From positions 160,001 to 224,000 of the IMG/VR virus record IMGVR_UViG_3300032321_002024: a stretch of DNA of 64,000 bases, one strand, 5' to 3'. The notes below the pieces were generated by a model that had not been told where the DNA came from, did not search any database, and saw nothing but the letters and a program-made list of their open reading frames with translations. Source of the DNA: a virus (lineage: Duplodnaviria; Caudoviricetes). Both the position numbers and the translations under genes were made by a program. Below are positions 1 through 64,000 of this stretch, piece by piece; within the stretch, counting starts at the first letter, position 1, and the number at the start of each line of letters is the position of its first letter.

Positions 1-231
1 TTTATCTTCTAATCCTGTTAAATAAAATACGATTTCATTTGAAGAGGTATAAGCATTCCATTCTATTCCGTCACGGTCAAAATCTTCCTGTAAGTGGTCA
101 AAGTTTTTGCACATAAGGTGCTCCATTAGGTGACTCATCCCATACCATCCTTTCTTTTCTAAATTTGTGGAACCTTCATATACCACATAAAATCCTGAAA
201 GATCTGTTTGACTTTTTAAATTAGTTATCAT
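1..231 (-). CDS. M16 (insulinase-family) zinc peptidase, N-terminal part (runs off window)
   Basis: Manual translation from ATG at 231: MITNLKSQTDLSGFYVVYEGS...GMSHLMEHLMCK...WNAYTS; inverted HxxEH zinc motif and NAxT motif. Confidence 0.85.
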   Translation of the reverse strand, partial: MITNLKSQTDLSGFYVVYEGSTNLEKKGWYGMSHLMEHLMCKNFDHLQEDFDRDGIEWNAYTSSNEIVFYLTGLEDK

Positions 232-247
232 TTTGTATTTTTAATTT

Positions 248-1324
248 TTAATCTTCTTTGAACGTTCCCCAAATAATTAAATCGTCAGTATCTGTTAGTT
301 CAATATCTAAAGAGAATCCTTCCATTTCTTTTACAAATTCAGCAGAAGCCATTTCAATATCACTATGTTTTACTTCTTCAATTCCATTTAGTTTAAGTAT
401 TTCTAAACATAATTTATCTATGTCAATAATGATTCTATCTTCTTCTACAATAGAAAAATCATCTAATTTAAATTGTCTTATTAAACCTCTTATTTCTTCT
501 CTGGTCAGCATGTTGTCAATACCAAGAATTTGTTTAGGTTCTTTGAATGCTATAGCATATAGTATTTTACCACAGATTGATGTAAATTCTTCTTCAATAT
601 ATTTTTGAAAATCATTCATAGCTTCTTCTTTAAGCCAATTTTCATCTATTTGACATTGTTTCATCCAAAGTTTTCCATATTCGGTTTGATGATATCCATA
701 TCTATATCTGATAAAAGCTTCTGAGTAATCCAGACCATTTTCCCATCCGTCAATATCTCCCCAACCTGCACCACCGAGTTGAACAATATTTGTATTAAGT
801 CCTAATTTTTCAAATAATTTATAAAGATAAAAATCAACTGCAGCATTTTGTGAATCTAGTGAGGATCCAACTGAAAACGGTGTTATGATGTCATCATACT
901 GTTGACGGAAATAAGCGAACTGTGTTGAATTGTTTGTGTGTAACTTTGGAAATATCAATTTATTTTTCACACTTAATATGATACTCTTCATTGGTTCTCT
1001 ATTTATAGCATAACTTCCACCTACATAAAGGTCAACTATGTCATATCCACAGTTTTTATTACTTTCTTCTGAGAAAATATCTTTCAACTTTTCTAAAGTA
1101 AATCCTTTTTCATCCAAATATTTTTGAATTTTTTGAAAATCTTCTTCTGGATTTCTATTTATTTTTTTACACATATCTGAGTAATTACCAGTGAAACCGA
1201 AATCAGAATAATCTAATTCGATAAGTTCGTTCCAGAATTTACCTCTTTCTACAAGTAAATTGATTACTTCATCTGTTATTTCAACAGATTCATTAATAAA
1301 GTGATTATATCTTCTTAATTTCAT
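248..1324 (-). CDS. hypothetical protein, putative head-packaged protein
   Basis: 358 aa ORF; N-terminus MKLRRYNHFINES; AAATATATA just upstream. Confidence 0.6.
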   Translation of the reverse strand: MKLRRYNHFINESVEITDEVINLLVERGKFWNELIELDYSDFGFTGNYSDMCKKINRNPEEDFQKIQKYLDEKGFTLEKLKDIFSEESNKNCGYDIVDLYVGGSYAINREPMKSIILSVKNKLIFPKLHTNNSTQFAYFRQQYDDIITPFSVGSSLDSQNAAVDFYLYKLFEKLGLNTNIVQLGGAGWGDIDGWENGLDYSEAFIRYRYGYHQTEYGKLWMKQCQIDENWLKEEAMNDFQKYIEEEFTSICGKILYAIAFKEPKQILGIDNMLTREEIRGLIRQFKLDDFSIVEEDRIIIDIDKLCLEILKLNGIEEVKHSDIEMASAEFVKEMEGFSLDIELTDTDDLIIWGTFKED

Positions 1325-1339
1325 AGAGTATATATTTAA

Positions 1340-2341
1340 TTAGAATTTTCTATTCTTGAGGTGCTCTATAAAATTAAAAGAATTGTCTTTGTTTATATTT
1401 ATCATATCATCAGTAACTTCAATTTCTTTTAATGATGATAAATCCATCTTTTTTAAGAAGTAAAGTTCTGAAGCATCTTTGTAATCTTCGCTAATAAATA
1501 TTTTAGTTTCAATATCATATTGATTAAAGAAATCTGAAAGTATAGCAGATGTTCTAAGTCCTACCTCGTCATTATCTGAAAAGAATTTAATCATCTTTGG
1601 TTTCTTTTCTAATAACTGATATAACTGAATTCCTGACCACATAGCTGATGAACAAGAAACTGATTTCTCACCTAATTCATAAATAGCCATTGTATCAAAT
1701 ACACCTTCTGTAATCCAAAATTCATCACCATCTTCAATTTTATCTAATCCCCAAACAGGAATATCTGGACAAGCTAAAGTATATTTAAGAGTTCTTGTAG
1801 AACCGTTACTCTCTAATCCAATTTTTCTTACAGCACAATTGATTAGATTTTCATCCTTATCAAAAAGAGGTATAACAATACCACCACTTTCAATAGCATC
1901 ATTTAAGAACTTTGACATTGTTGGATGAACAGTAGCTCCAATTATTTCCAATTCTCTTTTATCTTTAATTTGAGAGAGTCCGAAAAGTTTCCATTTCCAC
2001 ATAACTTCTTGACCAACACCTCTATCAAAAAGAAAGTGAGTTTCATCATAAGAGAATTTACCAACATTTAAATAAAAGTCCTCTGATAGTTCTTTTAAAT
2101 CATTTGAGTTAACTAATATATCATTTGAATTTTCATTAATTTCATTTATATTTACCTCAACCATTCTATCATCGGATTGAAACTTAGATTTTGAATTTTT
2201 TAAAATCCTTTCTAATTTCGTCAATGTGAATGGATTTATACCTTTTGGTATGAAGTTTTTTACAACACCATTAACAGAACGGTTGTTGTAAAGTATAAAT
2301 CCGAGTTCTTCTGGGGTCCAGTTCATTAAAATATTAGTCAA
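1340..2341 (-). CDS. DNA primase-like TOPRIM protein
   Basis: ITEGVFD, FSDNDEVG and KDASE TOPRIM/primase motifs. Confidence 0.75.
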   Translation of the reverse strand: MTNILMNWTPEELGFILYNNRSVNGVVKNFIPKGINPFTLTKLERILKNSKSKFQSDDRMVEVNINEINENSNDILVNSNDLKELSEDFYLNVGKFSYDETHFLFDRGVGQEVMWKWKLFGLSQIKDKRELEIIGATVHPTMSKFLNDAIESGGIVIPLFDKDENLINCAVRKIGLESNGSTRTLKYTLACPDIPVWGLDKIEDGDEFWITEGVFDTMAIYELGEKSVSCSSAMWSGIQLYQLLEKKPKMIKFFSDNDEVGLRTSAILSDFFNQYDIETKIFISEDYKDASELYFLKKMDLSSLKEIEVTDDMININKDNSFNFIEHLKNRKF

Positions 2342-2345
2342 ATAT

Positions 2346-2376
2346 TTTGATTAGTTTATAAAAAGTTATATATTTG
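2346..2376 (+). promoter_or_regulatory. Bacteroidota-type sigmaA promoter
   Basis: TTTG-N19-TATATTTG upstream of coaE-like gene. Confidence 0.6.
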
Positions 2377-2393
2377 TAATATAATTTTTCATT

Positions 2394-3017
2394 ATGATAA
2401 AAGTAGGACTATCAGGTAATCGTTATTCGGGAAAGAATAGAGTTGTAAACATTTTCAAACAAATCGGAGTTCCGGTTTTTGAAGCCGATGTTATTCTAAA
2501 GTTTATTCTTCAACACAACTATGAACTACAAGCCGAAATCTCTGACAAATTAGGTAGAGTTTATTTTAAAAATGGTCTTCTTAATGAAGAAAAAGTAAAA
2601 TGTGATGGTAAATTTTCCGAAATATTGGAAATTGTAAAACCTGATTTGATGTCAACTTGGAATCGTTTTTTAAAGAAAAATAAAGGGGCTATTTATTGTA
2701 TTTTCCATTCATCAATTTTATTCGAGTCAAATTTGTATAAAGAAATGAACCAAAACATTTCAGTATTTGCTCCATTTTCTGATAGAGTTGATAGATGTAA
2801 GTATTTAACTAATAAGTCGGTTTCATCAATTTACTCACTGGTTAAAACGGAAATGGATGAGCTAGATAAAAATAAACTTTCTAAATATGTAATTCATAAC
2901 TATAATATCGATAATTCTTTCTACGGTGATGCTTTGACTCAAGTCAATCAAATTGACCAATTGATTATAGATAATTATCTCAAAGAGAATATGACCGAAA
3001 AAGTATTTGCACTATGA
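2394..3017 (+). CDS. coaE: dephospho-CoA kinase-like protein
   Basis: VGLSGNRYSGK P-loop, GVPVFEAD and ILFES motifs typical of CoaE. Confidence 0.75.
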   Translation: MIKVGLSGNRYSGKNRVVNIFKQIGVPVFEADVILKFILQHNYELQAEISDKLGRVYFKNGLLNEEKVKCDGKFSEILEIVKPDLMSTWNRFLKKNKGAIYCIFHSSILFESNLYKEMNQNISVFAPFSDRVDRCKYLTNKSVSSIYSLVKTEMDELDKNKLSKYVIHNYNIDNSFYGDALTQVNQIDQLIIDNYLKENMTEKVFAL

Positions 3018-3454
3018 AAAGAAGAATAAGAATGAAACTACTTTCTGAGTGTAAAAATAAACTTCAAGTTGTTAAGTTAATTAAAGACTGCACTGGATTA
3101 GGTTTAAGAGAGTCTAAAGATATCGCTGATGAAATGTTCAACCATATTGGTTTAGTCAAAGAAATTGAGTTAAGAGAGCCTTATATAAAAGAAGGTAAAA
3201 CTTTTAATCCATATGAAGAATTCGCAAAAAACATTCAAGATTTTGGTCATTTTCATGTCACCGGTGGATTATCTTGGGAAAGAGATGCAAAAATGTTAGG
3301 AATTGGTGTCGGTGATGTTGAAGATTATGCTAACTTTGTATCTGAGTATATGAGTTATAATAACTCTGATGAAAATAAAATGATTTTAGAAGTTCTTTTT
3401 TCTAAATTAAAGAAAGAAGATTTAGTTGAATTAGTAAATCAAATCAAAATATAA
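3014..3454 (+). CDS. ribosomal protein L7/L12 C-terminal-like domain protein
   Basis: NKLQVVKLIKDCTGLGLRESKDIAD matches the L7/L12 CTD signature KI.VIK.VR..TGLGLKEAK..V. Confidence 0.7.
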   Translation: MKRRIRMKLLSECKNKLQVVKLIKDCTGLGLRESKDIADEMFNHIGLVKEIELREPYIKEGKTFNPYEEFAKNIQDFGHFHVTGGLSWERDAKMLGIGVGDVEDYANFVSEYMSYNNSDENKMILEVLFSKLKKEDLVELVNQIKI

Positions 3455-3455
3455 T

Positions 3456-3851
3456 ATGGCAAACGCATTTATACACGCAAAATCATCAGCTCGTCGTTAT
3501 GGTGGTGAACCAGACGACTACCTAGCAATTCATATCAAAATGGATTGTTCAAAGGCTTACGTTGCTGATAACAGGCACCGTGCGCTCACTCATACCAACT
3601 TTTGGATCCACGAAGTAATGCTTCCGATTTTTGGATACACATTCACAAATTCCGCAGGAAAAATAGTATCTGTAAAAGATGTTTGTGAACAACACATACT
3701 TGAAGATTTCGGTATGAAATTCATACCCACGGCACAGGACTACATTGAGAATATGGAATTCAAAGACTGGATGCAAAATGGAATTAAAGGACACCCATCT
3801 TCGTTTAGGAAATTAGCAGATAAAGGAAATATTAAAGTAAATTTAGACTAA
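3456..3851 (+). CDS. conserved phage protein (DUF6915-like, His-rich)
   Basis: HAKSSARRYGG...HRALTH...EQHILED pattern recalled from a phage DUF family. Confidence 0.55.
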   Translation: MANAFIHAKSSARRYGGEPDDYLAIHIKMDCSKAYVADNRHRALTHTNFWIHEVMLPIFGYTFTNSAGKIVSVKDVCEQHILEDFGMKFIPTAQDYIENMEFKDWMQNGIKGHPSSFRKLADKGNIKVNLD

Positions 3852-3852
3852 T

Positions 3853-4026
3853 ATGGAAAAAATAATTTACTCTTCTACGATCTCATTAATATTACATATT
3901 TTTATGTTTTATTTTTGTTGGACTTATTGGTCACTTCCCCTAATTATTTTTTGGGCCTTATTTATTGTTTTATATACTGAGAAAAGATATAATTGGAAAA
4001 AATTTAAAAATTCACAAAAATGGTAA
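3853..4026 (+). CDS. small membrane protein (57 aa, not in ORF track)
   Basis: Manual translation MEKIIYSSTISLILHIFMFYFCWTYWSLPLIIFWALFIVLYTEKRYNWKKFKNSQKW; fills the gap in the operon. Confidence 0.55.
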   Translation: MEKIIYSSTISLILHIFMFYFCWTYWSLPLIIFWALFIVLYTEKRYNWKKFKNSQKW

Positions 4027-4742
4027 TAGTAGCATTAAAAAACACAACAAAACTAGTAAAAGGAGCTCGTTATGAAGTTTATCAACTTAACAATTCAACA
4101 ACTACAACAGGATCATACCGTAGAAACAGAGTTTGGATTAAAGGACTTGGCGGTTATGATGTAAAAGGTTTTTCTGATACAAATGGAAATCCCTTACCTC
4201 AAATTGATATTAAGCCGACATTTGTTGAAATTCCAAAATTAGAGTTTGAGTCTCTTAAAAAAGGAGACCTAATTGTTTGTAATAGCAATGGTTATAAAAC
4301 TCTTGTTCCTAACGCAAAGTATAAAATTACAGACTTAAAAGTTGATAAAGTAGAATATACCGCTTGGAATGGAACCAAAGGTGTTAGAAATTATCCTAAA
4401 GTAAAATTTGAAGGTGTTAACCGTTGGTTTGATTTTAGCTATTGGAAATTTAGAGGATTATCTACTGAAGAAATTAGAGAGATTTCTTTAAGTCAAGTTT
4501 TAGAAGGAAAAGATCCAGAAATCATCAAAACTGATAAGTTAAGAAAAATTGACCACGTTAAGAATAAAGACAAAGAACTTATTCTTTATTTATCTAAAGC
4601 AATTTTTGATTCTAATAGAAATAACATGGACATTATTGGATGGGCCTCTAAGATGGGTTCAAAAATGGGAATTGAAAGAAAAGATTATGATTATCTTTTA
4701 AATCTACCACTTAAAGAAATTATTGAAAAATTTGAAAACTAA
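4020..4742 (+). CDS. hypothetical protein
   Basis: 240 aa ORF in operon. Confidence 0.7.
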   Translation: MVIVALKNTTKLVKGARYEVYQLNNSTTTTGSYRRNRVWIKGLGGYDVKGFSDTNGNPLPQIDIKPTFVEIPKLEFESLKKGDLIVCNSNGYKTLVPNAKYKITDLKVDKVEYTAWNGTKGVRNYPKVKFEGVNRWFDFSYWKFRGLSTEEIREISLSQVLEGKDPEIIKTDKLRKIDHVKNKDKELILYLSKAIFDSNRNNMDIIGWASKMGSKMGIERKDYDYLLNLPLKEIIEKFEN

Positions 4743-4748
4743 ATAAAT

Positions 4749-5240
4749 ATGAATTACCAAGAAAAATTAAAAACACTAAGAGAAAAAAATTCTGAAGTTT
4801 ATAAACTTAAGTCAGAGATTATTGACATTTCTTCTGATATCTTTGAAGAATTCTACAAATATATTTTTGAGAAGTATCCTACATTAGAATCTTTTGGATG
4901 GACGCAATACACACCTTACTTTAATGACGGAGAATCTTGCATTTTTTATGCAAACACCAGCTATTTAAGTGTTAATCAAGAGTGTGTTGATGAGGCTGAT
5001 TGGTCTCAAAAAACAAAAGTTCTTAATTGGGGAACTTGGAATAAAGATACAAAAAAATACGAAGGTCGTGTTGAAGAAGATAATGTAGATTATGATCCAA
5101 TTTTGACTGAAGCATCAAATGAGATTGTAAATTTCTTAGAACAATTTGATAATGATTTTTATTTGATTAAGTTTGGAGACCATGCTGAAATTACAGTAAA
5201 TAAAAACGGTGTTGACATTTCAGATTATGACCACGATTAA
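4749..5240 (+). CDS. hypothetical phage protein
   Basis: 163 aa; WTQYTPYFNDG...FGDH conserved-looking motifs. Confidence 0.7.
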   Translation: MNYQEKLKTLREKNSEVYKLKSEIIDISSDIFEEFYKYIFEKYPTLESFGWTQYTPYFNDGESCIFYANTSYLSVNQECVDEADWSQKTKVLNWGTWNKDTKKYEGRVEEDNVDYDPILTEASNEIVNFLEQFDNDFYLIKFGDHAEITVNKNGVDISDYDHD

Positions 5241-5508
5241 GATACTTTTATTTTCTGTTCTTTTAAGTTTTAATTTGTTCTCACAAGATACAACAAAATT
5301 AATGAGACAACATTTGATAGGTGGTTGTGTTATGGTAACCGCATCAATTATGCCTTACTCGGTTGCTTACCAGACTTATATTTATAATAAACAAAATCCA
5401 TACTCATATCTTTATACTGGAGTTTGGTTTTCATTTGGATTGGTTTTAGACATATCAGCGACTAATCATTTCATCCAATATCATAAATTAAAAAAGAAAT
5501 ATAAATGA
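5227..5508 (+). CDS. membrane protein
   Basis: Signal-peptide-like N-terminus plus two hydrophobic segments; ATG 5227 preferred. Confidence 0.6.
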   Translation: MTTIKILLFSVLLSFNLFSQDTTKLMRQHLIGGCVMVTASIMPYSVAYQTYIYNKQNPYSYLYTGVWFSFGLVLDISATNHFIQYHKLKKKYK

Positions 5509-5735
5509 GATATAAAAAAGGAGATATTGTAATTTGTGTAACTAATAAGATGTATGGAATGACATACCTATTAGAGGAAGGCGAACAATATCGAATTGAT
5601 GATTTTGTTGTGGTAGGTGAAAAAACCTTAGTAAGTGTAAGTAAATCAGGAGAACACGTTAGTATATTTGATGATAAACATTTTATGCCATTAGATGTTT
5701 GGAGAGAATTTCAACTAAGAAAATTATTGAAATAA
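5505..5735 (+). CDS. hypothetical protein with C-terminal REFQLRKLL motif
   Basis: 76 aa ORF overlapping the previous stop. Confidence 0.65.
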   Translation: MRYKKGDIVICVTNKMYGMTYLLEEGEQYRIDDFVVVGEKTLVSVSKSGEHVSIFDDKHFMPLDVWREFQLRKLLK

Positions 5736-5762
5736 AAAAAGAGACGTTAAACATCTCTTTTA
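5734..5762. terminator. bidirectional intrinsic terminator
   Basis: AAAAAAAGAGAcGTT-AACaTCTCTTTT hairpin between convergent genes. Confidence 0.65.
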
Positions 5763-6008
5763 AACCATTTCCCAGATTTCAGTTTCAACATCTTTTTCTA
5801 ATATAGAATTATCAGAGTTGACTAAATTAATAAGGTTTTTCATTTTAGACTCTAAAACAGACCAATCAGAGTGATTAATGAAGTTGGAGTAGTCTTCGTC
5901 GTGTAATAAATTATCAACTGGAAAAACGAAATTACCATCAACATTGATGAATATCATTTTACACATTTCAACAAATTTATCTTTGATATCTAAGTCTGAA
6001 TTAATCAT
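5760..6008 (-). CDS. hypothetical protein
   Basis: ORF; ATG 6008 preferred. Confidence 0.55.
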   Translation of the reverse strand: MINSDLDIKDKFVEMCKMIFINVDGNFVFPVDNLLHDEDYSNFINHSDWSVLESKMKNLINLVNSDNSILEKDVETEIWEMV

Positions 6009-6027
6009 ATACAAATATAAGGAAATT

Positions 6028-6519
6028 TTATAGAATATCAATGAATTTTATAACACCATTTCCTTTTTTTCCTGGTAAAATTGTAATAATTCTTACTTCA
6101 TAGATACCATCTGAATATTCGTCTATATCAAAATGTATTATAATTGTAAAGTTATATTCTTTTGAATAAAGTGAGTATCTACCAGATACATAAATTTCTT
6201 TTCCAACCATATCAGGAAATATTCTATTGAACTCGCCTTTAAAATATTGATTAAAATCCTCAACACTTCCAAATGATGTTCTTTCTTTAATCCTTTTTAC
6301 CAAGTTGTGTGTGGCTGAATCATTCCAATTTATTTCAAATTGAATCTTTTTATTATTTACTCTTTTCTTAAGTGTTATAAATCTTACTAATTTTTTATTT
6401 ATATCAAATTCAGCATCTTTTATATCTGTCATTTGTTTCACTAAATCACCATCACCCTTAATATTAAGAACATCAGCTAATCTAGCCTCACAAAATAAAT
6501 CAAATTTTGTAATAATCAT
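6028..6519 (-). CDS. hypothetical protein, putative head-packaged protein
   Basis: N-terminus MIITKFDLFCEA; TATATA motif immediately upstream. Confidence 0.6.
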   Translation of the reverse strand: MIITKFDLFCEARLADVLNIKGDGDLVKQMTDIKDAEFDINKKLVRFITLKKRVNNKKIQFEINWNDSATHNLVKRIKERTSFGSVEDFNQYFKGEFNRIFPDMVGKEIYVSGRYSLYSKEYNFTIIIHFDIDEYSDGIYEVRIITILPGKKGNGVIKFIDIL

Positions 6520-6530
6520 TTAGTATATAT

Positions 6531-6564
6531 AAAAAAAACCTCAGATTAAATCTGAGGTTTTTTT
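6531..6564. terminator. intrinsic terminator after the S1 gene
   Basis: AAAAAAAACCTCAGAT-TAA-ATCTGAGGTTTTTTT perfect hairpin with A/T tracts. Confidence 0.8.
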
Positions 6565-6569
6565 AAATC

Positions 6570-7646
6570 TTATCCTATAGTCAGGAAGATTTTTCGTGAG
6601 GCTCTATCAACAGATAGAACCTTTACTTTCACTTCTTGGTCTGCTTGAAATCTCATTTTCAATTTTTCCATTTCAGAAGTGTGAATCAAACCGACTGTTT
6701 CATCGTCAAGACTTACTAAAGTTCCAAATTGTTTAACATCTTTGACAACACCTTTAAGTGTTTGTCCGTTTTTGATGTTATCCCAAAGAGTTTCTCGTAA
6801 AATTTGAGTAAGAATAATCTTTTCTCTTACGATCTCTTTGATATAGAACTCGATTTCGAAACCTGGTTTGATATCTTTTAATCTTTCTTGCCAATCAGGA
6901 TGAACATTCGCTTTGTGAATCATACCAGTCAAACACTCGTTAAACTCAACAAAGACACCAAAAGGAGTAGTTCCCGTAACGTGACCAGTGTAAGTTAGTT
7001 CGTAATTTAATTCCTTAATTGCTTTTGGAATCAATGTTTGAAGATATTTTCTTCTACTTACAATGTAAGTTCCTTCTTGTTCAGCATAAGACTCAATCAT
7101 AACTTCAAATGTGCTTCCTACAATTGAGTTAACATCATATAGTTTATTGATACCCGCTAGTGTGTTTGGCATAAACCCTGGTAATGTTACTCCACCGTGA
7201 GTCAATTCAACATCATATCCAGCTGGATTCAATGATTTAATGTGTGCTAAAACAGATTCCCCCTCTTTCAATGATTTAAGAGTTTGGTGAGCTCTGTTTT
7301 CATAAAGTGTAGAAATGCTTCCTTTGATATAAAAATTATCATGATTGATATCAGTAATTAAAACATCAACAGATTCACCAAATTGTGAGTTCTTTAAGTA
7401 TTTACTCTCAGATAATTTGTTATCCACTCTTATATCATCTTTATATCCTGTCTTAGAAAAGACAAGACAGTCTTTTGTTTCACTCGTGAAAGTTGCGTTA
7501 ATAATTTGTCCAACTTGTGGCATTTCAACGAATGTTGATTCGTAAAGTTTAGAAAGTTCTATTTCTTGTTGAGTTTTTTTCTTTGTTCTGAAAGAGTCCT
7601 GTTCAAATAAGAACTCTAAATCTGGGTTTCCAATTGTTTGTGTCAT
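6570..7646 (-). CDS. rpsA: ribosomal protein S1-like multi-S1-domain RNA-binding protein
   Basis: Tandem S1 domains (GHVTGTTPFGVFVEF..GMIH; GVVKDVKQFGTLVSL..GLIHTSEM; VKVKVLSVD..RKIFL). Confidence 0.8.
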   Translation of the reverse strand: MTQTIGNPDLEFLFEQDSFRTKKKTQQEIELSKLYESTFVEMPQVGQIINATFTSETKDCLVFSKTGYKDDIRVDNKLSESKYLKNSQFGESVDVLITDINHDNFYIKGSISTLYENRAHQTLKSLKEGESVLAHIKSLNPAGYDVELTHGGVTLPGFMPNTLAGINKLYDVNSIVGSTFEVMIESYAEQEGTYIVSRRKYLQTLIPKAIKELNYELTYTGHVTGTTPFGVFVEFNECLTGMIHKANVHPDWQERLKDIKPGFEIEFYIKEIVREKIILTQILRETLWDNIKNGQTLKGVVKDVKQFGTLVSLDDETVGLIHTSEMEKLKMRFQADQEVKVKVLSVDRASRKIFLTIG

Positions 7647-7702
7647 ATTTTTTTATTTAAAAGTTAAAAATTCTATTCTTATTTAGTATTAAAGTTTACT
7701 TA

Positions 7703-8089
7703 TTAATCAATTTTTCTTTTGATATTCATTGATAGCATATAATCTCTAAGAGCAGCCGCTTCTTCATACTTCTCTTCTTTGATTAAAGCATCTAATTTTT
7801 CATTAAGAATTATAGTTAAGTTGATTGATTTATCATGTATAACAATTTCATTCATTTCTTCAAGTAGACTGTTATAAAAATCATCCATTTGATTAAGATT
7901 GTTAAAAGACTCTAAGTCTGAATTTGAGCATTTGTTAGATAGTTCATTCAATTTAAAACTTTTGTCTATCTTTCTCAAAAAATCTTTATTAAAAGCCGAA
8001 TTGTCTAAAAGATATTTAGACAAATGATATGGTCTGTTTTTAAACAGTTTTAAAAATGTAATTAGATTTCTTTGTGTTCTATCACTCAT
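7703..8089 (-). CDS. UVR (UvrB/C) coiled-coil domain protein
   Basis: LDALIKEEKYEEAAALRD motif. Confidence 0.65.
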   Translation of the reverse strand: MSDRTQRNLITFLKLFKNRPYHLSKYLLDNSAFNKDFLRKIDKSFKLNELSNKCSNSDLESFNNLNQMDDFYNSLLEEMNEIVIHDKSINLTIILNEKLDALIKEEKYEEAAALRDYMLSMNIKRKID

Positions 8090-8112
8090 AAACTTTATAT
8101 TATCATGGTAAT

Positions 8113-8802
8113 TTAAAGTTTAACTAAATTGACATTAAAAAAATAATCATATGAAAAGTCTTTACTTGATTGTTCCTGATTGAATGTTAGTTTAACTATT
8201 GAGTTATTTGTAGAGTATTCACTTTGAACTTTTGTAAGTTTATTTTCAACATCAGTAATGTTTTTGTTCCAAGTATTTTTAAGTCTTAAAATATTTTGAT
8301 TTCTAAGAGATTTATATGAGACAAATAAATCTATAGTTTCTACTTTGTATCTATCATAAACATTAAAGTCTATGTAATTCCTAATAGCAACATTAACATC
8401 ATCATAAATTGTCATGTCTTTTTTAATTCCTTCAAATGTTCTATACTTTTTCAAATTAGCAAATAAGAAATTCTTTATTATTTTTTCTAAATCTATAGTT
8501 AGAATCCACCTTGTATTTTCGGTTTTTTGATAAAGTGGTTGAGAGTCGTCAATAAATAATGTGTGATTTTGCTCTTTATCAGTTATTGATGAGTAATTGT
8601 AAGATTGAAGTGAAGATTCAATTGAAAAGTCAATTTGTTCACCGTTTGCATTTTGATAGTAAATTATTTCTTGATTAGAAATTATAATTGAATCCTCTAT
8701 TTCAAGCATCTTGGATCCAAAGAAATTACTTTCTTCTACCATATTAAAAGTTCCATAAACTCTAACACTTTTATATTCAGGTGAAATATAGTCTCTTCTC
8801 AT
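8113..8802 (-). CDS. probable virion structural protein
   Basis: 229 aa; co-transcribed with two giant late genes. Confidence 0.5.
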   Translation of the reverse strand: MRRDYISPEYKSVRVYGTFNMVEESNFFGSKMLEIEDSIIISNQEIIYYQNANGEQIDFSIESSLQSYNYSSITDKEQNHTLFIDDSQPLYQKTENTRWILTIDLEKIIKNFLFANLKKYRTFEGIKKDMTIYDDVNVAIRNYIDFNVYDRYKVETIDLFVSYKSLRNQNILRLKNTWNKNITDVENKLTKVQSEYSTNNSIVKLTFNQEQSSKDFSYDYFFNVNLVKL

Positions 8803-8804
8803 TT

Positions 8805-11800
8805 TTATAAATTATAATTTTCGTTACTTTTTTTGACATCTTCTGGTTGTCCAAAATTTTCTCTTATAGAGCTTTGTATTGATGGAAAATCAATATTAAA
8901 TCTAGGTTTAGTATTTTGAGTTATAGTTTCCCAGTGATATTGAAAATCCCATGTAGAAGAGAATATAAAGAAATCTCTTGTAGAATATCCAAATTCATCT
9001 AACATAGGATAAACCGATGTTAAATCTTGTTCATTTCTTAACTTTAGTATAGATCCTTTTCTGTTAATTTTCGAAACTTTTCTTTCTTTCATAATGGCAA
9101 ACTCTGTTAGTGATGTATCAAACTTTGTGTTTTCTGATATACCATTTAACTGTTTGTCAAAAAGTTGAATATCATAGAAAGTTGGCATGTAATATCCATT
9201 ATGTCTATAAAGAATATTAGTGGAATAATTTTTAACACCGTGTAAGTTAGCAATTATTTTTCTTGTAATTGAAATTTTTTGTATATCTGCCGCATATGGT
9301 AAATCATTATACCAATTCAATTGACTTAATGTTCTTATATTTCCATTTACTAGTCTTCTTGTAGACTGTAGTTTTTTAGGATTTTCAATTGGAACTACCT
9401 TAATAGAGTTTATTTTTACTCTAAATTCCTCAGGTTCTTCTACTTTCAATAGACAACTTAGATTAGATAAATTATTTTTAAAATTATGTTTAGTAATGGT
9501 ATTATCTTCATTAATTATAACATAAGATATATAATCAGTAAATCCGTATTTATTTGAAATATCATTTATACAGTTAGAAAAATTAACAGCTGTTAGTTTC
9601 TTAAACAACTCTTGATAAATCGAATCTCTATCTGAATTTCTAAGATTTGGCATAGTATTATCAGATATATTTACATTAACTAATATATTTTTCCATTTTT
9701 TATTAACATACACTACTATACCATTGTCTAAAGTAGAATTTGATAAATTGGATTTACACATATAGTAAACATCATTCATTTGAATAATTGGATTGCTAAT
9801 TTTATCATATACAAAATCCGTATCCGGAACTAAACTATATTTTTTATTCCACAGATTTGAGAATCCTGGTTCATCTCCAACTAAAGGAGCTGTCACAGAA
9901 GAACTTACATAAACTATTTCATTATGAACTACCAAACTATTTAAGCCATAAGATACAATTGGATTCCATAGATCAACTGTTTTCCATTTAGGTGTTGTTG
10001 ATGCAGTAGCTGCTTTCCATTTCATTGTTACGGTAAAACCGAGTCCAATTCCATTAAAAGAAAAAGATGGAATTTTAAAATCAGGTGGCCACTCATTGTT
10101 ATTTACATTTGAGATATAGTATTTACCGCGAAATAATACTACATCACTTTGTGTATATCCTGTTGTTGAAGCAAAGCTAGGATTCCAAAAGTCATCTGTT
10201 CCAGTAGAATCATAATAATAATAATCCTCGTTATTAAAAACTACATCACCATTAGAATAAGATGTAAGTGGTGACCAAAATATTGAATTAGTTCCTAATG
10301 GATTAATTGGTGAGTTTTCTAAAAATGACCAATCATTTGAATTATAAGGTGCTGATTTTACACCTAATCCAACATTGGCTTTGGTTGGCTCAGTAGTAAT
10401 TGTCTCAGACTGTGCTTGATAAAGTATATCATTAAATATAATTATAGAACCTGTCGCATATGTTCTATCCATTTCCCACTCTTTAATTATTTCCCACTCC
10501 ATTAGATTTTGAGAATTTTCAAGTTGACCTGAATAGTTCACAGAAGTATCATTATCTGATAATAAAATTGAAAATTTATAACTGTCATATTTATTTGAAT
10601 TTGACAAATTAACCGTGTTTATTTCTCCAGTAGAGTTTACATCTACGCTATTTACATCATACATATAAAATTTTAAACCTCTAAAAACTGTCACATTTGG
10701 CAAAGAAACATCCCCTCTATTAAGTTCAGAATATTTTTTTACATTTTTGATTATATTATTATCATTAAACCTTTGTTTTTGATAAAAGAAATCTGTGAAG
10801 TAATCAGATGAATATGTTGCATAAGAATTTGTTCCAACAGAATATGTTGCTAATCCTAAATACTTATCAAGTTCAAAATTAAAATTGGTATCCAATGAGT
10901 AGTCATCTTTATAACCTTCAATATGAAGACTATGATGAACATAGGAACTAGTTGAAGAGTTAATTGTATAAAAATAATCTAAGTTTCGTTCTATTCTAGA
11001 AGGATTTGGATCAAAGACATTTACTGAACGATTAAAATCTTCAAAAATTGTTGAGTTATTTAAACAATATGGATAGTCATTAGCAGATATTGAATTTTGA
11101 TATGACCATCTACAATATACCGGATTCTTTCTCCAAATATCAGATAGTTCATTATTTGTTACTTTGAAAGTTTCATAACCAGCTGTGTATTCAGATGAAA
11201 CTGGAATATTTACAACTTCTCCTCTGTATATAAAATCATCATAATCTTTTGGATCACCACTTGTTAAGTAATTTTCTAAATAGATTTTTGTCTCATCTGT
11301 TTGTGTTAACTCATCTTCTTTTTGATATTCAAATTTTGAATACTCGGTGTCTAATATTTTTGTATCAAAATCTTTTATATCCGTGAAGTTAACTCTATAA
11401 ATAGTGAATTTTTTTGGTGGATTATCTGAATTAACTGTAAAGTTAACTGTTGTAGTTTCACCAGCAACTTTATAATCATATATATTTTCAAAAAAACTAA
11501 ATGAGTAGTCAGTATTAACTTTTAACTTACCATCTGTGAGTATTAAATTATGATAAATTCCATCAATTTCAATTAACCAAACTGACCAATCTTCAAATCC
11601 ATCAATTGTTAAGTAGTTATTATTATAATCAATTAAGAAATTTTGTGTATCAATTCTACCGTAGTTTAGATTAAGTTGTGATTGCTTACCTGTTAAATCA
11701 ACATCCGCTATTATTCTGTATTTATCTTGACTAACATTGGCGTATTGTTCTACTATTAGTCCACTACTTTCAGGAACAAGTATTAATTGATTTGTTAAAG

Positions 11801-12824
11801 TCTCTAAGAACTTCTCAACTTTGTAATATTCACCATTATACTCTACATAAAATGATCTTTTATCTGAAAATCCTTCAACAAAAGGATCGGTATTTGAAGG
11901 TGAATAAAAAATGTTACCTTCTAATATCTCAACATCATTTCTGAGAAACGGAGTTATGTAAGGAGAGATTGTTCTAACTTTTTCAAGACTATCTACATAA
12001 AGTCCATAATATCTGTTTAAAGACCACTTTCTTTTAATATCTGGATTTGCTGGTTCATCATCAAAAAGAAATGAGAAATTTATAATATTTGAAAATACCA
12101 CTTTATTACTTTTATAAGATTCTAAAATGAATTTTTCAAATTCAAATATTTCTTTTTCCTCTTCCAAGAAATCATCTATAAAAAATGACTTTGATGTATA
12201 GCCACCAGATTCATAATCTATACCATTCCATTTACAAAATTCTAAATCTCTAAAATCCATTTCAAGTGGTGTATCTGGATAGTATTCATTTTTAATAAAG
12301 TTTCTATCTATCCATTGACCAGCACTGGTCGTTAAACTTAAATCAAATATTTTTACAACTTTAAAACTGTTACTTATTTGGTTAATAAAGTTTTCTTTTG
12401 TTAATAAGTCTATTCCAGGACCATCTACTCTAAAAATTATAAAATTTGATGGAATGCGACTTTTATCTAAATAAAGAGGTGCAAAATATTCAAATTCTTC
12501 AGTATAGCTTTTATTAGCAATAATATTTCTAGCACCATATTGATAAATCTCATCATATTGGTCTTTGAAGTCTGTTGACATTGTATCAACATCTCTATCA
12601 TATTTAATCGAGTATGCTATATCAGATGGTGTGTTCTTGAAAAAATAAGGAACTAATTCATCATAATAATTCGATTTATTAAAAGATAGTTTTTGGTATC
12701 TATCTAAAGAAAGTTCAGAGTTTGATTCAATACTTGATAAACTCAAGTTATAAACCGAGTCTATCATAACCTTGACATTAGTAGTCAACCCAACATTGGT
12801 TCTTAATATAGCAAAACTTCTCAT
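8805..12824 (-). CDS. large virion (baseplate/tail-associated) protein with chitin-binding-like repeats
   Basis: 1339 aa; about 4 repeats of W-x5-Y-x2-G/S-D/S-x-V-x-F/H-N/R-x3-Y resembling CBM5/12. Confidence 0.55.
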   Translation of the reverse strand: MRSFAILRTNVGLTTNVKVMIDSVYNLSLSSIESNSELSLDRYQKLSFNKSNYYDELVPYFFKNTPSDIAYSIKYDRDVDTMSTDFKDQYDEIYQYGARNIIANKSYTEEFEYFAPLYLDKSRIPSNFIIFRVDGPGIDLLTKENFINQISNSFKVVKIFDLSLTTSAGQWIDRNFIKNEYYPDTPLEMDFRDLEFCKWNGIDYESGGYTSKSFFIDDFLEEEKEIFEFEKFILESYKSNKVVFSNIINFSFLFDDEPANPDIKRKWSLNRYYGLYVDSLEKVRTISPYITPFLRNDVEILEGNIFYSPSNTDPFVEGFSDKRSFYVEYNGEYYKVEKFLETLTNQLILVPESSGLIVEQYANVSQDKYRIIADVDLTGKQSQLNLNYGRIDTQNFLIDYNNNYLTIDGFEDWSVWLIEIDGIYHNLILTDGKLKVNTDYSFSFFENIYDYKVAGETTTVNFTVNSDNPPKKFTIYRVNFTDIKDFDTKILDTEYSKFEYQKEDELTQTDETKIYLENYLTSGDPKDYDDFIYRGEVVNIPVSSEYTAGYETFKVTNNELSDIWRKNPVYCRWSYQNSISANDYPYCLNNSTIFEDFNRSVNVFDPNPSRIERNLDYFYTINSSTSSYVHHSLHIEGYKDDYSLDTNFNFELDKYLGLATYSVGTNSYATYSSDYFTDFFYQKQRFNDNNIIKNVKKYSELNRGDVSLPNVTVFRGLKFYMYDVNSVDVNSTGEINTVNLSNSNKYDSYKFSILLSDNDTSVNYSGQLENSQNLMEWEIIKEWEMDRTYATGSIIIFNDILYQAQSETITTEPTKANVGLGVKSAPYNSNDWSFLENSPINPLGTNSIFWSPLTSYSNGDVVFNNEDYYYYDSTGTDDFWNPSFASTTGYTQSDVVLFRGKYYISNVNNNEWPPDFKIPSFSFNGIGLGFTVTMKWKAATASTTPKWKTVDLWNPIVSYGLNSLVVHNEIVYVSSSVTAPLVGDEPGFSNLWNKKYSLVPDTDFVYDKISNPIIQMNDVYYMCKSNLSNSTLDNGIVVYVNKKWKNILVNVNISDNTMPNLRNSDRDSIYQELFKKLTAVNFSNCINDISNKYGFTDYISYVIINEDNTITKHNFKNNLSNLSCLLKVEEPEEFRVKINSIKVVPIENPKKLQSTRRLVNGNIRTLSQLNWYNDLPYAADIQKISITRKIIANLHGVKNYSTNILYRHNGYYMPTFYDIQLFDKQLNGISENTKFDTSLTEFAIMKERKVSKINRKGSILKLRNEQDLTSVYPMLDEFGYSTRDFFIFSSTWDFQYHWETITQNTKPRFNIDFPSIQSSIRENFGQPEDVKKSNENYNL

Positions 12825-15800
12825 TATTTAATTTGTGTATTTAATGCCGGTGTAATCTTTTTAAGTATAACTTTATTTCTATTGATATTAAATTTCAAAC
12901 TAAATGTAAATGGTCTGTTTTCAGCCTCATTTTCTAAGAAAAATTTAACCTTCTTAATATGTTTTACAGTTTTATTTGAATTATTCAAATTAACATACTG
13001 ATAGTTAAGACCTTGTTGATTGGTATCCAATGCATTCAATTTAAAATAAATATTAATTGGAATAACTATATCATTCTGGTCACCAGAATTAACAGTTTTA
13101 ACTTTATCACTATTTGTTTCAGTTATTTTTTCTAAGTCTTGAACTACTGGATGAATACTCGTTAACAATTTTGTTGTAGAAGCCACTGATGTTGAATTAT
13201 CAATCCATTTAACTGGTTCGAGTAAAGATAAGTTGTTACCAATAAAGTTCAAAACAGTTGTTTCATTGTATCCAACATTGAATTCATTTGAACTCAAAAC
13301 TCCAGTAATTGAGTTATTTGTTGTAAAGTTGTTACCAATGTTTTCAGATAATTTTGTCACACTGCTATCCGAAACCGAATCATAATTAACAGACCAAGCA
13401 AATTGATAGTTAATTTGTGTCTTAGTAGAACCAGAGACATCAGAGGTCATTAATTCATCTTTCTCATTAACCCAGAAAGATTGAGGAACAGATGTATTAT
13501 AAACCGCTGAGTTTTGAAGATAAGTTCTATTGGATAATAGTCCAAGAGGTGAAGTAGATTTGTTTTTAATTCTAACAACAAAGTCTTTAATTACATAAAT
13601 ATTATTTTCATAAACTCTACCCGTTGGAATACCTTGAGCAGTGAATGATTCTAAGTAATCTTCACATTCTACATTAAACACGGTTTCTGATCCATTTGTA
13701 ATTATAAATTCTTGATTATTTCTAAATACAATAACTTCAAGTTCACCTTTAACTCTATTAATTCTATCTTCTAAACTTTTTATTCTATTTTGTAAAGCCT
13801 GAAGATATTCATAAAGGTCTAAAGCTGCTCCATTTTCATCTTTGAATCCTGATAAAACCGATGCTGAATCATGATGATAAACTTTTCCATCGATAGTTAA
13901 TTGATCAGAAAGGTGTTCATCTAAACCTTTAGCTGAAAGTTCATTTGCCATATTTACCTTTAGCTCTTCTTTAGTTGCTGACTGTAATATAGCATTGATA
14001 TCATTTTCTTGATATACATTATTTAAATCATCTGGGAATTCAATTGTTAATATTTCAGAAAATTCTGATTCTACTGGTGAATCTGGCCAACCAACTTCAG
14101 AAATAGCAGCAACTCTAAATTGAACTGACTCATTTTGTTGAATTGAGATATCAATTTGATTGATATTTGGTGTATCAGCATCTGCCACATTTTCTATTTG
14201 CCAACTGTATTCTCCAGTTGTTGCATTAAAAACTCTTTTTCTCGCATCAGTTTTGAATTCCACCCAGTTAGAAAAACTAGCTTTATTATTTGCGTTATCT
14301 ACTTGGAACGTTTCGACTGGTGTTTCTTTCCCATCTTTTGAGACATATTTATATTGAACTCTAAATTGAACTATTTCTTGTGGTTTAGTTCCTCTAGTTG
14401 CTACCGCCTCTGGTATCGACCAGAATCCTCTCATTCTGAATTTTGGCTCTACTTTTGAGTTTGGATTATTTGAAATATTGATAATTTCCTGAGCTATTGT
14501 GGATAATTGCTTTGCCTTACTTTCTCTTTTTAATTGCAAATCATCAAGTTCAATATCGAATTTCTTTTTTTCAGAAATTGATTTGAATTTACTAACTTTT
14601 AATTTCTTACCCCTATCTGAAATTGCATTTTGAATTTGTTCAATCTCTGATTTTATATTAAGTTGTATATTGTGCTTTTGTTTAATTAAATTAGCATCTG
14701 GTGTATCAGTTAAATGTTGATTAATCTGAACTACTTTAAAGTTATCCGTATTTAACGTAACTGGATTAGGTGTTCCTGCTAAAGTATTTGGTATTTTTTT
14801 AGCAACTAAATCTTTAAGAACGGTTCCATAATCGTAAACATAATCAATATAAAACTGTTGAAGTGATGTTCCATTTGCAGATGACGAATCTTCTAACAAC
14901 AAATCATTTGTATAGAAAGCAGTTCCACTACTCCAATTTTTAGCAACTATGTTTGTTTCTGCGTTAACTGGTTTTAAGAAGACTACGTTTCTCTCATCAT
15001 ATCCAATACTAATTCTGACTTTTTTAGCAAAAGACACTGGAGAATATATTTTCAAAGTTCCTATTCCAGTAGTTATCGGATCAAATCCATCAATTCTCTC
15101 CATTCTCAATCCAAAACCACTATTAGTATTGATTTCTAAAATTTTATATCTAGTAGCTGCTTTTACATTTTGACCAAATGTATTAATAACCATTTCATCT
15201 CCTATGGCTAAAGTTCTTTGTGAATTATTTTGAATATCTCTATATTCAAGTTTATCTACTTTAATGAATAGTTTTCTATTAATTTTGTCTTCCTCAAATT
15301 GAAGCACATTAAATAATCCATCATATAATAAACTATTTGCTTCACAATCAAACATTTGTTCATCATATCTTGGATTATTAGGTTCCATTACACCAGGTGT
15401 TGTTGTGTGCCAATTTAAAAAGTTATTTAAACTACCCGCTCCAGTTGCTTTACCCACAAAATTATCATTAAATGAGTTAAGTGCTGATTGGCCTAAAGTT
15501 GTAAGTGTTCCATCTGCATTTTTCGCAAAATCAACAATATATCTTCTTGACTGAATTTTTCTGACACTATCTTCAACACCTGCTAAGTCAAATTCAACTG
15601 AAAGTAGTGGATTTAATAATGAGTCAAAAAACCAGTTTGGAGATTGTTTAAACTTAGCAACTGATGAAATTATTCCTAAATCTTGTGGCTCTCTATTTAA
15701 ATCTACAGTAATTATCTTTTTAAAGTTGTTTGATCCTTCGGTTCTTATCAAAGATCCTGATCCATCTATTGAATATAAAGATCTAATATTAGTGTCTAGT

Positions 15801-16012
15801 CTTTGAAGTTCTTTTTGTATACCTAATAATGAAGGCATCGTATATGATTTAGAAGCACCATTCTCATCAGCAACTGTAAAACTTATCGTTGTATCCTGGG
15901 TTTCGGTAATTTTTGATAAATTTGTTAAAATATCAACGACATTTTTATTATAATTTATTATTTGTTCTGCTACCTTAGGAAATGAACTTTGAACTGTAGA
16001 ATATGTAGCCAT
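12824..16012 (-). CDS. large virion structural protein with coiled coils and FN3-like segment
   Basis: 1062 aa; TAATATATA late motif upstream; QFRVAAISEVGW...SEFSE FN3-like strand. Confidence 0.55.
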   Translation of the reverse strand: MATYSTVQSSFPKVAEQIINYNKNVVDILTNLSKITETQDTTISFTVADENGASKSYTMPSLLGIQKELQRLDTNIRSLYSIDGSGSLIRTEGSNNFKKIITVDLNREPQDLGIISSVAKFKQSPNWFFDSLLNPLLSVEFDLAGVEDSVRKIQSRRYIVDFAKNADGTLTTLGQSALNSFNDNFVGKATGAGSLNNFLNWHTTTPGVMEPNNPRYDEQMFDCEANSLLYDGLFNVLQFEEDKINRKLFIKVDKLEYRDIQNNSQRTLAIGDEMVINTFGQNVKAATRYKILEINTNSGFGLRMERIDGFDPITTGIGTLKIYSPVSFAKKVRISIGYDERNVVFLKPVNAETNIVAKNWSSGTAFYTNDLLLEDSSSANGTSLQQFYIDYVYDYGTVLKDLVAKKIPNTLAGTPNPVTLNTDNFKVVQINQHLTDTPDANLIKQKHNIQLNIKSEIEQIQNAISDRGKKLKVSKFKSISEKKKFDIELDDLQLKRESKAKQLSTIAQEIINISNNPNSKVEPKFRMRGFWSIPEAVATRGTKPQEIVQFRVQYKYVSKDGKETPVETFQVDNANNKASFSNWVEFKTDARKRVFNATTGEYSWQIENVADADTPNINQIDISIQQNESVQFRVAAISEVGWPDSPVESEFSEILTIEFPDDLNNVYQENDINAILQSATKEELKVNMANELSAKGLDEHLSDQLTIDGKVYHHDSASVLSGFKDENGAALDLYEYLQALQNRIKSLEDRINRVKGELEVIVFRNNQEFIITNGSETVFNVECEDYLESFTAQGIPTGRVYENNIYVIKDFVVRIKNKSTSPLGLLSNRTYLQNSAVYNTSVPQSFWVNEKDELMTSDVSGSTKTQINYQFAWSVNYDSVSDSSVTKLSENIGNNFTTNNSITGVLSSNEFNVGYNETTVLNFIGNNLSLLEPVKWIDNSTSVASTTKLLTSIHPVVQDLEKITETNSDKVKTVNSGDQNDIVIPINIYFKLNALDTNQQGLNYQYVNLNNSNKTVKHIKKVKFFLENEAENRPFTFSLKFNINRNKVILKKITPALNTQIK

Positions 16013-16033
16013 TTTTAAATTTTGATTTTTTGT

Positions 16034-16042
16034 TATATATTA
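16034..16042 (-). promoter_or_regulatory. putative phage late promoter TAATATATA
   Basis: Recurrent motif upstream of structural and CTS-bearing genes. Confidence 0.6.
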
Positions 16043-16093
16043 ATTTTTAGTTATTTCTTTGATGTTTGTTCTTTATTTTTTATATTTGTGATT

Positions 16094-16330
16094 ATGAAGA
16101 TATTTACAGTTACATTTAATGATGGTGGTTGGTATAGTAATAGACCCGATTATAAGGTAGTTGCTGAAGACGTTAAACAAGCAATTGAAAAGGTTTTAGT
16201 TGAGAATCCTCAATATAGAAGTGGATATGACGCTTGGGCTACTGAATTTAAAATTCCAGGTTATGTTATTGAAGTTTATAATGAAGTATCGTATAATCGA
16301 GAAAAGAATCTGGAAAATCTTGATATTTAA
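16094..16330 (+). CDS. hypothetical protein with C-terminal REKNLENL motif
   Basis: ATG 16094 just after a TATATTTG -7 element. Confidence 0.65.
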   Translation: MKIFTVTFNDGGWYSNRPDYKVVAEDVKQAIEKVLVENPQYRSGYDAWATEFKIPGYVIEVYNEVSYNREKNLENLDI

Positions 16331-16354
16331 TAATAATTTAACTATATTTGTATT

Positions 16355-18175
16355 ATGATTAACGAACTAAAAGAAAAAATTGTAAAAGCCAACGAAGCTT
16401 ATAGAATTGGAGAACCAATAATGTCTGATAAAGATTATGACCAATTAGTTGAAGAATTAGAATTACTATCACCTAATGATGATGTTCTCACTAAAGTAGG
16501 TCATGTGGTTGCTGATGAAACTCGTAAATCAAAGTTACCAATTGAAATGGCTTCGATGAATAAAATTAAATCGATGAATGATATTAACGATTGGTGTCGT
16601 CTAAAAAATATAACATCACACAATTTCGTTATTATCACTCCTAAGTATGATGGTCTTTCATTATGTGTCAATGAAACTACGTCAGAAGCTTTTACTCGTG
16701 GTGATGGAACATACGGTCAAAAATCAAACGAACACTATTCTCGCATCGGTAATCACTTATCAGGAACTAATTTTTCTTTCACTTATGGTGAGGTTATGAT
16801 GTCAAAGAAAACTTTTTTAGAAAAGTATTCAAGTGATTTTGCAAACCCTCGTAATTTAGTTGCTGGTCTTCTTAATTCCAAAGAAGCAACTGATGCTTTA
16901 AAAGATTGTGATTATATTAAATATGGAGCGATTCAATCAAGAAATATGTTCCAGTCAAAAAAACAAATTTTAGATGAACTTAACTCTGGTCAAAGTGTTA
17001 AAGTTTCTTACCATATCTGTAGAATTTCTGATATTACAGAAGAACTACTTATTAATCTTTTCCATGAGTATTCTATCGATTATGAAATTGATGGTCTAAT
17101 TATTGAGATTAATGACCTTAATACTCAAATTACTTTAGGTCGCGAAACATCTTCAAATAATCCTGTATGGGCAAGAGCATTCAAACACCCTTCTTTTGAG
17201 CAATCTGCTGAAACTGAAATCATTGGCATCTCTTGGAATATTTCTAAACAAGGATATCTTAAACCTACTTTGCATATTAGTCCTGTTAAATTAGACGGTG
17301 TTACTGTTTCTAATGTAACTGGTAACAACGCTCGTTTTGTAAAAGATATGGGTATTGGTGTTGGTGCAAAAGTTATTGTAAAACGAAGTGGAATGGTTAT
17401 TCCAATCATTGCTGATGTTATTGAGACAGTTGAATTCCAAATGCCGGATGTTGATAATATTGATTGGAATGAAAATGGTGTTGAACTGATTACTTTAACT
17501 GAAACAGACGACCAAAAATTGAAAAAGAATATTTCTTTCTTTGAAATCTTAGAAGCGGATAATGTTTCTGAAGGTGTTATCACTCAATTGTGGGATGCTG
17601 GTTATAAAACTATTTCTGATATCTTAAATTTGACAACATCAGACTTAGAGAAAATTGACCGATTTGGAAAACGAAAAGCAAAGATTGTTTTTGACTCTAT
17701 TCAGAAATCAGTTACTAATGTTAGCTTGTCTAAACTACAACACGCTACCGGCATCTTTAAAGGATTGGGTTCTAAGAAATTAGTTCTTTTAGAAGACTTT
17801 ACAACTAAACCAACTATTGACCAAGTAATGGCAATTGAAGGATTTGCTGAAGTATCTGCTAAATCATACATTGACTCATATGATATTTACTTTGACTTTG
17901 TTAAAGACTTACCTGTAACTATCTCTGAAAAAGTAGAAGTTGTTAAAACTGGAAGTGACTTAGATGGTAAACAATTTGTTTTCACTGGTGTTCGTAGACC
18001 GGACTTAGAATCTGTGATTGAATCTCGTGGTGGAAAAATCAGCAGCGGTGTTTCTAAAAACACAACACACTTAGTTATGAAATCAGTTGGTAGTGGTTCA
18101 TCTAAAGAGAAGAAGGCTATTGAATTAGGAGTTGAAGTTATTACAGTTGAACAATTAGAAGATTTGTTGAAATAA
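16355..18175 (+). CDS. ligA: NAD-dependent DNA ligase
   Basis: KYDG adenylation motif, TRGDG, NPRN, IDGL, HhH repeats, C-terminal BRCT. Confidence 0.95.
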   Translation: MINELKEKIVKANEAYRIGEPIMSDKDYDQLVEELELLSPNDDVLTKVGHVVADETRKSKLPIEMASMNKIKSMNDINDWCRLKNITSHNFVIITPKYDGLSLCVNETTSEAFTRGDGTYGQKSNEHYSRIGNHLSGTNFSFTYGEVMMSKKTFLEKYSSDFANPRNLVAGLLNSKEATDALKDCDYIKYGAIQSRNMFQSKKQILDELNSGQSVKVSYHICRISDITEELLINLFHEYSIDYEIDGLIIEINDLNTQITLGRETSSNNPVWARAFKHPSFEQSAETEIIGISWNISKQGYLKPTLHISPVKLDGVTVSNVTGNNARFVKDMGIGVGAKVIVKRSGMVIPIIADVIETVEFQMPDVDNIDWNENGVELITLTETDDQKLKKNISFFEILEADNVSEGVITQLWDAGYKTISDILNLTTSDLEKIDRFGKRKAKIVFDSIQKSVTNVSLSKLQHATGIFKGLGSKKLVLLEDFTTKPTIDQVMAIEGFAEVSAKSYIDSYDIYFDFVKDLPVTISEKVEVVKTGSDLDGKQFVFTGVRRPDLESVIESRGGKISSGVSKNTTHLVMKSVGSGSSKEKKAIELGVEVITVEQLEDLLK

Positions 18176-18324
18176 TGAAAACACTAGATGAAATAGAGAC
18201 TGACTATGTTAATAATATCATTGAGTTCTTTTGCAAAGAAATGCCAACTCATCATATATCAGTATTAATTGATAGAAAAGGTATTTCTAGTTTTTACGAA
18301 TTAAAATATAAAGTATAAATAAAT

Positions 18325-18828
18325 ATGGGTTGTGATATACATTTTTATGTAGAAAGGTGGACTTCATCAAATAACTATGGTGGACCAAGAGACCTATCTG
18401 AAGATAGGGAACAAAAATTAAGTGAAGTTTTAGAAGACGTTCCAACTAAATTTAGATGGGTATCTGCTGACAAATGGCAAATTGAAGATGGTGAATGGCA
18501 AATCGATTGGAATGATGAATATTATGGTGATAGAAATTACTATATTTTTGGTATCTTAGCGGATGTAAGAAATGATGGTGGTGTAGAACCTATTAATTAC
18601 CCGAAAGGTATCCCAGATGATGCTTCAACTGGTTACCTTTATAAGTGTGATCAATGGGATAGTGATGCTCACTCACACTCTTACTTTACTTTAGATGAAT
18701 TATTAAATGTTGATTGGTCTGAATATGAACCAGGATACATTAGTGATTTTATGGAAGCTTTAGAAAAAATGAAAGAGATTGATAATGATCCTCTTAATGT
18801 AAGATGTTGCTTCTTTTTTGATAATTAA
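18325..18828 (+). CDS. conserved phage protein (MGCDIH...FFDN family)
   Basis: 167 aa; MGCDIH, RNYYIFG.LA.VR, HSHS, FDN motifs. Confidence 0.7.
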   Translation: MGCDIHFYVERWTSSNNYGGPRDLSEDREQKLSEVLEDVPTKFRWVSADKWQIEDGEWQIDWNDEYYGDRNYYIFGILADVRNDGGVEPINYPKGIPDDASTGYLYKCDQWDSDAHSHSYFTLDELLNVDWSEYEPGYISDFMEALEKMKEIDNDPLNVRCCFFFDN

Positions 18829-18842
18829 TTACATTGGAAAAT

Positions 18843-18868
18843 AAACTTTTTGGATATATACAATATAA
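18843..18868 (+). promoter_or_regulatory. candidate ECF-sigma promoter AAACTT-N13-AATATAA
   Basis: Bipartite motif recurring upstream of several genes, here upstream of the sigma gene itself. Confidence 0.45.
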
Positions 18869-18925
18869 ATATAATATAAACGGCAAATTAACGGCGATGG
18901 CGGCTTACAGTCAATTTAAAAATTA

Positions 18926-19534
18926 ATGGCAATTATGGAATCAAAAATGAAATCATTTTCTGAACAGGAAAAACTATTCAGAGAAAAAACAGGGAAAGAA
19001 TTTACACAACTTTATTCTAAGTATTATCCCAAATTAATCTACTTTACAAATCGTATTTGTAATGACTCTCAAAAAGCAGAGGATTTATCGACAGACTCTT
19101 TTATGATAGCACTCGATAAAATTGAAAAATACGACAAAGACAAATCACAGTTTTCAACTTGGCTATTTACAATAGCTAAAAATCTTACTCTTCAAGACTT
19201 AAAGATTGAAAAAAGATCTATCTCATTGGATATTGAATTTGATGATGAAGGAACAACAATGAAAGACTTTATCACAGAAGAAGAGTCTGATATACATCTT
19301 CAGTCTGTCTCAACAATGAAGGCAGAAATTATGAAGAAACATATGGATACTTTAAAAGAACCATATAAAACAGTAATCGAAATGAGAGAAATTAAAAAGA
19401 TGGCTTATAAAGATATAGCCGACCAATTAGGTAAAAACCTCTCAACAATCAAATCACAAATTAGAAACGGAAGACACATTTTAATATCTCAAAGTAAAAA
19501 AGAATTTGATGATATTGATGAAATGTATATGTAA
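18926..19534 (+). CDS. ECF-type RNA polymerase sigma-70 factor
   Basis: Region 2 (AEDLSTDSF..FSTWLFTIAKN) and region 4 HTH (YKDIADQLGKNLSTIKSQIRNGR). Confidence 0.9.
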   Translation: MAIMESKMKSFSEQEKLFREKTGKEFTQLYSKYYPKLIYFTNRICNDSQKAEDLSTDSFMIALDKIEKYDKDKSQFSTWLFTIAKNLTLQDLKIEKRSISLDIEFDDEGTTMKDFITEEESDIHLQSVSTMKAEIMKKHMDTLKEPYKTVIEMREIKKMAYKDIADQLGKNLSTIKSQIRNGRHILISQSKKEFDDIDEMYM

Positions 19535-19558
19535 TTTTAACAACTAAATTTTATAAAA

Positions 19559-20125
19559 ATGGCAGAAAATCTACCCCTCCCCAAAAAACGCGACTTGTTT
19601 TTTACTAAACAAGTCGACCAATCATCTATTGGTGAATTAACTCAAAAAGTAATTGAGATAAACCAGGATGATGAACATTTAAAGAAAGTGTATTCTATTT
19701 ACAATTTAGAATATAAACCAGAACCAATTATCATTTATATTGACTCTTATGGTGGTCAAGTTTATCAATGTTTTGGATTACTTTCTGTTATTGAACGAAG
19801 TGCAACTCCTGTTCATACTATTGTTACAGGGTGTGCTATGAGTTGTGGATTTCTTTTACTTCTTTCTGGTCACAAACGATTTGCTCACAAAATGTCTACA
19901 CCACTTTATCACCAAGTTTCAACTGGATTCTGGGGTAAAGTTCAAGATATGGAAGAAAAGTTAGAAGAAACAAAAAGACTTCAAAAACAAATTGAAGATT
20001 ACACCACCGAAAGAACAAAAATCGGTAAAAAGAAACTAAAAGAAATTTTAGAGAATAAGAAAGACTGGTATATGTCTTCTGAAGAAGCTTTAGAATTAGG
20101 AGTTGTTGATGAAATTTTAAAATAA
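19559..20125 (+). CDS. clpP: ClpP-family protease
   Basis: IYIDSYGG, GCAMSCG (catalytic Ser), YHQ, DWYMSSEEALELGVVD. Confidence 0.85.
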   Translation: MAENLPLPKKRDLFFTKQVDQSSIGELTQKVIEINQDDEHLKKVYSIYNLEYKPEPIIIYIDSYGGQVYQCFGLLSVIERSATPVHTIVTGCAMSCGFLLLLSGHKRFAHKMSTPLYHQVSTGFWGKVQDMEEKLEETKRLQKQIEDYTTERTKIGKKKLKEILENKKDWYMSSEEALELGVVDEILK

Positions 20126-20130
20126 AAAAT

Positions 20131-21411
20131 ATGAATATTGAAAATTTTGTAAGAACTGCTGTAAATAAAATAAAAACAGATTGGGGATTGCCTGATAAAG
20201 GTTTTGTTGCTGGAGGATCAATTGCAAATTTAGTTTGGGAGTTGGTCTCTGGTAAAAAAGCTATTGTTAATGATATTGATGTTTTTATATTTGACGGAAT
20301 TGTTGATGGAATAGACCCTACTAATAAAAAATCACTTTTCAGATATCAAGAAAAAGAATCTAAGTTCTGGGAAGATTATAATGGAATTAGATATTCTACT
20401 ATCAATAAAGATTTTTATACAATTGAAAGTTCTGAACATGAAGGAATGTTTAACAATGTCAAGTATAAATCTAATAAAGCAGATACTGATATTATTCTAA
20501 GATCTTTTGATATTAACGCCACAAAGGTTGGATATTCAATTGAAGAAGATAAGTGTTATTGGACACCAGAATTTGAAGAATTCTTAAAAACTGGTGAGTT
20601 GAAGGTTTGTAATTTAATGACACCTTCACACACAGCAATTAGAATTGTTAAAAAAAGAAAAGAGTTAGATTGTAAATTGACACAATTTGAATTAGATCTC
20701 TTAAGACACTCTTTAGAATATAGATTTAGTGATATTATTAAAGTTAGATTCAAAGATAGATATTATGATATTTTTAATGATTATATAGATGATTTAAAAG
20801 AAAACTTTATAATAAAAAGAGATTTTCAAGCTGAAGAATACGTTAAAATTCACTTTCAAGAAGAAGTAAATCTTTATTATTTACAATCGATAATTGATAA
20901 ACCGGTTAATGATATTGATGAGTTTATTTATGGAAGAGAAGTTTTTGATGATTCTAATATTAGAAAGATTCATAATAGTCAAGAGTTTCTTTTTTATATG
21001 AGAAATATCTTTGGAAAAAATGATTTACCTGAAATTTGGTCTAAACTTTACTTTTTCTTCACTGATAAATCATATATTGATTGTCAACCAACTCAGGAAG
21101 ATTTGAATTTGATTAGTCGGTTAGGAAAATATGCTCCAAATTCAATTGATAATCTTAAAGGTAAAAAACTATCAGAACAGATTAAATTAGTCAAATGGAT
21201 TTTAGAGAAGTTTGAAGAAGATCCAATCGTTGCTATTTCAATTTTGGAAAAACATAAATTATCTCAAGATATTTTAGATGAACATGATTTGTTTCTTTTA
21301 GAATTATCAGTCAGAAAACAAATAGTTAATGATACGAGAGGTAAAGCCAATAAAGTTTTAGGTGTAAATGATGATAGCCCATTAAATAACTCACATTGGT
21401 GGTTGGAATAA
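20131..21411 (+). CDS. nucleotidyltransferase (CCA/poly(A) polymerase head-like)
   Basis: FVAGGSIA..NDIDVF and SFDINA motifs. Confidence 0.6.
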   Translation: MNIENFVRTAVNKIKTDWGLPDKGFVAGGSIANLVWELVSGKKAIVNDIDVFIFDGIVDGIDPTNKKSLFRYQEKESKFWEDYNGIRYSTINKDFYTIESSEHEGMFNNVKYKSNKADTDIILRSFDINATKVGYSIEEDKCYWTPEFEEFLKTGELKVCNLMTPSHTAIRIVKKRKELDCKLTQFELDLLRHSLEYRFSDIIKVRFKDRYYDIFNDYIDDLKENFIIKRDFQAEEYVKIHFQEEVNLYYLQSIIDKPVNDIDEFIYGREVFDDSNIRKIHNSQEFLFYMRNIFGKNDLPEIWSKLYFFFTDKSYIDCQPTQEDLNLISRLGKYAPNSIDNLKGKKLSEQIKLVKWILEKFEEDPIVAISILEKHKLSQDILDEHDLFLLELSVRKQIVNDTRGKANKVLGVNDDSPLNNSHWWLE

Positions 21412-21452
21412 ACTTTTATCAAATTAAAAAATATAAAATAGAAAACAAAATT

Positions 21453-21794
21453 ATGATAGCATATATAACAGAACTTAATAGTGAGAACTTTAAAATGTTT
21501 ACTGATAGTGAATTTTCACTTGTTGATATTTGGGCACCTTGGTGTGGACCTTGTAAGTTAATTGCTCCTATGGTTGATGAGATTTCATCAGAATATCAAG
21601 GTCAATTGTCAGTTGGTAAATTAAATGCAGATGAAAATAGTGATTTAGTAAAAGAACTTGGTATTAGAAATATTCCAACTTTACTATTCTTTAAAAATGG
21701 GGAACAAGTTAAAGATTCTGAAGGAAATACTGTCAAACTAGTTGGATCTGTTCAGAAAGAAAGACTTAAAGAAGTTATTAACGAAAATCTTTAA
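21453..21794 (+). CDS. trxA: thioredoxin
   Basis: WAPWCGPC active site, IRNIPT; ATG 21453 preferred. Confidence 0.92.
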   Translation: MIAYITELNSENFKMFTDSEFSLVDIWAPWCGPCKLIAPMVDEISSEYQGQLSVGKLNADENSDLVKELGIRNIPTLLFFKNGEQVKDSEGNTVKLVGSVQKERLKEVINENL

Positions 21795-21797
21795 TAG

Positions 21798-22337
21798 ATG
21801 AATTCTAAAGAAGATTTGTGCAGTTTGATTGGGGAATCAACACTTACACTTATTGGATACACTTTCAAAGACGAAAGAATTAAAGACGAATTAATTTCTA
21901 ATTTCAATTATGTTGAGATTAAAGAAATTGATTCGTCTTTTTCTTTTAAGTCTTTTTTAAGAAATGAGAAATTAAATCAAGTTTTAGATAGTGGTAAAAA
22001 GTTTGATTATATTCTTTTAGACCTAAATAATATCAGACCTACATACGATGGTGTATCTAAATGGGATAAGTCTTCTTTTATAAGAAATGTTCTTGAAAAA
22101 TTAAGAGAAAGAATATGGGTAGAAGTAGAACCTCAATATAAAATAATTGTAACTTCACCACTTAACAAAACTTCAGATAAAGATGAAATGGGTAGTTTTG
22201 TTGGAGGTAACCAACCTATTTATATGTCTGATTTGGTTGTTGTACTAAAAGGTGAAATATCCAGAGTTATAAAGAACAGAAACGGTGGTGAAGGTGATTA
22301 TATTCTTTATAATACTAAACAAAGTGTAGAAATTTAA
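21798..22337 (+). CDS. hypothetical protein (degenerate RecA/DnaB-like C-terminal features)
   Basis: ILLD..., YMSDLVVVL...VIKNRNG resembles helicase motifs, but no P-loop. Confidence 0.5.
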   Translation: MNSKEDLCSLIGESTLTLIGYTFKDERIKDELISNFNYVEIKEIDSSFSFKSFLRNEKLNQVLDSGKKFDYILLDLNNIRPTYDGVSKWDKSSFIRNVLEKLRERIWVEVEPQYKIIVTSPLNKTSDKDEMGSFVGGNQPIYMSDLVVVLKGEISRVIKNRNGGEGDYILYNTKQSVEI

Positions 22338-22350
22338 TTATATTTGTTAT

Positions 22351-22785
22351 ATGAGTATAGTAAATAACAGAAAAGCATATTTTGAGTATCATATTCTTGA
22401 AGAATTTGAAGCTGGAATTGTGCTATTGGGTTCTGAAGTAAAGTCAATTAGAATGGGTAATGTTACCTTAACCGATTCTTTTATTTACTTAAAATCTGGT
22501 GAAGTGTGGATTAAGAATTTTAAAGTTGCAAGATATAAACAAACACATCTTTCTGAAAAACACGAAGATAATAGAGAGAAGAAGTTGTTGCTTACAAAGA
22601 CACAGATTATAAAAATATCTCGAATGATGGAAGATAAAGGTATAACTTGTGTTCCACTTCAGGTCTTTTCCAAAAATAACAAATTAAAAGTTAAAATTGG
22701 TGTTGTAAAAGGAAAAAAACTTTATGATAAAAGACAGTCTATCAAAGAACGAGATATCAAAAGAGAAATGCAAAGAGGTTTATAA
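22351..22785 (+). CDS. smpB: SsrA-binding protein SmpB
   Basis: NRKAYFEY..EAGIVLLGSEVKSIR...KLLL...KGKKLYDKR. Confidence 0.95.
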   Translation: MSIVNNRKAYFEYHILEEFEAGIVLLGSEVKSIRMGNVTLTDSFIYLKSGEVWIKNFKVARYKQTHLSEKHEDNREKKLLLTKTQIIKISRMMEDKGITCVPLQVFSKNNKLKVKIGVVKGKKLYDKRQSIKERDIKREMQRGL

Positions 22786-22786
22786 T

Positions 22787-23164
22787 ATGAGTAAACGTGA
22801 AGATTATGATCTGATTTTATCAGATTTAAAATTATCTCAAAATGAAGAAGAAGTGATTACTAACATCACTAAAATTATCAAAGGATTTACTTCTGATTAT
22901 TACAAAAATGATTTATATGAAAATCCTTATTTCAAGTCTTTTATTCCTGAGATAAAAGAAATTATCACATCTGAATTATCGCAGATAAAATACACTCTTA
23001 AAGAGGAAATTTCAGCAATTAACAATGAAATTATGGGTTTAAATAGTAAGGGTATTACTTCTATAAATGATCCAGATATTTCAAAACTTCGGCAATTAAA
23101 AAAAGAATGTTTAATATTGATAAAAGAATTAGATAATAGATTAGAGGATTTACTTTTATTATAA
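22787..23164 (+). CDS. hypothetical coiled-coil protein
   Basis: ORF; ATG 22787 preferred. Confidence 0.55.
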   Translation: MSKREDYDLILSDLKLSQNEEEVITNITKIIKGFTSDYYKNDLYENPYFKSFIPEIKEIITSELSQIKYTLKEEISAINNEIMGLNSKGITSINDPDISKLRQLKKECLILIKELDNRLEDLLLL

Positions 23165-24775
23165 AGTTTTAATGAAACTTCTAATTCTGTTTATTTTTTC
23201 TAAATCTTGTTTATAATCTTCTTCAGTGTATTGATTATCATAAGTTGAGAAATAGTAATTTGTTTCGTCTGTGTATCTGAATCCACCTAATACTTCTCTC
23301 ACTTGATAATTGAATTGATTTCTACTCATTCTTATCCATTCGTATAAAGAACGAATTTTTTTACTAGTTAACCAAAGGTCGTCAATTGTATTCAGTTGTT
23401 TTTTTGTAAATATTACGTTAATTTCACTACCTAATTTAAATATCTCATCAAAAATCTTTTTTAACGGACTATCACCTTTTATAAAAGTTTTATTTGTTTG
23501 GTACCTCAAGAATTGATTATAATAATTTTCGGTTTTTCTTTTATACATATCTTTTACTCTGTTTATATAATACTCTTTGTCACTACTATCAACTACTTGA
23601 TATAAATAATCAGTAAAGTCAGTTAAATCACTCCAATCTGGTCTTTGATGGAAAATAGAAATATAACTGAATTCTTGAGATAAATGTTTACTTACAATTT
23701 TTTCTAAATTAAAAAAATCAGTTTCTGTTATATTTAAAGAAACAACTAACTTCTGAATGTATCTTTCAATATTCATTTTTTTAATTTCAGAGTCCGACAT
23801 CAGTTTAGTTGCACCTTCTTTTTCTGTCCTCCTTTGTTGTTTAGTTTCACTTGGTTTTTCAAACAAAATTGCATCAGATTCTGGATTTATTAATTCATCA
23901 AAATAAAGAACAAGTGCAAAATCGGCTTCATTTATATCTTTAGTTGTTCCTATTGATGAACCTCTACCCCATCTACTAAAAACTAATCTGTTACTCAATG
24001 GTAAGTTCCAAACCAATGGGCTTTCTGTTTTCTCTTCTTTCTCTTCTGATGATTCTTCTTTAGGTGGTTCTACATAGTGAAGTTCATCACTTGATTGTTT
24101 CCAATAGTGTAATTTACGGTGGTCACTTCCCATTTCAGTATTTTCAAATATCCACCAACTTTGACCACCATATTGTCTATAGTTTGTCCAATCAGGATTG
24201 GGTGCTTCTGATCCTGAAGCAACACTTTGAATCGCATAAGTTCTTCTATTATCATGTCTATCAACAAATATTTTTGCAATTCCGATACTAGAATCAAACT
24301 CACCAATTACCGTATCTCCCGTTTGTAACTTATTATAGTCTAAAACTTTCCAGATTTCTCCAGTTGGTGTTATTCTATCTTTGATATATTGTATATCTCT
24401 ATCGGTAAAACTTAGTGTATCTCTTAAACCATTTTGATTATTATCTGAAGATTCTATTTCTTTTTCTTCTTTATTTCCGGTGGCTGTATATCCTAAAAAT
24501 CCCTTTTCGATTGAAAACCAATATTTAATAACCCAGATACCTCTTTCATTAGTTACTGGTGATTCACATCTTAGTTGAATAGCTTTTTTTGCACTTAAAT
24601 ATTTAATATTACTATCCGATAATTTGTCTATTGGAAAGTCTACACCAGTCATAAAATCTCTTAATGAGTTAATAAAACTATCAGATGATTGTTTACCTAC
24701 TTTATCTTTTAAGAATTTTAAAGTATTACTAATTCCTTTTGATTGAAAAGCTTCATAAAATTTTAGATATTTCAT
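23159..24775 (-). CDS. hypothetical protein, putative head-packaged protein
   Basis: 538 aa; N-terminus MKYLKFYEAF; TAATATATA at 24782-24790. Confidence 0.65.
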   Translation of the reverse strand: MKYLKFYEAFQSKGISNTLKFLKDKVGKQSSDSFINSLRDFMTGVDFPIDKLSDSNIKYLSAKKAIQLRCESPVTNERGIWVIKYWFSIEKGFLGYTATGNKEEKEIESSDNNQNGLRDTLSFTDRDIQYIKDRITPTGEIWKVLDYNKLQTGDTVIGEFDSSIGIAKIFVDRHDNRRTYAIQSVASGSEAPNPDWTNYRQYGGQSWWIFENTEMGSDHRKLHYWKQSSDELHYVEPPKEESSEEKEEKTESPLVWNLPLSNRLVFSRWGRGSSIGTTKDINEADFALVLYFDELINPESDAILFEKPSETKQQRRTEKEGATKLMSDSEIKKMNIERYIQKLVVSLNITETDFFNLEKIVSKHLSQEFSYISIFHQRPDWSDLTDFTDYLYQVVDSSDKEYYINRVKDMYKRKTENYYNQFLRYQTNKTFIKGDSPLKKIFDEIFKLGSEINVIFTKKQLNTIDDLWLTSKKIRSLYEWIRMSRNQFNYQVREVLGGFRYTDETNYYFSTYDNQYTEEDYKQDLEKINRIRSFIKTL

Positions 24776-24793
24776 ACTTCTTATATATTAAAA

Positions 24794-24824
24794 TTTGTTT
24801 ATTAAAAAATAATTATTACTTTTG
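24794..24824 (+). promoter_or_regulatory. Bacteroidota-type sigmaA promoter
   Basis: TTTG-N19-TACTTTTG. Confidence 0.65.
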
Positions 24825-24830
24825 TATTCA

Positions 24831-25229
24831 TAAAGAGATATCAAAACAATAGTTTCGAGAAAATGCGGAAAGAAACAAGTTTTTAACTTCAAACGCTTAT
24901 GTGTGAGTTTTGATGTAATTATGGTGGTAAGTAGCTGACAAATAAATTAACACTCTTACTAAAAATCAGTGAACCACCTTGTATTATATATATTAGATAT
25001 AAATAAGAAGGGTGTATGTATTGAGAATTGAGTTGGTTCGATATACTTCTATTAATTTAGTAAATTTCAACTCTAAAGAGATTTTAAACGAGCAGAATGG
25101 TAACACTGCTTAACCAAGGGCGATGAACCCATTAAAAGGTAATCCTAAGTGATGAGGTCACTAAAAGTCAAGTTACTATAGGTTCTAGGGTTCCGACCAT
25201 ACTTGACAGGCGTTCCAAACTCTCTTTAT
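24831..25229 (+). ncRNA. candidate structured non-coding RNA, unknown family
   Basis: ORF-free 400 nt after a promoter; AAAGAGA (24832 and 25075) complementary to TCTCTTT (25221); several hairpins in 25075-25227. Confidence 0.45.
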
Positions 25230-25250
25230 TTAATTGTAAAAATTTAAACA

Positions 25251-25673
25251 ATGATAAAAGAACAAATTAACAATGACTACATGACGGCATTCAAATCAAA
25301 GAATACTGTTGCTAAAAACTTACTTTCTGTTGTGAAAGGAGAAATTCAAACTATTGAAAAAAATACTGGTGTTGATAATTTGTCTGATGAAGAAGTTCTC
25401 AAAATTTTAACAAAGACATCAAAATCTCTTAATGAGACTATTAAAGCATTATCACCAATTGATGGTAAAGGGGAAGATTTAGTTCAAGCGTGTGCTGAAT
25501 TAGCAATAGTTCAATGTTACCTACCAAAACAAATGTCTAAAGAAGAAGTTGCTGATAAAGTAACTGAACTTGTAAATTCTGGTGTAACAAATATAGGATT
25601 AATTATGAAAGAATTTGCAACTCTACCTGTAGATAAGAAATTGGTTTCTGAAATAGCAAAAACATTTTTATAA
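25251..25673 (+). CDS. yqeY: GatB/YqeY domain protein
   Basis: IKEQINNDYMTAFKSK...LSDEEVLKIL...ELAIVQCYLPKQMS...IGLIMK. Confidence 0.85.
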   Translation: MIKEQINNDYMTAFKSKNTVAKNLLSVVKGEIQTIEKNTGVDNLSDEEVLKILTKTSKSLNETIKALSPIDGKGEDLVQACAELAIVQCYLPKQMSKEEVADKVTELVNSGVTNIGLIMKEFATLPVDKKLVSEIAKTFL

Positions 25674-25704
25674 TAATCAATAAATGAATCATGATGTTTC
25701 ATGA

Positions 25705-25974
25705 TTAGTAGAACTCAGAGAACCTCAAAATCTTATTTTCCGACAATTTTTCAGGTAAATCGTTGTGTTTAGTTTTAGCAAAATCTCTGAGTTTTTTTAT
25801 TGCTCTTTTCTTTGCTGACTCTTTAGAATTCTTTGTCTTTTTACCTTTAGTTTCTGCTTCAATAAAAGACTTAGCAACTTCTTTTGCAGTCTCTGGAACA
25901 TTTTTATTTTGACCAGTTGCAAAAGCGTAAGCTGACCCCATTAGACGTTGTTGAGTTTTTGAAACAGATGGCAT
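25705..25974 (-). CDS. DUF3008-like small basic protein
   Basis: MPSVSKTQQRLMG...LRDFAKTKHNDLPEK; late motif upstream; C-terminal KILRFSEF. Confidence 0.65.
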   Translation of the reverse strand: MPSVSKTQQRLMGSAYAFATGQNKNVPETAKEVAKSFIEAETKGKKTKNSKESAKKRAIKKLRDFAKTKHNDLPEKLSENKILRFSEFY

Positions 25975-26021
25975 AACAAAAGATAATTTTTTTACTATAT
26001 ATTAAAAAATAATTTTAAATC

Positions 26022-26234
26022 ATGCCATACTTAAGAAACAACGGAATTATAAGTAAAGAAGAATATGTTGGTAAAACGATCGAAGAAGCAACACAATATG
26101 CGACTTCGGGTGGATTTATCACCAGAATTGTTGAGACCGATGGTCAACACAAAATGTTAGATATGTCTAATAGAGGAGACAGAGTTAATTTTAGAGTAAG
26201 AAATGGGATTGTAACTGACGCTTTCGGTGGATAA
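26022..26234 (+). CDS. hypothetical protein (peptidase-inhibitor I78-like C-terminus)
   Basis: RGDRVNFRVRNGIVTDA resembles the I78/I13 R.DR.N..V..G.V pattern. Confidence 0.45.
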   Translation: MPYLRNNGIISKEEYVGKTIEEATQYATSGGFITRIVETDGQHKMLDMSNRGDRVNFRVRNGIVTDAFGG

Positions 26235-26255
26235 TCCTAAAAAAATAAGATAAAA

Positions 26256-26287
26256 TTTGGTAGAATTAAAACTTTTTACTAATTTTG
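26256..26287 (+). promoter_or_regulatory. Bacteroidota-type promoter of tRNA operon 1
   Basis: TTTG-N20-TAATTTTG; a TAATATATA motif follows at 26319-26327. Confidence 0.7.
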
Positions 26288-26332
26288 TGTAAAATAAGAA
26301 CAAAAGAGAAAAACTTTTTAATATATAAAGAA

Positions 26333-26434
26333 ATGACAACAAATCGCACACATAAGCATTTTAGTAAATCGAGCAAGTGGTTTAGCACCCAGTTCGGTAC
26401 TGAGAAAGTATTGTGTGATTTTTCTACACTATAA
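26333..26434 (+). CDS. attenuator leader peptide 1 (33 aa)
   Basis: MTTNRTHKHFSKSSKWFSTQFGTEKVLCDFSTL; R,H,K,F,S,W match downstream tRNAs; contains AGTTCGGtACT complementary to the terminator 5' arm. Confidence 0.8.
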   Translation: MTTNRTHKHFSKSSKWFSTQFGTEKVLCDFSTL

Positions 26435-26459
26435 TGTAGTAAATTATAAGACAATATTT

Positions 26460-26493
26460 AAAGTCCGAACTTCAAAAGAGTTCGGACTTTTTT
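26460..26493 (+). terminator. attenuator terminator 1
   Basis: AAAGTCCGAACT-TCAAAAG-AGTTCGGACTTTTTT. Confidence 0.85.
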
Positions 26494-26507
26494 GTTTATA
26501 TCATTTT

Positions 26508-26580
26508 GGAATGGTGGCAGATCAGGTGATTGCGCTGGACTGAAAATCCAGAGGAGTGGGTTCGATACCCACCCGTTCCA
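26508..26580 (+). tRNA. tRNA-Phe(GAA)
   Basis: Cloverleaf; CTGGA-CTGAAAA-TCCAG. Confidence 0.9.
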
Positions 26581-26589
26581 CAAAATTTA

Positions 26590-26662
26590 GGACTCGTAGC
26601 TTAATCGGGAAAGCACTCCGCTTTTAACGGAGGGAGAGTGGGATCGTAACCCACCGGGTCCA
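26590..26662 (+). tRNA. tRNA-Lys(TTT)
   Basis: CTCCG-CTTTTAA-CGGAG; T-loop ATCGTAA. Confidence 0.9.
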
Positions 26663-26670
26663 CTAAATAT

Positions 26671-26743
26671 GATTTCGTAGCTCAGTTGGTAGAGCACCGC
26701 ACTTTTAATGCGGGGGTCGAGGGTTCGAACCCCTCCGGGATCA
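26671..26743 (+). tRNA. tRNA-Lys(TTT)
   Basis: CCGCA-CTTTTAA-TGCGG; canonical T-loop. Confidence 0.92.
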
Positions 26744-26745
26744 CT

Positions 26746-26818
26746 GTGAATGTAGCTCAATTGGTAGAGCGCTTGATTGTGATTCAAGAGGTAGCGGGAT
26801 CGTAACCCGTCATTCACC
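26746..26818 (+). tRNA. tRNA-His(GTG)
   Basis: CTTGA-TTGTGAT-TCAAG; C73. Confidence 0.9.
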
Positions 26819-26822
26819 AAAT

Positions 26823-26893
26823 ACGTCATACAGACATGGTGTCGGTCAGGTCTCCAAAACCTCGACGGGTGGGTTCAATTCCTACATGGCGTG
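26823..26893 (+). tRNA. tRNA-Trp(CCA)
   Basis: AGGT-CTCCAAA-ACCT; acceptor ACGTCAT/ATGGCGT. Confidence 0.85.
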
Positions 26894-26901
26894 CTAATAA
26901 T

Positions 26902-27030
26902 GGGGATGTAGCTCAGTGGTAGAGATTAAACTTCTCTTTTGAAATTTTACCTTGTAAGAGTGTTGATTGAAAGAGTTACTTCGTATATTTTGAACATATA
27001 AGGTCGTTGGTTCGAATCCAACCATCCCCG
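26902..27030 (+). tRNA. atypical tRNA (anticodon TGA, short variable loop) interrupted by a 57-nt insert
   Basis: Removing 26925-26981 gives a 72-nt cloverleaf GGGGATG..GCTC/GAGC..TATAT-TTTGAAC-ATATA..TTCGAAT..CATCCCC-G. Confidence 0.65.
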
Positions 27031-27036
27031 CTAAAT

Positions 27037-27109
27037 AGTTTCGTCGTTCAACTGGACAGGACACTCGGCTACGAACCGAGAAATGAAGATTCGACTTCTT
27101 CCGAGACTA
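27037..27109 (+). tRNA. tRNA-Arg(ACG)
   Basis: CTCGG-CTACGAA-CCGAG. Confidence 0.88.
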
Positions 27110-27118
27110 CAAAAAAAA

Positions 27119-27202
27119 GGAAGAGTAATTAAGCTGGCGCTTGACCTAGTCTTGAAAACTAGTGGTACTGAAAGGTATGGGGATCGATACCTCACTCTTC
27201 CG
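27119..27202 (+). tRNA. tRNA-Ser(TGA)
   Basis: CTAGT-CTTGAAA-ACTAG; long variable arm; G73. Confidence 0.88.
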
Positions 27203-27209
27203 CAAAAAA

Positions 27210-27296
27210 GGAGAATAAACTAATCTGGTGATTAGGACCGCCTGCTAAGCGAGTCGCACGTTGAATTTGTGTGGGGTTCAATTCCTCTGTTCTCCG
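27210..27296 (+). tRNA. tRNA-Ser(GCT)
   Basis: CGC-CTGCTAA-GCG; long variable arm. Confidence 0.88.
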
Positions 27297-27297
27297 C

Positions 27298-37047: not shown

Positions 37048-37079
37048 TTTGGTAGAATTAAAACTTTTATCTAAATTTG
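37048..37079 (+). promoter_or_regulatory. Bacteroidota-type promoter of tRNA operon 4
   Basis: TTTG-N20-TAAATTTG; TAATATATA at 37121-37129. Confidence 0.7.
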
Positions 37080-37135
37080 TATAAAATAATGACAAAAACT
37101 CGAAAGAGGTTAATAACTTTTAATATATAACAATA

Positions 37136-37249
37136 ATGAAAACAAATAATACAAATATGATGAACCTGACACTCAATGTGGTGAATATTACGTTATGTAA
37201 TATTAGACCTTCTGAGGGTTCTCCGCTATTTAGTAAATTTGTCTTTTGA
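37136..37249 (+). CDS. attenuator leader peptide 4 (37 aa)
   Basis: MKTNNTNMMNLTLNVVNITLCNIRPSEGSPLFSKFVF; residues 3-24 use only T,N,M,L,V,I,C,R; TCTGAGGGTTCT is an exact 12-nt complement of the terminator 5' arm. Confidence 0.85.
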   Translation: MKTNNTNMMNLTLNVVNITLCNIRPSEGSPLFSKFVF

Positions 37250-37277
37250 TATGTGAAAATTTATAACTAAATAATTA

Positions 37278-37309
37278 AGAACCCTCAGATAAAAATCTGA
37301 GGGTTTTTT
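37278..37309 (+). terminator. attenuator terminator 4
   Basis: AGAACCCTCAGAT-AAAA-ATCTGAGGGTTTTTT. Confidence 0.88.
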
Positions 37310-37324
37310 GTTTTAATAAAATTT

Positions 37325-37397
37325 GACTCCTTCGTCCAACGGGACAGGACATCGCTCTTCTAAAGCGAAGATACTGGTTCGAATCCAGTAGGGGTTA
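37325..37397 (+). tRNA. tRNA-Arg(TCT)
   Basis: TCGCT-CTTCTAA-AGCGA. Confidence 0.9.
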
Positions 37398-37404
37398 CTA
37401 AAAT

Positions 37405-37493
37405 GGGCTTGTAGCTGATTTGGTTTTAGCTGGTGACTGTTAATCACTGTATGAAAAATTGAAATAAAGTAGGTTCGAATCCTGCCTGGCCCG
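37405..37493 (+). tRNA. tRNA-Asn(GTT) with enlarged variable region
   Basis: GGTGA-CTGTTAA-TCACT; about 20-nt AT-rich variable region. Confidence 0.8.
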
Positions 37494-37500
37494 CAAAAAT

Positions 37501-37573
37501 AGTCTTGTAGCTCAATCGGGGGAGCGCCACTGTTACATAGTGGAGGGAGTCGGATCGTAACCGACCAGGACTA
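37501..37573 (+). tRNA. tRNA-Val(TAC)
   Basis: CCACT-GTTACAT-AGTGG. Confidence 0.85.
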
Positions 37574-37580
37574 CAAAAAC

Positions 37581-37654
37581 TGTCGATTAGCTCATTTGGT
37601 CAGAGCGCCACGCTGATACCGTGGAGGTGGTGGGATCGTAACCCGCATCGACAA
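37581..37654 (+). tRNA. tRNA-Ile(GAT)
   Basis: CCACG-CTGATAC-CGTGG. Confidence 0.9.
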
Positions 37655-37664
37655 CAAAAAAAAT

Positions 37665-37737
37665 GACACCGTGTCTGAATGGCTTAGGTCCCAGTCTGCA
37701 AAACTGTGGTATGTCGGTTCGAACCCGACCGGTGTCT
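37665..37737 (+). tRNA. tRNA-Cys(GCA)
   Basis: CAGT-CTGCAAA-ACTG; U73. Confidence 0.9.
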
Positions 37738-37743
37738 CAATAA

Positions 37744-37815
37744 GCTTCTTAAGCATTAATGGTGATGCGCTAGTCTTGTAAACTAGAGAAATCGGATCGT
37801 TACCGGTAAGAAGCT
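37744..37815 (+). tRNA. tRNA-Thr(TGT)
   Basis: CTAGT-CTTGTAA-ACTAG. Confidence 0.88.
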
Positions 37816-37817
37816 CA

Positions 37818-37937
37818 ATAACAGATGGTGATTAAGAGTGTTACTTCGTGAAATTGGTATACACATTTGACTTATAATCAAACTTTTGAGGGTTCAAGTC
37901 CCTCAGTAAAATCACTCTCAAGACTTTCCTCTGTTAT
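37818..37937 (+). ncRNA. tRNA-like element (D, anticodon TAT and T arms) enclosed in a long non-tRNA stem
   Basis: TTTGA-CTTATAA-TCAAA and GAGGG-TTCAAGT-CCCTC arms flanked by AGAGTG/CACTCT and ATAACAGA/TCTGTTAT helices. Confidence 0.6.
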
Positions 37938-37941
37938 ATCT

Positions 37942-38032
37942 GCCTCAGTGGCGAAATTTGGTTGAAACGCGCTAGACTTAGGATCTAGTACCCAAGTGGT
38001 AAACGTTGTCGGTTCGAGTCCGACCTGAGGTA
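37942..38032 (+). tRNA. tRNA-Leu(TAG)
   Basis: CTAGA-CTTAGGA-TCTAG; long variable arm. Confidence 0.9.
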
Positions 38033-38042
38033 CAAAAATTGC

Positions 38043-38114
38043 TACCGCGGCTTAGTGGAAAAGAACATTGGCTCATATCCTATGTTAAGTGAGTTCGAAC
38101 CTCATACGCGGTAC
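38043..38114 (+). tRNA. degenerate tRNA-Met-like (CAT)
   Basis: TACCGCG/CGCGGTA acceptor, CTCATAT loop, TTCGAAC T-loop; irregular spacing. Confidence 0.5.
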
Positions 38115-38683
38115 TATCTTACAATTGTAACGTGACCGGTGATTAACTTCTTATCATCGTTATCAATCATATCTAACCTCATTATCCAAGAATATGTTCC
38201 ATCCGGAACTAACACACCGTTATATGTTCCATCCCATTTAGAATTAACATCATTGGATTCCCATATTAAACCACCCCATCTGTTGTATATTGATAATTGA
38301 AAATTATCAACAGATATACCACTTGTTAATATTGGACCCCACGTCTGATTAAACTCATTTCCATCTGGAGTAAACGAATTAGGAACCCAATAAATTAGTG
38401 GATCACACTGAGTAACAATAATACTCAATACCTGTGGTGTTCCGGGACATCCTATATCATTATACCCAATTGCAACTAATTGAAAATCACCTGGTTCATC
38501 ATAAGTTATATCTACTGATAAACCCTGACCAATTAAACTTCCATTTAGAAACCATTCTACCGAACCATTAACATCAATTGTAGTTGAATAAGTAAAAGTA
38601 TTTGCATTCTCACAAATCTCAAATGTATGTTGACTAAAAACATTTAGACTGATTAATAAGAACAAAGATAAAATTAGTTTCAT
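38114..38683 (-). CDS. T9SS type B (gliding-motility-associated) C-terminal domain protein
   Basis: Signal peptide; VPNSFTPDGNEFN..IYNRWG..WDG..GTY..GHVTIVR. Confidence 0.88.
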   Translation of the reverse strand: MKLILSLFLLISLNVFSQHTFEICENANTFTYSTTIDVNGSVEWFLNGSLIGQGLSVDITYDEPGDFQLVAIGYNDIGCPGTPQVLSIIVTQCDPLIYWVPNSFTPDGNEFNQTWGPILTSGISVDNFQLSIYNRWGGLIWESNDVNSKWDGTYNGVLVPDGTYSWIMRLDMIDNDDKKLITGHVTIVR

Positions 38684-38691
38684 ATTCTATT

Positions 38692-39258
38692 TTAATTATG
38701 TTGTATTGGTGTTAATGTTGGTTGTGGAGAAACTCCGGTATTTGTAGTTGCTGTAAATGAACATCCACCATTGGTATAAGTATATGTTATTGTAGCGGCT
38801 CCCGGTCCTGCACTTCCCGGACAAAACTGACCATTGACAACGCCATTACCGGTCCAAGTTCCACCTGCTGGTAAACCAACTAATGCCACACACGGATCTG
38901 TAACACAAAACGGTCCAATTGGTGTAATAGTCGGAACGACTTGATAAATAAGAACATTTAAGTTTACTGCTGGTGATGGACACCCAGCCTGTGAAGTATA
39001 AATAACACTAACTGCGTTATTAATTAATCCTGGAGGACAGTTTGACCAGTTGACTTGAATTTGATTTGTTCCCTGGCCAGATGTGATTGTAGCACAAGCT
39101 GGAACTGTCCAAGTATAAGTTCCCGCACCGATTGAAGTCACTTGATACTGAGATAGTGATTGAGATTGATAACAAACTGTGTCTGGATTTGTTGTGGTTA
39201 ACTGACCGAATAATATTGTCGTGAGAAACAAAAACGATAATAAAACTAAATTTTTCAT
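38692..39258 (-). CDS. secreted PKD/Ig-like adhesin-domain protein
   Basis: Signal peptide; YTWTVP..ITSGQGTNQIQVNW; PAGGTWTG..F.P; ends PIQHN. Confidence 0.75.
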   Translation of the reverse strand: MKNLVLLSFLFLTTILFGQLTTTNPDTVCYQSQSLSQYQVTSIGAGTYTWTVPACATITSGQGTNQIQVNWSNCPPGLINNAVSVIYTSQAGCPSPAVNLNVLIYQVVPTITPIGPFCVTDPCVALVGLPAGGTWTGNGVVNGQFCPGSAGPGAATITYTYTNGGCSFTATTNTGVSPQPTLTPIQHN

Positions 39259-39277
39259 ACTTTTCTTTTTTTTTATT

Positions 39278-40324
39278 TTAATTATGGCTTATTGGGCCTA
39301 AAATTACTTGAGGTGGTTGAGTTATTGTAACACTTCCAGTAGCTATACAACCATTTAAATTAACAGATACTGTATAGGTTCCTGGACAAAGATTAGATAT
39401 TGATTGAGTGGTCAATCCGTTTGACCAAAGGTAAGTTGCTCCTGGATAGTTAGCATTTGCAGTTCCGTTACAAAGACCAAAACAAGTTACATTTGTTGAA
39501 GTTGGATTTACAATTAAATTTACAGGAGTCCAAGTTATCGAAACATATCCGTTTCCTGTATTGTTTCCAGCAAGACAACTTCCACCGACCGGTATTAATG
39601 AAGAACCAGCTCCACCTCCACCACCTCCGTTAGATCCTGTGCAACAACCATCATTTCCACCACCTCCACCTCCGTAGTAACCTCCACCGCCGCCTCCACC
39701 AGAAGCAGTTTGCCAAAATCCACCATTACCTCCTTGACCTAATGTTCCTGATTGTCCACCTGGAGGAGTTCCAGCCCAGGGAGCACCACCAGCACCACCT
39801 GTAGTTTGAGTCCCGCCTCCGCCACCAAATCCAAAACTATTTACACCCGCACCTCCATTGTTGCAATTAGACACACCACCACTTGTAGTGGTTGTTGAAC
39901 CTCCGCCTTTTCCGCCACCACCTCCAGCTACAATTACTCTGTTACCTAAAGCAGTTCCACCAATTCTGATATCAGAAGCACCTCCACCTCCACAAGAATT
40001 ATAATTTGCGTTTGCTGGATTAGATGCAAAACCTGTTCCTCCACCATTCCAACCACCTGAGTTATTACCACAAGAACCTTGACCACCAACATAAATATTT
40101 AGAATTTGACCAGGTGTTACAGCTATTGTTGCTGAGATTCTAGCACCGTTTCCTCCGATATTTCCTCCTCCTTTTGCCCCAGCAACAATTACGTTTATAG
40201 AAGTGACACATGGTGGAACTGTCCAGGTTTGGACGTTTCCTGTATAATTAAAAGTTTGAGATTGAGCAAATAATATATTAAATACTGAAGATAGAACCAA
40301 TAAAATTGAAAAAACTATTCTCAC
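39278..40324 (-). CDS. secreted glycine-rich domain + SprB-repeat protein
   Basis: Signal peptide; FNYTGNVQTWTVP..GGGGASDIR..VAGGGGG; TNVTCFGLCNG..YLWSNG; ends PISHN. Confidence 0.8.
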   Translation of the reverse strand: MRIVFSILLVLSSVFNILFAQSQTFNYTGNVQTWTVPPCVTSINVIVAGAKGGGNIGGNGARISATIAVTPGQILNIYVGGQGSCGNNSGGWNGGGTGFASNPANANYNSCGGGGASDIRIGGTALGNRVIVAGGGGGKGGGSTTTTSGGVSNCNNGGAGVNSFGFGGGGGTQTTGGAGGAPWAGTPPGGQSGTLGQGGNGGFWQTASGGGGGGGYYGGGGGGNDGCCTGSNGGGGGGAGSSLIPVGGSCLAGNNTGNGYVSITWTPVNLIVNPTSTNVTCFGLCNGTANANYPGATYLWSNGLTTQSISNLCPGTYTVSVNLNGCIATGSVTITQPPQVILGPISHN

Positions 40325-42775
40325 CTATTTAATTTCTATTTTAACAATTTGAGTGTATTCAATATTGTTACTAATGTATATATAGTATATTCCAGATGAA
40401 CTTTTTACATTATCAATATAAATTGCGTTTATACCTGGTTTAACATTTATCTCTTTGTTTAAAATCTCAGCACCCTTTGTATCTTTAATAAAAATTGAAC
40501 ATTCCCCAACTAAGTTTTTGTTATTTAACAATATTTGAAATTGACCAGAATTAGGATTTGGAAATATTGAAAAATAACCACTATTATTTGTTTGACAATT
40601 TACATTTATTGGACCATATTCTTTTGATTTACCATCAGTATCAATTTGTAATAGTTTATAATATCCGTTTCCGTAATATCCTTCATTATCAACAGTAGAA
40701 TAATAAATTAATTGTGTTGAATTTCCAGATGACTCAACATTAGTTAATTGAGACCAATCTAAACCATTTCTAGATTTTAAAATACTAAAATAATCACTAT
40801 TATGCTCACTAGATGTAATCCAATTTAAAGTTACTATACCTTCTTCACAATTTCCATCAAAACTTACTAATTCAACCGGAAGTGCACCATTGACGATAAC
40901 AAAGAAATCGATGATTTGTGTTCCACAGTTGTAGCCATTGGAAACGGTTGCTCGAACCGATCCGTCTGTTGTTGTTTGTGGCCAAGTAAAAGTAATCGTT
41001 GGTGAATTGGAATTAGCGATGTTTATCCACATAGGTGCAGTTACGGACTCTGTATAAGACCATTGGTAGTTCACTCCAGCTATTGGTGTGATTGAATAGG
41101 TTTCTTGCGTTCCTGCTATAATGGTATTATTTCCCGATATGTTAGATACTGATCCAACAGAAGGATTAACGGTTATTGTTGTCGATGTTGATGTTGAACA
41201 TCCGTTTGATGTTGCGGTTAATTGATAGGTTTGTGTAGTTGTGGGAGAGGCAAAAGGACTTGGCGCAGCTGGATTTGAGAGTCCGGTTGATGGAGTCCAT
41301 AGATACGTTATCGGTGATCCACCTGTGTTTCCTACCGATGAAATCAATTGAGTATTTGACCCATTACATATAGTATTAGTTACTGCGTTGATGTTTATCA
41401 CAGGGTTGGAATTAACTGTTATAGTTATTGAGGCACAACCTCCACTAAAAAGACCACCGTTTAGATTTCTTGCATAGTATGTAGTGGTTGATGCAGGACT
41501 TACCGAGATGGAATTTCCGGTTGCCACAAAAGTGGAAGCACATCCTCCGGTATACCAATAAACCACTCCAATAGCACCGTTTGCTGTCAAAGTGGTAGAT
41601 GATCCATCACAAATAGTATTTTGTGTTGCAGATATAGAGGATGGATCTGGTGGAGGCGGAGATACACATGTTAGATTAACAGAAAAGCCACTATTTGATG
41701 AATATCCATGAACCAATATGTAGTAAATTGTTCCTACTGTGGAAGTCCATGAATATGAAGCAGACGTACTAGCACAAGCTGGGCCATAATCATCATTACC
41801 TCCTACGCATGTTAGTGTGCTACAATTTGGTCCAGAAAAAACACTAATTTTGCTATCCCAAGCAGTTGCACATAGAGAAGCTGTCATGATTTGTCCGTTT
41901 CCTGTTACAGCATACCATACACCCGGCATTGTTTGCATGGTAGTGCAAGTTCCATTTTCGCCAGTGCCTGAGTTTGTTGCATTTACAGTAGTTCCCGATA
42001 ATGTTTGACCACACGTAATAGATGTTGAATTACAGACTAAATCGTTGGATGGCGGGGTTGGTGCAGAACATGTTAAACAAGATATTGAGGATGTTCCACA
42101 ACTTGAAGCAGTTCCACACGTATTATTTGTATTGTAATGCACAAAATATGTTCCTGAAGATGGGCAAACCCAATTTAGTGGAGAGTTTCCACTAGTAACT
42201 ACAGTACCATTATAAGTTCCCGATCTAACTGTGATATATCCACCTAAATTGTAATATGATTGATATGTTTGTCCTGCAACACAAGAAGTAATTGTACTAT
42301 ACTCTGCTTGATATTGACATGTACTAATAGTTACAGTTGTTGGAGTTGATGGAGCGATTGCTGATCCGTATGATGAGGTATTAGTACACGGTCCGGGAGC
42401 TGCAGCTGCACAGCTCCCTAGTACTGTTTGTCCACCTGTAGTTGCAGTACCCGCAACTGGTTGTATAGTATTGATTATGATAGACCCTGCTCCATTGAGG
42501 ACTTGTATACGCATTTCGGAAGGGTATAATCCAGCTGCTGTTCGATAGACTCTAATCGTGGCACCTACTGCGGCAGTAAATGTAGAATTGGTAGGCCCTA
42601 ATCCAACACAACTTAAGCCACTTAAAACAGTAACTCCATTAACTGAAACTGCAACGGTTCCTCCGTTCCAACCGTCACCAAAGGTATCTGTTCGTTTAAT
42701 TGTGTGTGTACATGATTGTGAAAGTACAGCCGTGTAAGTAAAAAGAAAGAAAAAAATTGCAATTAAAGACTTCAT
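40325..42775 (-). CDS. T9SS type A sorting domain surface protein
   Basis: Signal peptide; Cys-rich Ig-like repeats; LPVELVSF linker; IFPNP...GIYYI..KIEIK CTD. Confidence 0.88.
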   Translation of the reverse strand: MKSLIAIFFFLFTYTAVLSQSCTHTIKRTDTFGDGWNGGTVAVSVNGVTVLSGLSCVGLGPTNSTFTAAVGATIRVYRTAAGLYPSEMRIQVLNGAGSIIINTIQPVAGTATTGGQTVLGSCAAAAPGPCTNTSSYGSAIAPSTPTTVTISTCQYQAEYSTITSCVAGQTYQSYYNLGGYITVRSGTYNGTVVTSGNSPLNWVCPSSGTYFVHYNTNNTCGTASSCGTSSISCLTCSAPTPPSNDLVCNSTSITCGQTLSGTTVNATNSGTGENGTCTTMQTMPGVWYAVTGNGQIMTASLCATAWDSKISVFSGPNCSTLTCVGGNDDYGPACASTSASYSWTSTVGTIYYILVHGYSSNSGFSVNLTCVSPPPPDPSSISATQNTICDGSSTTLTANGAIGVVYWYTGGCASTFVATGNSISVSPASTTTYYARNLNGGLFSGGCASITITVNSNPVININAVTNTICNGSNTQLISSVGNTGGSPITYLWTPSTGLSNPAAPSPFASPTTTQTYQLTATSNGCSTSTSTTITVNPSVGSVSNISGNNTIIAGTQETYSITPIAGVNYQWSYTESVTAPMWINIANSNSPTITFTWPQTTTDGSVRATVSNGYNCGTQIIDFFVIVNGALPVELVSFDGNCEEGIVTLNWITSSEHNSDYFSILKSRNGLDWSQLTNVESSGNSTQLIYYSTVDNEGYYGNGYYKLLQIDTDGKSKEYGPINVNCQTNNSGYFSIFPNPNSGQFQILLNNKNLVGECSIFIKDTKGAEILNKEINVKPGINAIYIDNVKSSSGIYYIYISNNIEYTQIVKIEIK

Positions 42776-42954
42776 AGTTCAAAATATTTTATTTGAACTC
42801 ACTTGAAGAATCTTTTTAAGAAACCCCCATCTTCCATGGGCCGGTCGAGTATTAGTGTATATATCTTTTGATTATGTGAGGTTTTACTGAAAAAGTATTA
42901 AAAAAAATATACTCTGTATATGATTTAGCAAAATCAATATCTGGGTTAGCATTC

Positions 42955-45195
42955 TTATTCAAATAGAGGGAATCTTGGTAGATATAATCTAGTTGTTGCG
43001 TTATCAGCAAAGATTAGATATTTCGAATCATCTCTAATGATGTATTGATTACACATCTTATTGTGTTCTGTTTCAGGTATTATTTCTGTAAATAATCTTA
43101 TATTAGTGATCTTCATATCTGATGCTAAAATCTCTGGATTGAAACCTTCAGCTTCAAATTCAAACTGTTCTATATCAAATGACTGTTTGTATAACTGTCT
43201 TAACATAGTATATGATAAATTAGCAGCCTCATCTTCTTCATCAACATTTCTCTTATAGATAAACTGTTCAGCTTTTTTGTTTCTCTGATCTACATTTAAT
43301 ACATAACAATACCAAGTATCTTCTGTAAGAGCAATCGCATTGTTATTAGGTTGTCCCATTAAAGATTGACTATATGTCACTCCATTAAGAGTGAATTTTA
43401 ACTCATCACTTTCAAGTTCAAACTTATATCCTATATTCGAATTATAATTATAGTAACTCATAAAGTTATACGTTTCACCTGGTATATAATTATTCAAATT
43501 AAACCAACACATAAATCCTATATTATTAGTAGTTCCTAAAATAGGATTAAAGTTTACATATCTAACTGCTAAATTTCTATAAGCTAGTGATGATAAATCA
43601 TAATGAGCTTTTGAAATAATCGTAGTTGAGTTTTCAATTAATTCTTTATTTATACTTGCATTATATTCTAACCTTATAACTTCAGTAGTAAGTGGTTTAA
43701 ATTGATCTTTGTTTGCAATTGCTTCTTTTTCTTGGTTATTTTCAAATCCAAATAACTCATCAATTGTTGTGTTTTTAGTAAGTCTATCAACAGATTGTTT
43801 GATGTTTTCATCTGCGTAGGTGATGTTTGCGGTTTTGTTGTATTTTTTCAGAACCAGTTTGTAGTAAACTGCCGCATTGTTAAAATTTCTAAACTGTTGA
43901 GCATGATCAACAGAATACATCCTATTTAAATCACAGAAATATAAAAAGTCTTCTTTTGCTGGTCTTCTTTGAGCTCCAAAAATCTCTTTGAATTGTTGTT
44001 TAGTTATATGAACTTGAAATGATTCAAATAAATTCAAATCAAATTGATTCATTATAATCTGTGAATCGGGAAAATTGTTTCCTTCTACTGAGACTTTTAA
44101 TTCTCCTTCACAAACTACATTATATAATTGATACTCGTGAAGTATTGTATCTTGTCCTTTTTTATCTGGATCAGTTGCGTAGTAAATTACTCTATGTCCA
44201 AAAATCATCTGAGCATCATTACTCAATTTTTGTAATAAATTCATAGCCTGACTTTGTTGATAAGGATTGAAAAGATTTGCCTTCTCATCTGTAGTCATTT
44301 GTGGTAGTGAGCTTGTTTCTGGATCACATCCAGGCCCACCTGAACTTCCATTAGCATTTAAATTACTATTAGGAACAAATACTCCATTCTCATCATAAGC
44401 ACCCATTAAATTAGACTGACAACATTGTCTAATACCAAACAAGTTAGTTTTCTTAGAATCTTCCGAGACATTTTGAAAACTTCCTAATAGATTTATATCT
44501 TGTATAGTCACACTTTGATTTGAATTATTTTCTATTAAATATTCAATTTGAAAAAATCTAATTGGATTTATTCTTCTCGTTGTTATATTTTCTTTAGTGA
44601 ATAATTCATAATCAGACCAACTTCTACTACTATCTTGTGAAAATCTATAAGATATTTTACAACCTGATGGAATTCCAGTTGATGATATAATTTCAATATC
44701 TGTAATTCTAAATACTTTAAAAATAAAAGGTGGCTTAATAATAAGAGTTTTACCAGCTGGAATTGTAGATACACCCTCTTCATTTTGCATTGGTCTTTCT
44801 AATTCACCTTGAATATTATATTCTAAAATTCTAATTACACCAATAGTAGATGTTCCTTTTCTTACCCATTTAACTTCTAAATAAAAAGGATCTAATGGAT
44901 CGATAATTGGAAAGTTCATAACTTTTAAAGTTAGGTCTAACCAATCTGTCCAATTTTGACCATCTCTTGAAACTCTATAATAGTTTAGTAAATATCTTGC
45001 GTCGGTTAATCCAATAGTGTCATAGTAAAATCTTGTTAACGTTTTAACATTTTGAATTTCAGGAAACGACAAAATATATTCATCTCCAATATTTGAAAAT
45101 GAAGGACAAGCGTTAGCCGCTTGAACTCCTACAGTTGGATCGAATTTGTCTGAAATAACAAGTTTACCTAGAATTATATCTGAAGAGATGTTCAT
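42955..45195 (-). CDS. virion protein with T4 gp14 (neck)-like central domain and LamG-like C-terminus
   Basis: GHRVIYY..D.ILHEY...RPAKEDFLYF..MYSV resembles gp14; TAATATATA at 45201-45209. Confidence 0.5.
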   Translation of the reverse strand: MNISSDIILGKLVISDKFDPTVGVQAANACPSFSNIGDEYILSFPEIQNVKTLTRFYYDTIGLTDARYLLNYYRVSRDGQNWTDWLDLTLKVMNFPIIDPLDPFYLEVKWVRKGTSTIGVIRILEYNIQGELERPMQNEEGVSTIPAGKTLIIKPPFIFKVFRITDIEIISSTGIPSGCKISYRFSQDSSRSWSDYELFTKENITTRRINPIRFFQIEYLIENNSNQSVTIQDINLLGSFQNVSEDSKKTNLFGIRQCCQSNLMGAYDENGVFVPNSNLNANGSSGGPGCDPETSSLPQMTTDEKANLFNPYQQSQAMNLLQKLSNDAQMIFGHRVIYYATDPDKKGQDTILHEYQLYNVVCEGELKVSVEGNNFPDSQIIMNQFDLNLFESFQVHITKQQFKEIFGAQRRPAKEDFLYFCDLNRMYSVDHAQQFRNFNNAAVYYKLVLKKYNKTANITYADENIKQSVDRLTKNTTIDELFGFENNQEKEAIANKDQFKPLTTEVIRLEYNASINKELIENSTTIISKAHYDLSSLAYRNLAVRYVNFNPILGTTNNIGFMCWFNLNNYIPGETYNFMSYYNYNSNIGYKFELESDELKFTLNGVTYSQSLMGQPNNNAIALTEDTWYCYVLNVDQRNKKAEQFIYKRNVDEEDEAANLSYTMLRQLYKQSFDIEQFEFEAEGFNPEILASDMKITNIRLFTEIIPETEHNKMCNQYIIRDDSKYLIFADNATTRLYLPRFPLFE

Positions 45196-45242
45196 GAAAG
45201 TATATATTAAAATTATTTATTCACAATAATATTTGTGAAAAA

Positions 45243-45274
45243 TTTGTTAAAACAATAAATACTCCGTATATTTG
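45243..45274 (+). promoter_or_regulatory. Bacteroidota-type promoter
   Basis: TTTG-N20-TATATTTG. Confidence 0.65.
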
Positions 45275-45341
45275 TATAAATCTATCAAAGGATAGTAGTT
45301 TAGAATAGTTCTAAACTGAATTGAAATAAAAAATATAAATT

Positions 45342-46586
45342 ATGAATATTAAAGAAAAGTTCTTAGAATTAACAAGCAGAACCTACCCTCACGGGACAGA
45401 GGAAGAACTATTTCCAATTTTATTTAATACCGTAGATGGTCTGCAGAAAGACGAGTTCGGAAACCTATTCATAAAAATCGGAGATAGTGATGTAATGTTT
45501 ACTTCACACTTAGATACAGCAACTTCTGCTAACACTCCAGTAAATCATGTTTTTGATGGTGATATTATTAAAACAGATGGTAAATCTATCTTAGGAGCTG
45601 ACGATAAATCAGGTGTTACTATTATGTTGTATATGATTAAAAACAACATACCAGGTCTTTACTATTTCTTCTTAGGTGAAGAAGTTGGATGTATCGGTTC
45701 AAAAAAAGTGGCTAACGTTCAAAAAGAAAATAAAATTGAAGGTATCAATAAAGTAATTTCATTTGACCGTAGAGGAACCAATTCGGTTATTACTTATCAA
45801 AGTGGTAAAAGATGTTGTTCAGATAACTTTGGTAAAACACTAGCTGCTCAACTTAATCAAGCAGGTGGTGATTTTGAATATGAAACTGATCCAACTGGAA
45901 TTTTAACAGACTCTATTCAATTTATTAGTATCTATTCAGAGTGTACAAATATCTCTGTAGGTTATCAATCAGAACACACTTATTCTGAAACTCAGAATAT
46001 TAAACACTTAGAAAAATTAGCTGAGGCTTGTTTAAAAGTTGATTGGAATTCACTTCCTGTTGAAAGAGATCCTTCTGTAGTAGAGTATAAATCTTATGGT
46101 AGCTCTTGGGGTTCTCCAGGTTGGGATGATTATGATGATTACCATGGTTATGGATATGGGTCTAGAAGTCAAGTAAAAGGATATTCTACTTACAACAATT
46201 GGGGGAGTATAACTAAACCAAAGACAAAAACAGAAAACATTTGGTTTCACGATAAGAAATACAACTATGTTTCAAAAATAGAAATTGAAGAGTGGACTAA
46301 AAAAGTAATTTCAGTTGACCTTTGTAAAGAAAGAATTTCTGAGGAAAAGATTATTATTGACTCATTGTTGAAATCTCTTGACTTAGATTTCAAATCAACA
46401 GAGTGGAACGGTTTCAAACTTAAAGTCAATTATGAAACAAACTACTCAACAGAGTGCGATAGAAATGATTTGATTGGATATCTACCAGAATTAGACTACT
46501 CTAAAACTGAAGATTTAGGAGATTTCTCAAACAATTTCTTTGATACAGATTCTTACTTGGATATGTGTGATGGTTTTTATGACTAA
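45342..46586 (+). CDS. M20/M28-family zinc peptidase
   Basis: SHLDT, LGADDK, GEEVG, FDRRG and EH motifs. Confidence 0.85.
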   Translation: MNIKEKFLELTSRTYPHGTEEELFPILFNTVDGLQKDEFGNLFIKIGDSDVMFTSHLDTATSANTPVNHVFDGDIIKTDGKSILGADDKSGVTIMLYMIKNNIPGLYYFFLGEEVGCIGSKKVANVQKENKIEGINKVISFDRRGTNSVITYQSGKRCCSDNFGKTLAAQLNQAGGDFEYETDPTGILTDSIQFISIYSECTNISVGYQSEHTYSETQNIKHLEKLAEACLKVDWNSLPVERDPSVVEYKSYGSSWGSPGWDDYDDYHGYGYGSRSQVKGYSTYNNWGSITKPKTKTENIWFHDKKYNYVSKIEIEEWTKKVISVDLCKERISEEKIIIDSLLKSLDLDFKSTEWNGFKLKVNYETNYSTECDRNDLIGYLPELDYSKTEDLGDFSNNFFDTDSYLDMCDGFYD

Positions 46587-46788
46587 TATTATGAAAGTAA
46601 TTAAAGATAAATATGTAACTAATTGTGCTAGACACACAAAGGTTGAGTTCGATAATAAAAATTTCAGAAGATTTCATTTTGGATATAAAGGTAGAACCGC
46701 CGAAATACTGTGGCTTTCTAATGAAAGAGAATTTATCCCAGATAGTTTAGAAAAATTCTTAGAAAAAGAATTCAAAAAAGTCGGTTAA
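46579..46788 (+). CDS. hypothetical protein
   Basis: Short ORF before a terminator. Confidence 0.5.
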   Translation: MTNIMKVIKDKYVTNCARHTKVEFDNKNFRRFHFGYKGRTAEILWLSNEREFIPDSLEKFLEKEFKKVG

Positions 46789-46804
46789 TTCCGACTTTTT
46801 TTTT
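46774..46804 (+). terminator. intrinsic terminator
   Basis: AAAAAAGTCGG-TTAATT-CCGACTTTTTTTT. Confidence 0.8.
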
Positions 46805-46955
46805 ATATTTGTAATATGATGAGCATTTTTAAAAAATATTTTCAAAAAAGAAAGATTAAAGATAAGATTTACAAAGAGTATGAAAATGCTCTTGAGAATA
46901 AAGATTATATCAGAACTAGTATACTATCCAAAAGATTTCTTAAAATTAAATAATT

Positions 46956-47441
46956 ATGAAAATCGGTGAGATTAAATCATTAATTGATGAAAAACAAAAA
47001 TCATCAAATATGTTACATAAACAGTTGATTAATTTACAAACAGAATTAACTCAATTGAGAAGTCAATATAATCTTCTTGAAATGCAAGAATTTGTAAATT
47101 ATTTACAAATTGGTGAAGTTATTGAATTAGATAGTTATTATTCATTTAGTGGTTTTTGCAAAGATCCTAAATCTAATAATTCATTTCAATCTGGTGAAAA
47201 GATAAAAATTGTAAAAAAGAATAAAAAGTCAATCGTTATTGAGGTGGTAAAAAAACACACAAAAAAATGGGATGAAGTTCAAAAGAAGTCAATTATCACA
47301 GGTGAAACTAATCCAGGTTGGAATATCAGAGTTGATTTAGACTCTTTTCATCACTTCTATTTAAAAAGTGCAACAATGAGATCGGCATTTGATTCTTATG
47401 TTAAAAGAAAAAACGCTTTAGATAGTTTATTTGATGAATAA
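46956..47441 (+). CDS. hypothetical protein with C-terminal RKNALDSLF motif
   Basis: 161 aa ORF. Confidence 0.65.
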   Translation: MKIGEIKSLIDEKQKSSNMLHKQLINLQTELTQLRSQYNLLEMQEFVNYLQIGEVIELDSYYSFSGFCKDPKSNNSFQSGEKIKIVKKNKKSIVIEVVKKHTKKWDEVQKKSIITGETNPGWNIRVDLDSFHHFYLKSATMRSAFDSYVKRKNALDSLFDE

Positions 47442-47874
47442 AGAAGTTGAAATATTAAAGATAGGAAGTATCATGCCAATTGTTCCTATTTTAGGTGCAA
47501 GAGTATATGATACTTCTCAGTTTAGAAAAACAACCATTATGGTTGTTTTTGATGGTGGTAAACTATTTGATTACTATGTTAATGGGTTAATAGTAAATTG
47601 TGGTGACGAATATAGTTATCAAAGAACCGCTCAGTCTATTGTCGGTAGCCCTTTTAGTTTCAGACCTGGAGTAAAATCAGAAAATATTTTAAAAGGTATC
47701 TCAGATGGTGAACCAATAATTGGTCAATCTTATACAATAAATAACTCCAGTTGGCACACTTCTAAAGTTGAAAGAATAATAGATGGTTGTATTCTTATTA
47801 CAAAAAACTCTGTTTATGCTATTCATAATCTATCCGATGTAAGAGAAAAAAAATTAGGAGATTTAGGTCTATAA
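47434..47874 (+). CDS. hypothetical protein with C-terminal REKKLGDLGL motif
   Basis: ORF. Confidence 0.65.
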   Translation: MNKEVEILKIGSIMPIVPILGARVYDTSQFRKTTIMVVFDGGKLFDYYVNGLIVNCGDEYSYQRTAQSIVGSPFSFRPGVKSENILKGISDGEPIIGQSYTINNSSWHTSKVERIIDGCILITKNSVYAIHNLSDVREKKLGDLGL

Positions 47875-47929
47875 CTCTTTATTTTACTATATTTTAAAAT
47901 TTGATTCATATTTTTTAATATATAGTTTA

Positions 47930-49354
47930 ATGAAGTTTCTACAAACATACGAAGGATTGAATAAGGCTTATAGAAATAAGTCACTACCACATGCTGGTGA
48001 ACCAATTCACTCAGGTGATAAGATATCTATTTTACAACAAGACTGGTTCGAGAAACTTTTACCTGAAACTTTTACTATACACTCTAATCCAAATATTAAA
48101 AAATTAAATAAAGACTTGACCATCACTGATATTGATGGAAATAAAGAATATGTTTTTGATAAAAATGAATGCACAATTGATAATGGATTAGTTCAGTTTA
48201 GTTATTACTACAATAGTGCTGATCAACAAGATGAAAAAAACAAACATAAAAGACCAATACCATTAGATCCTAATTATGTTTTAGAAAATGGTGAGCCATC
48301 TATGCTTGAATTTGACATACACTTTTCAAAAATAGGACAAGGTGATATTTTTGCAGAAGATGATGAAATAAAAATGCTTGTTGATATTACTTATGGTAAT
48401 AATATGGCAGTTGAGTTTTCATTGGAAGCTCCTAATAAAATTAATATTGTTCATTATACATCAGTTGGGTCTAAATATGATTCAGAAACACACTGGGGTT
48501 TCACTCATGAGTCAATCGATGACTTAGTAAAGTTTTTTAATGCGTTTAATCACGGTATAGAACTTACCTCTGATGATTTAAATTTTTTAGATGAAAACTA
48601 TGATAGTTATAAACATCAAGATGAAAATCCGAAACACCTTTATAATGATGATTCAGATTTAATTAAATTTGGAAATTCCTATGAAGAATCCTTCACTGAA
48701 AAAGAAGATATCTTTTTGATTATTAATAATGCTAAATCACCTTTATTTAAATATTTTCCAAAAGTTGCTAGATACTTAAGAGTAAAAGATATTCCTTATA
48801 AAGCAGCTTGTTCACCTGAAGAAGTTCAAAGATATAATCAAGAATATAATATTATTGGATGTTTTTCTACAGGTTCTGACTATAGTATGAAATCACCGGA
48901 CTCAAAAGCAGAATTTGCGGCATCTGAGGAAGCACTAAGAATTTTAAAATGTCCTATACTAGCAATGTGTTATGGATTTCAATCAATGGTTAAGTTCTAT
49001 GGACAGAACGTTGATGGTGGTGAATTAAATTGTGGTTTATTTAACCTAACTGATTTTGATTCAGAACATTTTTTATTTAAGAATATTGACCTTACTGAAC
49101 AAAAAGTTAATTTCTGTTTCCATGACTATCCGGTTAATGTTCCGGTTGACTTTGAAAATATTGCTATGTTAGGTGAGACAATAGCTGGGATATCTAATAA
49201 GAATTTAAAAAGGTATGGAATACTTTTTCATCCAGAAGAATTAGAAGAAACTTGCATAATTTTAGATAATTTTGTTAATGAATGTAAAATTTCTACACCT
49301 ACTAAATTACTAAAACTTCAAACTTTTGAAAATTTTATTAAAAAATCTTTGTAA
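47930..49354 (+). CDS. fusion of an unknown phage domain and a class I glutamine amidotransferase-like domain
   Basis: PILAMCYGFQ (nucleophile Cys) and FHPE; N-domain paralogous to 34843-35397. Confidence 0.75.
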   Translation: MKFLQTYEGLNKAYRNKSLPHAGEPIHSGDKISILQQDWFEKLLPETFTIHSNPNIKKLNKDLTITDIDGNKEYVFDKNECTIDNGLVQFSYYYNSADQQDEKNKHKRPIPLDPNYVLENGEPSMLEFDIHFSKIGQGDIFAEDDEIKMLVDITYGNNMAVEFSLEAPNKINIVHYTSVGSKYDSETHWGFTHESIDDLVKFFNAFNHGIELTSDDLNFLDENYDSYKHQDENPKHLYNDDSDLIKFGNSYEESFTEKEDIFLIINNAKSPLFKYFPKVARYLRVKDIPYKAACSPEEVQRYNQEYNIIGCFSTGSDYSMKSPDSKAEFAASEEALRILKCPILAMCYGFQSMVKFYGQNVDGGELNCGLFNLTDFDSEHFLFKNIDLTEQKVNFCFHDYPVNVPVDFENIAMLGETIAGISNKNLKRYGILFHPEELEETCIILDNFVNECKISTPTKLLKLQTFENFIKKSL

Positions 49355-49378
49355 AATAGAAACTTTTTTCTAAATTTG
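49348..49378 (+). promoter_or_regulatory. Bacteroidota-type promoter of tRNA operon 5
   Basis: TTTG-N19-TAAATTTG; GAATATATA at 49411-49419. Confidence 0.7.
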
Positions 49379-49426
49379 TATAGAAAATTGATAAACAAAC
49401 AAAAATAATTGAATATATACTTAACA

Positions 49427-49519
49427 ATGAAAAACTTAAATGTAAATATCGTAGTAAATCAACAACCGCAGGATCAAGATCGTGTCGGAGTGGCTAACTA
49501 TGTCTTTACAATAAGTTAA
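49427..49519 (+). CDS. attenuator leader peptide 5 (30 aa)
   Basis: MKNLNVNIVVNQQPQDQDRVGVANYVFTIS; QQPQDQD matches downstream Asp, Asp, Pro and Gln tRNAs. Confidence 0.85.
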   Translation: MKNLNVNIVVNQQPQDQDRVGVANYVFTIS

Positions 49520-49540
49520 AAATTTATATAACAAATTTGT

Positions 49541-49573
49541 AAAACCCGGTTAGTAATCTAATCGGGTTTTTTT
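49541..49573 (+). terminator. attenuator terminator 5
   Basis: AAAACCCGGTTAG-TAAT-CTAATCGGGTTTTTTT. Confidence 0.85.
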
Positions 49574-49580
49574 GTTTTTA

Positions 49581-49652
49581 GGTCTATTAGGGTAGTGGTT
49601 ATCCTTCCTCACTGTCTATGAGGAGACGCGAGTTCGATTCTCGCATAGACCG
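49581..49652 (+). tRNA. tRNA-Asp(GTC)
   Basis: CCTCA-CTGTCTA-TGAGG. Confidence 0.9.
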
Positions 49653-49716
49653 CAAGTTGGGTTGTGAGTGACTTCCCGTTTTGGCTTAAGCCTTAGGTAT
49701 GGAACTCTCAAATTTT

Positions 49717-49789
49717 GGTCTATTGGTGAAATGGCTTATCATCCCACCCTGTCACGGTGGAGTAGACGGATCGTAACCGTCATAGACCG
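49717..49789 (+). tRNA. tRNA-Asp(GTC)
   Basis: CCACC-CTGTCAC-GGTGG; T-loop ATCGTAA. Confidence 0.88.
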
Positions 49790-49853
49790 CACAAAGTAAC
49801 TGTTTGGTGGTGAAAGTACTCTTTAGGGAATAGAGTAAAATAATTCTCAAAAA

Positions 49854-49927
49854 CTAGGTGTAGCTCAGTTTGGTAGAGCGGGGAGTTTGGGACTCTCAGG
49901 CCGCAGGTTCGAACCCTGTCACTTAGA
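49854..49927 (+). tRNA. tRNA-Pro(TGG)
   Basis: GGGAG-TTTGGGA-CTCTC. Confidence 0.9.
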
Positions 49928-49935
49928 CTTAAAAT

Positions 49936-50010
49936 TGTCCTGTAGTGAAATTGGCATCACGTATCATTTTGGCTGATAAGTTTGAGGTTCGAACCCTCAC
50001 AGGACAACCA
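49936..50010 (+). tRNA. tRNA-Gln(TTG), CCA encoded
   Basis: TATCA-TTTTGGC-TGATA; ends ACCA. Confidence 0.88.
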
Positions 50011-50068
50011 GATATAAGACCTTCCGAGGAAAGACCTTTATTTTAATATATAAAATAAAAAATAAATT

Positions 50069-50884
50069 ATGGAATGGTCGGAAATTGAAATCAATTTTTT
50101 AATTAATAATTATGAGAAAGGTGTGGATTTTTGCTCAAATGAGTTGAAAAGAACTAAATTGGGAGTTACAAAAAAATTAAAAAAATTAGGATTTAAATTT
50201 GTTAAAATTAAAGAAAAATATAGAAAAAATAATATAGAGATAATTATCAAAGAATCAAAAAGTATTGGAGAAGTTTTAGATAAATTAAATCTGAGAAGAG
50301 CGGGCGGTAACTATGCTGTTATAAAAAAATACATAATATTGTATAATTTAGATATAACACACTTTACAAACGAAAACAACTCTATATTCAATGTAGTTGA
50401 AAATTTTGTTAAAAAGTCTTTAGAAACCTATCTAGTTGAGAATTCAACGGCATCGAGAGGAAATGTTAAGAGAAGATTGTTAGAAGAGAAAGTTTTAAAA
50501 AATGTTTGTTCTCTATGTGGACAAGATGAAAACTGGAATGGAATGAATATCTCATTAATATTGGACCACATAAACGGAGTTTATAACGATAATAGATTAG
50601 AAAATCTAAGAATTGTTTGTCCTAATTGTAATGCCGGATTAGATACACATGCTGGTAAAAACTCTAATAAAAAAGAAAGATCGAAAAAAATAATTGATAA
50701 GGAAATTGAAAAAAGATTGTATAATGAAGGAAGACGAAAGGTAGAGAGGCCTGATTACGAGGATCTAAAAGAAGATGTTTTAAAAAACGGATATTCAGCT
50801 ACTGGTAGAAAATATGGAGTTAGCGATAATTCTATCAGAAAGTGGATAAGATACTATGAAAAAATATTAACAATTGAAAAATAA
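50069..50884 (+). CDS. HNH homing endonuclease
   Basis: CSLCG..LDHINGVYNDNRLENLRIVCPNC; C-terminal HTH (GRKYGVSDNSIRKW). Confidence 0.9.
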   Translation: MEWSEIEINFLINNYEKGVDFCSNELKRTKLGVTKKLKKLGFKFVKIKEKYRKNNIEIIIKESKSIGEVLDKLNLRRAGGNYAVIKKYIILYNLDITHFTNENNSIFNVVENFVKKSLETYLVENSTASRGNVKRRLLEEKVLKNVCSLCGQDENWNGMNISLILDHINGVYNDNRLENLRIVCPNCNAGLDTHAGKNSNKKERSKKIIDKEIEKRLYNEGRRKVERPDYEDLKEDVLKNGYSATGRKYGVSDNSIRKWIRYYEKILTIEK

Positions 50885-50894
50885 AAAAATGAGT

Positions 50895-51287
50895 TTAACT
50901 TTCAGAAATTTCAATCCATCTACCATCAGATAAGAATTGAAATTTACCGATATAGATATATTTATTATTCCATTCTTCTGGTGAAATTATAGAGAGAAAC
51001 TCACCTTCTTCTTTTTCATATAAAAAATATACATGACCGGATATTGGTTCAAAATTGTGTTTTGCTAGATAAAGACGCTCATTTACAGAAATTTCCTTAA
51101 TCAACTTTTGATACTCTTTTTGTATCTCTTCAAATTTAGAAGAAAAATGGTGTTTTAGTTTAGATGTTTTTTCAAGCTTAAATAATTGAATATCATCCGG
51201 TGAAAAGTTCTGAGAACCTAATTCAGTAGGATATTCTTTTAATCTCCTTTCCGGAACATAAGAATCGGGTAGTTTTTTTTCCATCAT
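50895..51287 (-). CDS. DUF2452-like protein
   Basis: FEPISGHVYFLY..FLSIISPEEW..G.F.FLSDGRW. Confidence 0.6.
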   Translation of the reverse strand: MMEKKLPDSYVPERRLKEYPTELGSQNFSPDDIQLFKLEKTSKLKHHFSSKFEEIQKEYQKLIKEISVNERLYLAKHNFEPISGHVYFLYEKEEGEFLSIISPEEWNNKYIYIGKFQFLSDGRWIEISES

Positions 51288-51348
51288 TTATTATACTGAA
51301 AATGTTCAATAAAGATTAAACTAAAAAAAATAAAAAAATATATAATAT

Positions 51349-51813
51349 ATGGTTAACCACGTCTACAAAATAAAGTTTGGTAAATCTTCATTTGATTTAA
51401 ATGAAGATTATGATAGATTGTCAGAACATGAAAAACAAAAAATTTCAGATTTAGACGCTGAATCTTTTTTTGACTATCAGGATTATAAAGATAGATATAT
51501 TTGTTATGTGATTTGTAAACCAACAGAGATATCAAAATATTCAAGTATACTTATTCAAAATTTAATCAGTCATGATGTGTGTGATTTATCTAATGACATA
51601 CTTAAATTTAAAATTGATTTAGAAACAGAACTTAAACCATTACTTAGTACAATAAATTCTATCAAATATAGTTTTTTCATAGATGATATCAATGATTGGA
51701 TAATTCAACATTTAAATATTGATGATGTTTTAGATAGAATTTCTGAATTAGGAACGGTAGAACATTTATCAGAAATTGAAAAAGAATTCTTAAAAAACTT
51801 TCAACTTCCCTAA
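51349..51813 (+). CDS. hypothetical protein
   Basis: C-terminal IDDVLDRISELG..LSEIEKEFL (DUF6576-like). Confidence 0.6.
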   Translation: MVNHVYKIKFGKSSFDLNEDYDRLSEHEKQKISDLDAESFFDYQDYKDRYICYVICKPTEISKYSSILIQNLISHDVCDLSNDILKFKIDLETELKPLLSTINSIKYSFFIDDINDWIIQHLNIDDVLDRISELGTVEHLSEIEKEFLKNFQLP

Positions 51814-51843
51814 TTTATTCTTATATTAGCAAAAAAAAGTATT

Positions 51844-52026
51844 ATGATTAATAAATTTAAAAAATTCAAAAGAAATATTATACAGACTTTCGCACAAGCT
51901 TGCGCCAATGTCTTATTAAAAAAATTAGAAACTGAAATCGACTCTGATTCATTTTTTATCACCTTTGACCAAGCAGTTAAGTTAAACGCTTACTGTATTG
52001 TGTTTCATGAAATTTACTTAGACTAA
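51844..52026 (+). CDS. hypothetical protein
   Basis: 60 aa, translationally coupled to the next gene. Confidence 0.5.
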   Translation: MINKFKKFKRNIIQTFAQACANVLLKKLETEIDSDSFFITFDQAVKLNAYCIVFHEIYLD

Positions 52027-52448
52027 TGAAAAAGATAGGATTTACTTGTTCCTGTTTTGATCTTTTTCATGCAGGACATATTATGATGCTTAAAGAGTCA
52101 AAATCTATTTGTGATTACTTAATAGTTGGACTTCAAACGGATCCTACAATTGATAGACCTGAAAAAAATAAACCAATACAAAGTATCTTTGAAAGATATG
52201 TTCAATTAGAAGCTTGTAAGTATGTAGATGAAATTGTTGTTTATGCAACAGAAAAAGAATTATTAGATATTTTACATTCTTATCCAATAAATATAAGAAT
52301 AGTTGGTGATGAGTATAAAGACAAAGAGTTTACCGGAAAAGAATTATCACATATTGAAATGTATTATAATTCTAGAAAGCACTCGTTTTCGACTACTGAG
52401 TTAAGAATGAGAGTTATTGAAAAATATAAATTAGAAAAAAAGAAATGA
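52026..52448 (+). CDS. cytidylyltransferase (TagD/glycerol-3-phosphate CT-like)
   Basis: FDLFHAGH (HxGH), LIVG, SIFER, YVDEI, FSTT. Confidence 0.88.
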   Translation: MKKIGFTCSCFDLFHAGHIMMLKESKSICDYLIVGLQTDPTIDRPEKNKPIQSIFERYVQLEACKYVDEIVVYATEKELLDILHSYPINIRIVGDEYKDKEFTGKELSHIEMYYNSRKHSFSTTELRMRVIEKYKLEKKK

Positions 52449-52864
52449 AAAAGTTATTTCTAGACGATATAAGAATTCCAAAAGATGCTATAGGATTAGT
52501 TCCTTCTAATCTTAATCAATTCTATTTTGAAAATGATTGGGTTGTAGTAAGAAATTTTTGGGAGTTCTGTAACTACATACAAAAGTTTGGTCTACCAAAC
52601 TTTATCTCTTTTGACCATGATCTGGCAGATGAGCATTATAACGATCTTTTTTCTGATAAAAATTGGTCAATTCCGGATTCTGATATTGTTTTGAAATATG
52701 ATGAATACTCAGAAAAAACAGGATATGAATGTGCTAAGTGGTTAGTTGATTGGTGTTTAGAAAACTCAAAAAAAATACCTGAATTTGTGGTTCACTCAGC
52801 TAATCCGGTTGGTAAAAAAAATATTGAATCTTATTTAAATAACGCTACTAAACACTTATTATAA
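52445..52864 (+). CDS. cyclic-phosphate-processing receiver-domain-like protein
   Basis: LFLDDIR, ISFDHDL, TGYECAKWL, VHSANPVG. Confidence 0.7.
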   Translation: MKKLFLDDIRIPKDAIGLVPSNLNQFYFENDWVVVRNFWEFCNYIQKFGLPNFISFDHDLADEHYNDLFSDKNWSIPDSDIVLKYDEYSEKTGYECAKWLVDWCLENSKKIPEFVVHSANPVGKKNIESYLNNATKHLL

Positions 52865-53166
52865 TGGACTTTATCAAAACTCATTTGATTTCAAAAATCA
52901 AAAACAGTGTAAAGGAAAAACAAAAAATATTAAAGTTTGATGGTTTCTTTTTCTTAGATAATCCTATTGAAGATGGAAAAAAAACTATAAATAGATTGAA
53001 CCAGTGGTCAATTTATCCAAAAGAAGAATTAATACCTTTAAATTGGTATCAATTACAAGGAACTTCTCTTTTGGATATTTATTCACAGCTGAAAGAAAAT
53101 AATGTTTATATCTATAAAATGTTAGACGGTAAATCTCATAAAATGAGAATTAAGAAAAAGAAATGA
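52864..53166 (+). CDS. hypothetical protein
   Basis: 100 aa ORF. Confidence 0.6.
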   Translation: MDFIKTHLISKIKNSVKEKQKILKFDGFFFLDNPIEDGKKTINRLNQWSIYPKEELIPLNWYQLQGTSLLDIYSQLKENNVYIYKMLDGKSHKMRIKKKK

Positions 53167-53876
53167 TAGAAACACTTAGAAATGATTTTAAATATATGGT
53201 GTCATATGATTATGATACCATATATTCATGCGAAGAATCTGGGTGTAATGAAGAAGGAATTTGTAGATGTGGTTGCATCACAAATACTTATTTAAATAAA
53301 GTCGATGTTTCTGCAATAGTTACTAATATTTATTCAGAAATTTTTGACAATTCGATATCTACAAAAAGACATAATGCTATCAATTCACTTTGGGGTATTT
53401 CTGAAGAGATTCAAAAATATACTATTGATAGAATATTAAGAGTAAATAAAATCTGGAAACCACAATTTTGGGATATAAATGTTTCTGGTGGTTATTATGG
53501 TCAGGAAATTGATGAAGTTGTCTTAATAGAAGATGTGGTTCTAAAGATAAACTCTCAATTAGAAAGGGCTTTCCAAATAGACAATCTTTCTGAAAGAGTT
53601 GAGTATTTATTGACTATAGAAAATGGATTTATATTAGACAATATAAAAGACAAAAAATATCACATATCTGTAATTGACATAGATGATATTATTTTTTCAA
53701 ACACAGAACATAAAAGAAAGGTTGTAATTGAAGAATTGGAACACTACTCTGATAGAAATTACTCTGGTATTAGAGGAATTGTAAAAAAAGACGGTCTTAA
53801 GTTTAAATTAATTGATGGTTATCACAGACTTTCTAAAACAGAGAATAAATTAGTTAAAGTCTTAGTTGTTGAATAA
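53163..53876 (+). CDS. hypothetical protein with C-terminal ParB/Srx-like motif
   Basis: LIDGYHRL; N-terminal Cys cluster CEESGC..CRCGC. Confidence 0.55.
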   Translation: MIETLRNDFKYMVSYDYDTIYSCEESGCNEEGICRCGCITNTYLNKVDVSAIVTNIYSEIFDNSISTKRHNAINSLWGISEEIQKYTIDRILRVNKIWKPQFWDINVSGGYYGQEIDEVVLIEDVVLKINSQLERAFQIDNLSERVEYLLTIENGFILDNIKDKKYHISVIDIDDIIFSNTEHKRKVVIEELEHYSDRNYSGIRGIVKKDGLKFKLIDGYHRLSKTENKLVKVLVVE

Positions 53877-53925
53877 ACTTTTTTACCTGTAAATTATATC
53901 ACCTTAAACTAAAATTATTTTTATT

Positions 53926-54693
53926 ATGGCAAATTTTATTTATTCAAGAGTTACTATCGAACCTGAAGAGGCTATGGACAAAATCTGTGATATGATTGAG
54001 TCAATGCCAGCGGCTGAATATGGTAAAGAAACTACACAAGTTGTTAAAACATTTTACACAGAAGAAGAGCTTAACAGACCTTATAATAACGGTGAAACTC
54101 AATATCCAATTACTGATTCTGGTGTGATGCATGGTTGGCTTTATGATAATGTTGGAACTAAATGGATTACCGTTGGAATTGATGATGATATTCGTATTGA
54201 GTCACCTTCTTATATTTCAGATGGTTTTTTAATCAAACTTTACTCATTATGTGTTGATGAATTTGAAGATGTTAAATTGACTTGTAAATGGTATGACGAA
54301 ACAGAAACTCAATGTGGAACCGCTGTTATTTGGAATGGAGTTTATACTGAAGATGAAGAAAATTTAGAAGATGAGGACATTAGTGATCCAGCATATGAAG
54401 CAACCGGTGAAGAAGATATTGATGAAGTAAAAGATTGGATTTTAGGTGAACTTACTGAGGATTCTTATATGAAATCAGAAGAAGTTGAAGCAATGGATGA
54501 AGAAGGATTAAGAGAATTATTTGAGGATTGGAAAAGACAAGGTAAATGGGATTATATCTCAGAGCGTCAGGAATCTATGTATTACTCTTGCGAAGAAGCA
54601 ATTGAAACAGAAGATTTTCAATTTCCAATATCTAAAGTTAAAAAGATTGCAAATAAGAAATTTTCAATGATTGAAAATTGTTATCCTTTCTAA
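53926..54693 (+). CDS. acidic hypothetical protein
   Basis: 255 aa; W.YDNVGTKW motif. Confidence 0.6.
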   Translation: MANFIYSRVTIEPEEAMDKICDMIESMPAAEYGKETTQVVKTFYTEEELNRPYNNGETQYPITDSGVMHGWLYDNVGTKWITVGIDDDIRIESPSYISDGFLIKLYSLCVDEFEDVKLTCKWYDETETQCGTAVIWNGVYTEDEENLEDEDISDPAYEATGEEDIDEVKDWILGELTEDSYMKSEEVEAMDEEGLRELFEDWKRQGKWDYISERQESMYYSCEEAIETEDFQFPISKVKKIANKKFSMIENCYPF

Positions 54694-54696
54694 TTT

Positions 54697-55419
54697 ATGG
54701 AATTAAATAAAATCTACCACGGTGACTGTATAGAAGGTCTTAAATCAATGTCTGATGCAACTGTTGATTTAGTTGTCACATCACCTCCTTATAATCTTAA
54801 CATTGACTATGCTCATCATAAAGATGATATGAAATTAGAAGCTTACTACAATTGGTGTAAAGAGTGGATATCAGAATGTTATAGAGTGTTAAAACCAGGC
54901 GGTAGATTTTGTTTACAAATTGGATGTTTTCAATCTCAGTTAAATGAACCGAGTTATGCAACATTTACAAATATATTTCAGGAAACAGGATTTACTTTTA
55001 GAGAGTTTATTATTTGGAATAAAAATCAAATTCCTAAAAGAACCGCGTGGGGTAGTTGGAAAAGTCCATCAAATCCACGCATCTTACCACCTTTTGAAAT
55101 GATTATCAATTTTCATAAAGAGTCTCCTAAGATTTTAGAAAAAGGTGAAACTGATTTAACTAAAGAAGAATTCGTTGCTTGGACAAATGGTCTTTGGGTT
55201 ATGGCTCCTGAAAGTGCCAAAAAAAGAAATCATCCGGCTCCTTTTCCAGAAGATTTAGCCATTCGTTGTATTAAAATGCACTCTTATATTGGTGGGGTTG
55301 TTTTAGACCCATTTAATGGTAGTGGAACAACTACATCAGTTGCAAATAGATTAGGTAGAAAATATATTGGATTTGATATTACAGAAAATTATTGTCAATT
55401 AGCAGAGGATAGATTATAA
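54697..55419 (+). CDS. orphan beta-class N4C/N6A DNA methyltransferase
   Basis: TSPPY, HPAPFP, VLDPFNGSGTT. Confidence 0.92.
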   Translation: MELNKIYHGDCIEGLKSMSDATVDLVVTSPPYNLNIDYAHHKDDMKLEAYYNWCKEWISECYRVLKPGGRFCLQIGCFQSQLNEPSYATFTNIFQETGFTFREFIIWNKNQIPKRTAWGSWKSPSNPRILPPFEMIINFHKESPKILEKGETDLTKEEFVAWTNGLWVMAPESAKKRNHPAPFPEDLAIRCIKMHSYIGGVVLDPFNGSGTTTSVANRLGRKYIGFDITENYCQLAEDRL

Positions 55420-55439
55420 TTTTTTATTATATTTGTGAT

Positions 55440-56018
55440 ATGATATTATACATAGTTGATACGATAGATAATGGTATAAAGATTTTTGAGTGTGAGAAAA
55501 AACTTAATACTTATTTGACTAACGAGAAAATCGTTGGCAAGAATATTAATCATTATAATGTGACCACTTATGAAGCTGAAGTAAAATCAACATCTAACGG
55601 ATTAAATATTATTGAAAACTATTCTTCATCTATTACAAGAGATAACAAATTAGACGCTGCTTTAGGAGATGAATATGCTTCTAATGTAGAGAGGTTGAAG
55701 CAAATGATTATTGAATTGGCTAAACCTGGTAAACAAAAAGATGCATTTATCTCAAAGTTAAATATCACTACTTTTTCTAAATCTGAAATATCTGCGTTAC
55801 TTAGAGGTCACATTGATTTTATTCTTTATGAATTTCCTTTAAGTCTTGCTGATTGTTTAGAATACTACAAACTTTTACTTAAACTTCATAATTTTAGAAA
55901 TATTAAAGATAGGTTTGTGAGAGAAACTTATAATAGTAGTGGTTATCTACACTCAAGAAGTAATTGTGTTACCCCTGAAAGATGTTTGACTAATTTTAAA
56001 TTAGCAAAAGGAGTTTAA
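55440..56018 (+). CDS. hypothetical protein
   Basis: 192 aa; internal RDNKLDAAL motif. Confidence 0.6.
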   Translation: MILYIVDTIDNGIKIFECEKKLNTYLTNEKIVGKNINHYNVTTYEAEVKSTSNGLNIIENYSSSITRDNKLDAALGDEYASNVERLKQMIIELAKPGKQKDAFISKLNITTFSKSEISALLRGHIDFILYEFPLSLADCLEYYKLLLKLHNFRNIKDRFVRETYNSSGYLHSRSNCVTPERCLTNFKLAKGV

Positions 56019-56020
56019 AA

Positions 56021-57931
56021 TTATTTTTCAATAAATTGATTTGTATCAATTTCCTCAACTCTTTCTTGATATCTTTCTAATCTCTTTCTAAGTTGATTCA
56101 TATACTTTTCTTTATCTTCATCACCGAATTTGATTTGTAATTGACCTTTTTCTTCAATTATATCTTCAATTCTTTTGATTTCAGAGTTTAATTTAGATTT
56201 AAGCATATCTCTGATTTCAAAAACAGTCAGTTCATATGTGAATTTATCAGTTAATCTTTCTTTTTCATTATCTACTTTAACTCCTAAAAGAAGGGCGTCA
56301 ACTTCAGAAAGGTATTCAATGTCTTCTAAATCTTCTGGTTTATCACCAGTAATCTTATAAGTTTGTAATTGGAATTGAATTGGAATAGGTTCATCTTTAT
56401 AATCTAAAGTAAATAATTCTCTTAAAGCCCAATCATAATCAACCCAGTTACTCCATTCTTTTGAAAGAACATCATACCAAATTTGATTTCTGTATTCACC
56501 TGCTCTAATTATATCATCATCATCTCTATGATACCAGTTTGAATCGGCTCCTAATGCTTCACCATCACTATCTATACGATTGATAACTTCAACAGCATTT
56601 TGGTCATAAATAGAGTATCCATATGCTTCTGAATATACCGCGTCATCTGTGTGAATTGGTTCATCAATCCATTCATCATAAACAATATCATCACAATCTT
56701 CTGGATACCAAGAGTCCCTATTTCTACGAGAACCTGTTTCTACATAAGTTGCATAGTCTCTATTCAAATAAGAATCTGCCCAATCAGACCAAACTGCTTG
56801 ATCATGTGGAATTCTTCTATCATGCCACTCAGACCAAACACCAGATGCAATTTCTTCATAACTACCACCTGTATCATTTAAAATATATTGACCTTCGTAA
56901 CTTTCATCTTCATCATCATCGTTGTAAAGAATTCCTTCGTTTGGATCAAATCTTCTAAAAGTATCCATATAAGGATATCTTCCGTAGTTTTTTGCTTTAA
57001 CTTGAACCTCTAATGTGGCATTTTTTTCTTCACCTTCTATTGTTACATTAGTAAATGAGTGATGATTATTAGAAGATTTGTAAATCCAACCTTTTTCTTT
57101 AGCATAATTTCTGAACTTTTCAACATCAGAATCCTTAATAGTATATTGTCTATCCATAAACCAACTGTCCTGTGCTGGATCTTTTCCATATATTTTAATT
57201 GAGCTTAACTTCCAAACTAAGGCTCTACCAATAATTTTATCATCTTCAACTAAGATAAGTAATTTACAAACATCCGGATTCTCGGTATAAATTCCAAACA
57301 ACCCGGATTTTCTAGCCATACAAGAGTTACCTAAAGTTCCAGACATTTCTTTATAGTTATCAGCATTATACCAGTGATTTATATCTTCTCCAAAAACTTC
57401 CTCAAAATACTCACCTTGTTTTGATAAAGATGCTTTAAATTTATTAGTAAATTCTTCAATATCTTTTGGTGTATATTTACCTGGAAGAAGCGCGTTTATT
57501 AACCTACCTAATTTAACATCGTTTCTTGATTTAGTTCCTAAATCATACTCCTTAAAAAGATGATTAACATCCGATTGACTAGTTTCCCCTTTTTCAATTT
57601 TATTGATTAGTGTATTTAAAACACTTTGAATATGTTCATCCGATAATTTCATAGATTTGGCCCAATCAGTAAAGGATTTTTCTACATTCTTTTTTAAGTT
57701 TCTTAAAGTAGAACCTGAGATATATCCTTCTCTATCAGAAAGAGATATAAAAGTCATATCATTTTTAACATCTTTATATTCTAAATCAATTAAGTCTTTT
57801 GCTATTTCAGATTGCTTTGATAACTTATTAAGAACATCTTTAAAATCTTTTACAAAGTAAACATAAGTTTCATTGATTAAACTTTCAAAAAGTAAATCAT
57901 TTTCAATAAAAGAATTGTATCTTAAAATCAT
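56021..57931 (-). CDS. hypothetical late protein (NSCM..GRALVW..MDRQY..YPYMDTF family)
   Basis: 636 aa; N-terminus MILRYNSFIE; TAATATATA at 57936-57944; acidic repeats. Confidence 0.65.
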   Translation of the reverse strand: MILRYNSFIENDLLFESLINETYVYFVKDFKDVLNKLSKQSEIAKDLIDLEYKDVKNDMTFISLSDREGYISGSTLRNLKKNVEKSFTDWAKSMKLSDEHIQSVLNTLINKIEKGETSQSDVNHLFKEYDLGTKSRNDVKLGRLINALLPGKYTPKDIEEFTNKFKASLSKQGEYFEEVFGEDINHWYNADNYKEMSGTLGNSCMARKSGLFGIYTENPDVCKLLILVEDDKIIGRALVWKLSSIKIYGKDPAQDSWFMDRQYTIKDSDVEKFRNYAKEKGWIYKSSNNHHSFTNVTIEGEEKNATLEVQVKAKNYGRYPYMDTFRRFDPNEGILYNDDDEDESYEGQYILNDTGGSYEEIASGVWSEWHDRRIPHDQAVWSDWADSYLNRDYATYVETGSRRNRDSWYPEDCDDIVYDEWIDEPIHTDDAVYSEAYGYSIYDQNAVEVINRIDSDGEALGADSNWYHRDDDDIIRAGEYRNQIWYDVLSKEWSNWVDYDWALRELFTLDYKDEPIPIQFQLQTYKITGDKPEDLEDIEYLSEVDALLLGVKVDNEKERLTDKFTYELTVFEIRDMLKSKLNSEIKRIEDIIEEKGQLQIKFGDEDKEKYMNQLRKRLERYQERVEEIDTNQFIEK

Positions 57932-57983
57932 AATTTATATATTAAATTTCTTTACTTAAATTTATTTTATATATATTTGTATT

Positions 57984-58460
57984 ATGAATTTAAAAGAGCC
58001 TTTTGTTATGTTACTTGTTGGACCTACTTTATCCGGCAAGTCCACTTGGATAAGAAATAATTATCCTACTATAAATGTTATCTCTAGAGACGAAATAGTA
58101 ATGGAGGTTGCTGGAACCAGAGATTACAATAAGGCATTTGAAACAGTCGACCAAAAATTAGTTGATAGAGTTTTAGCAGAAAGACTAACTGATGCTAATT
58201 TAACTAAAACATCTACTATTGTTGATATGACAAATATGACAGTAAAAAGAAGATCTCAAACTTTGAGATATTTTGATGATAATTTTTATAAAATCGCTGT
58301 TGTTTTTCCTATACTTTCTGATGAGCAGTATCAAATGAGAAATATTGATAGAAATTCAAAAGAAAATAAATGGATACCACCATCGGTAATAAAATCAATG
58401 ATAGATTCTTATCAAGAGCCTACATCCGATGAAGGATTTAGTAAAATTATTTTGTTGTAA
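57984..58460 (+). CDS. AAA_33 / polynucleotide-kinase-like P-loop kinase
   Basis: VGPTLSGKSTW, ISRD, VDMTN..R, P..DEGF. Confidence 0.82.
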   Translation: MNLKEPFVMLLVGPTLSGKSTWIRNNYPTINVISRDEIVMEVAGTRDYNKAFETVDQKLVDRVLAERLTDANLTKTSTIVDMTNMTVKRRSQTLRYFDDNFYKIAVVFPILSDEQYQMRNIDRNSKENKWIPPSVIKSMIDSYQEPTSDEGFSKIILL

Positions 58461-58525
58461 AAACCCCTCAAATTTTTGTAAAATTGAATATTTATACTAT
58501 CTTTGTATAAATAATAAGGATATAT

Positions 58526-58876
58526 ATGATTTCTACTGAGCACGTAATTGATTTTGATAACTTAGTTTTAACAAGCAAAGAGGTATTCGAAGATTGGGAA
58601 TATCTTATTGTTGAAAACGATGGTTCTTACTCAGAAGAAGACCAGTATTTATACTTTGATTTCAAAGGAATTGAAGTTTGTATTGGATTTGAACTGACTA
58701 TTAAAGGTTGGCATTGGTATCGACCTTCATCATATATGGAACCAGAAGATGGTGAAACTCATATCACAGATGTTGATATTGATGTAAATTATCTATTGGT
58801 TGCTGATGAAGAGGTAGTCATTGATAAAGATCTTAAAAAGACTTTATCAGATGTGGTAAAAAAATATTTAGATTAG
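58526..58876 (+). CDS. hypothetical protein
   Basis: After promoter TTTG(58475)-TATCTTTG(58498). Confidence 0.6.
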   Translation: MISTEHVIDFDNLVLTSKEVFEDWEYLIVENDGSYSEEDQYLYFDFKGIEVCIGFELTIKGWHWYRPSSYMEPEDGETHITDVDIDVNYLLVADEEVVIDKDLKKTLSDVVKKYLD

Positions 58877-58877
58877 T

Positions 58878-59192
58878 ATGAATAAAGTTTACTTTGACAA
58901 AGAAAAAAAGACTTGGTTTGTAAATGAGCCAGAAGACTTCTACTCTTTTAAGAGTGTTAATTGTGAAACTAACGAGGAACAAAATCAAATTATTTCCTGG
59001 ACGCGAGGTTTTGATTTAAAAGACTATCCATATCACGTAAGAATGTATGATGTTGAAATAAAAGGAGTAAAATACTTTTTTTTAATGAAACCAAATGGTG
59101 TTCATTATCTTATTGAATCAGAGGATCCAACAGCCTTAGAAAGACTAATCAATAATGAAAAAATATTTTTTGTTGGATATACTCTTAGTTGA
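58878..59192 (+). CDS. hypothetical protein
   Basis: 104 aa ORF. Confidence 0.6.
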   Translation: MNKVYFDKEKKTWFVNEPEDFYSFKSVNCETNEEQNQIISWTRGFDLKDYPYHVRMYDVEIKGVKYFFLMKPNGVHYLIESEDPTALERLINNEKIFFVGYTLS

Positions 59193-59217
59193 TTTTAGTT
59201 TTTAATATATACCCTTA

Positions 59218-60087
59218 ATGAAAATAAGAAAATTAGGGGATTGGAAACCACGGGTTTTAGTTTTTCAGGGCTCACCAAGAGACCCTGAGACTTGTTCTGG
59301 TATGGAGTCTAAGACTCATAAAGTAGTTGATTATATCATAAAAAAATGGTCACCTTTTATCAACTTTCAAGTTATAGATTTGGCTGTTAATCAATCAAAA
59401 AGACCTATTATTCAACCATGTAAGGGATGTGTCTCTACATCTGGTGGATTCCATTGTCATTTCTCATGTTCTTGTTATTTCAAAGGTGATTCTGAAAAAC
59501 CAGATTTGTTAAAAGAAGAAGGAGTTTATCAACTCTTAAAAGAATGTGATGCTTTTATTATTGTTTCACCAATTCACTGGCATGCTTTGACTTCACAAAT
59601 CAAATTACTTTTTGATAGACTTGTTTGTGTTAATCAAACACTCACAATAGATGATGCTAAAAATTTAATGGGAGCTGACAATATAAAAAATGCGGAAATT
59701 ACAGGTAAATTTGGCCGTTCAGGAGATTATAATCACTTATTTAGAAATCATTTAGAAGGAAAAGTTGCGGCTTTTTATGTTCATGGTGACGACGGGGCTA
59801 ATGATTATTCCGGCACAGAACTTCCACCATCATATGCTGATGTTTTAGATGATGGTTTCGGTCACAATCCAAAAAGTGTAGTAATGCCTTATGTTATGCA
59901 ATTAAAATACTCTGGAATATTTGTTCCAGATGAATTAATAGAAGCATTCTATGTTAATAGAGGAATAGACTATAACACAGCAAATAAAACATTCAAAAAA
60001 ACTAAAGAATTTTTTGAAAGAGCTGATAATCTTTTAGAGAATTTATTAACTTATTTAGAAGAGAACGTTTATACAACAGAAATTTAG
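59218..60087 (+). CDS. flavodoxin-fold NADPH-dependent FMN reductase / iron-sulfur flavoprotein
   Basis: GSPR, PCKGC..CHFSCSC, SPIHW..KLLFDRL. Confidence 0.82.
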   Translation: MKIRKLGDWKPRVLVFQGSPRDPETCSGMESKTHKVVDYIIKKWSPFINFQVIDLAVNQSKRPIIQPCKGCVSTSGGFHCHFSCSCYFKGDSEKPDLLKEEGVYQLLKECDAFIIVSPIHWHALTSQIKLLFDRLVCVNQTLTIDDAKNLMGADNIKNAEITGKFGRSGDYNHLFRNHLEGKVAAFYVHGDDGANDYSGTELPPSYADVLDDGFGHNPKSVVMPYVMQLKYSGIFVPDELIEAFYVNRGIDYNTANKTFKKTKEFFERADNLLENLLTYLEENVYTTEI

Positions 60088-60112
60088 ACTTATTAGAAAT
60101 AATATATAACCT

Positions 60113-60619
60113 ATGAAAATTAGAAGATTTACTGAAGAAGCTGGATTTGACGATGAAGAAATGAAATCTCAGTATGAGATTCCTAACCTAATGGGTGAGT
60201 TCGAACCCGATAGTCCTACTTTAAGACCTTTTTATAGACACTCTAATAAAATCAATACTGAGAGTGAGTTAAAAAAACTTATTTATAGATTTCCTATTAT
60301 TGAAAGATTTAAAAAAGATTATAAAAGATTTGAAGGTTCACTTTTAACTTCATTCTATGCAACTTCTAAAGAACCAATAGATGATGCTGAGTTTTATGCT
60401 CAATTATCTTTTGCTTATCACGATGAACAATATTATATTGGAACTGTATTAAGAAATATAGAAGACCATGAAAATGAAGATGAGTGGGTCAGACATACTT
60501 TTTTCTTTGATACTTTAGATGAAACATTCAAAATTGCAGAAGCATTTGTTCAAGTCTGTAAAAAGTTAAATATCATTGATAGTAGTGACTTACTACCTTT
60601 TACTCCTAAATTAAATTAA
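60113..60619 (+). CDS. hypothetical protein, putative head-packaged protein
   Basis: N-terminus MKIRRFTEE; TAATATATA 4 nt upstream. Confidence 0.6.
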   Translation: MKIRRFTEEAGFDDEEMKSQYEIPNLMGEFEPDSPTLRPFYRHSNKINTESELKKLIYRFPIIERFKKDYKRFEGSLLTSFYATSKEPIDDAEFYAQLSFAYHDEQYYIGTVLRNIEDHENEDEWVRHTFFFDTLDETFKIAEAFVQVCKKLNIIDSSDLLPFTPKLN

Positions 60620-60686
60620 TTTTAATTTTTTTCACTAAAAATTTGGCAGAACCACATTCTTGACTTATCTTTGTATTCACAAACAT

Positions 60687-60774
60687 GGGGAAGTTCCAGA
60701 GCGGCAAATGGAGTTACGTTGTAACGTGACTGGTCTCAAATGATCTTCGTAGGTTCGAGTCCTAACCTTTCCCA
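60687..60774 (+). tRNA. degenerate tRNA-Tyr-like
   Basis: Tyr-type D arm and long variable arm; irregular anticodon loop around TTGTAA; own promoter at 60642-60673. Confidence 0.55.
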
Positions 60775-60791
60775 CAAAAAAATAAAAAAGA

Positions 60792-60909
60792 TTTGGTAGA
60801 TTAAAATATTCTTCTTATCTTTGTAAAACAAATCAGAAACGTCTGATATAAGTTAAACAAAAAATCTTTACATAAGATTTGGTAGATTGAAAAACTTTAC
60901 TTATCTTTG
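60792..60909 (+). promoter_or_regulatory. tandem Bacteroidota-type promoters (direct repeat)
   Basis: Two copies of AAGATTTGGTAGATT-N-CTTATCTTTGTAAAACAAA at 60792-60823 and 60878-60909. Confidence 0.75.
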
Positions 60910-60945
60910 TAAAACAAAATTGAAATAAAGAGTATAAAAATATAT

Positions 60946-61018
60946 CGCGGGGTAGAGCAGTTGGAAGCTCGCAAGGCTCATAACCTTGAGGTCACTGGTT
61001 CGAGTCCAGTCTCCGCTA
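60946..61018 (+). tRNA. tRNA-Met(CAT), initiator-like
   Basis: CAAGG-CTCATAA-CCTTG; C1:T72 mismatch. Confidence 0.9.
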
Positions 61019-61025
61019 CAAAAGA

Positions 61026-61055
61026 GTTCTCAACGGAGAACAACGTTCTTTGAAA
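61026..61055 (+). promoter_or_regulatory. boxB-like hairpin plus boxA-like antitermination site
   Basis: GTTCTC-AACG-GAGAAC hairpin followed by GTTCTTTGAAA. Confidence 0.55.
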
Positions 61056-61059
61056 TATT

Positions 61060-61897
61060 GTCTTTAACAGTCGGTTTCGGCTGACTGTGAAAAGAAGGGC
61101 GGCTTATAGTCCTTAAAATAAACTTCGAAAGGAGGATAAAGTGAATCCAAAGCAAAATGGATTTGCGTCTTGAAAGTTCTTCGGAACAATTGAGGTCGAG
61201 TAAGCAAGTGGGATACCACAAATTCTGAGTAGTCGAGGGTAACACTGTAGACCAAATGAGTTTGTGACCAGGCAATTGTAGATTGTTTGGTTGACCTCGG
61301 AAGAGGAATAGGAATAACCCATAGGTCTGTTGCGAGAAGTGTTGACTCACCGGTCTTCATCATTGCGGAGTCCAACTTAAGAGGTGTCTTAAAGTTGAAA
61401 GACAATCAAGTGTACGGGTGGTGCTGTTACTTGACACTCTACTCTCTACCAGGAGAGTTGTTGTGAAGATATCTTAAAAAGTTGTGATGGAGGCATCACA
61501 CGGAGTTGTCCAGTATTCCTGAGTTCAAAAGATTTGGGAGCTGAAAGGTAACCACAACTTCGACAAAATCTACAAAGCACTACAATTTAAATGTAAAAAC
61601 TTAAATCGAAAGTGTTACCTAGTTACTGGTGAAAGGTACCTACTTAGTCGTGAGTGTTCACGGCCACTGAAGCTCGAAAGGCTGATGTGATTTCATCGAA
61701 AAGCTTATAGAGGGTCGAACCTCGAGTCAGCTCGCAAGGTTGAGTAAGTGGATTAAATGGAGAGTAATTAGTAACTTAAGGAGTGGTTAGTCTAACTAAC
61801 CGGTATTGGCAGAATACTTCTCAAAAGGGAGTGGATAAGAAGGGAAACCATAATCTAACAAAAGTTCTGTCGTAATAAGGTGTAATCTCAACCTTTT
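61060..61897 (+). ncRNA. large structured ncRNA, GOLLD-like (boundaries approximate)
   Basis: About 840 nt, GC-enriched, no plausible + strand ORF, many hairpins (GNRA-type loops), located within a tRNA cluster; family inferred from size and context only. Confidence 0.6.
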
Positions 61898-62038
61898 CTG
61901 GTCGGTTCATTGGAACCATTGAGAGCAAGACTCAAACCGACCACGAAGTTTTCGTAGTGGTTAACTTTTCCCTTTAATTAGGGGGTCTACTGAAATGAGT
62001 AAGTAGGGTGGGTACCAAACCCCATACTAAAAAAACTT

Positions 62039-62143
62039 GGCCCGTTCGTCTAGTGGACTCTTAAAAGAGATACAGAAATTTGTGAACGTAGAGGACGCCT
62101 AACTTTTCATTAGGATACAGAGGTTCGAATCCTCTACGGGCTG
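62039..62143 (+). tRNA. atypical Glu-like tRNA with ~35-nt D-loop insertion
   Basis: GGCCCGT/ACGGGCT acceptor, GTCT..GGAC D stem, CCTAA-CTTTTCA-TTAGG arm. Confidence 0.55.
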
Positions 62144-62158
62144 CAACAATCGAATAAT

Positions 62159-62189
62159 AAAAAACCTATCAAATTTGGTAGGTTTTTTT
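62159..62189 (+). terminator. intrinsic terminator-like hairpin
   Basis: AAAAAACCTATC-AAATTT-GGTAGGTTTTTTT. Confidence 0.7.
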
Positions 62190-62191
62190 AT

Positions 62192-62265
62192 GGTCTTTTA
62201 ACTCAGTTGGTTAGAGTATCTCGCTCATAACGAGAGAGTCGTAGGTTCGAGTCCTACAAGGACCA
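62192..62265 (+). tRNA. tRNA-Met/Ile2(CAT)
   Basis: TCTCG-CTCATAA-CGAGA; elongator-type body. Confidence 0.88.
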
Positions 62266-62292
62266 CTATTAATGAATTAAATAGTAGGTAAA

Positions 62293-62802
62293 ATGAATAT
62301 TGAAATTGAAAGAAAATACCTTTTAAAGGCAATACCAAAAGGAGAACCAATTGAAACCATTGAGATATTTCAATGGTATTTGAAGAATTCAGAAGGCATC
62401 TGGGAAAGAGCTCGTTCTTGTTACTCTGATGTAAAGGGATTCTATTTTGTTCATACAATCAAAAAAAATATAGCACCTGGTATAAACGAAGAAGATGAAA
62501 AAACAATCTCTTCAGAAGATTTTAATCAGTTTGTTGAGCGGTGTAAAATATCTCAATCAAAATATATTTCTAAAGAAAGACTAATTTACCCAGATGGTGA
62601 TTTAAAATGGGAAGTTGATGTTTTCAATAATGGACATCATCTTATTGTTGCTGAAATTGAAGTTCCGTCTATGGAATATGAAGTAAAAATTCCTAAATTT
62701 ATTAATGATAGGTTACTTATGGAAGTTACCGGAATGAAACAATTTGGTAATAGAAATTTATCAAATAAATATGTTAACAAAAATCAAACATTTAATACTT
62801 GA
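62293..62802 (+). CDS. CYTH-domain protein
   Basis: EIERKYL, ISKER, WEVDVF, VAEIE. Confidence 0.88.
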   Translation: MNIEIERKYLLKAIPKGEPIETIEIFQWYLKNSEGIWERARSCYSDVKGFYFVHTIKKNIAPGINEEDEKTISSEDFNQFVERCKISQSKYISKERLIYPDGDLKWEVDVFNNGHHLIVAEIEVPSMEYEVKIPKFINDRLLMEVTGMKQFGNRNLSNKYVNKNQTFNT

Positions 62803-62816
62803 GTAATATAATTTCT

Positions 62817-63407
62817 ATGAAACAGAAATTAGAACTCAGAATGTATGGTCTTGTTCCATACAACATTTCACCAATACAACAAGCAATTCAATACGGACAT
62901 GCCGTAGTTGAATATGGTCAGATGGTTAAAATGCCTCAATCATTAAGTAAAATGAATATTAATGCTAGTTGTGTCTATGATGATTGGGCTGATAACTGGA
63001 AAACATTTATTATCTTAAATGGTGGCACTACAAATCATAGAAGTGGTGATGATGGATTACCTTTCGGATCACTTAATAATCATGTTTTAACATTAGATGA
63101 AAATAGAATTGATTTTGCAACTTTTAATGAACCAGACTTGGGTGACCAATTAACCGCTGTTGTGTTTATTGTTGATGAGCGTGTTTTTAATCGTAAAAAA
63201 TATCCTGACTTTGAAGATTGGGTTATTGAAAACTATGGTGAATTGATTCGTTCTGATTATTATACAACTTCATATATGTTGGCTCAAAAGATAAAAACAT
63301 CCGAAAGTAAAAGTGATAAAAAAGTTTACGAAGAATGGATTAAATTTGTCGGTGGTAATAAGAATGTCTTTTTAAGAGACTTTCTAAAAAACTTTAAATT
63401 AGCCTAA
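62817..63407 (+). CDS. peptidyl-tRNA hydrolase 2-like protein
   Basis: AIQYGHA, KTFIILNG, FNEPDLGDQLTAV; ATG 62817 preferred. Confidence 0.65.
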   Translation: MKQKLELRMYGLVPYNISPIQQAIQYGHAVVEYGQMVKMPQSLSKMNINASCVYDDWADNWKTFIILNGGTTNHRSGDDGLPFGSLNNHVLTLDENRIDFATFNEPDLGDQLTAVVFIVDERVFNRKKYPDFEDWVIENYGELIRSDYYTTSYMLAQKIKTSESKSDKKVYEEWIKFVGGNKNVFLRDFLKNFKLA

Positions 63408-63821
63408 ATGAGGTGGTTTAAAATAGGTGATGATAGTTTTACTGCTAGAGATTTAAGTATTCAATATTCAATTGATACTGCTAATAATACTTTTGGATAT
63501 GCCAAAATGGTTCAAAGTAATGGGCAAACAATTGATATAACTATATCTGTTGATTATAATCAAAATAACAAAGATTACTTTTTTAATCTCTTTGATAAAA
63601 GAAATCAGATGTTGTCTGCTTCTGAGTATAAATTTTCAATATCATCTACTGGATTTTTAGCACACGGTTGTATTATCAGATCAATCACTACAGATCCAAC
63701 TACAAAATTAATTGTTATGGAGATTATTAGTGATTATTCAATTGTCAAACCCTTTGATGAAAGAAGAGATGAAATTATTGATGAAATACTAAATGAAACT
63801 TATAAAAATAATAACATATAA
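63408..63821 (+). CDS. hypothetical protein with C-terminal RDEIIDEIL motif
   Basis: 137 aa ORF. Confidence 0.6.
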   Translation: MRWFKIGDDSFTARDLSIQYSIDTANNTFGYAKMVQSNGQTIDITISVDYNQNNKDYFFNLFDKRNQMLSASEYKFSISSTGFLAHGCIIRSITTDPTTKLIVMEIISDYSIVKPFDERRDEIIDEILNETYKNNNI

Positions 63822-63844
63822 TAAAAAGATAAAAATAACACTTT

Positions 63845-64000
63845 ATGATGAATAAAAAAACAAACAAATTAGAGGGTAAAGACTATGTGAGTCCAGACAT
63901 CAAAATGGCATTGGAAGATGATGATGATGATGATAAGTTTGGATCTTCTTCTAAAAAGAGCGAGGGTAAATCAAGAACTCCTGTTTTAGATACTTACAGT
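63845..64000 (+). CDS. Clp ATPase (ClpB/C-like), N-terminal fragment
   Basis: Manual translation ends KSRTPVLDTYS, matching the S.TP.LD.(F/Y).RDLT lead-in to the first AAA domain. Confidence 0.6.
   Translation, partial: MMNKKTNKLEGKDYVSPDIKMALEDDDDDDKFGSSSKKSEGKSRTPVLDTYS

Follow-up and report, generated by a model that had tools for sequence, protein, structure and literature searches.

Five tRNA blocks of a huge phage (IMG/VR record IMGVR_UViG_3300032321_002024, 262 kb) are each preceded by a short open reading frame (ORF) of 23–37 codons and an intrinsic terminator, and the codons of each leader ORF correspond to the tRNAs encoded behind it. Judging from the sequence, we consider it likely, with a probability of about 0.86, that the units act as ribosome-mediated transcription attenuators of tRNA genes and feed back on the tRNA pool. 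The phage would then probably raise the output of a tRNA set only upon slow reading of its codons by ribosomes. The basis for attenuation here is the anatomy of the units, the co-variation of codons with tRNAs, the co-variation of helices, and a predicted switch geometry; leader translation, coupling, read-through, and the physiological trigger are presumed in this reading. Coordinates refer to the window, the whole stretch of 64,000 nt that was analyzed (record positions 160,001 to 224,000; position 1 is the first letter), and all listed elements are on the + strand.

As originally predicted, five leader ORFs with the expected residues were present, each followed by an intrinsic terminator and tRNAs. 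In all five, a GC-rich hairpin with a U-run begins 22–32 nt past the stop codon, and the tRNAs come next. Unit 1 has a promoter motif (26256..26287; TTTG, 20 nt, TAnnTTTG) of what we take to be the Bacteroidota-type sigma70 consensus and a TATATA phage promoter-like motif (26322..26327) 5 nt upstream of the leader 1 ATG; the position of the latter suggests that the transcript is near-leaderless. Leader 1 (26333..26434; 33 codons, 33 aa) has the control codons R, H, K, F, S, and W, with Arg as CGC, and is followed by terminator 1 (26460..26494) and block 1 (26508..27297), which contains Phe, Lys, Lys, His, Trp, a 129-nt tRNA-like element, Arg(ACG), Ser(TGA), and Ser(GCT). Unit 3 consists of leader 3 (33317..33397; 26 codons, 26 aa; control codons I, both ATA, A, and G), terminator 3 (33422..33451), and block 3 (33460..33694) with Ile(TAT), Gly(TCC), and a non-canonical Ala(TGC), whose sequence reads as having a G3:U70 pair. 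In unit 4, a host-type promoter motif (37048..37079) and a TATATA motif (37124-37129) precede leader 4 (37136..37249; 37 codons, 37 aa; control codons N, T, M, L, V, I as ATT, C, and R as AGA), terminator 4 (37277..37310), and block 4 (37325..38116), which comprises Arg(TCT), Asn, Val, Ile(GAT), Cys, Thr, a second Ile called as Ile(TAT) (37839), Leu(TAG), and a degenerate CAT tRNA; leader 4 has no ATA codon. Unit 5 likewise has a host-type promoter motif (49348..49378) and a TATATA motif (49414-49419), followed by leader 5 (49427..49519; 30 codons, 30 aa; control codons Q, P, and D), terminator 5 (49541..49574), and block 5 (49581..50010; Asp, Asp, Pro, and Gln).

The architecture of promoter, ORF, terminator, and tRNAs proposed as common to all units held for the last three parts, but leader 2 (32866..32937; 23 codons, 23 aa; control codons Y and E) lacks its own promoter motif. 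Upstream of it is an initiator-type tRNA(CAT) (32774..32847), whose sequence shows three G-C anticodon-stem pairs and which has no attenuator before it. Between terminator 2 (32957..32988) and the tRNA-Glu gene lies a second host-type promoter motif (33012..33042), a possible bypass, with a small hairpin and U-run (33068-33089) downstream of it and block 2 (33098..33263; Glu(TTC) and Tyr(GTA)) thereafter. The bypass motif is present in this record and in G001, and with this motif behind terminator 2 the description of the tRNA operons as gated does not apply strictly to the Glu/Tyr block. The five blocks contain 22 tRNAs at the default ARAGORN threshold; Ser(TGA), Ser(GCT), Ala(TGC), and the CAT tRNA at 38041 were called at the relaxed threshold only, and the last scored 24 bits in Rfam, under the cut-off of 29. 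Coverage of all 20 amino acids, another early claim, is secure for 19, but Met depends on the degenerate CAT tRNA, and the system does not include initiator tRNAs. A sigma factor is encoded in the record; an RNA polymerase beta subunit was not found in this record or in four others searched, nor was RtcB in this record.

The predicted match between leader codons and the downstream tRNA set was borne out: within the window, the true leader-block pairing came first of 120 permutations. In the control stretches of leaders 1–5, matched codons numbered 12/14, 5/11, 6/15, 19/20, and 7/17, against 3.8, 1.3, 2.9, 8.2, and 2.1 expected from the amino-acid usage of the phage, the match of leader 3 taken alone being borderline (P=0.05). 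That one leader is borderline, and that short ORFs are common, would suit chance ORFs within AT-rich spacers preceding ordinary terminators; however, such units number only five in the whole 262-kb record, and every one stands before tRNAs. The permutation and co-variation results led us to reject this explanation, which is hardly credible. In at least 120 stretches of prokaryotic chromosomes, one terminator motif gave at least 52 cases with an upstream short ORF; those listed were ordinary terminators with no tRNA behind any of them, most having a weak upstream complement, although chromosomal versions of the unit may exist.

The comparison of leader codons with anticodons across related phages, proposed along with the original prediction, covered 116 units in about 45 phage records, which as relatives are not independent of each other. 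Homologous units were gathered via the terminator pattern or a neighboring gene, not via codon content, and 4 of the 120 units called automatically, which had a weak hairpin or lay far from the tRNA, were discarded on visual inspection ahead of the statistical analysis. Leaders tracked the tRNA set through rearrangements: in all 32 records that have at least two units, no other pairing was as good as the true one. Across 34 leader families, precision was 0.65 versus 0.38 for the null (largest null value 0.47) and recall was 0.95 versus 0.64, while the distal leader codons of these families showed no match to the downstream tRNAs (p 0.13). When a block splits or merges, its leaders change accordingly: a split-off Arg/Ser block has its own S/R leader, Gln-only blocks are preceded by poly-Q leaders, merged tRNA blocks have merged leaders, and a block of 21 tRNAs has a leader of 42 codons with all 20 amino acids. 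Some tRNA clusters in these records had no leader called. Only tRNA genes directly follow the leader-terminators, not biosynthetic enzyme or synthetase genes.

The correspondence extends to isoacceptors for Arg (CGN/AGR; 9:0 versus 0:6 by family) and Ile (ATA/ATY; 6:0 versus 0:8), while the Leu and Ser tests were not significant. In four-codon boxes, 161/362 control codons end in G, compared with 45/253 unmatched codons in the same region and 5% in phage genes. The overall wobble to Watson-Crick count differs only modestly from expectation (691:489 observed versus 624:534 expected); the clear signal in synonymous choice is the G-ending bias, not the overall wobble count.

The leaders also look like translated frames. 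Their codons form a single open frame that starts at an ATG, preceded by A at -3 in 88 of the 116 units, the control region of family 4 has indels in multiples of three, and the distance from stop codon to hairpin is nearly fixed (18–36 nt in 106/116 units). These features argue against direct binding of uncharged tRNA to the leader RNA without a ribosome, as in T-boxes, and against hairpins acting as signals for RNA processing or stability. The Rfam T-box models (stem I specifier loop and T-box bulge) likewise gave no match at the gathering score or at E<=1. T-box leaders do employ codon-anticodon pairing and a weaker antiterminator (PMC4052509), and hairpins ahead of tRNAs could guide processing; we nevertheless regard both explanations as very unlikely.

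Ribosome-mediated attenuation further predicts alternative helices. As had been proposed, the distal half of each of the five leaders contains a complement of the terminator 5' arm, with z values versus shuffles of -4.0, -3.1, -1.7, -8.0, and -2.1 for leaders 1–5, weak for leaders 3 and 5. The predicted antiterminator strands are at 26391..26401, 32915..32927, 33376..33387, 37211..37222, and 49493..49511; the fourth is a perfect 12-nt complement to the terminator 5' arm, and the fifth, the weakest, pairs with it partially. In family 1, the antiterminator helix is 94.9% paired with two-sided changes in 5/7 pairs (as high in 0/500 shuffles), the terminator has two-sided changes in 7/9 pairs, and the arms of both change together, this count being made in one family; family 4 displays three-way changes. 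In 31/34 families, pairing of the leader is stronger with the terminator arm of its own unit than with foreign ones. This ranking was used in place of a chimeric-terminator folding control, which separated poorly (median 0.55 versus 0.82) and is weakly informative because many terminator 5' arms start alike. The helix co-variation, together with the codon-tRNA tracking, supports the attenuation reading of the original prediction well.

Folding of both states, also proposed at the outset, gave a divided result: a switch appeared on the nascent transcript, the predicted antiterminator disappearing at the end of the control codons, but with a stalled ribosome the terminator still won at full-transcript equilibrium for leaders 1, 3, and 5 and in 81% of units. 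For these three leaders, the switch thus appears in the nascent-transcript folding model and not in the equilibrium model. Since the terminator wins at equilibrium, the switch would have to be kinetic, i.e., to depend on co-transcriptional folding. On naked RNA, the predicted antiterminator probability was 0.54, 0.21, 0.82, 1.00, and 0.06 for leaders 1–5 and exceeded 0.5 in 62% of all units, and hence any failure of translation might cause read-through. This behavior, together with 5' UTRs that are apparently short or absent, would fit leaders that are translated and terminator-linked but act as a general switch for translation activity or timing, with the codon match as fine-tuning only. Such a switch needs no block- and isoacceptor-specific codons rewritten at every block split or merger, and we consider it improbable. 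A start-codon mutant may raise rather than abolish read-through, because for many leaders no protector helix is predicted.

Under ribosome-mediated attenuation, the units would work as follows. Host RNA polymerase would initiate shortly upstream of the leader, and a ribosome would follow it, translating the leader. With rapid reading of the control codons, the ribosome would cover the distal leader and halt about 26 nt before the hairpin, the terminator would form, and few tRNAs would be produced. If one tRNA of the block runs short, lacks its amino acid, is cleaved, or is poorly modified, the ribosome would dwell on the control codons, the distal leader would pair with the emerging terminator 5' arm, and the polymerase would continue into the tRNA genes, which would be exactly those that read the stalled codons. 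The outcome would be negative feedback, block by block, on the decoding capacity of the tRNA pool, and the device would respond to any slowing at the control codons. More broadly, we lean toward the view that Bacteroidota phages have a self-balancing tRNA supply in which the code is split over 1–7 leader "checklists" that favor rare, wobble-read codons, each switching on only the limiting tRNA block. If so, the phage would sense and mend the cleavage or decay of host tRNAs at the level of single codons, in what would be the first feedback control of tRNA genes via the decoding speed of their own codons.

Selection for the same attenuator might have come specifically from host anticodon nucleases, which it would counter on demand, rather than from general upkeep of the tRNA pool; we regard this as possible but the less probable selective cause. 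The separate leaders for Ile and Arg isoacceptors would suit tRNA-specific loss more than amino-acid starvation, as extra tRNA cannot cure starvation. However, the sensors span almost all of the code instead of being limited to some nuclease targets, and the initiator tRNA, a common nuclease target, is left outside the attenuator system. Phage tRNAs rescue infection from tRNA-cleaving defenses and need strong expression to do so, as indicated in PMC11555353 and PMC10264068, but general host tRNA decay after loss of host DNA would select the same design (review PMC13191261).

Compared with known systems, the units share with trpL, hisL, leuL, and pheL, and with the multivalent thrL and ilvL, a short ORF with regulatory codons and mutually exclusive antiterminator and terminator. 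Unlike in amino-acid operon leaders, the controlled genes here are tRNA genes whose product itself reads the sensor, a leader covers up to 20 amino acids, the code is shared among several leaders, the carrier is a phage, and a protector helix is not consistently predicted. Similarity to Rfam leader families was weak (His_leader, 28.7 bits versus a cut-off of 49, E 0.49), and leaders 1, 4, and 5 had no Pfam leader-peptide match. The pheST attenuator with its pheM leader responds to the supply of charged tRNA and controls E. coli phenylalanyl-tRNA synthetase, which belongs to the translation machinery; it is similar in this respect but targets a synthetase protein and one amino acid instead of tRNA genes. 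Biased synonymous codon choice is another feature in common with amino-acid operon leaders (PMC1183508). T-box riboswitches also let tRNA status choose between terminator and antiterminator (PMC4052509), but they are ORF-free folds of 200–300 nt that bind uncharged tRNA directly, and their targets are synthetase, biosynthesis, and transport genes. Mycobacterial leaderless poly-cysteine short-ORF attenuators (bioRxiv 10.1101/834739) similarly sense decoding of their own codons at the transcript start, but they concern one amino acid and protein-coding chromosomal targets. The tRNA-Tyr of T5/SP15, acting against retron-Eco7 and others, exemplifies phage tRNAs replacing lost host tRNAs with an expression level that counts; however, a strong promoter drives it, and PMC11555353 mentions neither attenuation nor leaders.

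A literature search, which reached few subscription journals, found no published description of attenuators on tRNA genes, and "attenuat" does not occur in the huge-phage paper PMC7162821. Why phages carry tRNA genes has been an open question for >50 years (PMC10264068). A sensor on each tRNA block would reveal what the phage monitors, namely slow decoding of particular codons; the condition that opens the terminators would be the condition the tRNAs serve, which makes the question testable. Attenuation as known from textbooks would thereby reach beyond enzyme operons to tRNA genes and form a direct feedback loop, and the design would explain the sorting of phage tRNAs into blocks. The units may also serve as compact natural reporters for codon-specific tRNA shortage in Bacteroidota. 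A tRNA match was looked for in Flavobacterium phage MaF61, and none was found. The design can be tested because it also occurs in Cellulophaga phi4:1 and Tenacibaculum Gundel_1, two phages in culture (KC821632.1 and MT732474.1).

The five short leader ORFs of the original prediction (leaders 1–5: 26333-26434, 32866-32937, 33317-33397, 37136-37249 and 49427-49519, plus strand), their intrinsic terminators and the tRNA blocks behind them were all present at the predicted positions. When the whole record was searched for ORFs of 14–60 codons ending 12–45 nt upstream of an intergenic terminator, these five units were retrieved together with 2 other cases, which had neither a complement to the hairpin nor a tRNA behind it. 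Every amino acid of a block has a codon in its own leader (5/5 leaders), and the true leader-to-block pairing ranked 1 of 120 in the window. Coverage of all 20 amino acids, as had been proposed, holds for 19 through the blocks; Met is covered only via a degenerate CAT tRNA at 38041, to which two ATG codons of leader 4 correspond. No leader precedes the initiator-type tRNAs at 32774 and 60946, and most lone CAT tRNAs of the relatives likewise lack one. The claim that all five blocks are gated has to be relaxed for unit 2, which has a second host-type promoter motif downstream of its terminator, so that the Glu and Tyr tRNAs may have an ungated supply. This motif was found also in the related virus record G001; in several other relatives, the gap between terminator 2 and the block holds a degenerate tRNA-like sequence and not the promoter motif.

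Related loci were gathered via neighboring genes and terminator patterns, codon content not being used, and units were called by one fixed rule (120 called, 4 removed by eye). The predicted correspondence between leader codons and downstream tRNAs extended to related phages: the true pairing was the single best in all 32 records with at least two units. Because related records are not independent, we also give figures for the 34 leader families, in which the downstream set accounted for 65% of core codons (38% in shuffled controls, at most 47%) and the leaders contained codons for 95% of the downstream amino acids (64% in the controls). Distal leader codons showed no match to the downstream tRNA set in the same family-level test. 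The partition of tRNAs varies widely among relatives, and the leaders change accordingly: where Arg and Ser tRNAs together make up a separate block, it has a dedicated Ser/Arg leader, blocks with only Gln tRNAs are preceded by poly-Gln leaders, and merged Tyr/Glu/Ile/Gly/Ala blocks have a single merged leader. In some phages the whole code is handled by two leaders, and in one case a 21-tRNA block is preceded by a leader of 42 codons with all 20 amino acids.

The correspondence reaches the level of isoacceptors for Arg, with CGN codons before CG-box tRNAs and AGR codons before AG-box tRNAs (9:0 versus 0:6 families), and for Ile, with ATA accompanying Ile(TAT) and ATY accompanying Ile(GAT) (6:0 versus 0:8 families); for Leu and Ser it was not significant at the family level. 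In four-codon boxes, G-ending codons made up 44% of matched control codons, compared with 18% of unmatched codons in the same region and 5% in phage genes, and within the window 19 of 46 matched control codons ended in G or C (7.3 expected). U34 tRNAs dominate the blocks, and the NNG codons may be read either by these tRNAs through wobble or by host C34 tRNAs. According to theory, a sensitive attenuator requires a particular choice of synonymous codons (PMC1183508).

A complement to the terminator 5′ arm lies, as predicted, in the distal half of each of the five leaders; in leader 5, it covers only part of the arm. The resulting antiterminator pairing forms the base of a long hairpin enclosing the spacer after the stop codon. 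In the relatives of leader 1, the antiterminator helix is 94.9% paired, with both-side changes in 5 of 7 pairs, and the terminator has such changes in 7 of 9 pairs. In the relatives of leader 4, all three strands were rewritten jointly in two records and, differently, in a third. In 31 of the 34 families, the leader's own terminator arm was a better pairing partner than foreign arms. When folding was modeled with a stalled ribosome that blocks 12 nt beyond its codon, the antiterminator persisted for stalls to about codons 16, 12, 16, 22 and 22 of leaders 1–5, which is where the control codons end, and it was lost once the ribosome had reached the stop codon. The stop-to-hairpin distance was 18–36 nt in 106 of 116 units, versus 4–31 nt, mostly below 20 nt, at ordinary gene ends of the record. 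At equilibrium on the full RNA, the terminator was usually favored; the antiterminator must therefore act during RNA synthesis. In 62% of units the antiterminator was predicted to form on naked RNA, so that failure to translate the leader may allow read-through, which differs from the trp attenuator.

The units would work like the trp/his/thr/ilv and pheST attenuators and have their leader with control codons, intrinsic terminator and alternative antiterminator, but they are not members of these operon leaders, since the controlled genes are tRNAs. Comparative support for the units as a real, conserved regulatory system, as judged from sequence, is strong, and they would put a known mechanism, attenuation, to a new use, the control of tRNA genes. 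No described attenuator of tRNA genes was found in a full-text literature search whose reach mostly excluded subscription journals, in agreement with the original prediction. The units had no match in Rfam or, for leaders 1, 4 and 5, in Pfam. They are not T-box riboswitches, whose Rfam models gave no hit at gathering score or at E ≤ 1. As for the signal, tRNA cleavage, decay, loss of modification, high demand and amino-acid starvation would all trigger the device alike; extra tRNA helps against the first four but is useless in amino-acid starvation. The separate sensing of isoacceptors points the same way, toward the four conditions that more tRNA can help. A role aimed at anticodon nucleases in particular is one possibility of several.

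The record carrying the window is 262.6 kb long with 30% G+C. Its promoter motifs, TTTG-N20-TAnnTTTG, fit the Bacteroidetes host group. A sigma factor is encoded at 18926-19534; searches of this record and of 4 others revealed no RNA polymerase beta subunit, which makes it likely that the host core enzyme carries out transcription. Of the 192 long genes in the whole record, 66 have a TATATA no more than 30 nt upstream, with peaks 4–6 and 18–27 nt before the ATG; the motif is probably a phage promoter that leaves many mRNAs near-leaderless. Units 1, 4 and 5 have a host-type motif plus a TATATA motif 5–7 nt upstream of the ATG, a position that suggests near-leaderless transcripts. The DNA ligase shares 74% identity with its homologue in LR745206 (634 kb) and 71% with that in LR756502 (642 kb), sizes that match the huge phages assigned to the Mahaphage clade, with predicted Bacteroidetes hosts, by PMC7162821.

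The design is also present in cultured phages, which are available test systems. Cellulophaga phage phi4:1 has three units with matching leader codons (locus L455, 5124-5192, 6084-6167 and 7830-7928; KC821632.1, 87065-87133, 88025-88108 and 89771-89869), which divide its tRNA array into Pro/Glu/Gln/His/Leu/Arg, Ala/Lys/Ile/Gly/Met/Asp/Thr/Val/Arg and Tyr/Ser/Asn/Trp/Phe sets. One of these leaders is already annotated, with an earlier start, as hypothetical gp075, and the annotated gp076 overlaps tRNA-Ser. Tenacibaculum phage Gundel_1 (MT732474.1) has two units with matching leader codons (locus L456, 4443-4505 and 5093-5164), each ATG lying 4 nt downstream of the promoter's TAnnTTTG element. 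The gut megaphage Lak-B2 of Prevotella (MK250021.1) probably has one unit, a 37-codon ORF (locus L457, 16072-16185) rich in N, I, Y, D, A, W and Q codons that stands, with an imperfect hairpin and U-run, upstream of a 21-tRNA array. In prokaryotic chromosomes, one terminator motif retrieved ordinary terminators, none with a tRNA behind it among the matches listed. In a Microscillaceae MAG (L397, JANRIC010000240.1), a 42-codon ORF upstream of a chromosomal TROVE/Ro60 gene (5144-6661, minus strand) has a strong complement (-13 kcal/mol) to the terminator preceding that gene, an arrangement that may represent a cellular attenuator acting on an RNA-repair gene.

Several tRNAs in the window are unusual. 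Block 1 contains a 129-nt tRNA-like element (26902-27030) whose acceptor, D and T arms are normal but whose anticodon region is replaced by a long one; its 94% conservation in the related records G001 and G003 makes decay unlikely, and it may represent a decoy, a tRNA with an intron or an RNA derived from a tRNA. Ile tRNAs with a UAU anticodon are rare in bacteria, and two are called here: that at 33460-33534 is matched by ATA codons of leader 3, and that at 37839-37913 has no ATA counterpart in leader 4 and looks degenerate. The tRNA-Ala(TGC) at 33622-33694 has a G3:U70 pair and odd D and T loops and gave no Rfam match at E ≤ 1; in many relatives as well, the Ala tRNA is callable only at a relaxed threshold. 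Several elongated tRNA-like matches of 97–122 nt lie apart from the main arrays in two related records (L014, G004 243698-245750; L020, G005 19123-22640). A YqeY-family gene (Pfam PF09424, 25251-25673) lies upstream of unit 1, and at the record start (G000:C1:1-150) a 20-nt sequence is repeated at offsets 0, 48, 96 and 126. A GOLLD RNA (Rfam RF02032, 282 bits) occupies 61501-61894 amid CAT tRNAs and tRNA-like sequences, and in the same region a terminator-like hairpin stands immediately upstream of the tRNA at 62192.

Follow-up and report, generated by a model that had tools for sequence, protein, structure and literature searches.

The locus described here raises the question of why a phage would carry, ahead of a block of tRNA genes, a short open reading frame whose codons are read by those very tRNAs, followed by an intrinsic terminator. 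The purpose of phage tRNAs has long been debated, with codon compensation set against the replacement of tRNAs that the host has destroyed (PMC10264068). The window analyzed is a 64,000-nt stretch (positions 160,001 to 224,000) of the IMG/VR virus record IMGVR_UViG_3300032321_002024. This record has 262,603 bases with 29.8% GC and is ~84% complete, so the genome is at least 262 kb long, and it encodes a terminase, a sheath-like protein, a capsid-like protein, and the ribosomal protein bS21. The bS21 gene, the GC content of about 30%, and the many tRNAs are shared with the bS21-encoding phages of Bacteroidetes (PMC9723584) and with huge phages (PMC7162821), neither of which papers mentions attenuation; the likeness to the bS21 group is one of gene content and GC rather than of a marker tree. 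From this resemblance to the bS21 phages of Bacteroidetes we infer that the host belongs to the Bacteroidota. The same leader family is also present in the 635-kb GenBank phage LR745206.1.

The first unit in the window consists of a leader ORF (leader 1), located 5′ of an intrinsic terminator and, to judge from the sequence, in the same transcript unit as the tRNA genes that follow (operon 1):

26333–26434, + strand: leader ORF of 33 codons; in 75 family members the ATG is invariant and third positions vary
26345–26386, + strand: sensor codons 5–18 (Arg, His, Lys, Phe, Ser, Trp, and one Thr), 13 of 14 read by the tRNAs of the operon
26508–26581, + strand: tRNA-Phe(GAA), from ARAGORN/Rfam-type tRNA calls
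26590–26663, + strand: tRNA-Lys(TTT), from tRNA calls
26671–26744, + strand: tRNA-Lys(TTT), second copy, from tRNA calls
26746–26818, + strand: tRNA-His(GTG), from tRNA calls
26823–26894, + strand: tRNA-Trp(CCA), from a tRNA call
26902–27031, + strand: tRNA-like RNA, the ninth tRNA-like gene of the operon (Rfam tRNA, 45 bits)
27037–27110, + strand: tRNA-Arg(ACG), from tRNA calls
27119–27202, + strand: tRNA-Ser(TGA), from lower-threshold ARAGORN and Rfam, anticodon read from the sequence
about 27209–27296, + strand: tRNA-Ser(GCT), from lower-threshold ARAGORN and Rfam, anticodon read from the sequence

Both Ser tRNAs were missed by ARAGORN with default settings, and were seen at the lower threshold and as long-arm tRNAs in Rfam. 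In the tRNA-like RNA, a 57-nt insert follows the D-arm, the anticodon loop contains TGA, and the variable loop is short, while its 26 homologs at the same place in related phages often have an imperfect anticodon stem; this RNA is probably not a working, decoding tRNA-Ser.

The initial annotation had listed codons 5–18 of this ORF and counted 13 of the 14 as read by the tRNAs of the operon, and both the listing and the count proved exact, with ACA (Thr) as the sole unmatched codon. Since 21.6%–24.7% of the codons in the genome are readable by the operon 1 tRNAs (a background of 0.22–0.25), the probability of at least 13 matches among 14 codons is 2 × 10⁻⁸ to 1 × 10⁻⁷. The same range of codons is returned by a rule that is blind to codon identity: taking the segment from 15 to 2 codons 5′ of the antiterminator strand yields exactly codons 5–18 of leader 1. 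Two of the codons used, TCG and AAG, depend on wobble for their reading, as operon 1 does not contain Ser-CGA and Lys-CTT tRNAs. Leader 1 has two AAG codons, and tRNA-Lys(CTT) occurs in 38 of 75 relatives.

The RNA of leader 1 can form three mutually exclusive helices (1:2, 2:3, and 3:4), which were analyzed by duplex prediction, covariation among family members, and a folding model:

26341–26350, + strand: 5′ strand of the outer helix, containing the CGC codon; predicted to pair with 26412–26421 (10 bp, −10.5 kcal/mol)
26363–26374, + strand: segment 1 (codons 11–14, Ser-Lys-Ser-Ser), pairs with segment 2
26391–26401, + strand: segment 2, the antiterminator strand, pairs with segment 3 or segment 1
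26412–26421, + strand: predicted 3′ strand of the outer helix
26460–26497, + strand: intrinsic terminator (segments 3:4, 13 bp, −18 kcal/mol) with its T-tract, hairpin to 26490

The pairing of 26391–26401 with the terminator, which had been suggested earlier, was confirmed; it involves 26462–26471, with one bulged T, and the duplex has a predicted stability of −12.8 kcal/mol. Across 30 members of the family, the six core pairs of the 2:3 helix were intact in 178 of 180 cells, and over the whole helix 13 cells were changed on both sides, a result reached in 0 of 500 shuffles. The covariation of the terminator was also strong (44 cells changed on both sides), and that of the 1:2 helix was weak: 95% of its cells were paired in the 30 sequences, but it was nearly invariant with few compensatory changes, and part of this conservation was fixed by the search pattern used to collect the relatives. 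The 1:2 hairpin, which is long and may be a pause structure, is closed by the outer helix, and an equivalent of the latter with a different sequence is found in most relatives.

In the folding model the ribosome footprint was masked on the nascent RNA at equilibrium, with pausing left out. The probability of the 2:3 helix was 0.98 with the A-site at codons 8–17, which corresponds to full switching to readthrough, 0.6–0.7 for codons 3–6, 0.24 without a ribosome, and about 0 for codons 20–28, with the switch closing from codon 19–20. A ribosome placed on the stop codon gave an ambiguous value of 0.48, and the model permits pairing around the ribosome there. A profile of the same shape was obtained in 75 relatives. 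Both the model and the distribution of matched codons along the leaders (described below) place the codons where a stalled ribosome would block region 1 and free region 2.

The codon match, the conservation, the covariation, and the folding model strongly support the earlier proposal of an attenuator: leader 1 very probably acts as a ribosome-stalling transcription attenuator that would make the phage tRNAs on demand by feedback. In the proposed mechanism, RNA polymerase would initiate upstream, and a ribosome would translate leader 1. A ribosome moving fast through the His, Phe, Lys, Ser, and Trp codons would pass over segment 2, or the 1:2 and outer helices would fold; the terminator would then form, and the tRNA genes would be mostly off. 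A ribosome stalled at about codons 8–17 would instead cover segment 1, so that segment 2 would capture segment 3 and transcription would read through into tRNA genes whose products read the same codons on which the ribosome had stalled. The signal would be a shortage of usable aminoacyl-tRNA from any cause, including the loss of host tRNA, phage demand, or poor charging. From the anatomy, codon match, and covariation, together with the modeled switch, we infer that the leader is translated and regulates these genes in vivo, and its trigger may be either the depletion of host tRNAs, as proposed in PMC10264068, or phage demand.

Four sister units with the same arrangement were found in the window:

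32866–33263, + strand: sister unit 2, Tyr/Glu leader, terminator, tRNA-Glu, and tRNA-Tyr
33317–33694, + strand: sister unit 3, leader with ATA, GCG, and GGC/GGG codons; tRNA-Ile(TAT), tRNA-Gly(TCC), and tRNA-Ala(TGC)
37136–38116, + strand: sister unit 4, leader with AGA, ATT, and Asn/Thr/Leu/Val/Cys/Met codons (12–13 of 14 matched)
within 37136–38116, + strand: tRNAs of sister unit 4, Arg(TCT), Asn, Val, Ile(GAT), Cys, Thr, Leu, and Met
49427–50010, + strand: sister unit 5, Gln/Pro/Asp leader; two tRNA-Asp, tRNA-Pro, and tRNA-Gln

When the five leaders were compared with the five operons, the true assignment was the best of 120 permutations, a result that stands even though leader 5 was scored in this test with a misplaced segment 2 (a weak duplex, with 0 of 9 codons matched); its segment 2 corresponds to codons 23–25. 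No such leader stands ahead of the three tRNA-Met(CAT) genes that lie on their own. The tRNA-Ile with the rare TAT anticodon (33460–33534) lies behind the leader that uses ATA, and a second tRNA-Ile(TAT) copy at 37839–37913 has a poor acceptor stem.

Two putative promoter elements precede leader 1:

26256–26287, + strand: putative Bacteroidota-type promoter (TTTG, 20 nt, TAnnTTTG)
26319–26327, + strand: WATATATA motif, a probable phage promoter element, 5 nt 5′ of the leader ATG

Sites of the Bacteroidota type number 29 genome-wide versus 10 in shuffles, and leaders 4 and 5 are also preceded by one. Another is located at 33012–33045, 3′ of the leader 2 terminator, and could bypass the attenuator of sister unit 2. 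Of 259 ORFs, 77 have the WATATATA motif in the 60 nt ahead of them, mostly 4–8 or 16–30 nt from the start, and many of the genes preceded by it share a similar MKYLKxFE-like N-terminus.

The relation between leaders and tRNA genes was also followed in related phages, by applying the codon-blind pipeline to loci collected in viral and metagenome scans. The data comprised 222 distinct leader–terminator–tRNA units in 45 peptide families, although the relatives are not independent of each other and the family counts are small. When each family was represented by a single member, the fraction of matched codons was 0.45–0.48, as compared to 0.16–0.17 with the operons shuffled. Matched codons peaked in the stretch 9 to 4 codons 5′ of segment 2 (0.56–0.70), while matching at and after segment 2 was at background (0.11–0.19; 27 families in both cases), and this peak and drop tie the codons to the RNA switch. 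The content of the leaders tracks the rearrangement of tRNA genes: poly-Gln leaders precede Gln-only operons, the leader of a merged Tyr/Glu/Ile/Gly/Ala operon is itself merged, and tRNAs for Arg and Ser that were split off have Ser/Arg leaders. Four loci (L513, L526, L552, and L551) carry a single leader with nearly all 20 amino acids once each before an array of 17–33 tRNAs. In a scan of one genome for each of 185,579 prokaryote species, the leader 1 family had one match, which was in an archaeal MAG and had no tRNA in its vicinity; by this homology scan, which covered that family only, it looks restricted to phages. The cultured crAss-like phage DAC17 had no such leader at the tRNAs in the stretch examined.

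The initial annotation had further proposed that the match extends to isoacceptors, with CGC assigned to tRNA-Arg(ACG) and the TCG and AGT/AGC codons to the two Ser tRNAs. System-wide, the codon box did follow the tRNA species for Arg and Ile. Operons with only a CGN-reading tRNA had 41 CGN and 9 AGR codons, while those with only Arg(TCT) had 2 CGN and 13 AGR (6:0 versus 1:4 by leader family, p = 0.015); ATA was found with Ile(TAT) and ATY with Ile(GAT) (families 3:0 versus 0:8, p = 0.006). Within this genome, CGC accompanies Arg(ACG) and AGA accompanies Arg(TCT). For Ser and Leu there was no clear box matching across leader families: the Ser boxes did not differ in the two large families, and small split operons leaned in the right direction (7 TCN and 0 AGY codons with TGA only; 3 AGT and 2 TCA with GCT only). 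Sensor codons would then be chosen, at least for Arg and Ile, by codon box to suit the downstream tRNA species. It is conceivable, if somewhat short of probable, that the leaders are translation-coupled gauges of the host's usable tRNA in each codon box, in which wobble-read codons give sensitivity and only the lost tRNA groups are replaced, for example those lost to tRNA-cutting defenses. If so, the leaders would be a sequence-encoded record of the tRNA species that are short during infection, re-tuned when the operons were rearranged.

The Arg/Ser part of operon 1 has a history of its own. In 29 of 37 scorable relatives a second attenuator for the Arg/Ser tRNAs lies directly behind operon 1, including the four with the nearest leaders (about 90% identical), which have the same codons. 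No terminator was found between operon 1 and this second unit (0 of 29 relatives), and hence the first leader still partly gates the Arg/Ser tRNAs there. In 9 of the 29 (L235, L317, and L117 among them) the second leader has no WATATATA motif, so that the two attenuators stand in series. The leader tree, which is unrooted and leaves out the doubtful L293, contains five changes between the two layouts and groups leader 1 with four relatives that have the separate layout (support 96/88). An extra Ser codon in codons 5–9 is found in 4 of 5 lineages with Ser tRNAs directly behind the leader versus 1 of 29 other relatives, and leader 1 of the window has none. The phage of the window has probably lost the second attenuator recently, with leader 1 still in its ancestral form; the direction of this Arg/Ser fusion follows from the majority state among relatives.

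These observations bear on the strongest form of the proposal, that leader 1 gauges Arg(ACG), Ser(TGA), and Ser(GCT) individually with codons selected for this purpose, which we consider rather doubtful. In its favor, the CGC codon is rare in the genome (0.2 per 1000 codons), Arg at this position in relatives is always encoded by CGY (20 CGC, 9 CGT, no AGR), and the first leader partly gates the Arg/Ser tRNAs even in the separate layout. A CGN codon is present in 4 of 4 leaders with Arg(ACG) directly downstream versus 13 of 29 with a second attenuator, which is not significant (p = 0.10). On the other hand, CGC is base-paired in the outer helix at the edge of the sensor window, and in the model a stall there gives partial readthrough (0.58–0.68), similar to that at the neighboring unmatched Thr/Asn codons; the identity of the codons in the four nearest leaders, despite their separate Arg/Ser attenuator, also speaks against such selection. 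The Ser boxes are uninformative, because operon 1 has tRNAs for both and therefore any Ser codon matches it, and both boxes are expected by chance among four Ser codons with a probability of 0.65. Moreover, AGT and TCG form the 5′ strand of the 1:2 helix, and Ser/Arg-family leaders retain AGT even where no Ser(GCT) was detected. Hence, the pairing of CGC with Arg(ACG) and the presence of both Ser boxes with their tRNAs stand as described, but do not establish isoacceptor sensing in leader 1. The core sensors would be the His, Phe, Lys, and Trp codons, and probably those for Ser, while CGC appears to be a marginal sensor with an additional structural role; its exchange to AGA would also break the outer helix.

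The same switch could sense only amino acid starvation through uncharged tRNA, at the level of the amino acid, with the choice among synonymous codons explained by RNA structure and charging sensitivity. A stall cannot tell uncharged from missing tRNA, as established for the trp and his leaders, and codon choice tunes the sensitivity to starvation (PMC1183508). The location of CGC, AGT, and TCG in helices is consistent with this explanation, as is the enrichment of G-ending codons, which among matched two-fold codons reached 0.48 versus 0.20, but was also present past segment 2 (0.40 versus 0.22 expected). This enrichment was therefore rejected as proof of wobble sensing, and may be structural. 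However, starvation alone is unlikely, because, for Arg and Ile, independent families show a codon box that goes with the tRNA species in both directions, and because extra tRNA would not relieve a lack of amino acid. Matched two-fold codons also favor the U-ending wobble codon (0.89 versus 0.73 expected, and 0.53 in unmatched codons), which is the opposite of a GC effect. Overall, the codon choice fits selection for sensitive codons, under tRNA loss and poor charging alike.

Hairpins preceding tRNAs can serve in processing, and any slow elongation across codons 8–17 would flip the model. Leader 1 could accordingly be a sensor of general translation rate or infection stage, a constitutive partial terminator, or a processing hairpin, with the codon match secondary, but this is very unlikely given that each of the five differing leaders fits its own operon (1 of 120 permutations) and that leader content tracks the rearrangements. 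That the ORF arose by chance, or that its product is a functional small protein or arrest peptide, is hardly credible: the FSKS..WF motif is kept in 75 relatives, partly by search design, but codon sensing and the helices account for its conservation, and leaders of other operons share the layout without any peptide sequence in common (45 families).

Several other features were noted in the window. A SmpB-like gene (22351–22785; PHROG 6791, by sequence) and a YqeY/GatB-like gene (25251–25673; PHROG 1460) are located near the tRNA operon; despite the former, the ~84% complete record contained no credible tmRNA candidate. The ORF-free gap at 24794–25240 opens with a Bacteroidota-type promoter; an Rfam search of this gap at E ≤ 5 gave no match, nor was a credible tmRNA found in it. 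A GOLLD RNA (61501–61894, in the region 61020–61900; 281.7 bits) lies behind a tRNA-Met and tandem promoters of the Bacteroidota type, and has no leader attenuator.

The attenuator proposed here has its closest mechanistic counterparts in the E. coli leaders trpL, hisL, and pheL and the multivalent thrL and ilvL (modeled in PMC1183508), with which it shares the short ORF whose regulatory codons lie in region 1, the exclusive 1:2, 2:3, and 3:4 hairpins, the terminator with its T-tract, and the stall window ending just before region 2. It differs from them in that it is encoded by a phage, samples six amino acids, has its stop codon 33 nt past region 2, and contains an extra outer helix. It also precedes tRNA genes rather than genes of biosynthetic enzymes, so that the product would close the loop directly. 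No Rfam leader family reached threshold at leader 1 (the best was Thr_leader, with 19.8 bits versus 55), and with tRNAs as its downstream genes, it is not an attenuator of the trpL, hisL, thrL, ilvL, or pheL type.

Rfam gave no T-box match at the gathering threshold or at E ≤ 5. Feedback on charged tRNA through termination and antitermination is known from the pheM attenuator of E. coli pheST and from the T-box riboswitches that precede synthetase genes. The targets in these systems are synthetase or biosynthesis genes, and a T-box recognizes tRNA by direct binding, independently of translation. T-boxes have reportedly been found ahead of tRNA-Ala genes in clostridia.

The likely purpose of the tRNA genes is the same as in work on tRNA depletion, according to which phage tRNAs counter the loss of host tRNAs (PMC10264068; PARIS, PMC11464382; retrons, PMC11555353), and the accessible parts of these papers describe no demand-sensing control. 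A literature search, with most subscription journals outside its reach, found no precedent for the attenuation of tRNA genes. In function, the closest precedent is the tRNA L-array of Anabaena PCC 7120 (PMC8421152), likewise a supernumerary array induced when translation is impaired; unlike the units described here, it is induced as a whole and has no codon-matched leaders, and that paper mentions neither attenuation nor a leader. A stall-sensing switch before each tRNA block implies that the tRNAs are produced when needed, and it predicts for each codon which block a given shortage should induce. The leaders could also serve as compact natural reporters of tRNA availability. The mechanism is known from amino acid operons; its use on tRNA genes, for which this search found no precedent, would extend attenuation to a new target whose product would feed back directly on the switch.

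What the first reader, a model, noticed from the sequence alone, without database searches (positions are those of the whole stretch)
26902..27030. tRNA split by a 57-nt structured insert whose precise removal restores a cloverleaf
Insert 26925-26981 lies in the 3' strand of the D stem (GAG|C), is self-complementary (CTCTTT/AAAGAG), and is far too short for a group I or II intron. The spliced product would carry anticodon UGA (Ser) on a short-variable-loop body, although bacterial SerRS normally needs the long arm. It could be a mini-intron, a ribozyme-containing tRNA or a decoy.
Basis: partly seen in the sequence, partly recalled or inferred. Interest (0 to 1): 0.72.

Follow-up and report, generated by a model that had tools for sequence, protein, structure and literature searches.

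The report
Ro60-type RNA handle inside tRNA
The 57-base "insert" in this giant-phage tRNA gene is most likely not an intron but the docking stem of the phage's own Y RNAs (partners of its Ro60 protein) grafted into a tRNA-shaped RNA, giving a tRNA look-alike with a protein handle, a layout I did not find in the papers I searched.

Summary
Window 26902-27030 is a tRNA-like gene interrupted at 26925-26981, and removing those 57 nt gives a perfect class-I cloverleaf with anticodon UGA.

The insert is real and conserved. I found about 45 distinct homologs in giant-phage and freshwater contigs, with covarying helices. The same insert sits at other positions in two other tRNA bodies.

The intron reading is not the best one.
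- The insert has the same architecture and sequence as the small RNAs just upstream of this phage's own Ro60/TROVE gene. The difference is that it is turned inside out, with a GNRA loop where those RNAs have their free ends. The shared parts are a closing stem, a bulged U, a YGA x AAUUUU internal loop, an 8-bp helix and an invariant UUACUUCG.
- The tRNA core (acceptor, D and T arms, tertiary nucleotides) is invariant. The anticodon arm drifts in sequence and in length (15-17 nt), so most copies cannot decode.
- Two class-II tRNA-Ser genes lie just downstream.

Best reading (about 0.6): an un-permuted YrlA-like Y RNA, that is, a tRNA mimic carrying a Ro60-binding handle and made from a tRNA operon. 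Splicing (about 0.2) is not excluded, because no RNA data were available.

The scan has noted comparable "handle plus tRNA-like cargo" RNAs on other DNA.

The parts
26902..26924 (+). tRNA-like 5' part. Acceptor 5' strand 26902-26908, U8 A9, D-stem 5' strand 26911-26914, D loop with GG 26915-26921, D-stem 3' strand nt 22-24 at 26922-26924.
   Evidence: Rfam tRNA model; ARAGORN on the joined sequence. These columns are invariant or nearly so in 38 homologs. The acceptor pairs covary.
26925..26933 (+). A/U-rich linker from the tRNA body into the handle. Its sequence and length vary among homologs (8-12 nt).
   Evidence: Alignment A1 columns 39-51.
26934..26941 (+). Handle inner helix, strand 1 (CUCUUUUG). 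It pairs with 26968-26975.
   Evidence: RNAalifold pairs columns 52-59 with 92-99. Pairing is 99% kept, with U-A/U-G/C-G exchanges. It corresponds to CUCUUUGA on the 3' strand of the Ro60-adjacent RNA Y1.
26942..26948 (+). Handle internal loop, strand 1 (AAAUUUU), opposite UGAU at 26964-26967.
   Evidence: TTT at 26946-26948 is invariant in 38 homologs and 26942-26944 nearly so; 26945 varies (U or C). The same AAUUU(U) stretch occurs in Y1 of G000, G003 and G005.
26949..26963 (+). Handle closing hairpin. AC-CUU pairs with GAG-(bulged U26961)-GU, around a GUAA loop at 26954-26957. In the Ro60-adjacent RNAs this is the stem formed by the free 5' and 3' ends.
   Evidence: Covariation CUC/GAG, CUG/CAG, CUU/AAG, CUCU/AGAG, CUCA/UGAG and CUUCUU/AAGAAG, with loops of 4-8 nt.
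26964..26967 (+). Handle internal loop, strand 2 (UGAU). This is the YGA element, positionally equivalent to the CGA of the Rsr-binding motif GNCGAAN0-1G.
   Evidence: Invariant GTGTTGATT. Aligned by eye with GACGA of the L049 YrlA-like RNA and with the Rfam YrlA consensus. Motif as defined in PMC4201824.
26968..26975 (+). Handle inner helix, strand 2 (UGAAAGAG).
26976..26983 (+). Invariant UUACUUCG. Its last two bases (CG, 26982-26983) double as tRNA nt C25 and G26.
   Evidence: Invariant in all 38 homologs. The same octamer follows the handle in Y1 of G000, in hybrid 2 and in L030, L037, L039, L044 and L049; Y2 has AUACUUCG. The 12-mer AGAGTTACTTCG occurs only twice in the 262.6-kb genome (at Y1 and here), where 0.025 is expected.
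26982..27030 (+). tRNA-like 3' part. C25, G26, anticodon arm 26984-27000 (loop UUUGAAC), variable loop 27001-27005, T arm 27006-27022, acceptor 3' strand 27023-27029, G73 at 27030. No CCA is encoded.
   Evidence: The T stem covaries: pair 132/144 changes on both sides in 16 sequences. The anticodon stem is not recovered by RNAalifold.
37820..37935 (+). Second handle-bearing tRNA-like RNA in the window, in the open topology. Order: AACAG, AUGGUGAUUA, AGAGUG, UUACUUCG, tRNA-like body (ARAGORN calls it Ile-UAU, 37839-37913), CACUCU, CAAGACUUUCCU, CUGUU.
   Evidence: Second-best genome-wide hit of the Y1 handle matrix, 19.2 bits against a best background of 4.2. Sequence; ARAGORN drawing and MFE fold. 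The ortholog L037 in G005 has a different anticodon.

Best explanation
The locus encodes a chimeric non-coding RNA, not an intron-containing decoder tRNA. A complete tRNA-shaped body, derived from a phage tRNA-Asn-type gene, carries the 'handle' of this phage lineage's Y RNAs as an extra arm. The arm leaves the hinge between the D stem and the anticodon stem.

Inferred life cycle:
- It is transcribed within the tRNA operon 26508-27297.
- RNase P and the 3' processing enzymes cut it out like its neighbours (7-nt and 6-nt spacers).
- It folds into an L-shape with free acceptor ends.
- The handle docks the phage Ro60 ring protein (TROVE+vWA, G000 62659-64110).

The connectivity is the same as in YrlA: the D arm leads to the 3' strand of the handle, and the 5' strand of the handle leads through UUACUU to the anticodon, variable and T regions. 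The RNA's ends, however, sit at the acceptor stem instead of at the handle. It is therefore an un-permuted YrlA that keeps an anticodon arm.

The tRNA part would then be the effector or bait domain. It could tether Ro60 to a tRNA-binding factor, or offer a Ro60-tagged look-alike of a real phage tRNA to host tRNA-targeting enzymes.

Shown here: conservation, covariation, identity of the handle with the Ro60-adjacent RNAs, and relaxed constraint on the anticodon arm. Inferred: Ro60 binding, absence of splicing, and the biological role.
For: 1. The handle matches the Ro60-adjacent RNAs. The phage encodes a Ro60 homolog: TROVE at 74 bits plus a vWA domain, and its best PDB match is Thermus phage phiLo Ro60, 9L5Y/9KOP, at E 4e-25. 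Directly upstream lie two small RNAs. The first, Y1, reads CCAG-U-AG-UGAGUU-AGAGAG-UUACUUCG, a 22-nt loop, then CUCUUUGAC-AAUUU-AC-UCUGG. The insert holds the same two strands in swapped order, closed by GUAA. Y1 is conserved upstream of the TROVE genes of G003 and G005, which also carry the interrupted tRNA.

2. The match is far above background. A weight matrix built only from Y1-type RNAs of other phages was scanned over both strands of the 262.6-kb genome. It scored the phage's own Y1 at 42.4 bits, the second hybrid at 19.2, this insert at 17.9 and the best background site at 4.2.

3. There is a link to known YrlA. L049 and L028 lie just upstream of a Ro60 gene and carry ...GACGA..GAGGGUUACUUCG... 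in an RNA that matches Rfam YrlA below threshold (28.8 bits, E 3e-4). That RNA has a closed acceptor stem and an Asn-type anticodon loop. L019 and L177 are the same design with an open acceptor stem and a closed handle.

4. The structure is under selection. 96.9% of cells are paired, 15 pairs show double changes, and 0 of 500 shuffles reach that. RNAalifold recovers the handle and the acceptor, D and T stems.

5. The anticodon arm is not kept as a decoder.
- Loops read UGA, UGG, UGC, UUA or UAA in near-identical bodies.
- Arm length is 17, 16 or 15 nt in 23, 10 and 3 distinct sequences.
- RNAalifold finds no consensus anticodon stem.
- Position 31-39 is unpaired in 23 sequences.

6. The RNA is redundant for decoding. 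Class-II tRNA-Ser(UGA) at 27119-27203 and tRNA-Ser(GCU) at 27210-27297 follow it. A normal tRNA-Ile(UAU) at 33460 twins the second hybrid.

7. No insert-less allele of this class-I UGA RNA exists in IMG/VR.
Against: - No binding or expression data exist; Ro60 docking is inferred from sequence alone.
- The gene lies about 124 kb from the Ro60 gene, whereas published Y RNAs are adjacent to it.
- The published Rsr motif GNCGAAN0-1G is only partly matched (GUUGAUUG).
- Rfam YrlA does not hit the locus, even at E<=10.
- One nearly complete relative (G002, 94% complete) has the interrupted tRNA but no TROVE, no DUF2828 and no Y1-type RNA.
- TROVE genes are common in giant phages anyway (4 of 5 comparison contigs), so co-occurrence proves little.
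- The window's own copy keeps a flawless 5-bp/7-nt anticodon arm, and exact removal restores a cloverleaf at three different insertion sites. An intron would also explain that.
- The phage has a T4 Rnl1-type RNA ligase that could seal a spliced tRNA.
Confidence: 0.6

Rival explanations
1. Protein-dependent mini-intron. The conserved handle is the recognition element for an unidentified phage or host endonuclease. That enzyme cuts at GAG|A and UUACUU|CG, a ligase (for example the phage Rnl1 with an end-healing enzyme) seals the exons, and a 73-nt tRNA results. The same element would drive circularisation of permuted tRNA-like genes such as L049.
For: - Exact removal restores a cloverleaf in three tRNA bodies at three positions: 24/25, 28/29 and about 27/28.
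- The window copy and 7 relatives keep a perfect 17-nt anticodon arm.
- Open and closed topologies of the same element coexist (L049 against L019). BHB elements do the same in intron-containing and permuted tRNA genes of archaea and algae, as discussed in the 10.1101/312249 preprint.
- The L049 acceptor loop contains GCCA.
- The phage encodes Rnl1 (PF09511, E 1.5e-20) and an Rnl2-like ligase.
- G002 keeps the element without any Ro60 gene.
Against: - The phage record has no splicing endonuclease (PF01974) and no RtcB.
- No BHB forms consistently. The 4-bp GUAG/UUAC helix that is possible at site 24/25 is absent at site 28/29 (read from the sequences).
- The 5' junction lies in a non-conserved linker.
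- L185 needs the 3' cut one base further along.
- 13 of 36 homologs would give products with 15-16-nt anticodon arms.
- The product here would be a UGA tRNA that lacks the long arm SerRS needs (established knowledge), while a class-II Ser(UGA) gene lies 90 nt downstream.
- The same element occurs as the terminal stem of non-tRNA RNAs next to Ro60, where there is nothing to splice.
Confidence: 0.2
2. The arm is a docking site for some partner other than Ro60, such as another phage RNA-binding protein, a nuclease or a modification enzyme. It is shared by the Ro60-adjacent RNAs because they feed the same pathway, not because Ro60 binds it.
For: - G002 has the RNA without TROVE or DUF2828.
- The canonical CGAA Rsr motif is not present.
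- The most invariant element, UUACUUCG, has no counterpart in the published Ro60 contacts I could read.
Against: - Handle-bearing RNAs sit directly upstream of TROVE genes in at least four giant-phage records and in the L049 record.
- The L049 version aligns with the Rsr-binding region of Rfam YrlA.
Confidence: 0.1
3. A working decoder tRNA that keeps the 57-nt arm permanently. The arm would serve as an unusual identity or regulatory element, for example replacing the long variable arm for seryl-tRNA synthetase.
For: - The window copy has a canonical anticodon arm, G73 and all tertiary nucleotides.
- The arm leaves the same hinge region as a class-II variable arm (inference).
Against: - Anticodon and arm length drift among close homologs.
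- The body is of tRNA-Asn type. Uninterrupted tRNAs with the identical 23-nt 5' half are mostly Asn(GUU).
- The insert sits at different positions in other bodies.
- Class-II Ser tRNAs are present.
Confidence: 0.05
4. A dead tRNA gene disrupted by a small selfish or accidental insertion.
For: Default tRNA finders skip it.
Against: - About 45 distinct homologs keep every helix, with compensatory changes.
- The insert core is the most conserved part of the gene.
- No insert-free allele was found.
Confidence: 0.02

Closest known systems
YrlA-type bacterial and phage Y RNAs with Rsr/Ro60 (Rfam RF02553; Chen et al. 2014, PMC4201824; Wang et al. 2018, bioRxiv 10.1101/312249)
   Same: Both combine a tRNA-like module with conserved D and T arms and tertiary nucleotides with a bulged stem that carries the Ro60-binding motif on the strand leading towards the variable loop and T arm. 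The strand connectivity is the same. Both occur in phages that encode Ro60.
   Different: YrlA has a closed acceptor stem, no anticodon loop, its ends in the Ro60 stem, and lies within about 4 kb of rsr. Here the acceptor stem is open, the handle is closed by a GNRA loop and inserted at nt 24/25, and an anticodon arm is present. The gene sits in a tRNA operon 124 kb from the Ro60 gene. The motif reads GUUGAUUG rather than GNCGAAN0-1G. The Rfam model does not match.
Thermus phage phiLo Ro60 with Yrl1 and Yrl2 (PMC12135203; PDB 9L5Y, 9KOP)
   Same: It is the closest solved homolog of this phage's Ro60 (E 4e-25). It is a phage Ro60 with two Y-like RNAs just upstream of its gene, as in G000.
   Different: Yrl1 and Yrl2 are plain stem-bulge-stem RNAs with a CGAA motif. 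No tRNA-embedded form is reported.
Non-canonical BHB introns and circularly permuted tRNA genes of archaea and red algae (PMC3978253; PMC3241643)
   Same: Both involve short inserts at non-anticodon positions whose removal restores a cloverleaf, with the same element found in 'intron' and 'permuted' topologies.
   Different: No bulge-helix-bulge forms at the junctions, no splicing endonuclease is found, and this is a bacterial-phage context. The element itself is a conserved protein-handle-like structure.
Class-II tRNAs (Ser, Leu, Tyr) with a long variable arm
   Same: Both have an extra helical arm leaving the hinge of the L-shape.
   Different: The class-II arm lies between nt 44 and 48 on the other strand, is 10-20 nt long and is not sequence-conserved. 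This arm is 57 nt, lies between nt 24 and 25, and is conserved in sequence.

Membership tests
YrlA-type Y RNA (RF02553) | Matches the Rfam covariance model | tested here: not met
   No YrlA hit on 26880-27050, even at E<=10. The related L049 RNA reaches 28.8 bits against a gathering score of 69. The permuted topology would defeat the model in any case.
YrlA-type Y RNA (RF02553) | tRNA-like module with D and T arms and the tertiary-interaction nucleotides | tested here: met
   U8, A14, G18 G19, the T-loop GGTTCGA.TC and the D stem are invariant in 38 homologs. The Rfam tRNA model scores 45 bits.
YrlA-type Y RNA (RF02553) | Stem with the Rsr-binding motif GNCGAAN0-1G on the strand leading into the tRNA-like module (PMC4201824) | tested here: inconclusive
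   The position and strand are right, but the sequence is GUUGAUUG (C to U and A to U). The handle is the same as in the RNAs next to the phage's Ro60 gene.
YrlA-type Y RNA (RF02553) | Closed acceptor stem, RNA ends in the Ro60 stem, no anticodon loop (10.1101/312249) | tested here: not met
   The acceptor stem is open, the handle is closed by GUAA, and an anticodon arm is present.
YrlA-type Y RNA (RF02553) | Encoded within about 4 kb of the Ro60 gene | tested here: not met
   The Ro60 ORF is at G000 62659-64110. This gene is at G000 186902-187030.
YrlA-type Y RNA (RF02553) | Bound by Ro60/Rsr | not testable with these tools
   Needs EMSA or RIP.
Decoding tRNA (RF00005) | Cloverleaf recognised by tRNA models | tested here: met
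   45 bits with the insert; ARAGORN-perfect after removal.
Decoding tRNA (RF00005) | 5-bp anticodon stem and 7-nt loop, with the anticodon conserved among orthologs | tested here: not met
   The window copy meets it. However, 13 of 36 distinct homologs have 15-16-nt arms, and the anticodon varies among UGA, UGG, UGC, UUA and UAA. No consensus stem is found.
Decoding tRNA (RF00005) | Identity elements fit the anticodon (Ser needs a long variable arm) | tested here: not met
   The variable loop is 5 nt and the body is of Asn type with G73. The SerRS requirement comes from established knowledge.
BHB (splicing-endonuclease) tRNA intron | Bulge-helix-bulge at both junctions | tested here: not met
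   Checked by hand on the sequences. The central 4-bp helix is possible at site 24/25 only, with no flanking helices, and it is absent at site 28/29.
BHB (splicing-endonuclease) tRNA intron | Splicing endonuclease and RtcB-type ligase available | tested here: not met
   PF01974 and PF01139 are absent from the phage record, which is 84% complete. The host was not examined.
Group I / group II introns and known self-cleaving ribozymes | Match to the Rfam models; sufficient length | tested here: not met
   Only tRNA is found at E<=10 on 26880-27050. The insert is 57 nt.

The most novel reading that the evidence does not exclude
The handle marks a protein-dependent tRNA splicing and permutation pathway in bacteria-infecting phages. 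The Ro60 ring (or a partner) would hold the handle, an endonuclease would excise it at UUACUU|CG and at the 5' junction, and the phage Rnl1 ligase would seal the body. Interrupted genes (this locus) and permuted genes (L049-type 'YrlA') would then both mature into tRNAs. That would give Y RNAs and Ro60 a role in tRNA biogenesis and would add a new kind of tRNA intron to the group I introns already known in bacterial and phage tRNA genes.
Probability: 0.1. Interest if true: 0.92.

Novelty: new variant of a known kind. Interest (0 to 1): 0.66.

Why it matters
Y RNAs of the YrlA type are described as circularly permuted tRNA mimics that lack a free CCA end and an anticodon loop. What their tRNA-like half does is unknown, and so is their origin.

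This locus and its roughly 45 relatives show the complementary, un-permuted form. It is a full cloverleaf with free acceptor ends, made from a tRNA operon, with the Ro60-type handle inserted as an internal arm. Closely related permuted forms sit next to Ro60 genes.

Three things follow.
- It gives a concrete evolutionary bridge between tRNA genes and Y RNAs.
- It predicts a Ro60 partner that could be processed by RNase P, receive CCA and meet tRNA-binding factors.
- It shows that searches limited to the neighbourhood of rsr, and that discard hits overlapping tRNA genes, miss part of the family (methods of PMC4201824).

It also offers a clean experimental handle on whether phage Ro60 particles act on, mimic or protect tRNAs during infection. 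For annotation, it warns that 'split' tRNAs in giant phages need not be intron-containing decoders.

Tried and rejected
- ARAGORN with introns allowed gives an alternative model, tRNA-Ile(UAU) with a 51-nt anticodon-loop intron, a G-A pair in the D stem and a 12-nt variable region. I rejected it because homologs do not keep that anticodon stem and the Rfam and 57-nt model is perfect.
- Known ribozymes and introns: nothing is found in Rfam at E<=10. Hand checks for the hammerhead core (CUGAUGA / GAAA) fail, because GAAA is not conserved among homologs.
- BHB motif: not conserved across insertion sites.
- Long-range pairing in the single-sequence MFE (ACCUUGUA with UAUAAGGU): not supported as a conserved feature, and RNAalifold does not predict it.
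- Co-occurrence with TROVE: 5 of 8 insert-bearing records have it, including 3 of the 4 that are at least 90% complete. So do 4 of 5 other giant-phage contigs. This does not discriminate, and three of those five comparison contigs were themselves pattern hits.
- Pattern TTACCTY..RAGTGTTGATT gave about 100 loci that were nearly all chance matches in coding DNA. About two thirds of the GATTNNNAGAGTTACTTCG hits were also chance. L162 from the metagenome scan is a false positive.
- The GenBank phage collection holds no close relative of the locus, only T-arm matches. LR756502 shares the flanking tRNA-Trp and the odd Ser(UGA) gene but lacks the interrupted gene.
- Search for an insert-less allele: one chance hit only.

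Full report
**1. Where the window comes from.** The window is bases 160001-224000 of a 262.6-kb IMG/VR virus record, G000, estimated 84% complete. Its only DNA relatives in GenBank phages are uncultured phages of about 640 kb. ARAGORN finds 25 tRNA genes and Rfam also finds a GOLLD RNA. This is a giant phage with its own tRNA operons.

**2. The observation.** The Rfam tRNA model matches 26902-27030 at 45 bits, with a roughly 70-nt insertion in the D arm. Default ARAGORN skips the gene. Joining 26902-26924 to 26982 onward gives a perfect 73-nt cloverleaf. It has acceptor GGGGAUG/CAUCCCC, D stem GCUC/GAGC, anticodon arm UAUAU-UUUGAAC-AUAUA, variable loop AGGUC, a T arm and G73. The insert folded alone is no more stable than shuffled sequence (z -0.43). 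The case rests on comparison with relatives.

**3. Conservation.**
- An exact-match scan of IMG/VR with the 23-nt 5' half found four giant-phage contigs with the same interrupted gene. It also found uninterrupted tRNAs with the same 5' half, G73 and AGGUC, most of them tRNA-Asn(GUU). The body is therefore of Asn type.
- Scans with the insert core found more copies in IMG/VR and 47 distinct sequences in metagenomes, almost all freshwater.
- I aligned 38 distinct sequences as A1.
- On the structure I named (cloverleaf plus two helices in the insert), 96.9% of cells pair and 15 of 31 pairs show changes on both sides. No shuffle out of 500 reaches that, and sliding the partners drops pairing to 44-60%.
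- RNAalifold, run independently, recovers the acceptor, D and T stems, an 8-bp inner helix of the insert, and a closing stem with a bulged U.
- The closing stem covaries (CUC/GAG, CUG/CAG, CUU/AAG) or is lengthened (CUCU/AGAG, CUCA/UGAG, CUUCUU/AAGAAG). Its loop varies from 4 to 8 nt and is often GNRA.

A pseudogene or accidental insertion is excluded.

**4. The insert is a portable module.** In L019 and L177 the same module sits between nt 28 and 29 of the anticodon stem of a tRNA-Asn(GUU) with a different acceptor stem. In L182 it lies near nt 27/28 of a third body. L185 is the L177 body with a Lys-type (UUU) arm, and there a perfect stem requires the 3' boundary one base later. In every case the module ends with the invariant UUACUUCG. 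Its last CG is used as the first two bases of whatever tRNA helix follows. The 5' junction lies in a non-conserved A/U linker.

**5. What the module is.** The exact motif GUUACUUCG occurs three times in G000, all on the + strand: in this insert, at window 37840, and at G000 62287. A one-mismatch copy lies at 62379.
- The last two sites lie directly upstream of a 483-aa ORF, G000 62659-64110. That ORF is a Ro60 homolog: TROVE at 74 bits plus vWA, and its best solved relative is Thermus phage phiLo Ro60 at E 4e-25.
- The first upstream RNA, Y1 at 62269-62338, reads closing stem CCAG, bulged U, AG, UGAGUU, AGAGAG, UUACUUCG, a 22-nt loop, then CUCUUUGAC, AAUUU, AC, UCUGG.
- The insert reads CUCUUUUG, AAAUUUU, AC, CUU, loop GUAA, GAG, bulged U, GU, UGAU, UGAAAGAG, UUACUU-CG.

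These are the same two strands with the same bulged U, the same YGA-opposite-AAUUU loop, the same inner helix and the same trailing octamer. The difference is topological: the free ends of Y1 are replaced by a tetraloop, and the loop of Y1 is replaced by the tRNA. Y1 is conserved, with a covarying inner helix (GAAGUG/CACUUU), upstream of the TROVE genes of G003 and G005, which also carry the interrupted tRNA. A weight matrix built from Y1-type RNAs of five other phages ranks the whole genome as follows: own Y1 42.4 bits, window 37822 at 19.2, the insert at 17.9, and the best background site at 4.2.

**6. Link to published Y RNAs.**
- In L049 and L028, a Ro60 gene is preceded by RNAs carrying GGUGACGA...GAG(A/G)GUUACUUCG.
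- One of them matches Rfam YrlA below threshold (28.8 bits, E 3e-4). It has a closed acceptor stem (loop GCCAUCU), D and T arms, and an Asn-type anticodon loop.
- Its GACGA aligns with the GGCGAA of the YrlA consensus, which is the proposed Rsr-binding motif GNCGAAN0-1G (PMC4201824). The corresponding bases in our handle are GUUGAU.
- YrlA is described as resembling a circularly permuted tRNA with a closed acceptor stem, no CCA end and no anticodon loop (10.1101/312249).
- The present RNA has the same strand connectivity but is not permuted. L019 and the second L049 unit are the two topologies of one design.

**7. It is unlikely to decode.** Across near-identical bodies the 'anticodon' reads UGA, UGG, UGC, UUA or UAA. 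The arm is 17, 16 or 15 nt long in 23, 10 and 3 distinct sequences. The 31-39 pair is broken in 23 sequences, and RNAalifold finds no consensus anticodon stem. Meanwhile U8, A14, G18-G19, the T loop and the handle core are invariant. A UGA tRNA without a long variable arm would not be serylated (established knowledge). The phage also has class-II tRNA-Ser(UGA) and tRNA-Ser(GCU) genes at 27119-27203 and 27210-27297, found by ARAGORN at a relaxed threshold. No insert-less allele exists in IMG/VR.

**8. A second hybrid in the window.** At 37820-37935 the open form of the handle flanks a tRNA-like body that ARAGORN calls tRNA-Ile(UAU). A normal tRNA-Ile(UAU) lies at 33460-33534. The ortholog in G005 (L037) has a different anticodon. 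The phage therefore has at least four handle RNAs: Y1, Y2 and two tRNA-shaped ones. Each tRNA-shaped one shadows a real phage tRNA.

**9. Against the main reading, and the rival.**
- Nothing here shows binding or the absence of splicing.
- G002, 94% complete, has the interrupted gene but no TROVE, no DUF2828 and no Y1.
- TROVE is common in giant phages generally.
- The phage has a T4 Rnl1-type ligase and an Rnl2-like protein, so a sealing activity exists. It has no splicing endonuclease and no RtcB.
- The junctions do not form a conserved bulge-helix-bulge.

I put the handle-bearing tRNA mimic at about 0.6, protein-dependent splicing at about 0.2, a non-Ro60 partner at about 0.1, and the remaining readings below 0.1 together.

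**10. Literature and earlier notes.** Phage Ro60 with adjacent Y-like RNAs is published (PMC4201824; PMC12135203; PMC7824862). The original survey kept only candidates within 4 kb of rsr and discarded hits overlapping tandem tRNA genes, so it would have missed this form. Five searches of the held library found no description of a Y-type handle inserted into a tRNA gene.

Notes from this scan describe the two RNAs next to this phage's TROVE gene (e1-5675141). They also describe, on other DNA, 'handle plus tRNA-like cargo' arrays, and an inside-out Ro60 hairpin in tRNA-shaped RNAs of an Asgard archaeon (e1-5679549, e1-5627640). I treated these as leads only. I re-derived the first one independently here.

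Noticed in passing
window 37820-37935: A second handle-bearing tRNA-like RNA, in the open topology. The 5' leader and 3' trailer form the Ro60-type handle around a body that ARAGORN calls tRNA-Ile(UAU) (37839-37913). The conserved UUACU pairs with AGUAA as the acceptor stem. A normal tRNA-Ile(UAU) lies at 33460-33534.
   Followed up: partly
window 27119-27203 and 27210-27297: Class-II tRNA-Ser(UGA) and tRNA-Ser(GCU) with aberrant 4-bp T arms and non-UUC T loops. Default ARAGORN and Rfam at gathering score miss them; ARAGORN -ps80 finds them. The Ser(UGA) gene is conserved in LR756502 (L001, about 5213-5297).
   Followed up: partly
window 37405-37494: A 90-nt tRNA-Asn(GUU) with an A/U-rich stretch of about 22 nt in the variable region and no obvious stem.
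   Followed up: no
window 61501-61894: A GOLLD RNA (Rfam RF02032, 281.7 bits) lying between two tRNA-Met genes (60946-61019 and 62192-62266).
   Followed up: no
G000:C1 62269-62600 (outside the window; L148 967-1300): Two Y-like RNAs upstream of the Ro60 ORF. Y1 is about 70 nt. Y2 starts CAUAGCGAUAGUUUGAGAUACUUCG and appears to be more than 200 nt long. Neither matches any Rfam family at E<=10.
   Followed up: partly
L049 (- strand, about 13560-13960) and L028 8780-8993: Two tandem handle RNAs in front of a Ro60 gene. Unit 1 is a tRNA-like body lacking acceptor positions 1-4. Unit 2 is YrlA-like, with discriminator plus CCA (GCCA) inside the closed acceptor loop and an Asn-type anticodon loop.
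   Followed up: partly
L001 3166-3435 (LR756502): Three tRNA-Lys genes (UUU, UUU, CUU) of 82-89 nt with long variable arms. These are class-II-like bodies with Lys anticodons.
   Followed up: no
L012 4721 onward and L017 (- strand, 10842 of the reverse complement): tRNAs with the same 5' half as this locus but carrying a different insertion of about 60 nt after the anticodon arm. L003, L011 and L013 hold a tRNA(UGA) 5' portion that stops after the anticodon arm. L005 holds a bare 23-nt 5' fragment followed by another tRNA.
   Followed up: no
G000:C1 261506-262093 and 96240-96698 (outside the window): A T4 Rnl1-type RNA ligase (PF09511, E 1.5e-20) and an Rnl2/RNA_ligase-family protein (PF09414, 28.5 bits). 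The phage has tRNA-repair-type ligases but no RtcB.
   Followed up: no
G002 (contig of L015), hybrid at G002:C1 about 263940-264080: A 94%-complete relative carries the interrupted tRNA but no TROVE, no DUF2828 and no other copy of the AGAGTTACTTCG motif.
   Followed up: partly

Follow-up and report, generated by a model that had tools for sequence, protein, structure and literature searches.

A leader open reading frame matched to a downstream phage tRNA block: a likely ribosome-mediated attenuator of tRNA genes

Introduction

The ilvGMEDA (Ile/Leu/Val) and thr (Thr/Ile) attenuators consist of a leader open reading frame rich in control codons, an overlapping antiterminator and an intrinsic terminator, and they follow OR logic. 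The E. coli pheM-pheST leader places part of the translation machinery under attenuation, with charged tRNA providing the feedback. T-box riboswitches are terminator/antiterminator switches that read tRNA status with codon-level specificity. In phages, tRNA arrays are described as counter-defence, e.g. the T5-like tRNA-rich region against retron-Eco7, PrrC and PARIS, where the tRNA sets could replace cut host tRNAs (PMC11555353, PMC11464382, PMC10264068). Phage tRNAs offset tRNA-cutting defences and their expression level matters (PMC10264068, PMC11555353). The reason for phage tRNA genes has remained open for 50 years, the choice being between codon compensation and replacement of destroyed host tRNA (PMC10264068).

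The locus reported here shares elements with each of these systems. It is likely a ribosome-mediated transcription attenuator with feedback on tRNA supply; translation of the leader and readthrough are inferred, as there are no expression data.

The phage and the analysed window

The locus is found in a virus record of 262,603 bp (29.8% G+C, 84% complete). The window is the whole stretch of 64,000 nucleotides of this record that was analysed; positions below are those of the window, on the plus strand unless stated otherwise. All 25 tRNA genes called by ARAGORN at the default threshold fall in the window. At the DNA level, the leader locus is matched best by two uncultured phages (634,780 and 642,428 bp), and the largest phage genomes of Al-Shayeb et al. 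are those of the Mahaphage clade, with predicted Bacteroidetes hosts (PMC7162821). A Bacteroidota host is likely here and fits the Bacteroidota-type promoters and the T9SS-domain genes beside the locus. These T9SS-domain genes, together with PKD/Ig-like genes (38114–42775, minus strand), converge on the tRNA block.

The window shows additional tRNA-related features. Positions 26902–27031 carry a tRNA body with an insert of about 50–57 nt, and a similar interrupted Glu(TTC)-like gene is found at 62039–62144. A GOLLD RNA (Rfam RF02032, 281.7 bits) with tRNA genes on its flanks is present at 61501–61894. A weak tRNA-like gene with an ambiguous anticodon (60687–60773) lies behind a host-type promoter, and three host-type promoters are stacked at 60640–60915.

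Leader open reading frame and sensor codons

The leader open reading frame consists of 37 codons (37136–37249, with the ATG at 37136 and the TGA at 37247–37249) and has 48 distinct orthologues. A 13-codon open reading frame starting at 37089 was discounted, its ATG being absent from many orthologues.

Codons 3–24 (37142–37207), termed sensor codons here, specify only T, N, M, L, V, I, C and R, the last being an invariant AGA (codon 24, 37205–37207). The set is that of the isotypes of the tRNA block downstream (R, N, V, I, C, T, L, M). These eight amino acids make up 40.9% of the phage proteome, which gives P = 0.409^22 = 2.9e-9 for a run of 22 residues; the longest run of set residues among 253 phage open reading frames is 13, versus 22 in the leader. 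Residues 3–10 of other leaders, with their AT-rich starts, fall within the set at 61%, and the first eight residues of the leader are therefore weaker evidence. The harshest null for the run, 0.61^22, gives 1.9e-5. When Met is excluded, 20 of the 22 sensor residues still yield P ~7e-7 (hand calculation from proteome frequencies).

An earlier note, made from sequence alone, had claimed that residues 3–24 are drawn solely from the eight downstream isotypes and had asked for the probability of such a composition. The claim held, and the computed probability is significant even at the harshest null. The note had also claimed that the single Arg codon, AGA, fits tRNA-Arg(TCT). This held at the codon level, as Arg is AGA in 53/53 sensor codons of orthologues with Arg(TCT) blocks, with a caveat on the position of Arg24 that is given below.

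The match of leader to block is exact by amino acid, not by every codon. The leader contains no ATA codon, yet a TAT-anticodon gene is found in the block. The Leu20 codon is TTA, for which the cognate tRNA is absent from the block. Leu(TAA) and Val(GAC) genes occur in the blocks of relatives and both are missing here; with Leu(TAA) lost, neither the block nor the available part of the genome offers a gene cognate to codon 20.

Synonymous codon choice is also skewed. Sensor codons of four-codon boxes end in G in 9 of 14 cases versus 0.8 expected (P = 7e-9), and G-ending codons are rare in the genome. In the orthologous leaders, GTG accounts for 93% of Val codons, versus 8% genome-wide. G-ending sensor codons are wobble-read by phage U34 tRNAs, from which it is inferred that their use perhaps raises sensitivity.

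Terminator and antiterminator

An intrinsic terminator with a U tract is found at 37277–37314. Its hairpin (37277–37308) shows 14 pairs, 5 of them G-C, with a stability of about −20 kcal/mol, and ranks among the strongest terminators of the contig. The antiterminator 5′ strand, TCTGAGGGTTCT (37211–37222), sits just 3′ of the control codons and is the exact reverse complement of 37278–37289 within the 5′ arm of the terminator; the earlier reading of these 12 nt as an exact antiterminator behind the sensor thus held. Positions 37227–37243 pair with 37255–37273 to form the inner stem of a long antiterminator hairpin, which carries the leader stop codon in its apical loop. The antiterminator duplex displays −21.7 kcal/mol (p = 0.005 versus codon shuffles), and across the alignment 88% of cells are paired versus 26–55% when the pairing is slid.

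In the folding model, a transcript ending at 37292 forms a single long hairpin consisting of 37211–37222/37278–37289 and the inner stem, and the full transcript forms the terminator. Terminator and antiterminator are mutually exclusive in these models. One compensatory pair flanks the antiterminator, a change of C-G to T-A that represents one or few events on the tree. A Fisher test of the C-G/T-A pair (p = 3e-8) was discarded as inflated, since the T-A state is one clade.

The ribosome was represented by masking its footprint in the folding model, with the 3′ edge either 9 nt or 12 nt past the first A-site base. In 48/48 orthologues, the last A-site codon that permits the antiterminator is the invariant Arg (9 nt) or the codon preceding it (12 nt). 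The distance from Arg to the antiterminator core is fixed at 9 nt, so that this outcome counts once and not 48 times. The composition run stops where a stalled ribosome starts to cover the antiterminator, and thus ends where sensing must end. The model predicts Arg24 to be marginal as a sensor, at the edge of the sensing window, being the last stall codon compatible with antitermination for the shorter footprint only.

A conserved 1:2 protector or pause hairpin is not found, and an RNAalifold consensus upstream of the terminator arm is absent. According to the folding model, the antiterminator is the first structure to form in naked RNA of 48/48 orthologues. With no conserved protector, an untranslated leader is thus predicted to give readthrough, which differs from the behaviour of E. 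coli trp. With a ribosome on the stop codon, the thermodynamic model permits the outer antiterminator helix if pairs may span the ribosome; the terminator is nonetheless favoured at equilibrium on the full RNA. Termination in this state therefore depends on a steric or kinetic assumption.

The tRNA block behind the leader

Genes downstream of the leader are tRNAs only, nine when the CAT gene is counted. The tRNA genes for Arg(TCT), Asn(GTT), Val(TAC), Ile(GAT), Cys(GCA) and Thr(TGT) occupy 37325–37816. These are followed by a tRNA-like gene called Ile(TAT) at 37839–37913, by tRNA-Leu(TAG) at 37942–38033 and by an atypical CAT-anticodon gene at 38041–38116. The tRNA-Asn(GTT) gene (37405–37494) is 90 nt long and shows a long variable region that is conserved among relatives.

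The CAT gene is called by ARAGORN at a relaxed threshold only, as a "possible pseudogene", and its Rfam score of 24.2 bits is below the cut-off of 29. It is conserved in orthologous blocks: two close relatives carry an identical gene, and other relatives keep the CAT anticodon with anticodon stems that are changed yet paired. Conservation with re-paired stems, together with Met in the sensors of 48/48 orthologues, speaks for a gene under selection in the family without establishing that it is a Met tRNA. The suggestion that the MM pair of the leader implies a functional CAT tRNA (at 38043) thus held in part. The gene is conserved, its fold is atypical, and whether it is a Met or a lysidine-Ile tRNA is undetermined.

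The gene called Ile(TAT) is left unmonitored by the leader. It is one base from copies with a TAA anticodon; relatives show mostly TAA and also CAA, and distant copies TCT or TTT. As a monitored isoacceptor it was rejected, its anticodon being labile and ATA being found in 0/97 sensor Ile codons of orthologues with Arg(TCT) blocks. Its variable arm is short and its acceptor stem mismatched. It may be a decoy, a decaying gene or a member of an anticodon-switching lineage.

Orthologous leaders

Synteny and hairpin-pattern searches gave the 48 distinct leaders of this type. The metagenome search pattern fixed the antiterminator core and left composition free; in units retrieved without the core in the query, an antiterminator is present in 12/12 (p ≤ 0.01 each versus codon shuffles). 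Across the 48 orthologues, 1044 of 1048 sensor residues (99.6%) belong to the eight-amino-acid set, and 173 of 426 residues do so in the tail after the antiterminator. Each of the eight amino acids is found in the sensor of 48/48 orthologues. Sensor insertions and deletions consist of whole codons, and those that shift the frame are confined to the tail. Together with the constraint on codons, this preserved frame is indirect evidence alone for translation of the leader. The aligned leaders are related (69% mean column identity), so that the counts are not independent events.

One alternative is that the leader peptide itself is the product, as a small protein or an arrest peptide, followed by an ordinary terminator, or that the run reflects AT bias and chance. 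In favour of it, sequence conservation is high between about residue 14 and the Glu-Gly codons, and the AT-rich starts inflate the first residues, as noted above. Against it, order and length vary (the Arg codon is found at positions 22–27) with set membership maintained, synonymous codon choice is constrained, and a terminator that could not be switched would block the tRNAs. This alternative is very unlikely.

Four orthologous loci (L163, L175, L192 and L141) display leader and terminator followed directly by an open reading frame in place of tRNA, by gene insertion or tRNA loss. L148 (minus strand, match 6308–6404) shows a different leader, rich in S, N, W, H and R, with the same terminator type; no tRNA is called directly downstream of it.

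Sister units and leader-operon specificity

Four sister units of the same organisation are found in the window. Unit 1 (26333–27297) contains a leader rich in H, K, F, W, S and R(CGC), a terminator and tRNA genes for Phe, Lys, Lys, His, Trp, Arg(ACG), Ser and Ser. Unit 2 (32866–33263) carries a YYYEAE leader, a terminator and tRNA genes for Glu and Tyr. In unit 3 (33317–33694), a leader with Ile(ATA), Ala and Gly and a terminator precede tRNA genes for Ile(TAT), Gly and Ala. Unit 5 (49427–50010) consists of a QQPQDQD leader, a terminator and tRNA genes for Asp, Asp, Pro and Gln; its antiterminator is the weakest (p = 0.39). The CAT tRNAs at 32774 and 60946 show neither leader nor terminator. 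In the Glu/Tyr unit a second host-type promoter (33008–33045) lies between the terminator and tRNA-Glu, and may represent a bypass route for the block.

The correct pairing of the five leaders with the five blocks of the phage is the best of 120 assignments. The specificity extends to isoacceptors: leaders of Arg(ACG)-Ser blocks contain CGC in 5/5 cases, a codon that makes up 0.7% of the Arg codons of the phage, and leaders before Ile(TAT) use ATA for 16 of 19 Ile codons. In distant phages with regrouped operons, the leader of a fused Glu-Tyr-Gly-Ile-Ala block is rich in the same five amino acids, and Cys-Val-Leu and Pro-Cys-Phe-Thr-His-Gln blocks each have their own matched leader. In ten units from rearranged operons, hand-picked to span different types, 9/10 leaders score best on their own block, and 0/200,000 permutations reach the observed score.

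These results bear on two further alternatives. The leader could be a general sensor of translation slow-down or shut-off, i.e. a timer of the infection cycle, with codon identity secondary. The early formation of the antiterminator in naked RNA (48/48) with no conserved protector, from which readthrough of an untranslated leader is predicted, is consistent with this, as is the preference of sensors for genome-rare G-ending codons (9/14). However, such a sensor would need neither five distinct leaders nor re-matching after operon rearrangement, and it is an unlikely explanation.

Alternatively, the same switch may have been selected for host amino acid starvation, with uncharged tRNA as the signal, and not for tRNA loss. 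The switch is mechanistically blind to the difference, as is established for the trp, his and ilv leaders, and the set contains the biosynthetically linked Ile, Leu, Val, Thr, Met and Asn. However, extra tRNA is no remedy for a missing amino acid. There is double monitoring of Ile and of Arg, each time by the codon that fits the isoacceptor downstream, and the free regrouping of operons pays no heed to biosynthetic family. Both the isoacceptor matching and this regrouping favour tRNA loss as the selected signal, and starvation in that role appears improbable.

Promoter elements upstream

A host-type Bacteroidota sigma-A promoter is found at 37048–37079. It consists of a −33 TTTG (37048–37051), a 20-nt spacer and a −7 element, TAAATTTG (37072–37079), for which the published consensus is TAnnTTTG (PMC9723704). 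An element resembling it is present upstream of most orthologous leaders; the exact promoter pattern, searched across viral contigs, gave 0 matches.

A second element, AATATATA (37122–37129), is inferred to be a probable phage-specific promoter box. It lies within 80 nt upstream of 66 of the 253 phage open reading frames, with just 12 copies within coding sequences, and also precedes the leaderless tRNA-Met at 32774. A sigma-70 family gene of the phage (18926–19534) might read this element. An RNA polymerase beta subunit was not found in five records of the phage group, and with a sigma-70 protein encoded in the present record the host polymerase is the likely enzyme. In the papers found on Bacteroidota, transcription-translation coupling is not established, and leader-peptide attenuation there is only inferred.

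Proposed mechanism

The attenuator reading proposed earlier is supported by the architecture and composition of the locus, conservation in 48 orthologues, leader-operon specificity, rearranged operons and the alternative folds in models, all of which are shown above. Translation, switching and trigger are inferred.

Host RNA polymerase would start at the host-type or the phage-type promoter and a ribosome would translate the leader. As long as charged tRNA of all eight kinds is present, the ribosome would pass the antiterminator strand and reach the stop codon in the antiterminator loop; the terminator would then form and transcription would end about 14 nt before tRNA-Arg. If any monitored codon is slow, or the leader is untranslated, 37211–37222 would capture 37278–37289 before the terminator 3′ arm exists. 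The tRNAs would then be transcribed and decoding of the same codons restored. The predicted logic is that of an OR gate with eight inputs, in which tRNA supply is under negative feedback.

As a trigger, the disappearance of functional host tRNAs in the course of infection is most likely, although not shown, whether by anticodon nucleases or by decay after host shut-off. An Rnl1-type RNA ligase (PF09511) is encoded at G000:261506-262093 and is present in 4 of 5 records tested. A bolder reading, which may as easily prove wrong as right, is that the units form a biosensor panel covering nearly all elongator tRNA kinds with isoacceptor resolution, which detects tRNA destroyed by a defence or by the phage's own host shut-off and resupplies that block only. 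If true, this would be an inducible counter-defence whose regulated product doubles as the ligand that is sensed.

A codon-matched attenuator implies that these tRNAs are wanted on demand, upon decoding failure. The leaders offer a ready reporter for each tRNA group, and the purpose of phage tRNAs becomes directly testable. They also assist in identifying odd tRNA genes and could act as sensors of anticodon-nuclease activity.

Comparison with cellular genomes and known systems

A search of 185,579 cellular genomes with the unit-specific pattern showed three matches, and in none of them is a tRNA block preceded by a matched leader. In a small sample of 14 Bacteroidota-side genomes, 55 tRNA cluster heads include 6 with a terminator and 1 candidate leader without a clear antiterminator. 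The Saprospiraceae MAG contig L250 (G010:C12, minus strand, about 10950–11150) carries a tRNA array down to 7100 along with ordinary cellular genes. The array is preceded by a promoter, a 38-codon open reading frame containing Q, R, H, E, P, G, L, L and a terminator of −22.6 kcal/mol, with no clear antiterminator. It is a possible cellular or mobile-element case.

At the present locus, no Rfam T-box match is found at the gathering score or at E ≤ 5, and the criterion of a stem I, specifier loop and T-box bulge is not met. T-boxes bind uncharged tRNA directly, do not need translation and read one specifier codon, whereas the phage leader presents a run of codons. Rfam leader families score below cut-off (His_leader 28.7 of 49 bits, Phe_leader 20.6 of 55). 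The locus is thus not a classical amino acid operon attenuator: the downstream genes neither make nor attach the sensed amino acid, a protector hairpin is lacking and the Rfam scores are below cut-off. In contrast to the ilvGMEDA and thr attenuators, the proposed phage system controls tRNA genes, not enzymes, has eight inputs with isoacceptor-matched codons, lacks a conserved 1:2 protector hairpin and places the stop codon within the antiterminator loop. The pheM-pheST system is cellular, has one input and yields a synthetase, whereas here the product is the tRNA itself. In PMC11555353 tRNA expression is from a strong promoter and the word attenuation is absent, whereas each block here appears to be expressed conditionally.

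Searches of the open-access literature, which leave out subscription papers, turned up no description of tRNA genes under leader-peptide attenuation. Within that literature, what is new here is the inferred application of a known attenuation mechanism to tRNA genes. Attenuation of the trp style would thus extend to non-coding tRNA genes and to phages, as a closed feedback loop with up to eight inputs.

Follow-up and report, generated by a model that had tools for sequence, protein, structure and literature searches.

The DNA stretch analysed here (the window, 64,000 nucleotides) corresponds to G000:160001–224000 of a 262.6-kb virus record that is 84% complete and whose closest relatives are two uncultured huge phages, LR745206.1 (634 kb) and LR756502.1 (642 kb). 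ARAGORN identifies 25 tRNAs in the window, distributed in five blocks and including a standard tRNA-Ile(UAU) at 33460–33534. Two tRNA-like elements, here indicated as A (26902–27030) and B (37818–37937), are located within these blocks at a distance of 5–8 nt from the neighbouring tRNAs, and no internal promoter or terminator is found in the blocks that contain them. A long-arm canonical tRNA-Ser(UGA)-like gene is positioned 90 nt downstream of A.

Two class-II tRNA-Ser-like genes (27119–27202 and 27210–27296), directly 3' of a tRNA-Arg(ACG), have anticodon loops CTTGAAA (UGA) and TGCTAAG (GCU) and long variable arms in both cases; this pair is reported neither by ARAGORN nor by Rfam at its gathering threshold, and the T loop of the gene at 27119–27202, ATCGATA, is unusual. 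A GOLLD RNA (Rfam RF02032, 281.7 bits) is present at 61501–61894, between the tRNA-Met genes at 60946–61019 and 62192–62266. Moreover, long tRNAs of 82–90 nt with class-I anticodons (Asn GUU, Arg UCU, Lys UUU/CUU), whose length is due to long A/U-rich variable regions, occur at 37405–37494 of the window and recur in related huge phages (L001:1400–1489 and 1743–1829, L003:1030–1295, L004:1904–2173).

Element B starts at G000:197818 on the plus strand; ARAGORN classifies it as tRNA-Ile(TAT), and with the Rfam tRNA model it reaches 51.5 bits. Its 5' end (37818..37828, +) is the 5' strand of a terminal helix, P1, with the sequence ATAACAGA-T-GG, in which the T at 37826 is bulged; the GG and the following TGA form a GGUGA sequence, the counterpart of the GNCGAA motif of the Y RNA YrlA (RF02553) when mapped from the cmscan alignment. 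The strand indicated as X (37829..37848, +) is composed of the junction J12 (TGATTA), the 5' strand of a second helix, P2 (AGAGTG), and the conserved TTACTTCG, whose UUAC corresponds to the YrlA 'YUAY'. A tRNA-shaped domain follows (37848..37904, +), recognized by ARAGORN, by the Rfam tRNA model and by stem covariation, in which the D, anticodon and T arms are found in tRNA order, with the anticodon arm TTTGA/CTTATAA/TCAAA (37866–37882, +; anticodon TAT), the V loop CTTTT and the T arm GAGGG/TTCAAGT/CCCTC. Strand Y, AGTAA-AAT-CACTCT-CAAGACTTT (37905–37927, +), includes AGTAA, which pairs with TTACT, a bulge (AAT), the P2 3' strand (CACTCT) and the junction J21 (CAAGACTTT), and the P1 3' strand CC-TCTGTTAT (37928–37937, +) closes the element, whose order is P1(5')-X-core-Y-P1(3'). 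The acceptor region continues into a long leader-trailer helix of 30 bp with a G2-A71 mismatch; B is thus not the uninterrupted cloverleaf with identity elements expected of a decoding tRNA-Ile(UAU), since its acceptor is fused into this helix.

Element A, which starts at G000:186902 on the plus strand, is a tRNA-like gene that scores 45 bits on the Rfam tRNA model with an insertion of 57 nt. The tRNA-like 5' part (26902..26924, +) contains the acceptor 5' strand GGGGATG, TA and the D stem and loop up to G24. The following segment (26925..26963, +) comprises a spacer (ATTAAACTT), strand Y, with the P2 3' strand CTCTTT(T) and J21 (TGAAATTTT), and a self-closed P1; after G24 (26924) it reads ATTAAACTT, CTCTTT(T), GAAATTTT and ACCTT-GTAA-GAG-T-GT, the last of which is P1 with a GUAA loop and a bulged T at 26961. 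In sister copies of A the P1 cap is GUAA, GUGA, ACAA, AUAA or a longer loop. Strand X (26964..26983, +) consists of TGATTG, the P2 5' strand AAAGAG, TTACTT and CG, and this CG (26982–26983) serves as tRNA nucleotides 25 and 26. The tRNA-like 3' part (26984..27030, +) is composed of the anticodon-type arm TATAT/TTTGAAC/ATATA (anticodon TGA), AGGTC, the T arm GTTGG/TTCGAAT/CCAAC, the acceptor 3' strand CATCCCC and the discriminator G; CCA is not encoded. The order is therefore tRNA 5' part-Y-P1(3')-GUAA loop-P1(5')-X-tRNA 3' part. By inspection, the insertion (26925–26981) separates G24 from C25 in the D stem; without it, A would be a perfect class-I cloverleaf with anticodon UGA. A long variable arm is required by bacterial seryl-tRNA synthetase; A, with its 57-nt arm in the D stem and a V loop of only 5 nt, does not have the features of a decoding tRNA-Ser(UGA).

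The original prediction had described at these two loci (37818–37937 in B, 26921–26983 in A, where the analysis places the module at 26925–26981) the same bipartite module in a circularly permuted arrangement, i.e., tRNA 5' part, Y, loop, X and tRNA 3' part in A and X-[D, anticodon TAT and T arms]-Y in B, and sequence and structure agree on both points. A small correction concerns B, whose 3' junction aligns by structure 1–2 nt from the 'AG|' that had been indicated. The module consists of P1 with its bulged U, GGUGA, P2 and UUACUUCG, facing CUCUYU..AAAYUUU; in both elements X has the form TGA-nnn-ARAGnG-TTACTTCG and Y the form CnCTYT followed by an A-rich/T-rich stretch.

The resemblance between the two loci could in principle be due to chance in AT-rich spacers or to the decay of functionless pseudo-tRNAs, and the 9-mer GTTACTTCG alone, with 11 matches at ≤1 mismatch in the window versus 8.0 expected, is not significant and fits such an explanation. 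In contrast, the 20-nt X pattern gives three forward matches and no control matches in the 262-kb genome, and about 35 homologues show compensatory changes in the P1, P2, anticodon, T and acceptor stems and a linkage to genes of the TROVE (Ro60) family; covariation and synteny refute chance and decay, to which we attribute practically no probability.

The TTACTTCG sequence marked homologous elements in both huge-phage relatives, and an exact scan of IMG/VR with the X pattern retrieved 58 loci, about 20 of which are chance matches inside ORFs and about 35 true copies of the module on huge-phage contigs. These figures underestimate the diversity and copy number of the family because the pattern fixes strand X; for example, the copy indicated as Y1 in LR745206.1 has UAA, in place of GGUGA, and AUAC. 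Five layouts can be distinguished. The first is a bare hairpin of 67–75 nt; the second, of B type, has the module around an acceptor-less or nearly complete tRNA core; in the third (L054) a complete tRNA-Pro(UGG), scoring 67.6 bits, is nested in the apical loop; in the fourth (L051, L010, L016, L029) the module surrounds a permuted tRNA, X being followed by a hairpin, a T arm, an acceptor stem that a loop or spacer closes, a D arm and Y; the fifth, of A type, has the module inside the tRNA. In the fourth layout the acceptor stem of L051 is closed by about 4 nt, and the L010-type and L016-type copies have capped acceptor stems of 7 bp. A-type and B-type elements are found together in other genomes as well (L041 with L043, L053 with L067).

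Three further observations concern the loci of these elements. In L020 (IMGVR_UViG_3300022843_000009, minus strand, ~3450–3690) a chimera has no tRNA parts other than an acceptor stem (GGGGAGG/CCTCCCC), a hairpin of T type and an ACCA end present in the gene; a capped module is inserted directly behind the acceptor 5' strand, and the chimera is immediately followed by a bare module. Just downstream of the A-type RNA, L041, L049, L067 and L072 have a short ORF with many Ser, Lys and Arg codons, e.g., MK..SSKSSSRSS. A B-type element around D, anticodon and T arms is present on the minus strand of L081 (contig CAYTNJ010000025.1 of a Candidatus Peribacteria MAG), a 15-kb contig binned as a CPR bacterium that may be a mis-binned phage contig.

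The alignment of the homologues reveals extensive covariation. The P1 architecture is constant, with 5+2 bp, one bulged pyrimidine and an internal loop that starts with UGA and faces AAAyUUU; the 28 copies with an open P1 have 17 different outer helices, all of which are complementary and each with a single bulged pyrimidine. P2 changes in a compensatory manner (AGAGTG/CACTCT, AAAGAG/CTCTTT, AAAGTG/CACTTT, AGAGCG/CGC.CT). RNAalifold on 12 B-type copies predicts 22 pairs in P1, P2 and the stems of the anticodon and T arms, with compensatory (double) changes at 14 pairs, and the acceptor, anticodon, T, P1 and P2 helices are likewise kept with compensatory changes in the A-type copies (n=7). In the latter the loop motif UUGAA (anticodon UGA) is conserved in seven out of seven copies while its stem changes, a conservation that is left unexplained by a pure scaffold role. 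Strong sequence conservation is limited to the 5' strand of the module, with P1 and P2 covarying, and the same pattern of a conserved 5' strand is found in bacterial Y RNAs (PMC4201824; bioRxiv 10.1101/312249).

Several known motifs were considered for the module and rejected. A hammerhead (UGA...GAAA) lacks stem III and its GA is not conserved; for the hairpin ribozyme, and for kink-turn, loop-E and UAA/GAN motifs in the internal loop, the defining nucleotides are not conserved across the copies; none of these has an Rfam match. The architecture, with variable cargo between two mutually pairing strands, does not fit an IS200/IS605-type TTAC cleavage site, and a promoter or mini-ORF in strand X is not supported since the ATG and the hexamers are not conserved.

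The B-type elements and those similar to L054 might be considered ordinary tRNA precursors, in which the X/Y helix is a removable leader-trailer stem, processed by an RNase III-type activity or gated by Ro60, so that B, once cut by RNase P and trimmed at its 3' end, would mature into a decoding tRNA-Ile(UAU). The score of B on the tRNA model and its six out of seven acceptor pairs (TGTTACT/AGTAAAA), the canonical tRNA-Pro(UGG) inside the L054 module and the anticodon loops of the B type, which keep Y32-U33...R37 and would read A/U-rich codons (UAU, UAA, CAA, UCU, UUU), are consistent with this possibility. However, the acceptor-like pairing (P3) is absent in the B-type copies L001, L002 and L021, which keep P1, P2 and the core, the G2-A71 mismatch is retained in B, L015, L053 and L066, and the window already contains a standard tRNA-Ile(UAU); in addition, the predicted +1 site for RNase P falls within X, and a cut there would separate P2 from UUAC in the stretch of the module that shows the highest conservation. 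Maturation into a decoding tRNA appears therefore quite unlikely; it would in any case be compatible with Ro60 binding, the difference residing only in the fate of the core.

The genomic position of other copies of the module points to a protein partner. The phage genome encodes a TROVE protein of 483 aa (G000:62659–64107, +; PF05731, E=6e-21), whose best match among solved structures is the Ro60 of Thermus phage phiLo (9L5Y/9KOP, E=4e-25). The third copy of the module in the genome, Y1, is a bare module of ~75 nt at G000:62276 (+), about 320 nt upstream of the TROVE ORF. Between Y1 and this ORF a structured RNA of ~290 nt, Y2 (G000:C1:62350–62640, +; also at L005:1560–1860), shows an outer stem GCAAACA/TGTTTGC, the motif GAGATACTTCGA, UACUUCG and an intrinsic terminator; Y2 is conserved in eight phage loci, without Rfam matches at E≤1 and without obvious tRNA-like arms. 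Y1 and Y2 are thus directly upstream of the TROVE gene, and A and B are on the same strand at a distance of 124–135 kb.

The linkage is not confined to this genome. In 10 related contigs the module is found ~380 nt upstream of a TROVE gene (identified by tblastn) on the same strand, although the X-pattern scan was blind to TROVE, and none of the chance X-pattern matches inside ORFs is near such a gene. The module also adjoins TROVE genes that are only 32–38% identical, in L024 (just downstream), L035 (~2 kb upstream) and L051 (just upstream). A scan of prokaryotic genomes under stricter conditions revealed, in a Thermochlorobacter MAG, a module that directly precedes a truncated ORF; the 42 N-terminal residues of this ORF can be aligned with the N-terminus of the phage TROVE protein. 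On the whole, Y1, Y2 and 13 other loci are within ~4 kb of a Ro60 gene and on the same strand, which is not the case for A and B. TROVE is encoded in nine of the 12 near-complete module-bearing phage genomes or large contigs, and it has been described in only a small subset of jumbo phages (PMC7824862). Intact modules are present without a detectable TROVE gene in LR756502.1 (642 kb), G002 (100% complete) and G005 (94% complete), which would need a host Ro60 or another partner; host Ro60 proteins do exist, as indicated by Bacteroides thetaiotaomicron, positive in the TROVE control search.

A second line of evidence comes from the comparison with YrlA. The RF02553 model matches two relatives end to end, L024:1750–1875 with 52.2 bits (E=1e-9) and L051:5018–5132 with 38.9 bits (E=1e-5), both below the gathering score of 69 bits. 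The YrlA-like stem of L024, GTGGA-T-GG TGA TAG GAAGGG ATACTTCG ... TCCCTTCC TAACTTT CC TCCAT, is the same module and shares with it the bulged U, GGUGA, a P2 of 7 bp and AUACUUCG; in the cmscan alignment its UGGUGA falls on the cggCga of the model (the GNCGAA motif) and its UUAC on the conserved YUAY after the YrlA 'anticodon stem'. This element sits between the TROVE gene and a bare module, which comes after it as YrlB follows YrlA. RF02553 gives no match on A or B at E≤1; in these elements P1 ends, past the bulged U, in (G/A)(G/U)UGA, a variant of GNCGAA(N)G in which C is changed to U and the second A is missing. The lack of a match, the low scores of the relatives, the distance of 124–135 kb (YrlA being defined by a neighbourhood of 4 kb) and GGUGA in place of GNCGAA count against A and B as Y RNAs.

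Both A and B have a tRNA-like domain by their Rfam scores, with covarying stems, and A fits the YrlA consensus in its D arm, TAGCTCAGTGGTAGAG(C), as well as in its T arm, GGTTCGAATCC. The YrlA order (5' stem, V, T, capped acceptor stem-loop, D, 3' stem) is found in L051, L024, L010, L016 and L029 and not in A or B. When A and three sister copies were opened at the P1 cap and joined at the acceptor ends, the permuted sequences were collinear over their whole length with the L024, L051, L010 and L016 elements, through the stem, UUACUUCG, hairpin, T arm, acceptor, D arm and return strand. A is thus a circularly permuted YrlA layout in which the acceptor end is free, the terminal stem is capped and an anticodon-type arm occupies the place of the V stem-loop.

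Taken together, the TROVE linkage and the YrlA likeness make it quite probable that A and B are Y RNAs in which a Ro60-binding stem is grafted onto tRNA bodies. The X/Y module is most likely the stem for which binding to Ro60 (Rsr/TROVE) is predicted, belonging to a divergent YrlA-type lineage of Y RNAs of huge phages; this phage most likely has four Y RNAs, Y1, Y2, A and B, the last two of which are probably tRNA-shaped decoys or tethers in different circular arrangements. Of the alternative offered by the original prediction, a catalytic or protein-binding motif tied to tRNAs, the second term fits, with Ro60/TROVE as the most likely protein, and catalysis is unsupported, since no ribozyme family, among them the small self-cleaving hammerhead, hairpin, twister, pistol, hatchet and HDV-like types, is matched in Rfam at E≤1.

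The role in circularization or trans-splicing suggested at the same time finds no support. It would imply that the module is an intron-like signal for splicing or circularization, a bacterial-phage analogue of the archaeal bulge-helix-bulge: cuts after G24 and before C25 of A, by a protein endonuclease with a ligase or by the RNA itself, followed by ligation would yield a functional tRNA(UGA), and the permuted copies, with the 3' half preceding the 5' half, would give circular pre-tRNAs. Removal of 26925–26981 yields an intact cloverleaf, in which G10 pairs with C25, G26 is present, the anticodon stem has 5 bp, the 7-nt loop contains U33 and A37 and the V loop is AGGUC; an intron would leave the same product, a point that counts against the Y RNA interpretation. 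Similarly, L016, L029 and L010 hold a tRNA 3' part, a spacer and a 5' part between X and Y, an order known from the permuted tRNA genes of Cyanidioschyzon. The single ORF of the RNA-ligase family PF09414 in the genome is uninformative. On the other hand, X and Y are separated by just a short loop in the bare modules next to TROVE genes, so that there is nothing to splice, and the permuted copies fit the YrlA model, the acceptor closed by ~4 nt in L051 having no tRNA ends to release. Neither a PF01974 endonuclease nor RtcB (PF01139) was found in the 262-kb record, which is 84% complete, and ribozymes and group I/II introns are absent from the Rfam matches at E≤1, only tRNA being matched at A and B by cmscan with all 4227 families. 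The inferred A/B junctions, by inspection, face each other across the helix and are not two 3-nt bulges separated by 4 bp. Finally, the nearby long-arm tRNA-Ser(UGA)-like gene implies that A, which has no long variable arm, is not needed for decoding, and the conservation inside the A-type copies extends beyond the junction to the whole Ro-stem signature. Bulge-helix-bulge or permuted-tRNA maturation, demoted by the TROVE linkage and the YrlA collinearity, is considered very unlikely.

As Y RNAs, A and B would presumably be co-transcribed with the tRNAs of their operon and excised by the same end-processing; given the blocks devoid of internal promoters and terminators and the spacing of 5–8 nt, the processing of the neighbouring tRNAs should define their ends. 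The two ends of B would pair into the Ro60 stem, which takes the place of the acceptor stem on the D-anticodon-T core. In A, where the cloverleaf is complete, this stem would be capped by a loop of GNRA type and project from between nucleotides 24 and 25. Cleavage by RNase P, trimming of the 3' end and addition of CCA may convert A into a Y RNA that is in one piece and ends in a tRNA acceptor; copies of the L010 and L016 types are predicted substrates of RNase P that would generate two-piece forms. A CCA-adding enzyme (PF01743) was not found in the genome record. The conserved 5' strand (bulged U, GGUGA, P2 and UUAC) is proposed to dock on the outer face of the Ro60 ring, and the tRNA shape could recruit, or be protected by, RNase P, the CCA-adding enzyme, modification enzymes and 3'-5' exoribonucleases such as PNPase. 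The outcome would be a Ro60 that is tethered or gated for (t)RNA surveillance during infection, as in the RYPER complex.

[quoted passage not shown] In that case Ro60 would be coupled to an aminoacylatable tRNA, which could sense or distract host nucleases or synthetases directed at the anticodon, or else be kept as a reserve tRNA gated by Ro60, and the layouts (a tRNA with the stem inserted, a permuted gene derived from a tandem and containing a spacer loop, a compact YrlA) would preserve the path from tRNA genes to Y RNAs.

More generally, one phage lineage displays one Ro60-type stem in at least five connectivities, some of them in tRNA operons far from the Ro60 gene. These could represent a natural series of intermediates between tRNA genes and YrlA, with a bearing on the origin of Y RNAs; the phage Ro60 would be tied to the tRNA supply of the phage itself, and the elements offer ready-made constructs for asking what the tRNA-shaped domain recruits. 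The chimeras also distort and inflate the tRNA inventories of phages, since B is called tRNA-Ile(TAT) and A a tRNA by ARAGORN and Rfam.

Among known systems, YrlA (RF02553), described in Salmonella, Mycobacterium and mycobacteriophages, shares with the module RNAs the conserved 5' strand of the Ro60-binding stem, a 6–7-bp helix, YUAY and a tRNA-shaped domain with the D arm GUAGCUCA..GGUAGAGC and the T arm GGUUCGA, and usually two Y RNAs are found beside the Ro60 gene. Unlike YrlA, A and B carry GGUGA instead of GNCGAA and belong to tRNA operons separated from the TROVE gene by over 120 kb; A has a capped terminal stem, an acceptor end that is open in the gene and a full anticodon-type arm for the V stem-loop, and B has the order D-AC-T versus V-T-AS-D. 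In Mycobacterium smegmatis, YrlA, with an acceptor stem of 7 bp, undergoes an RNase P cut and CCA addition while bound to Rsr (PMC4201824); the free acceptor end that YrlA obtains in this way is directly encoded by A.

The layout of B is that of Yrn1 of Deinococcus radiodurans, a component of the RYPER complex, in which the Ro60 stem formed by the 5' and 3' ends is at the acceptor position and is followed by D-, anticodon- and T-like elements (PMC4201824). B has a canonical D arm, a 7-nt anticodon loop, a V loop and a tRNA score, whereas Yrn1 has a 6-nt loop and an uncertain D arm; moreover, Yrn1 binds Ro through a metazoan-like sequence in which the two strands are both conserved, unlike B. 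In Thermus phage phiLo, phiRo60 (9L5Y, 9KOP) binds two Y-like RNAs, Yrl1 and Yrl2, encoded directly upstream of its gene, like Y1 and Y2, and complexes with the host PNPase (PMC12135203); these RNAs differ in their CGAA motif, and tRNA shape, permutation and placement in tRNA arrays are unreported for them.

The permuted tRNA genes of Cyanidioschyzon merolae and the two-piece tmRNA genes also have the same fold with a changed connectivity, comparable to the 3' part-spacer-5' part arrangement of L016, L029 and L010. Such genes give rise to a functional tRNA or tmRNA after bulge-helix-bulge splicing or a simple cleavage, whereas the permuted forms of the module are YrlA-like with no sign of ligation; nothing relevant on permuted tRNAs or D-arm introns in phages was found in the literature. 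Y RNAs that mimic tRNAs are already known, and what is notable in the elements described here is the natural circular permutation, the location in tRNA operons and the free acceptor end encoded in the gene.
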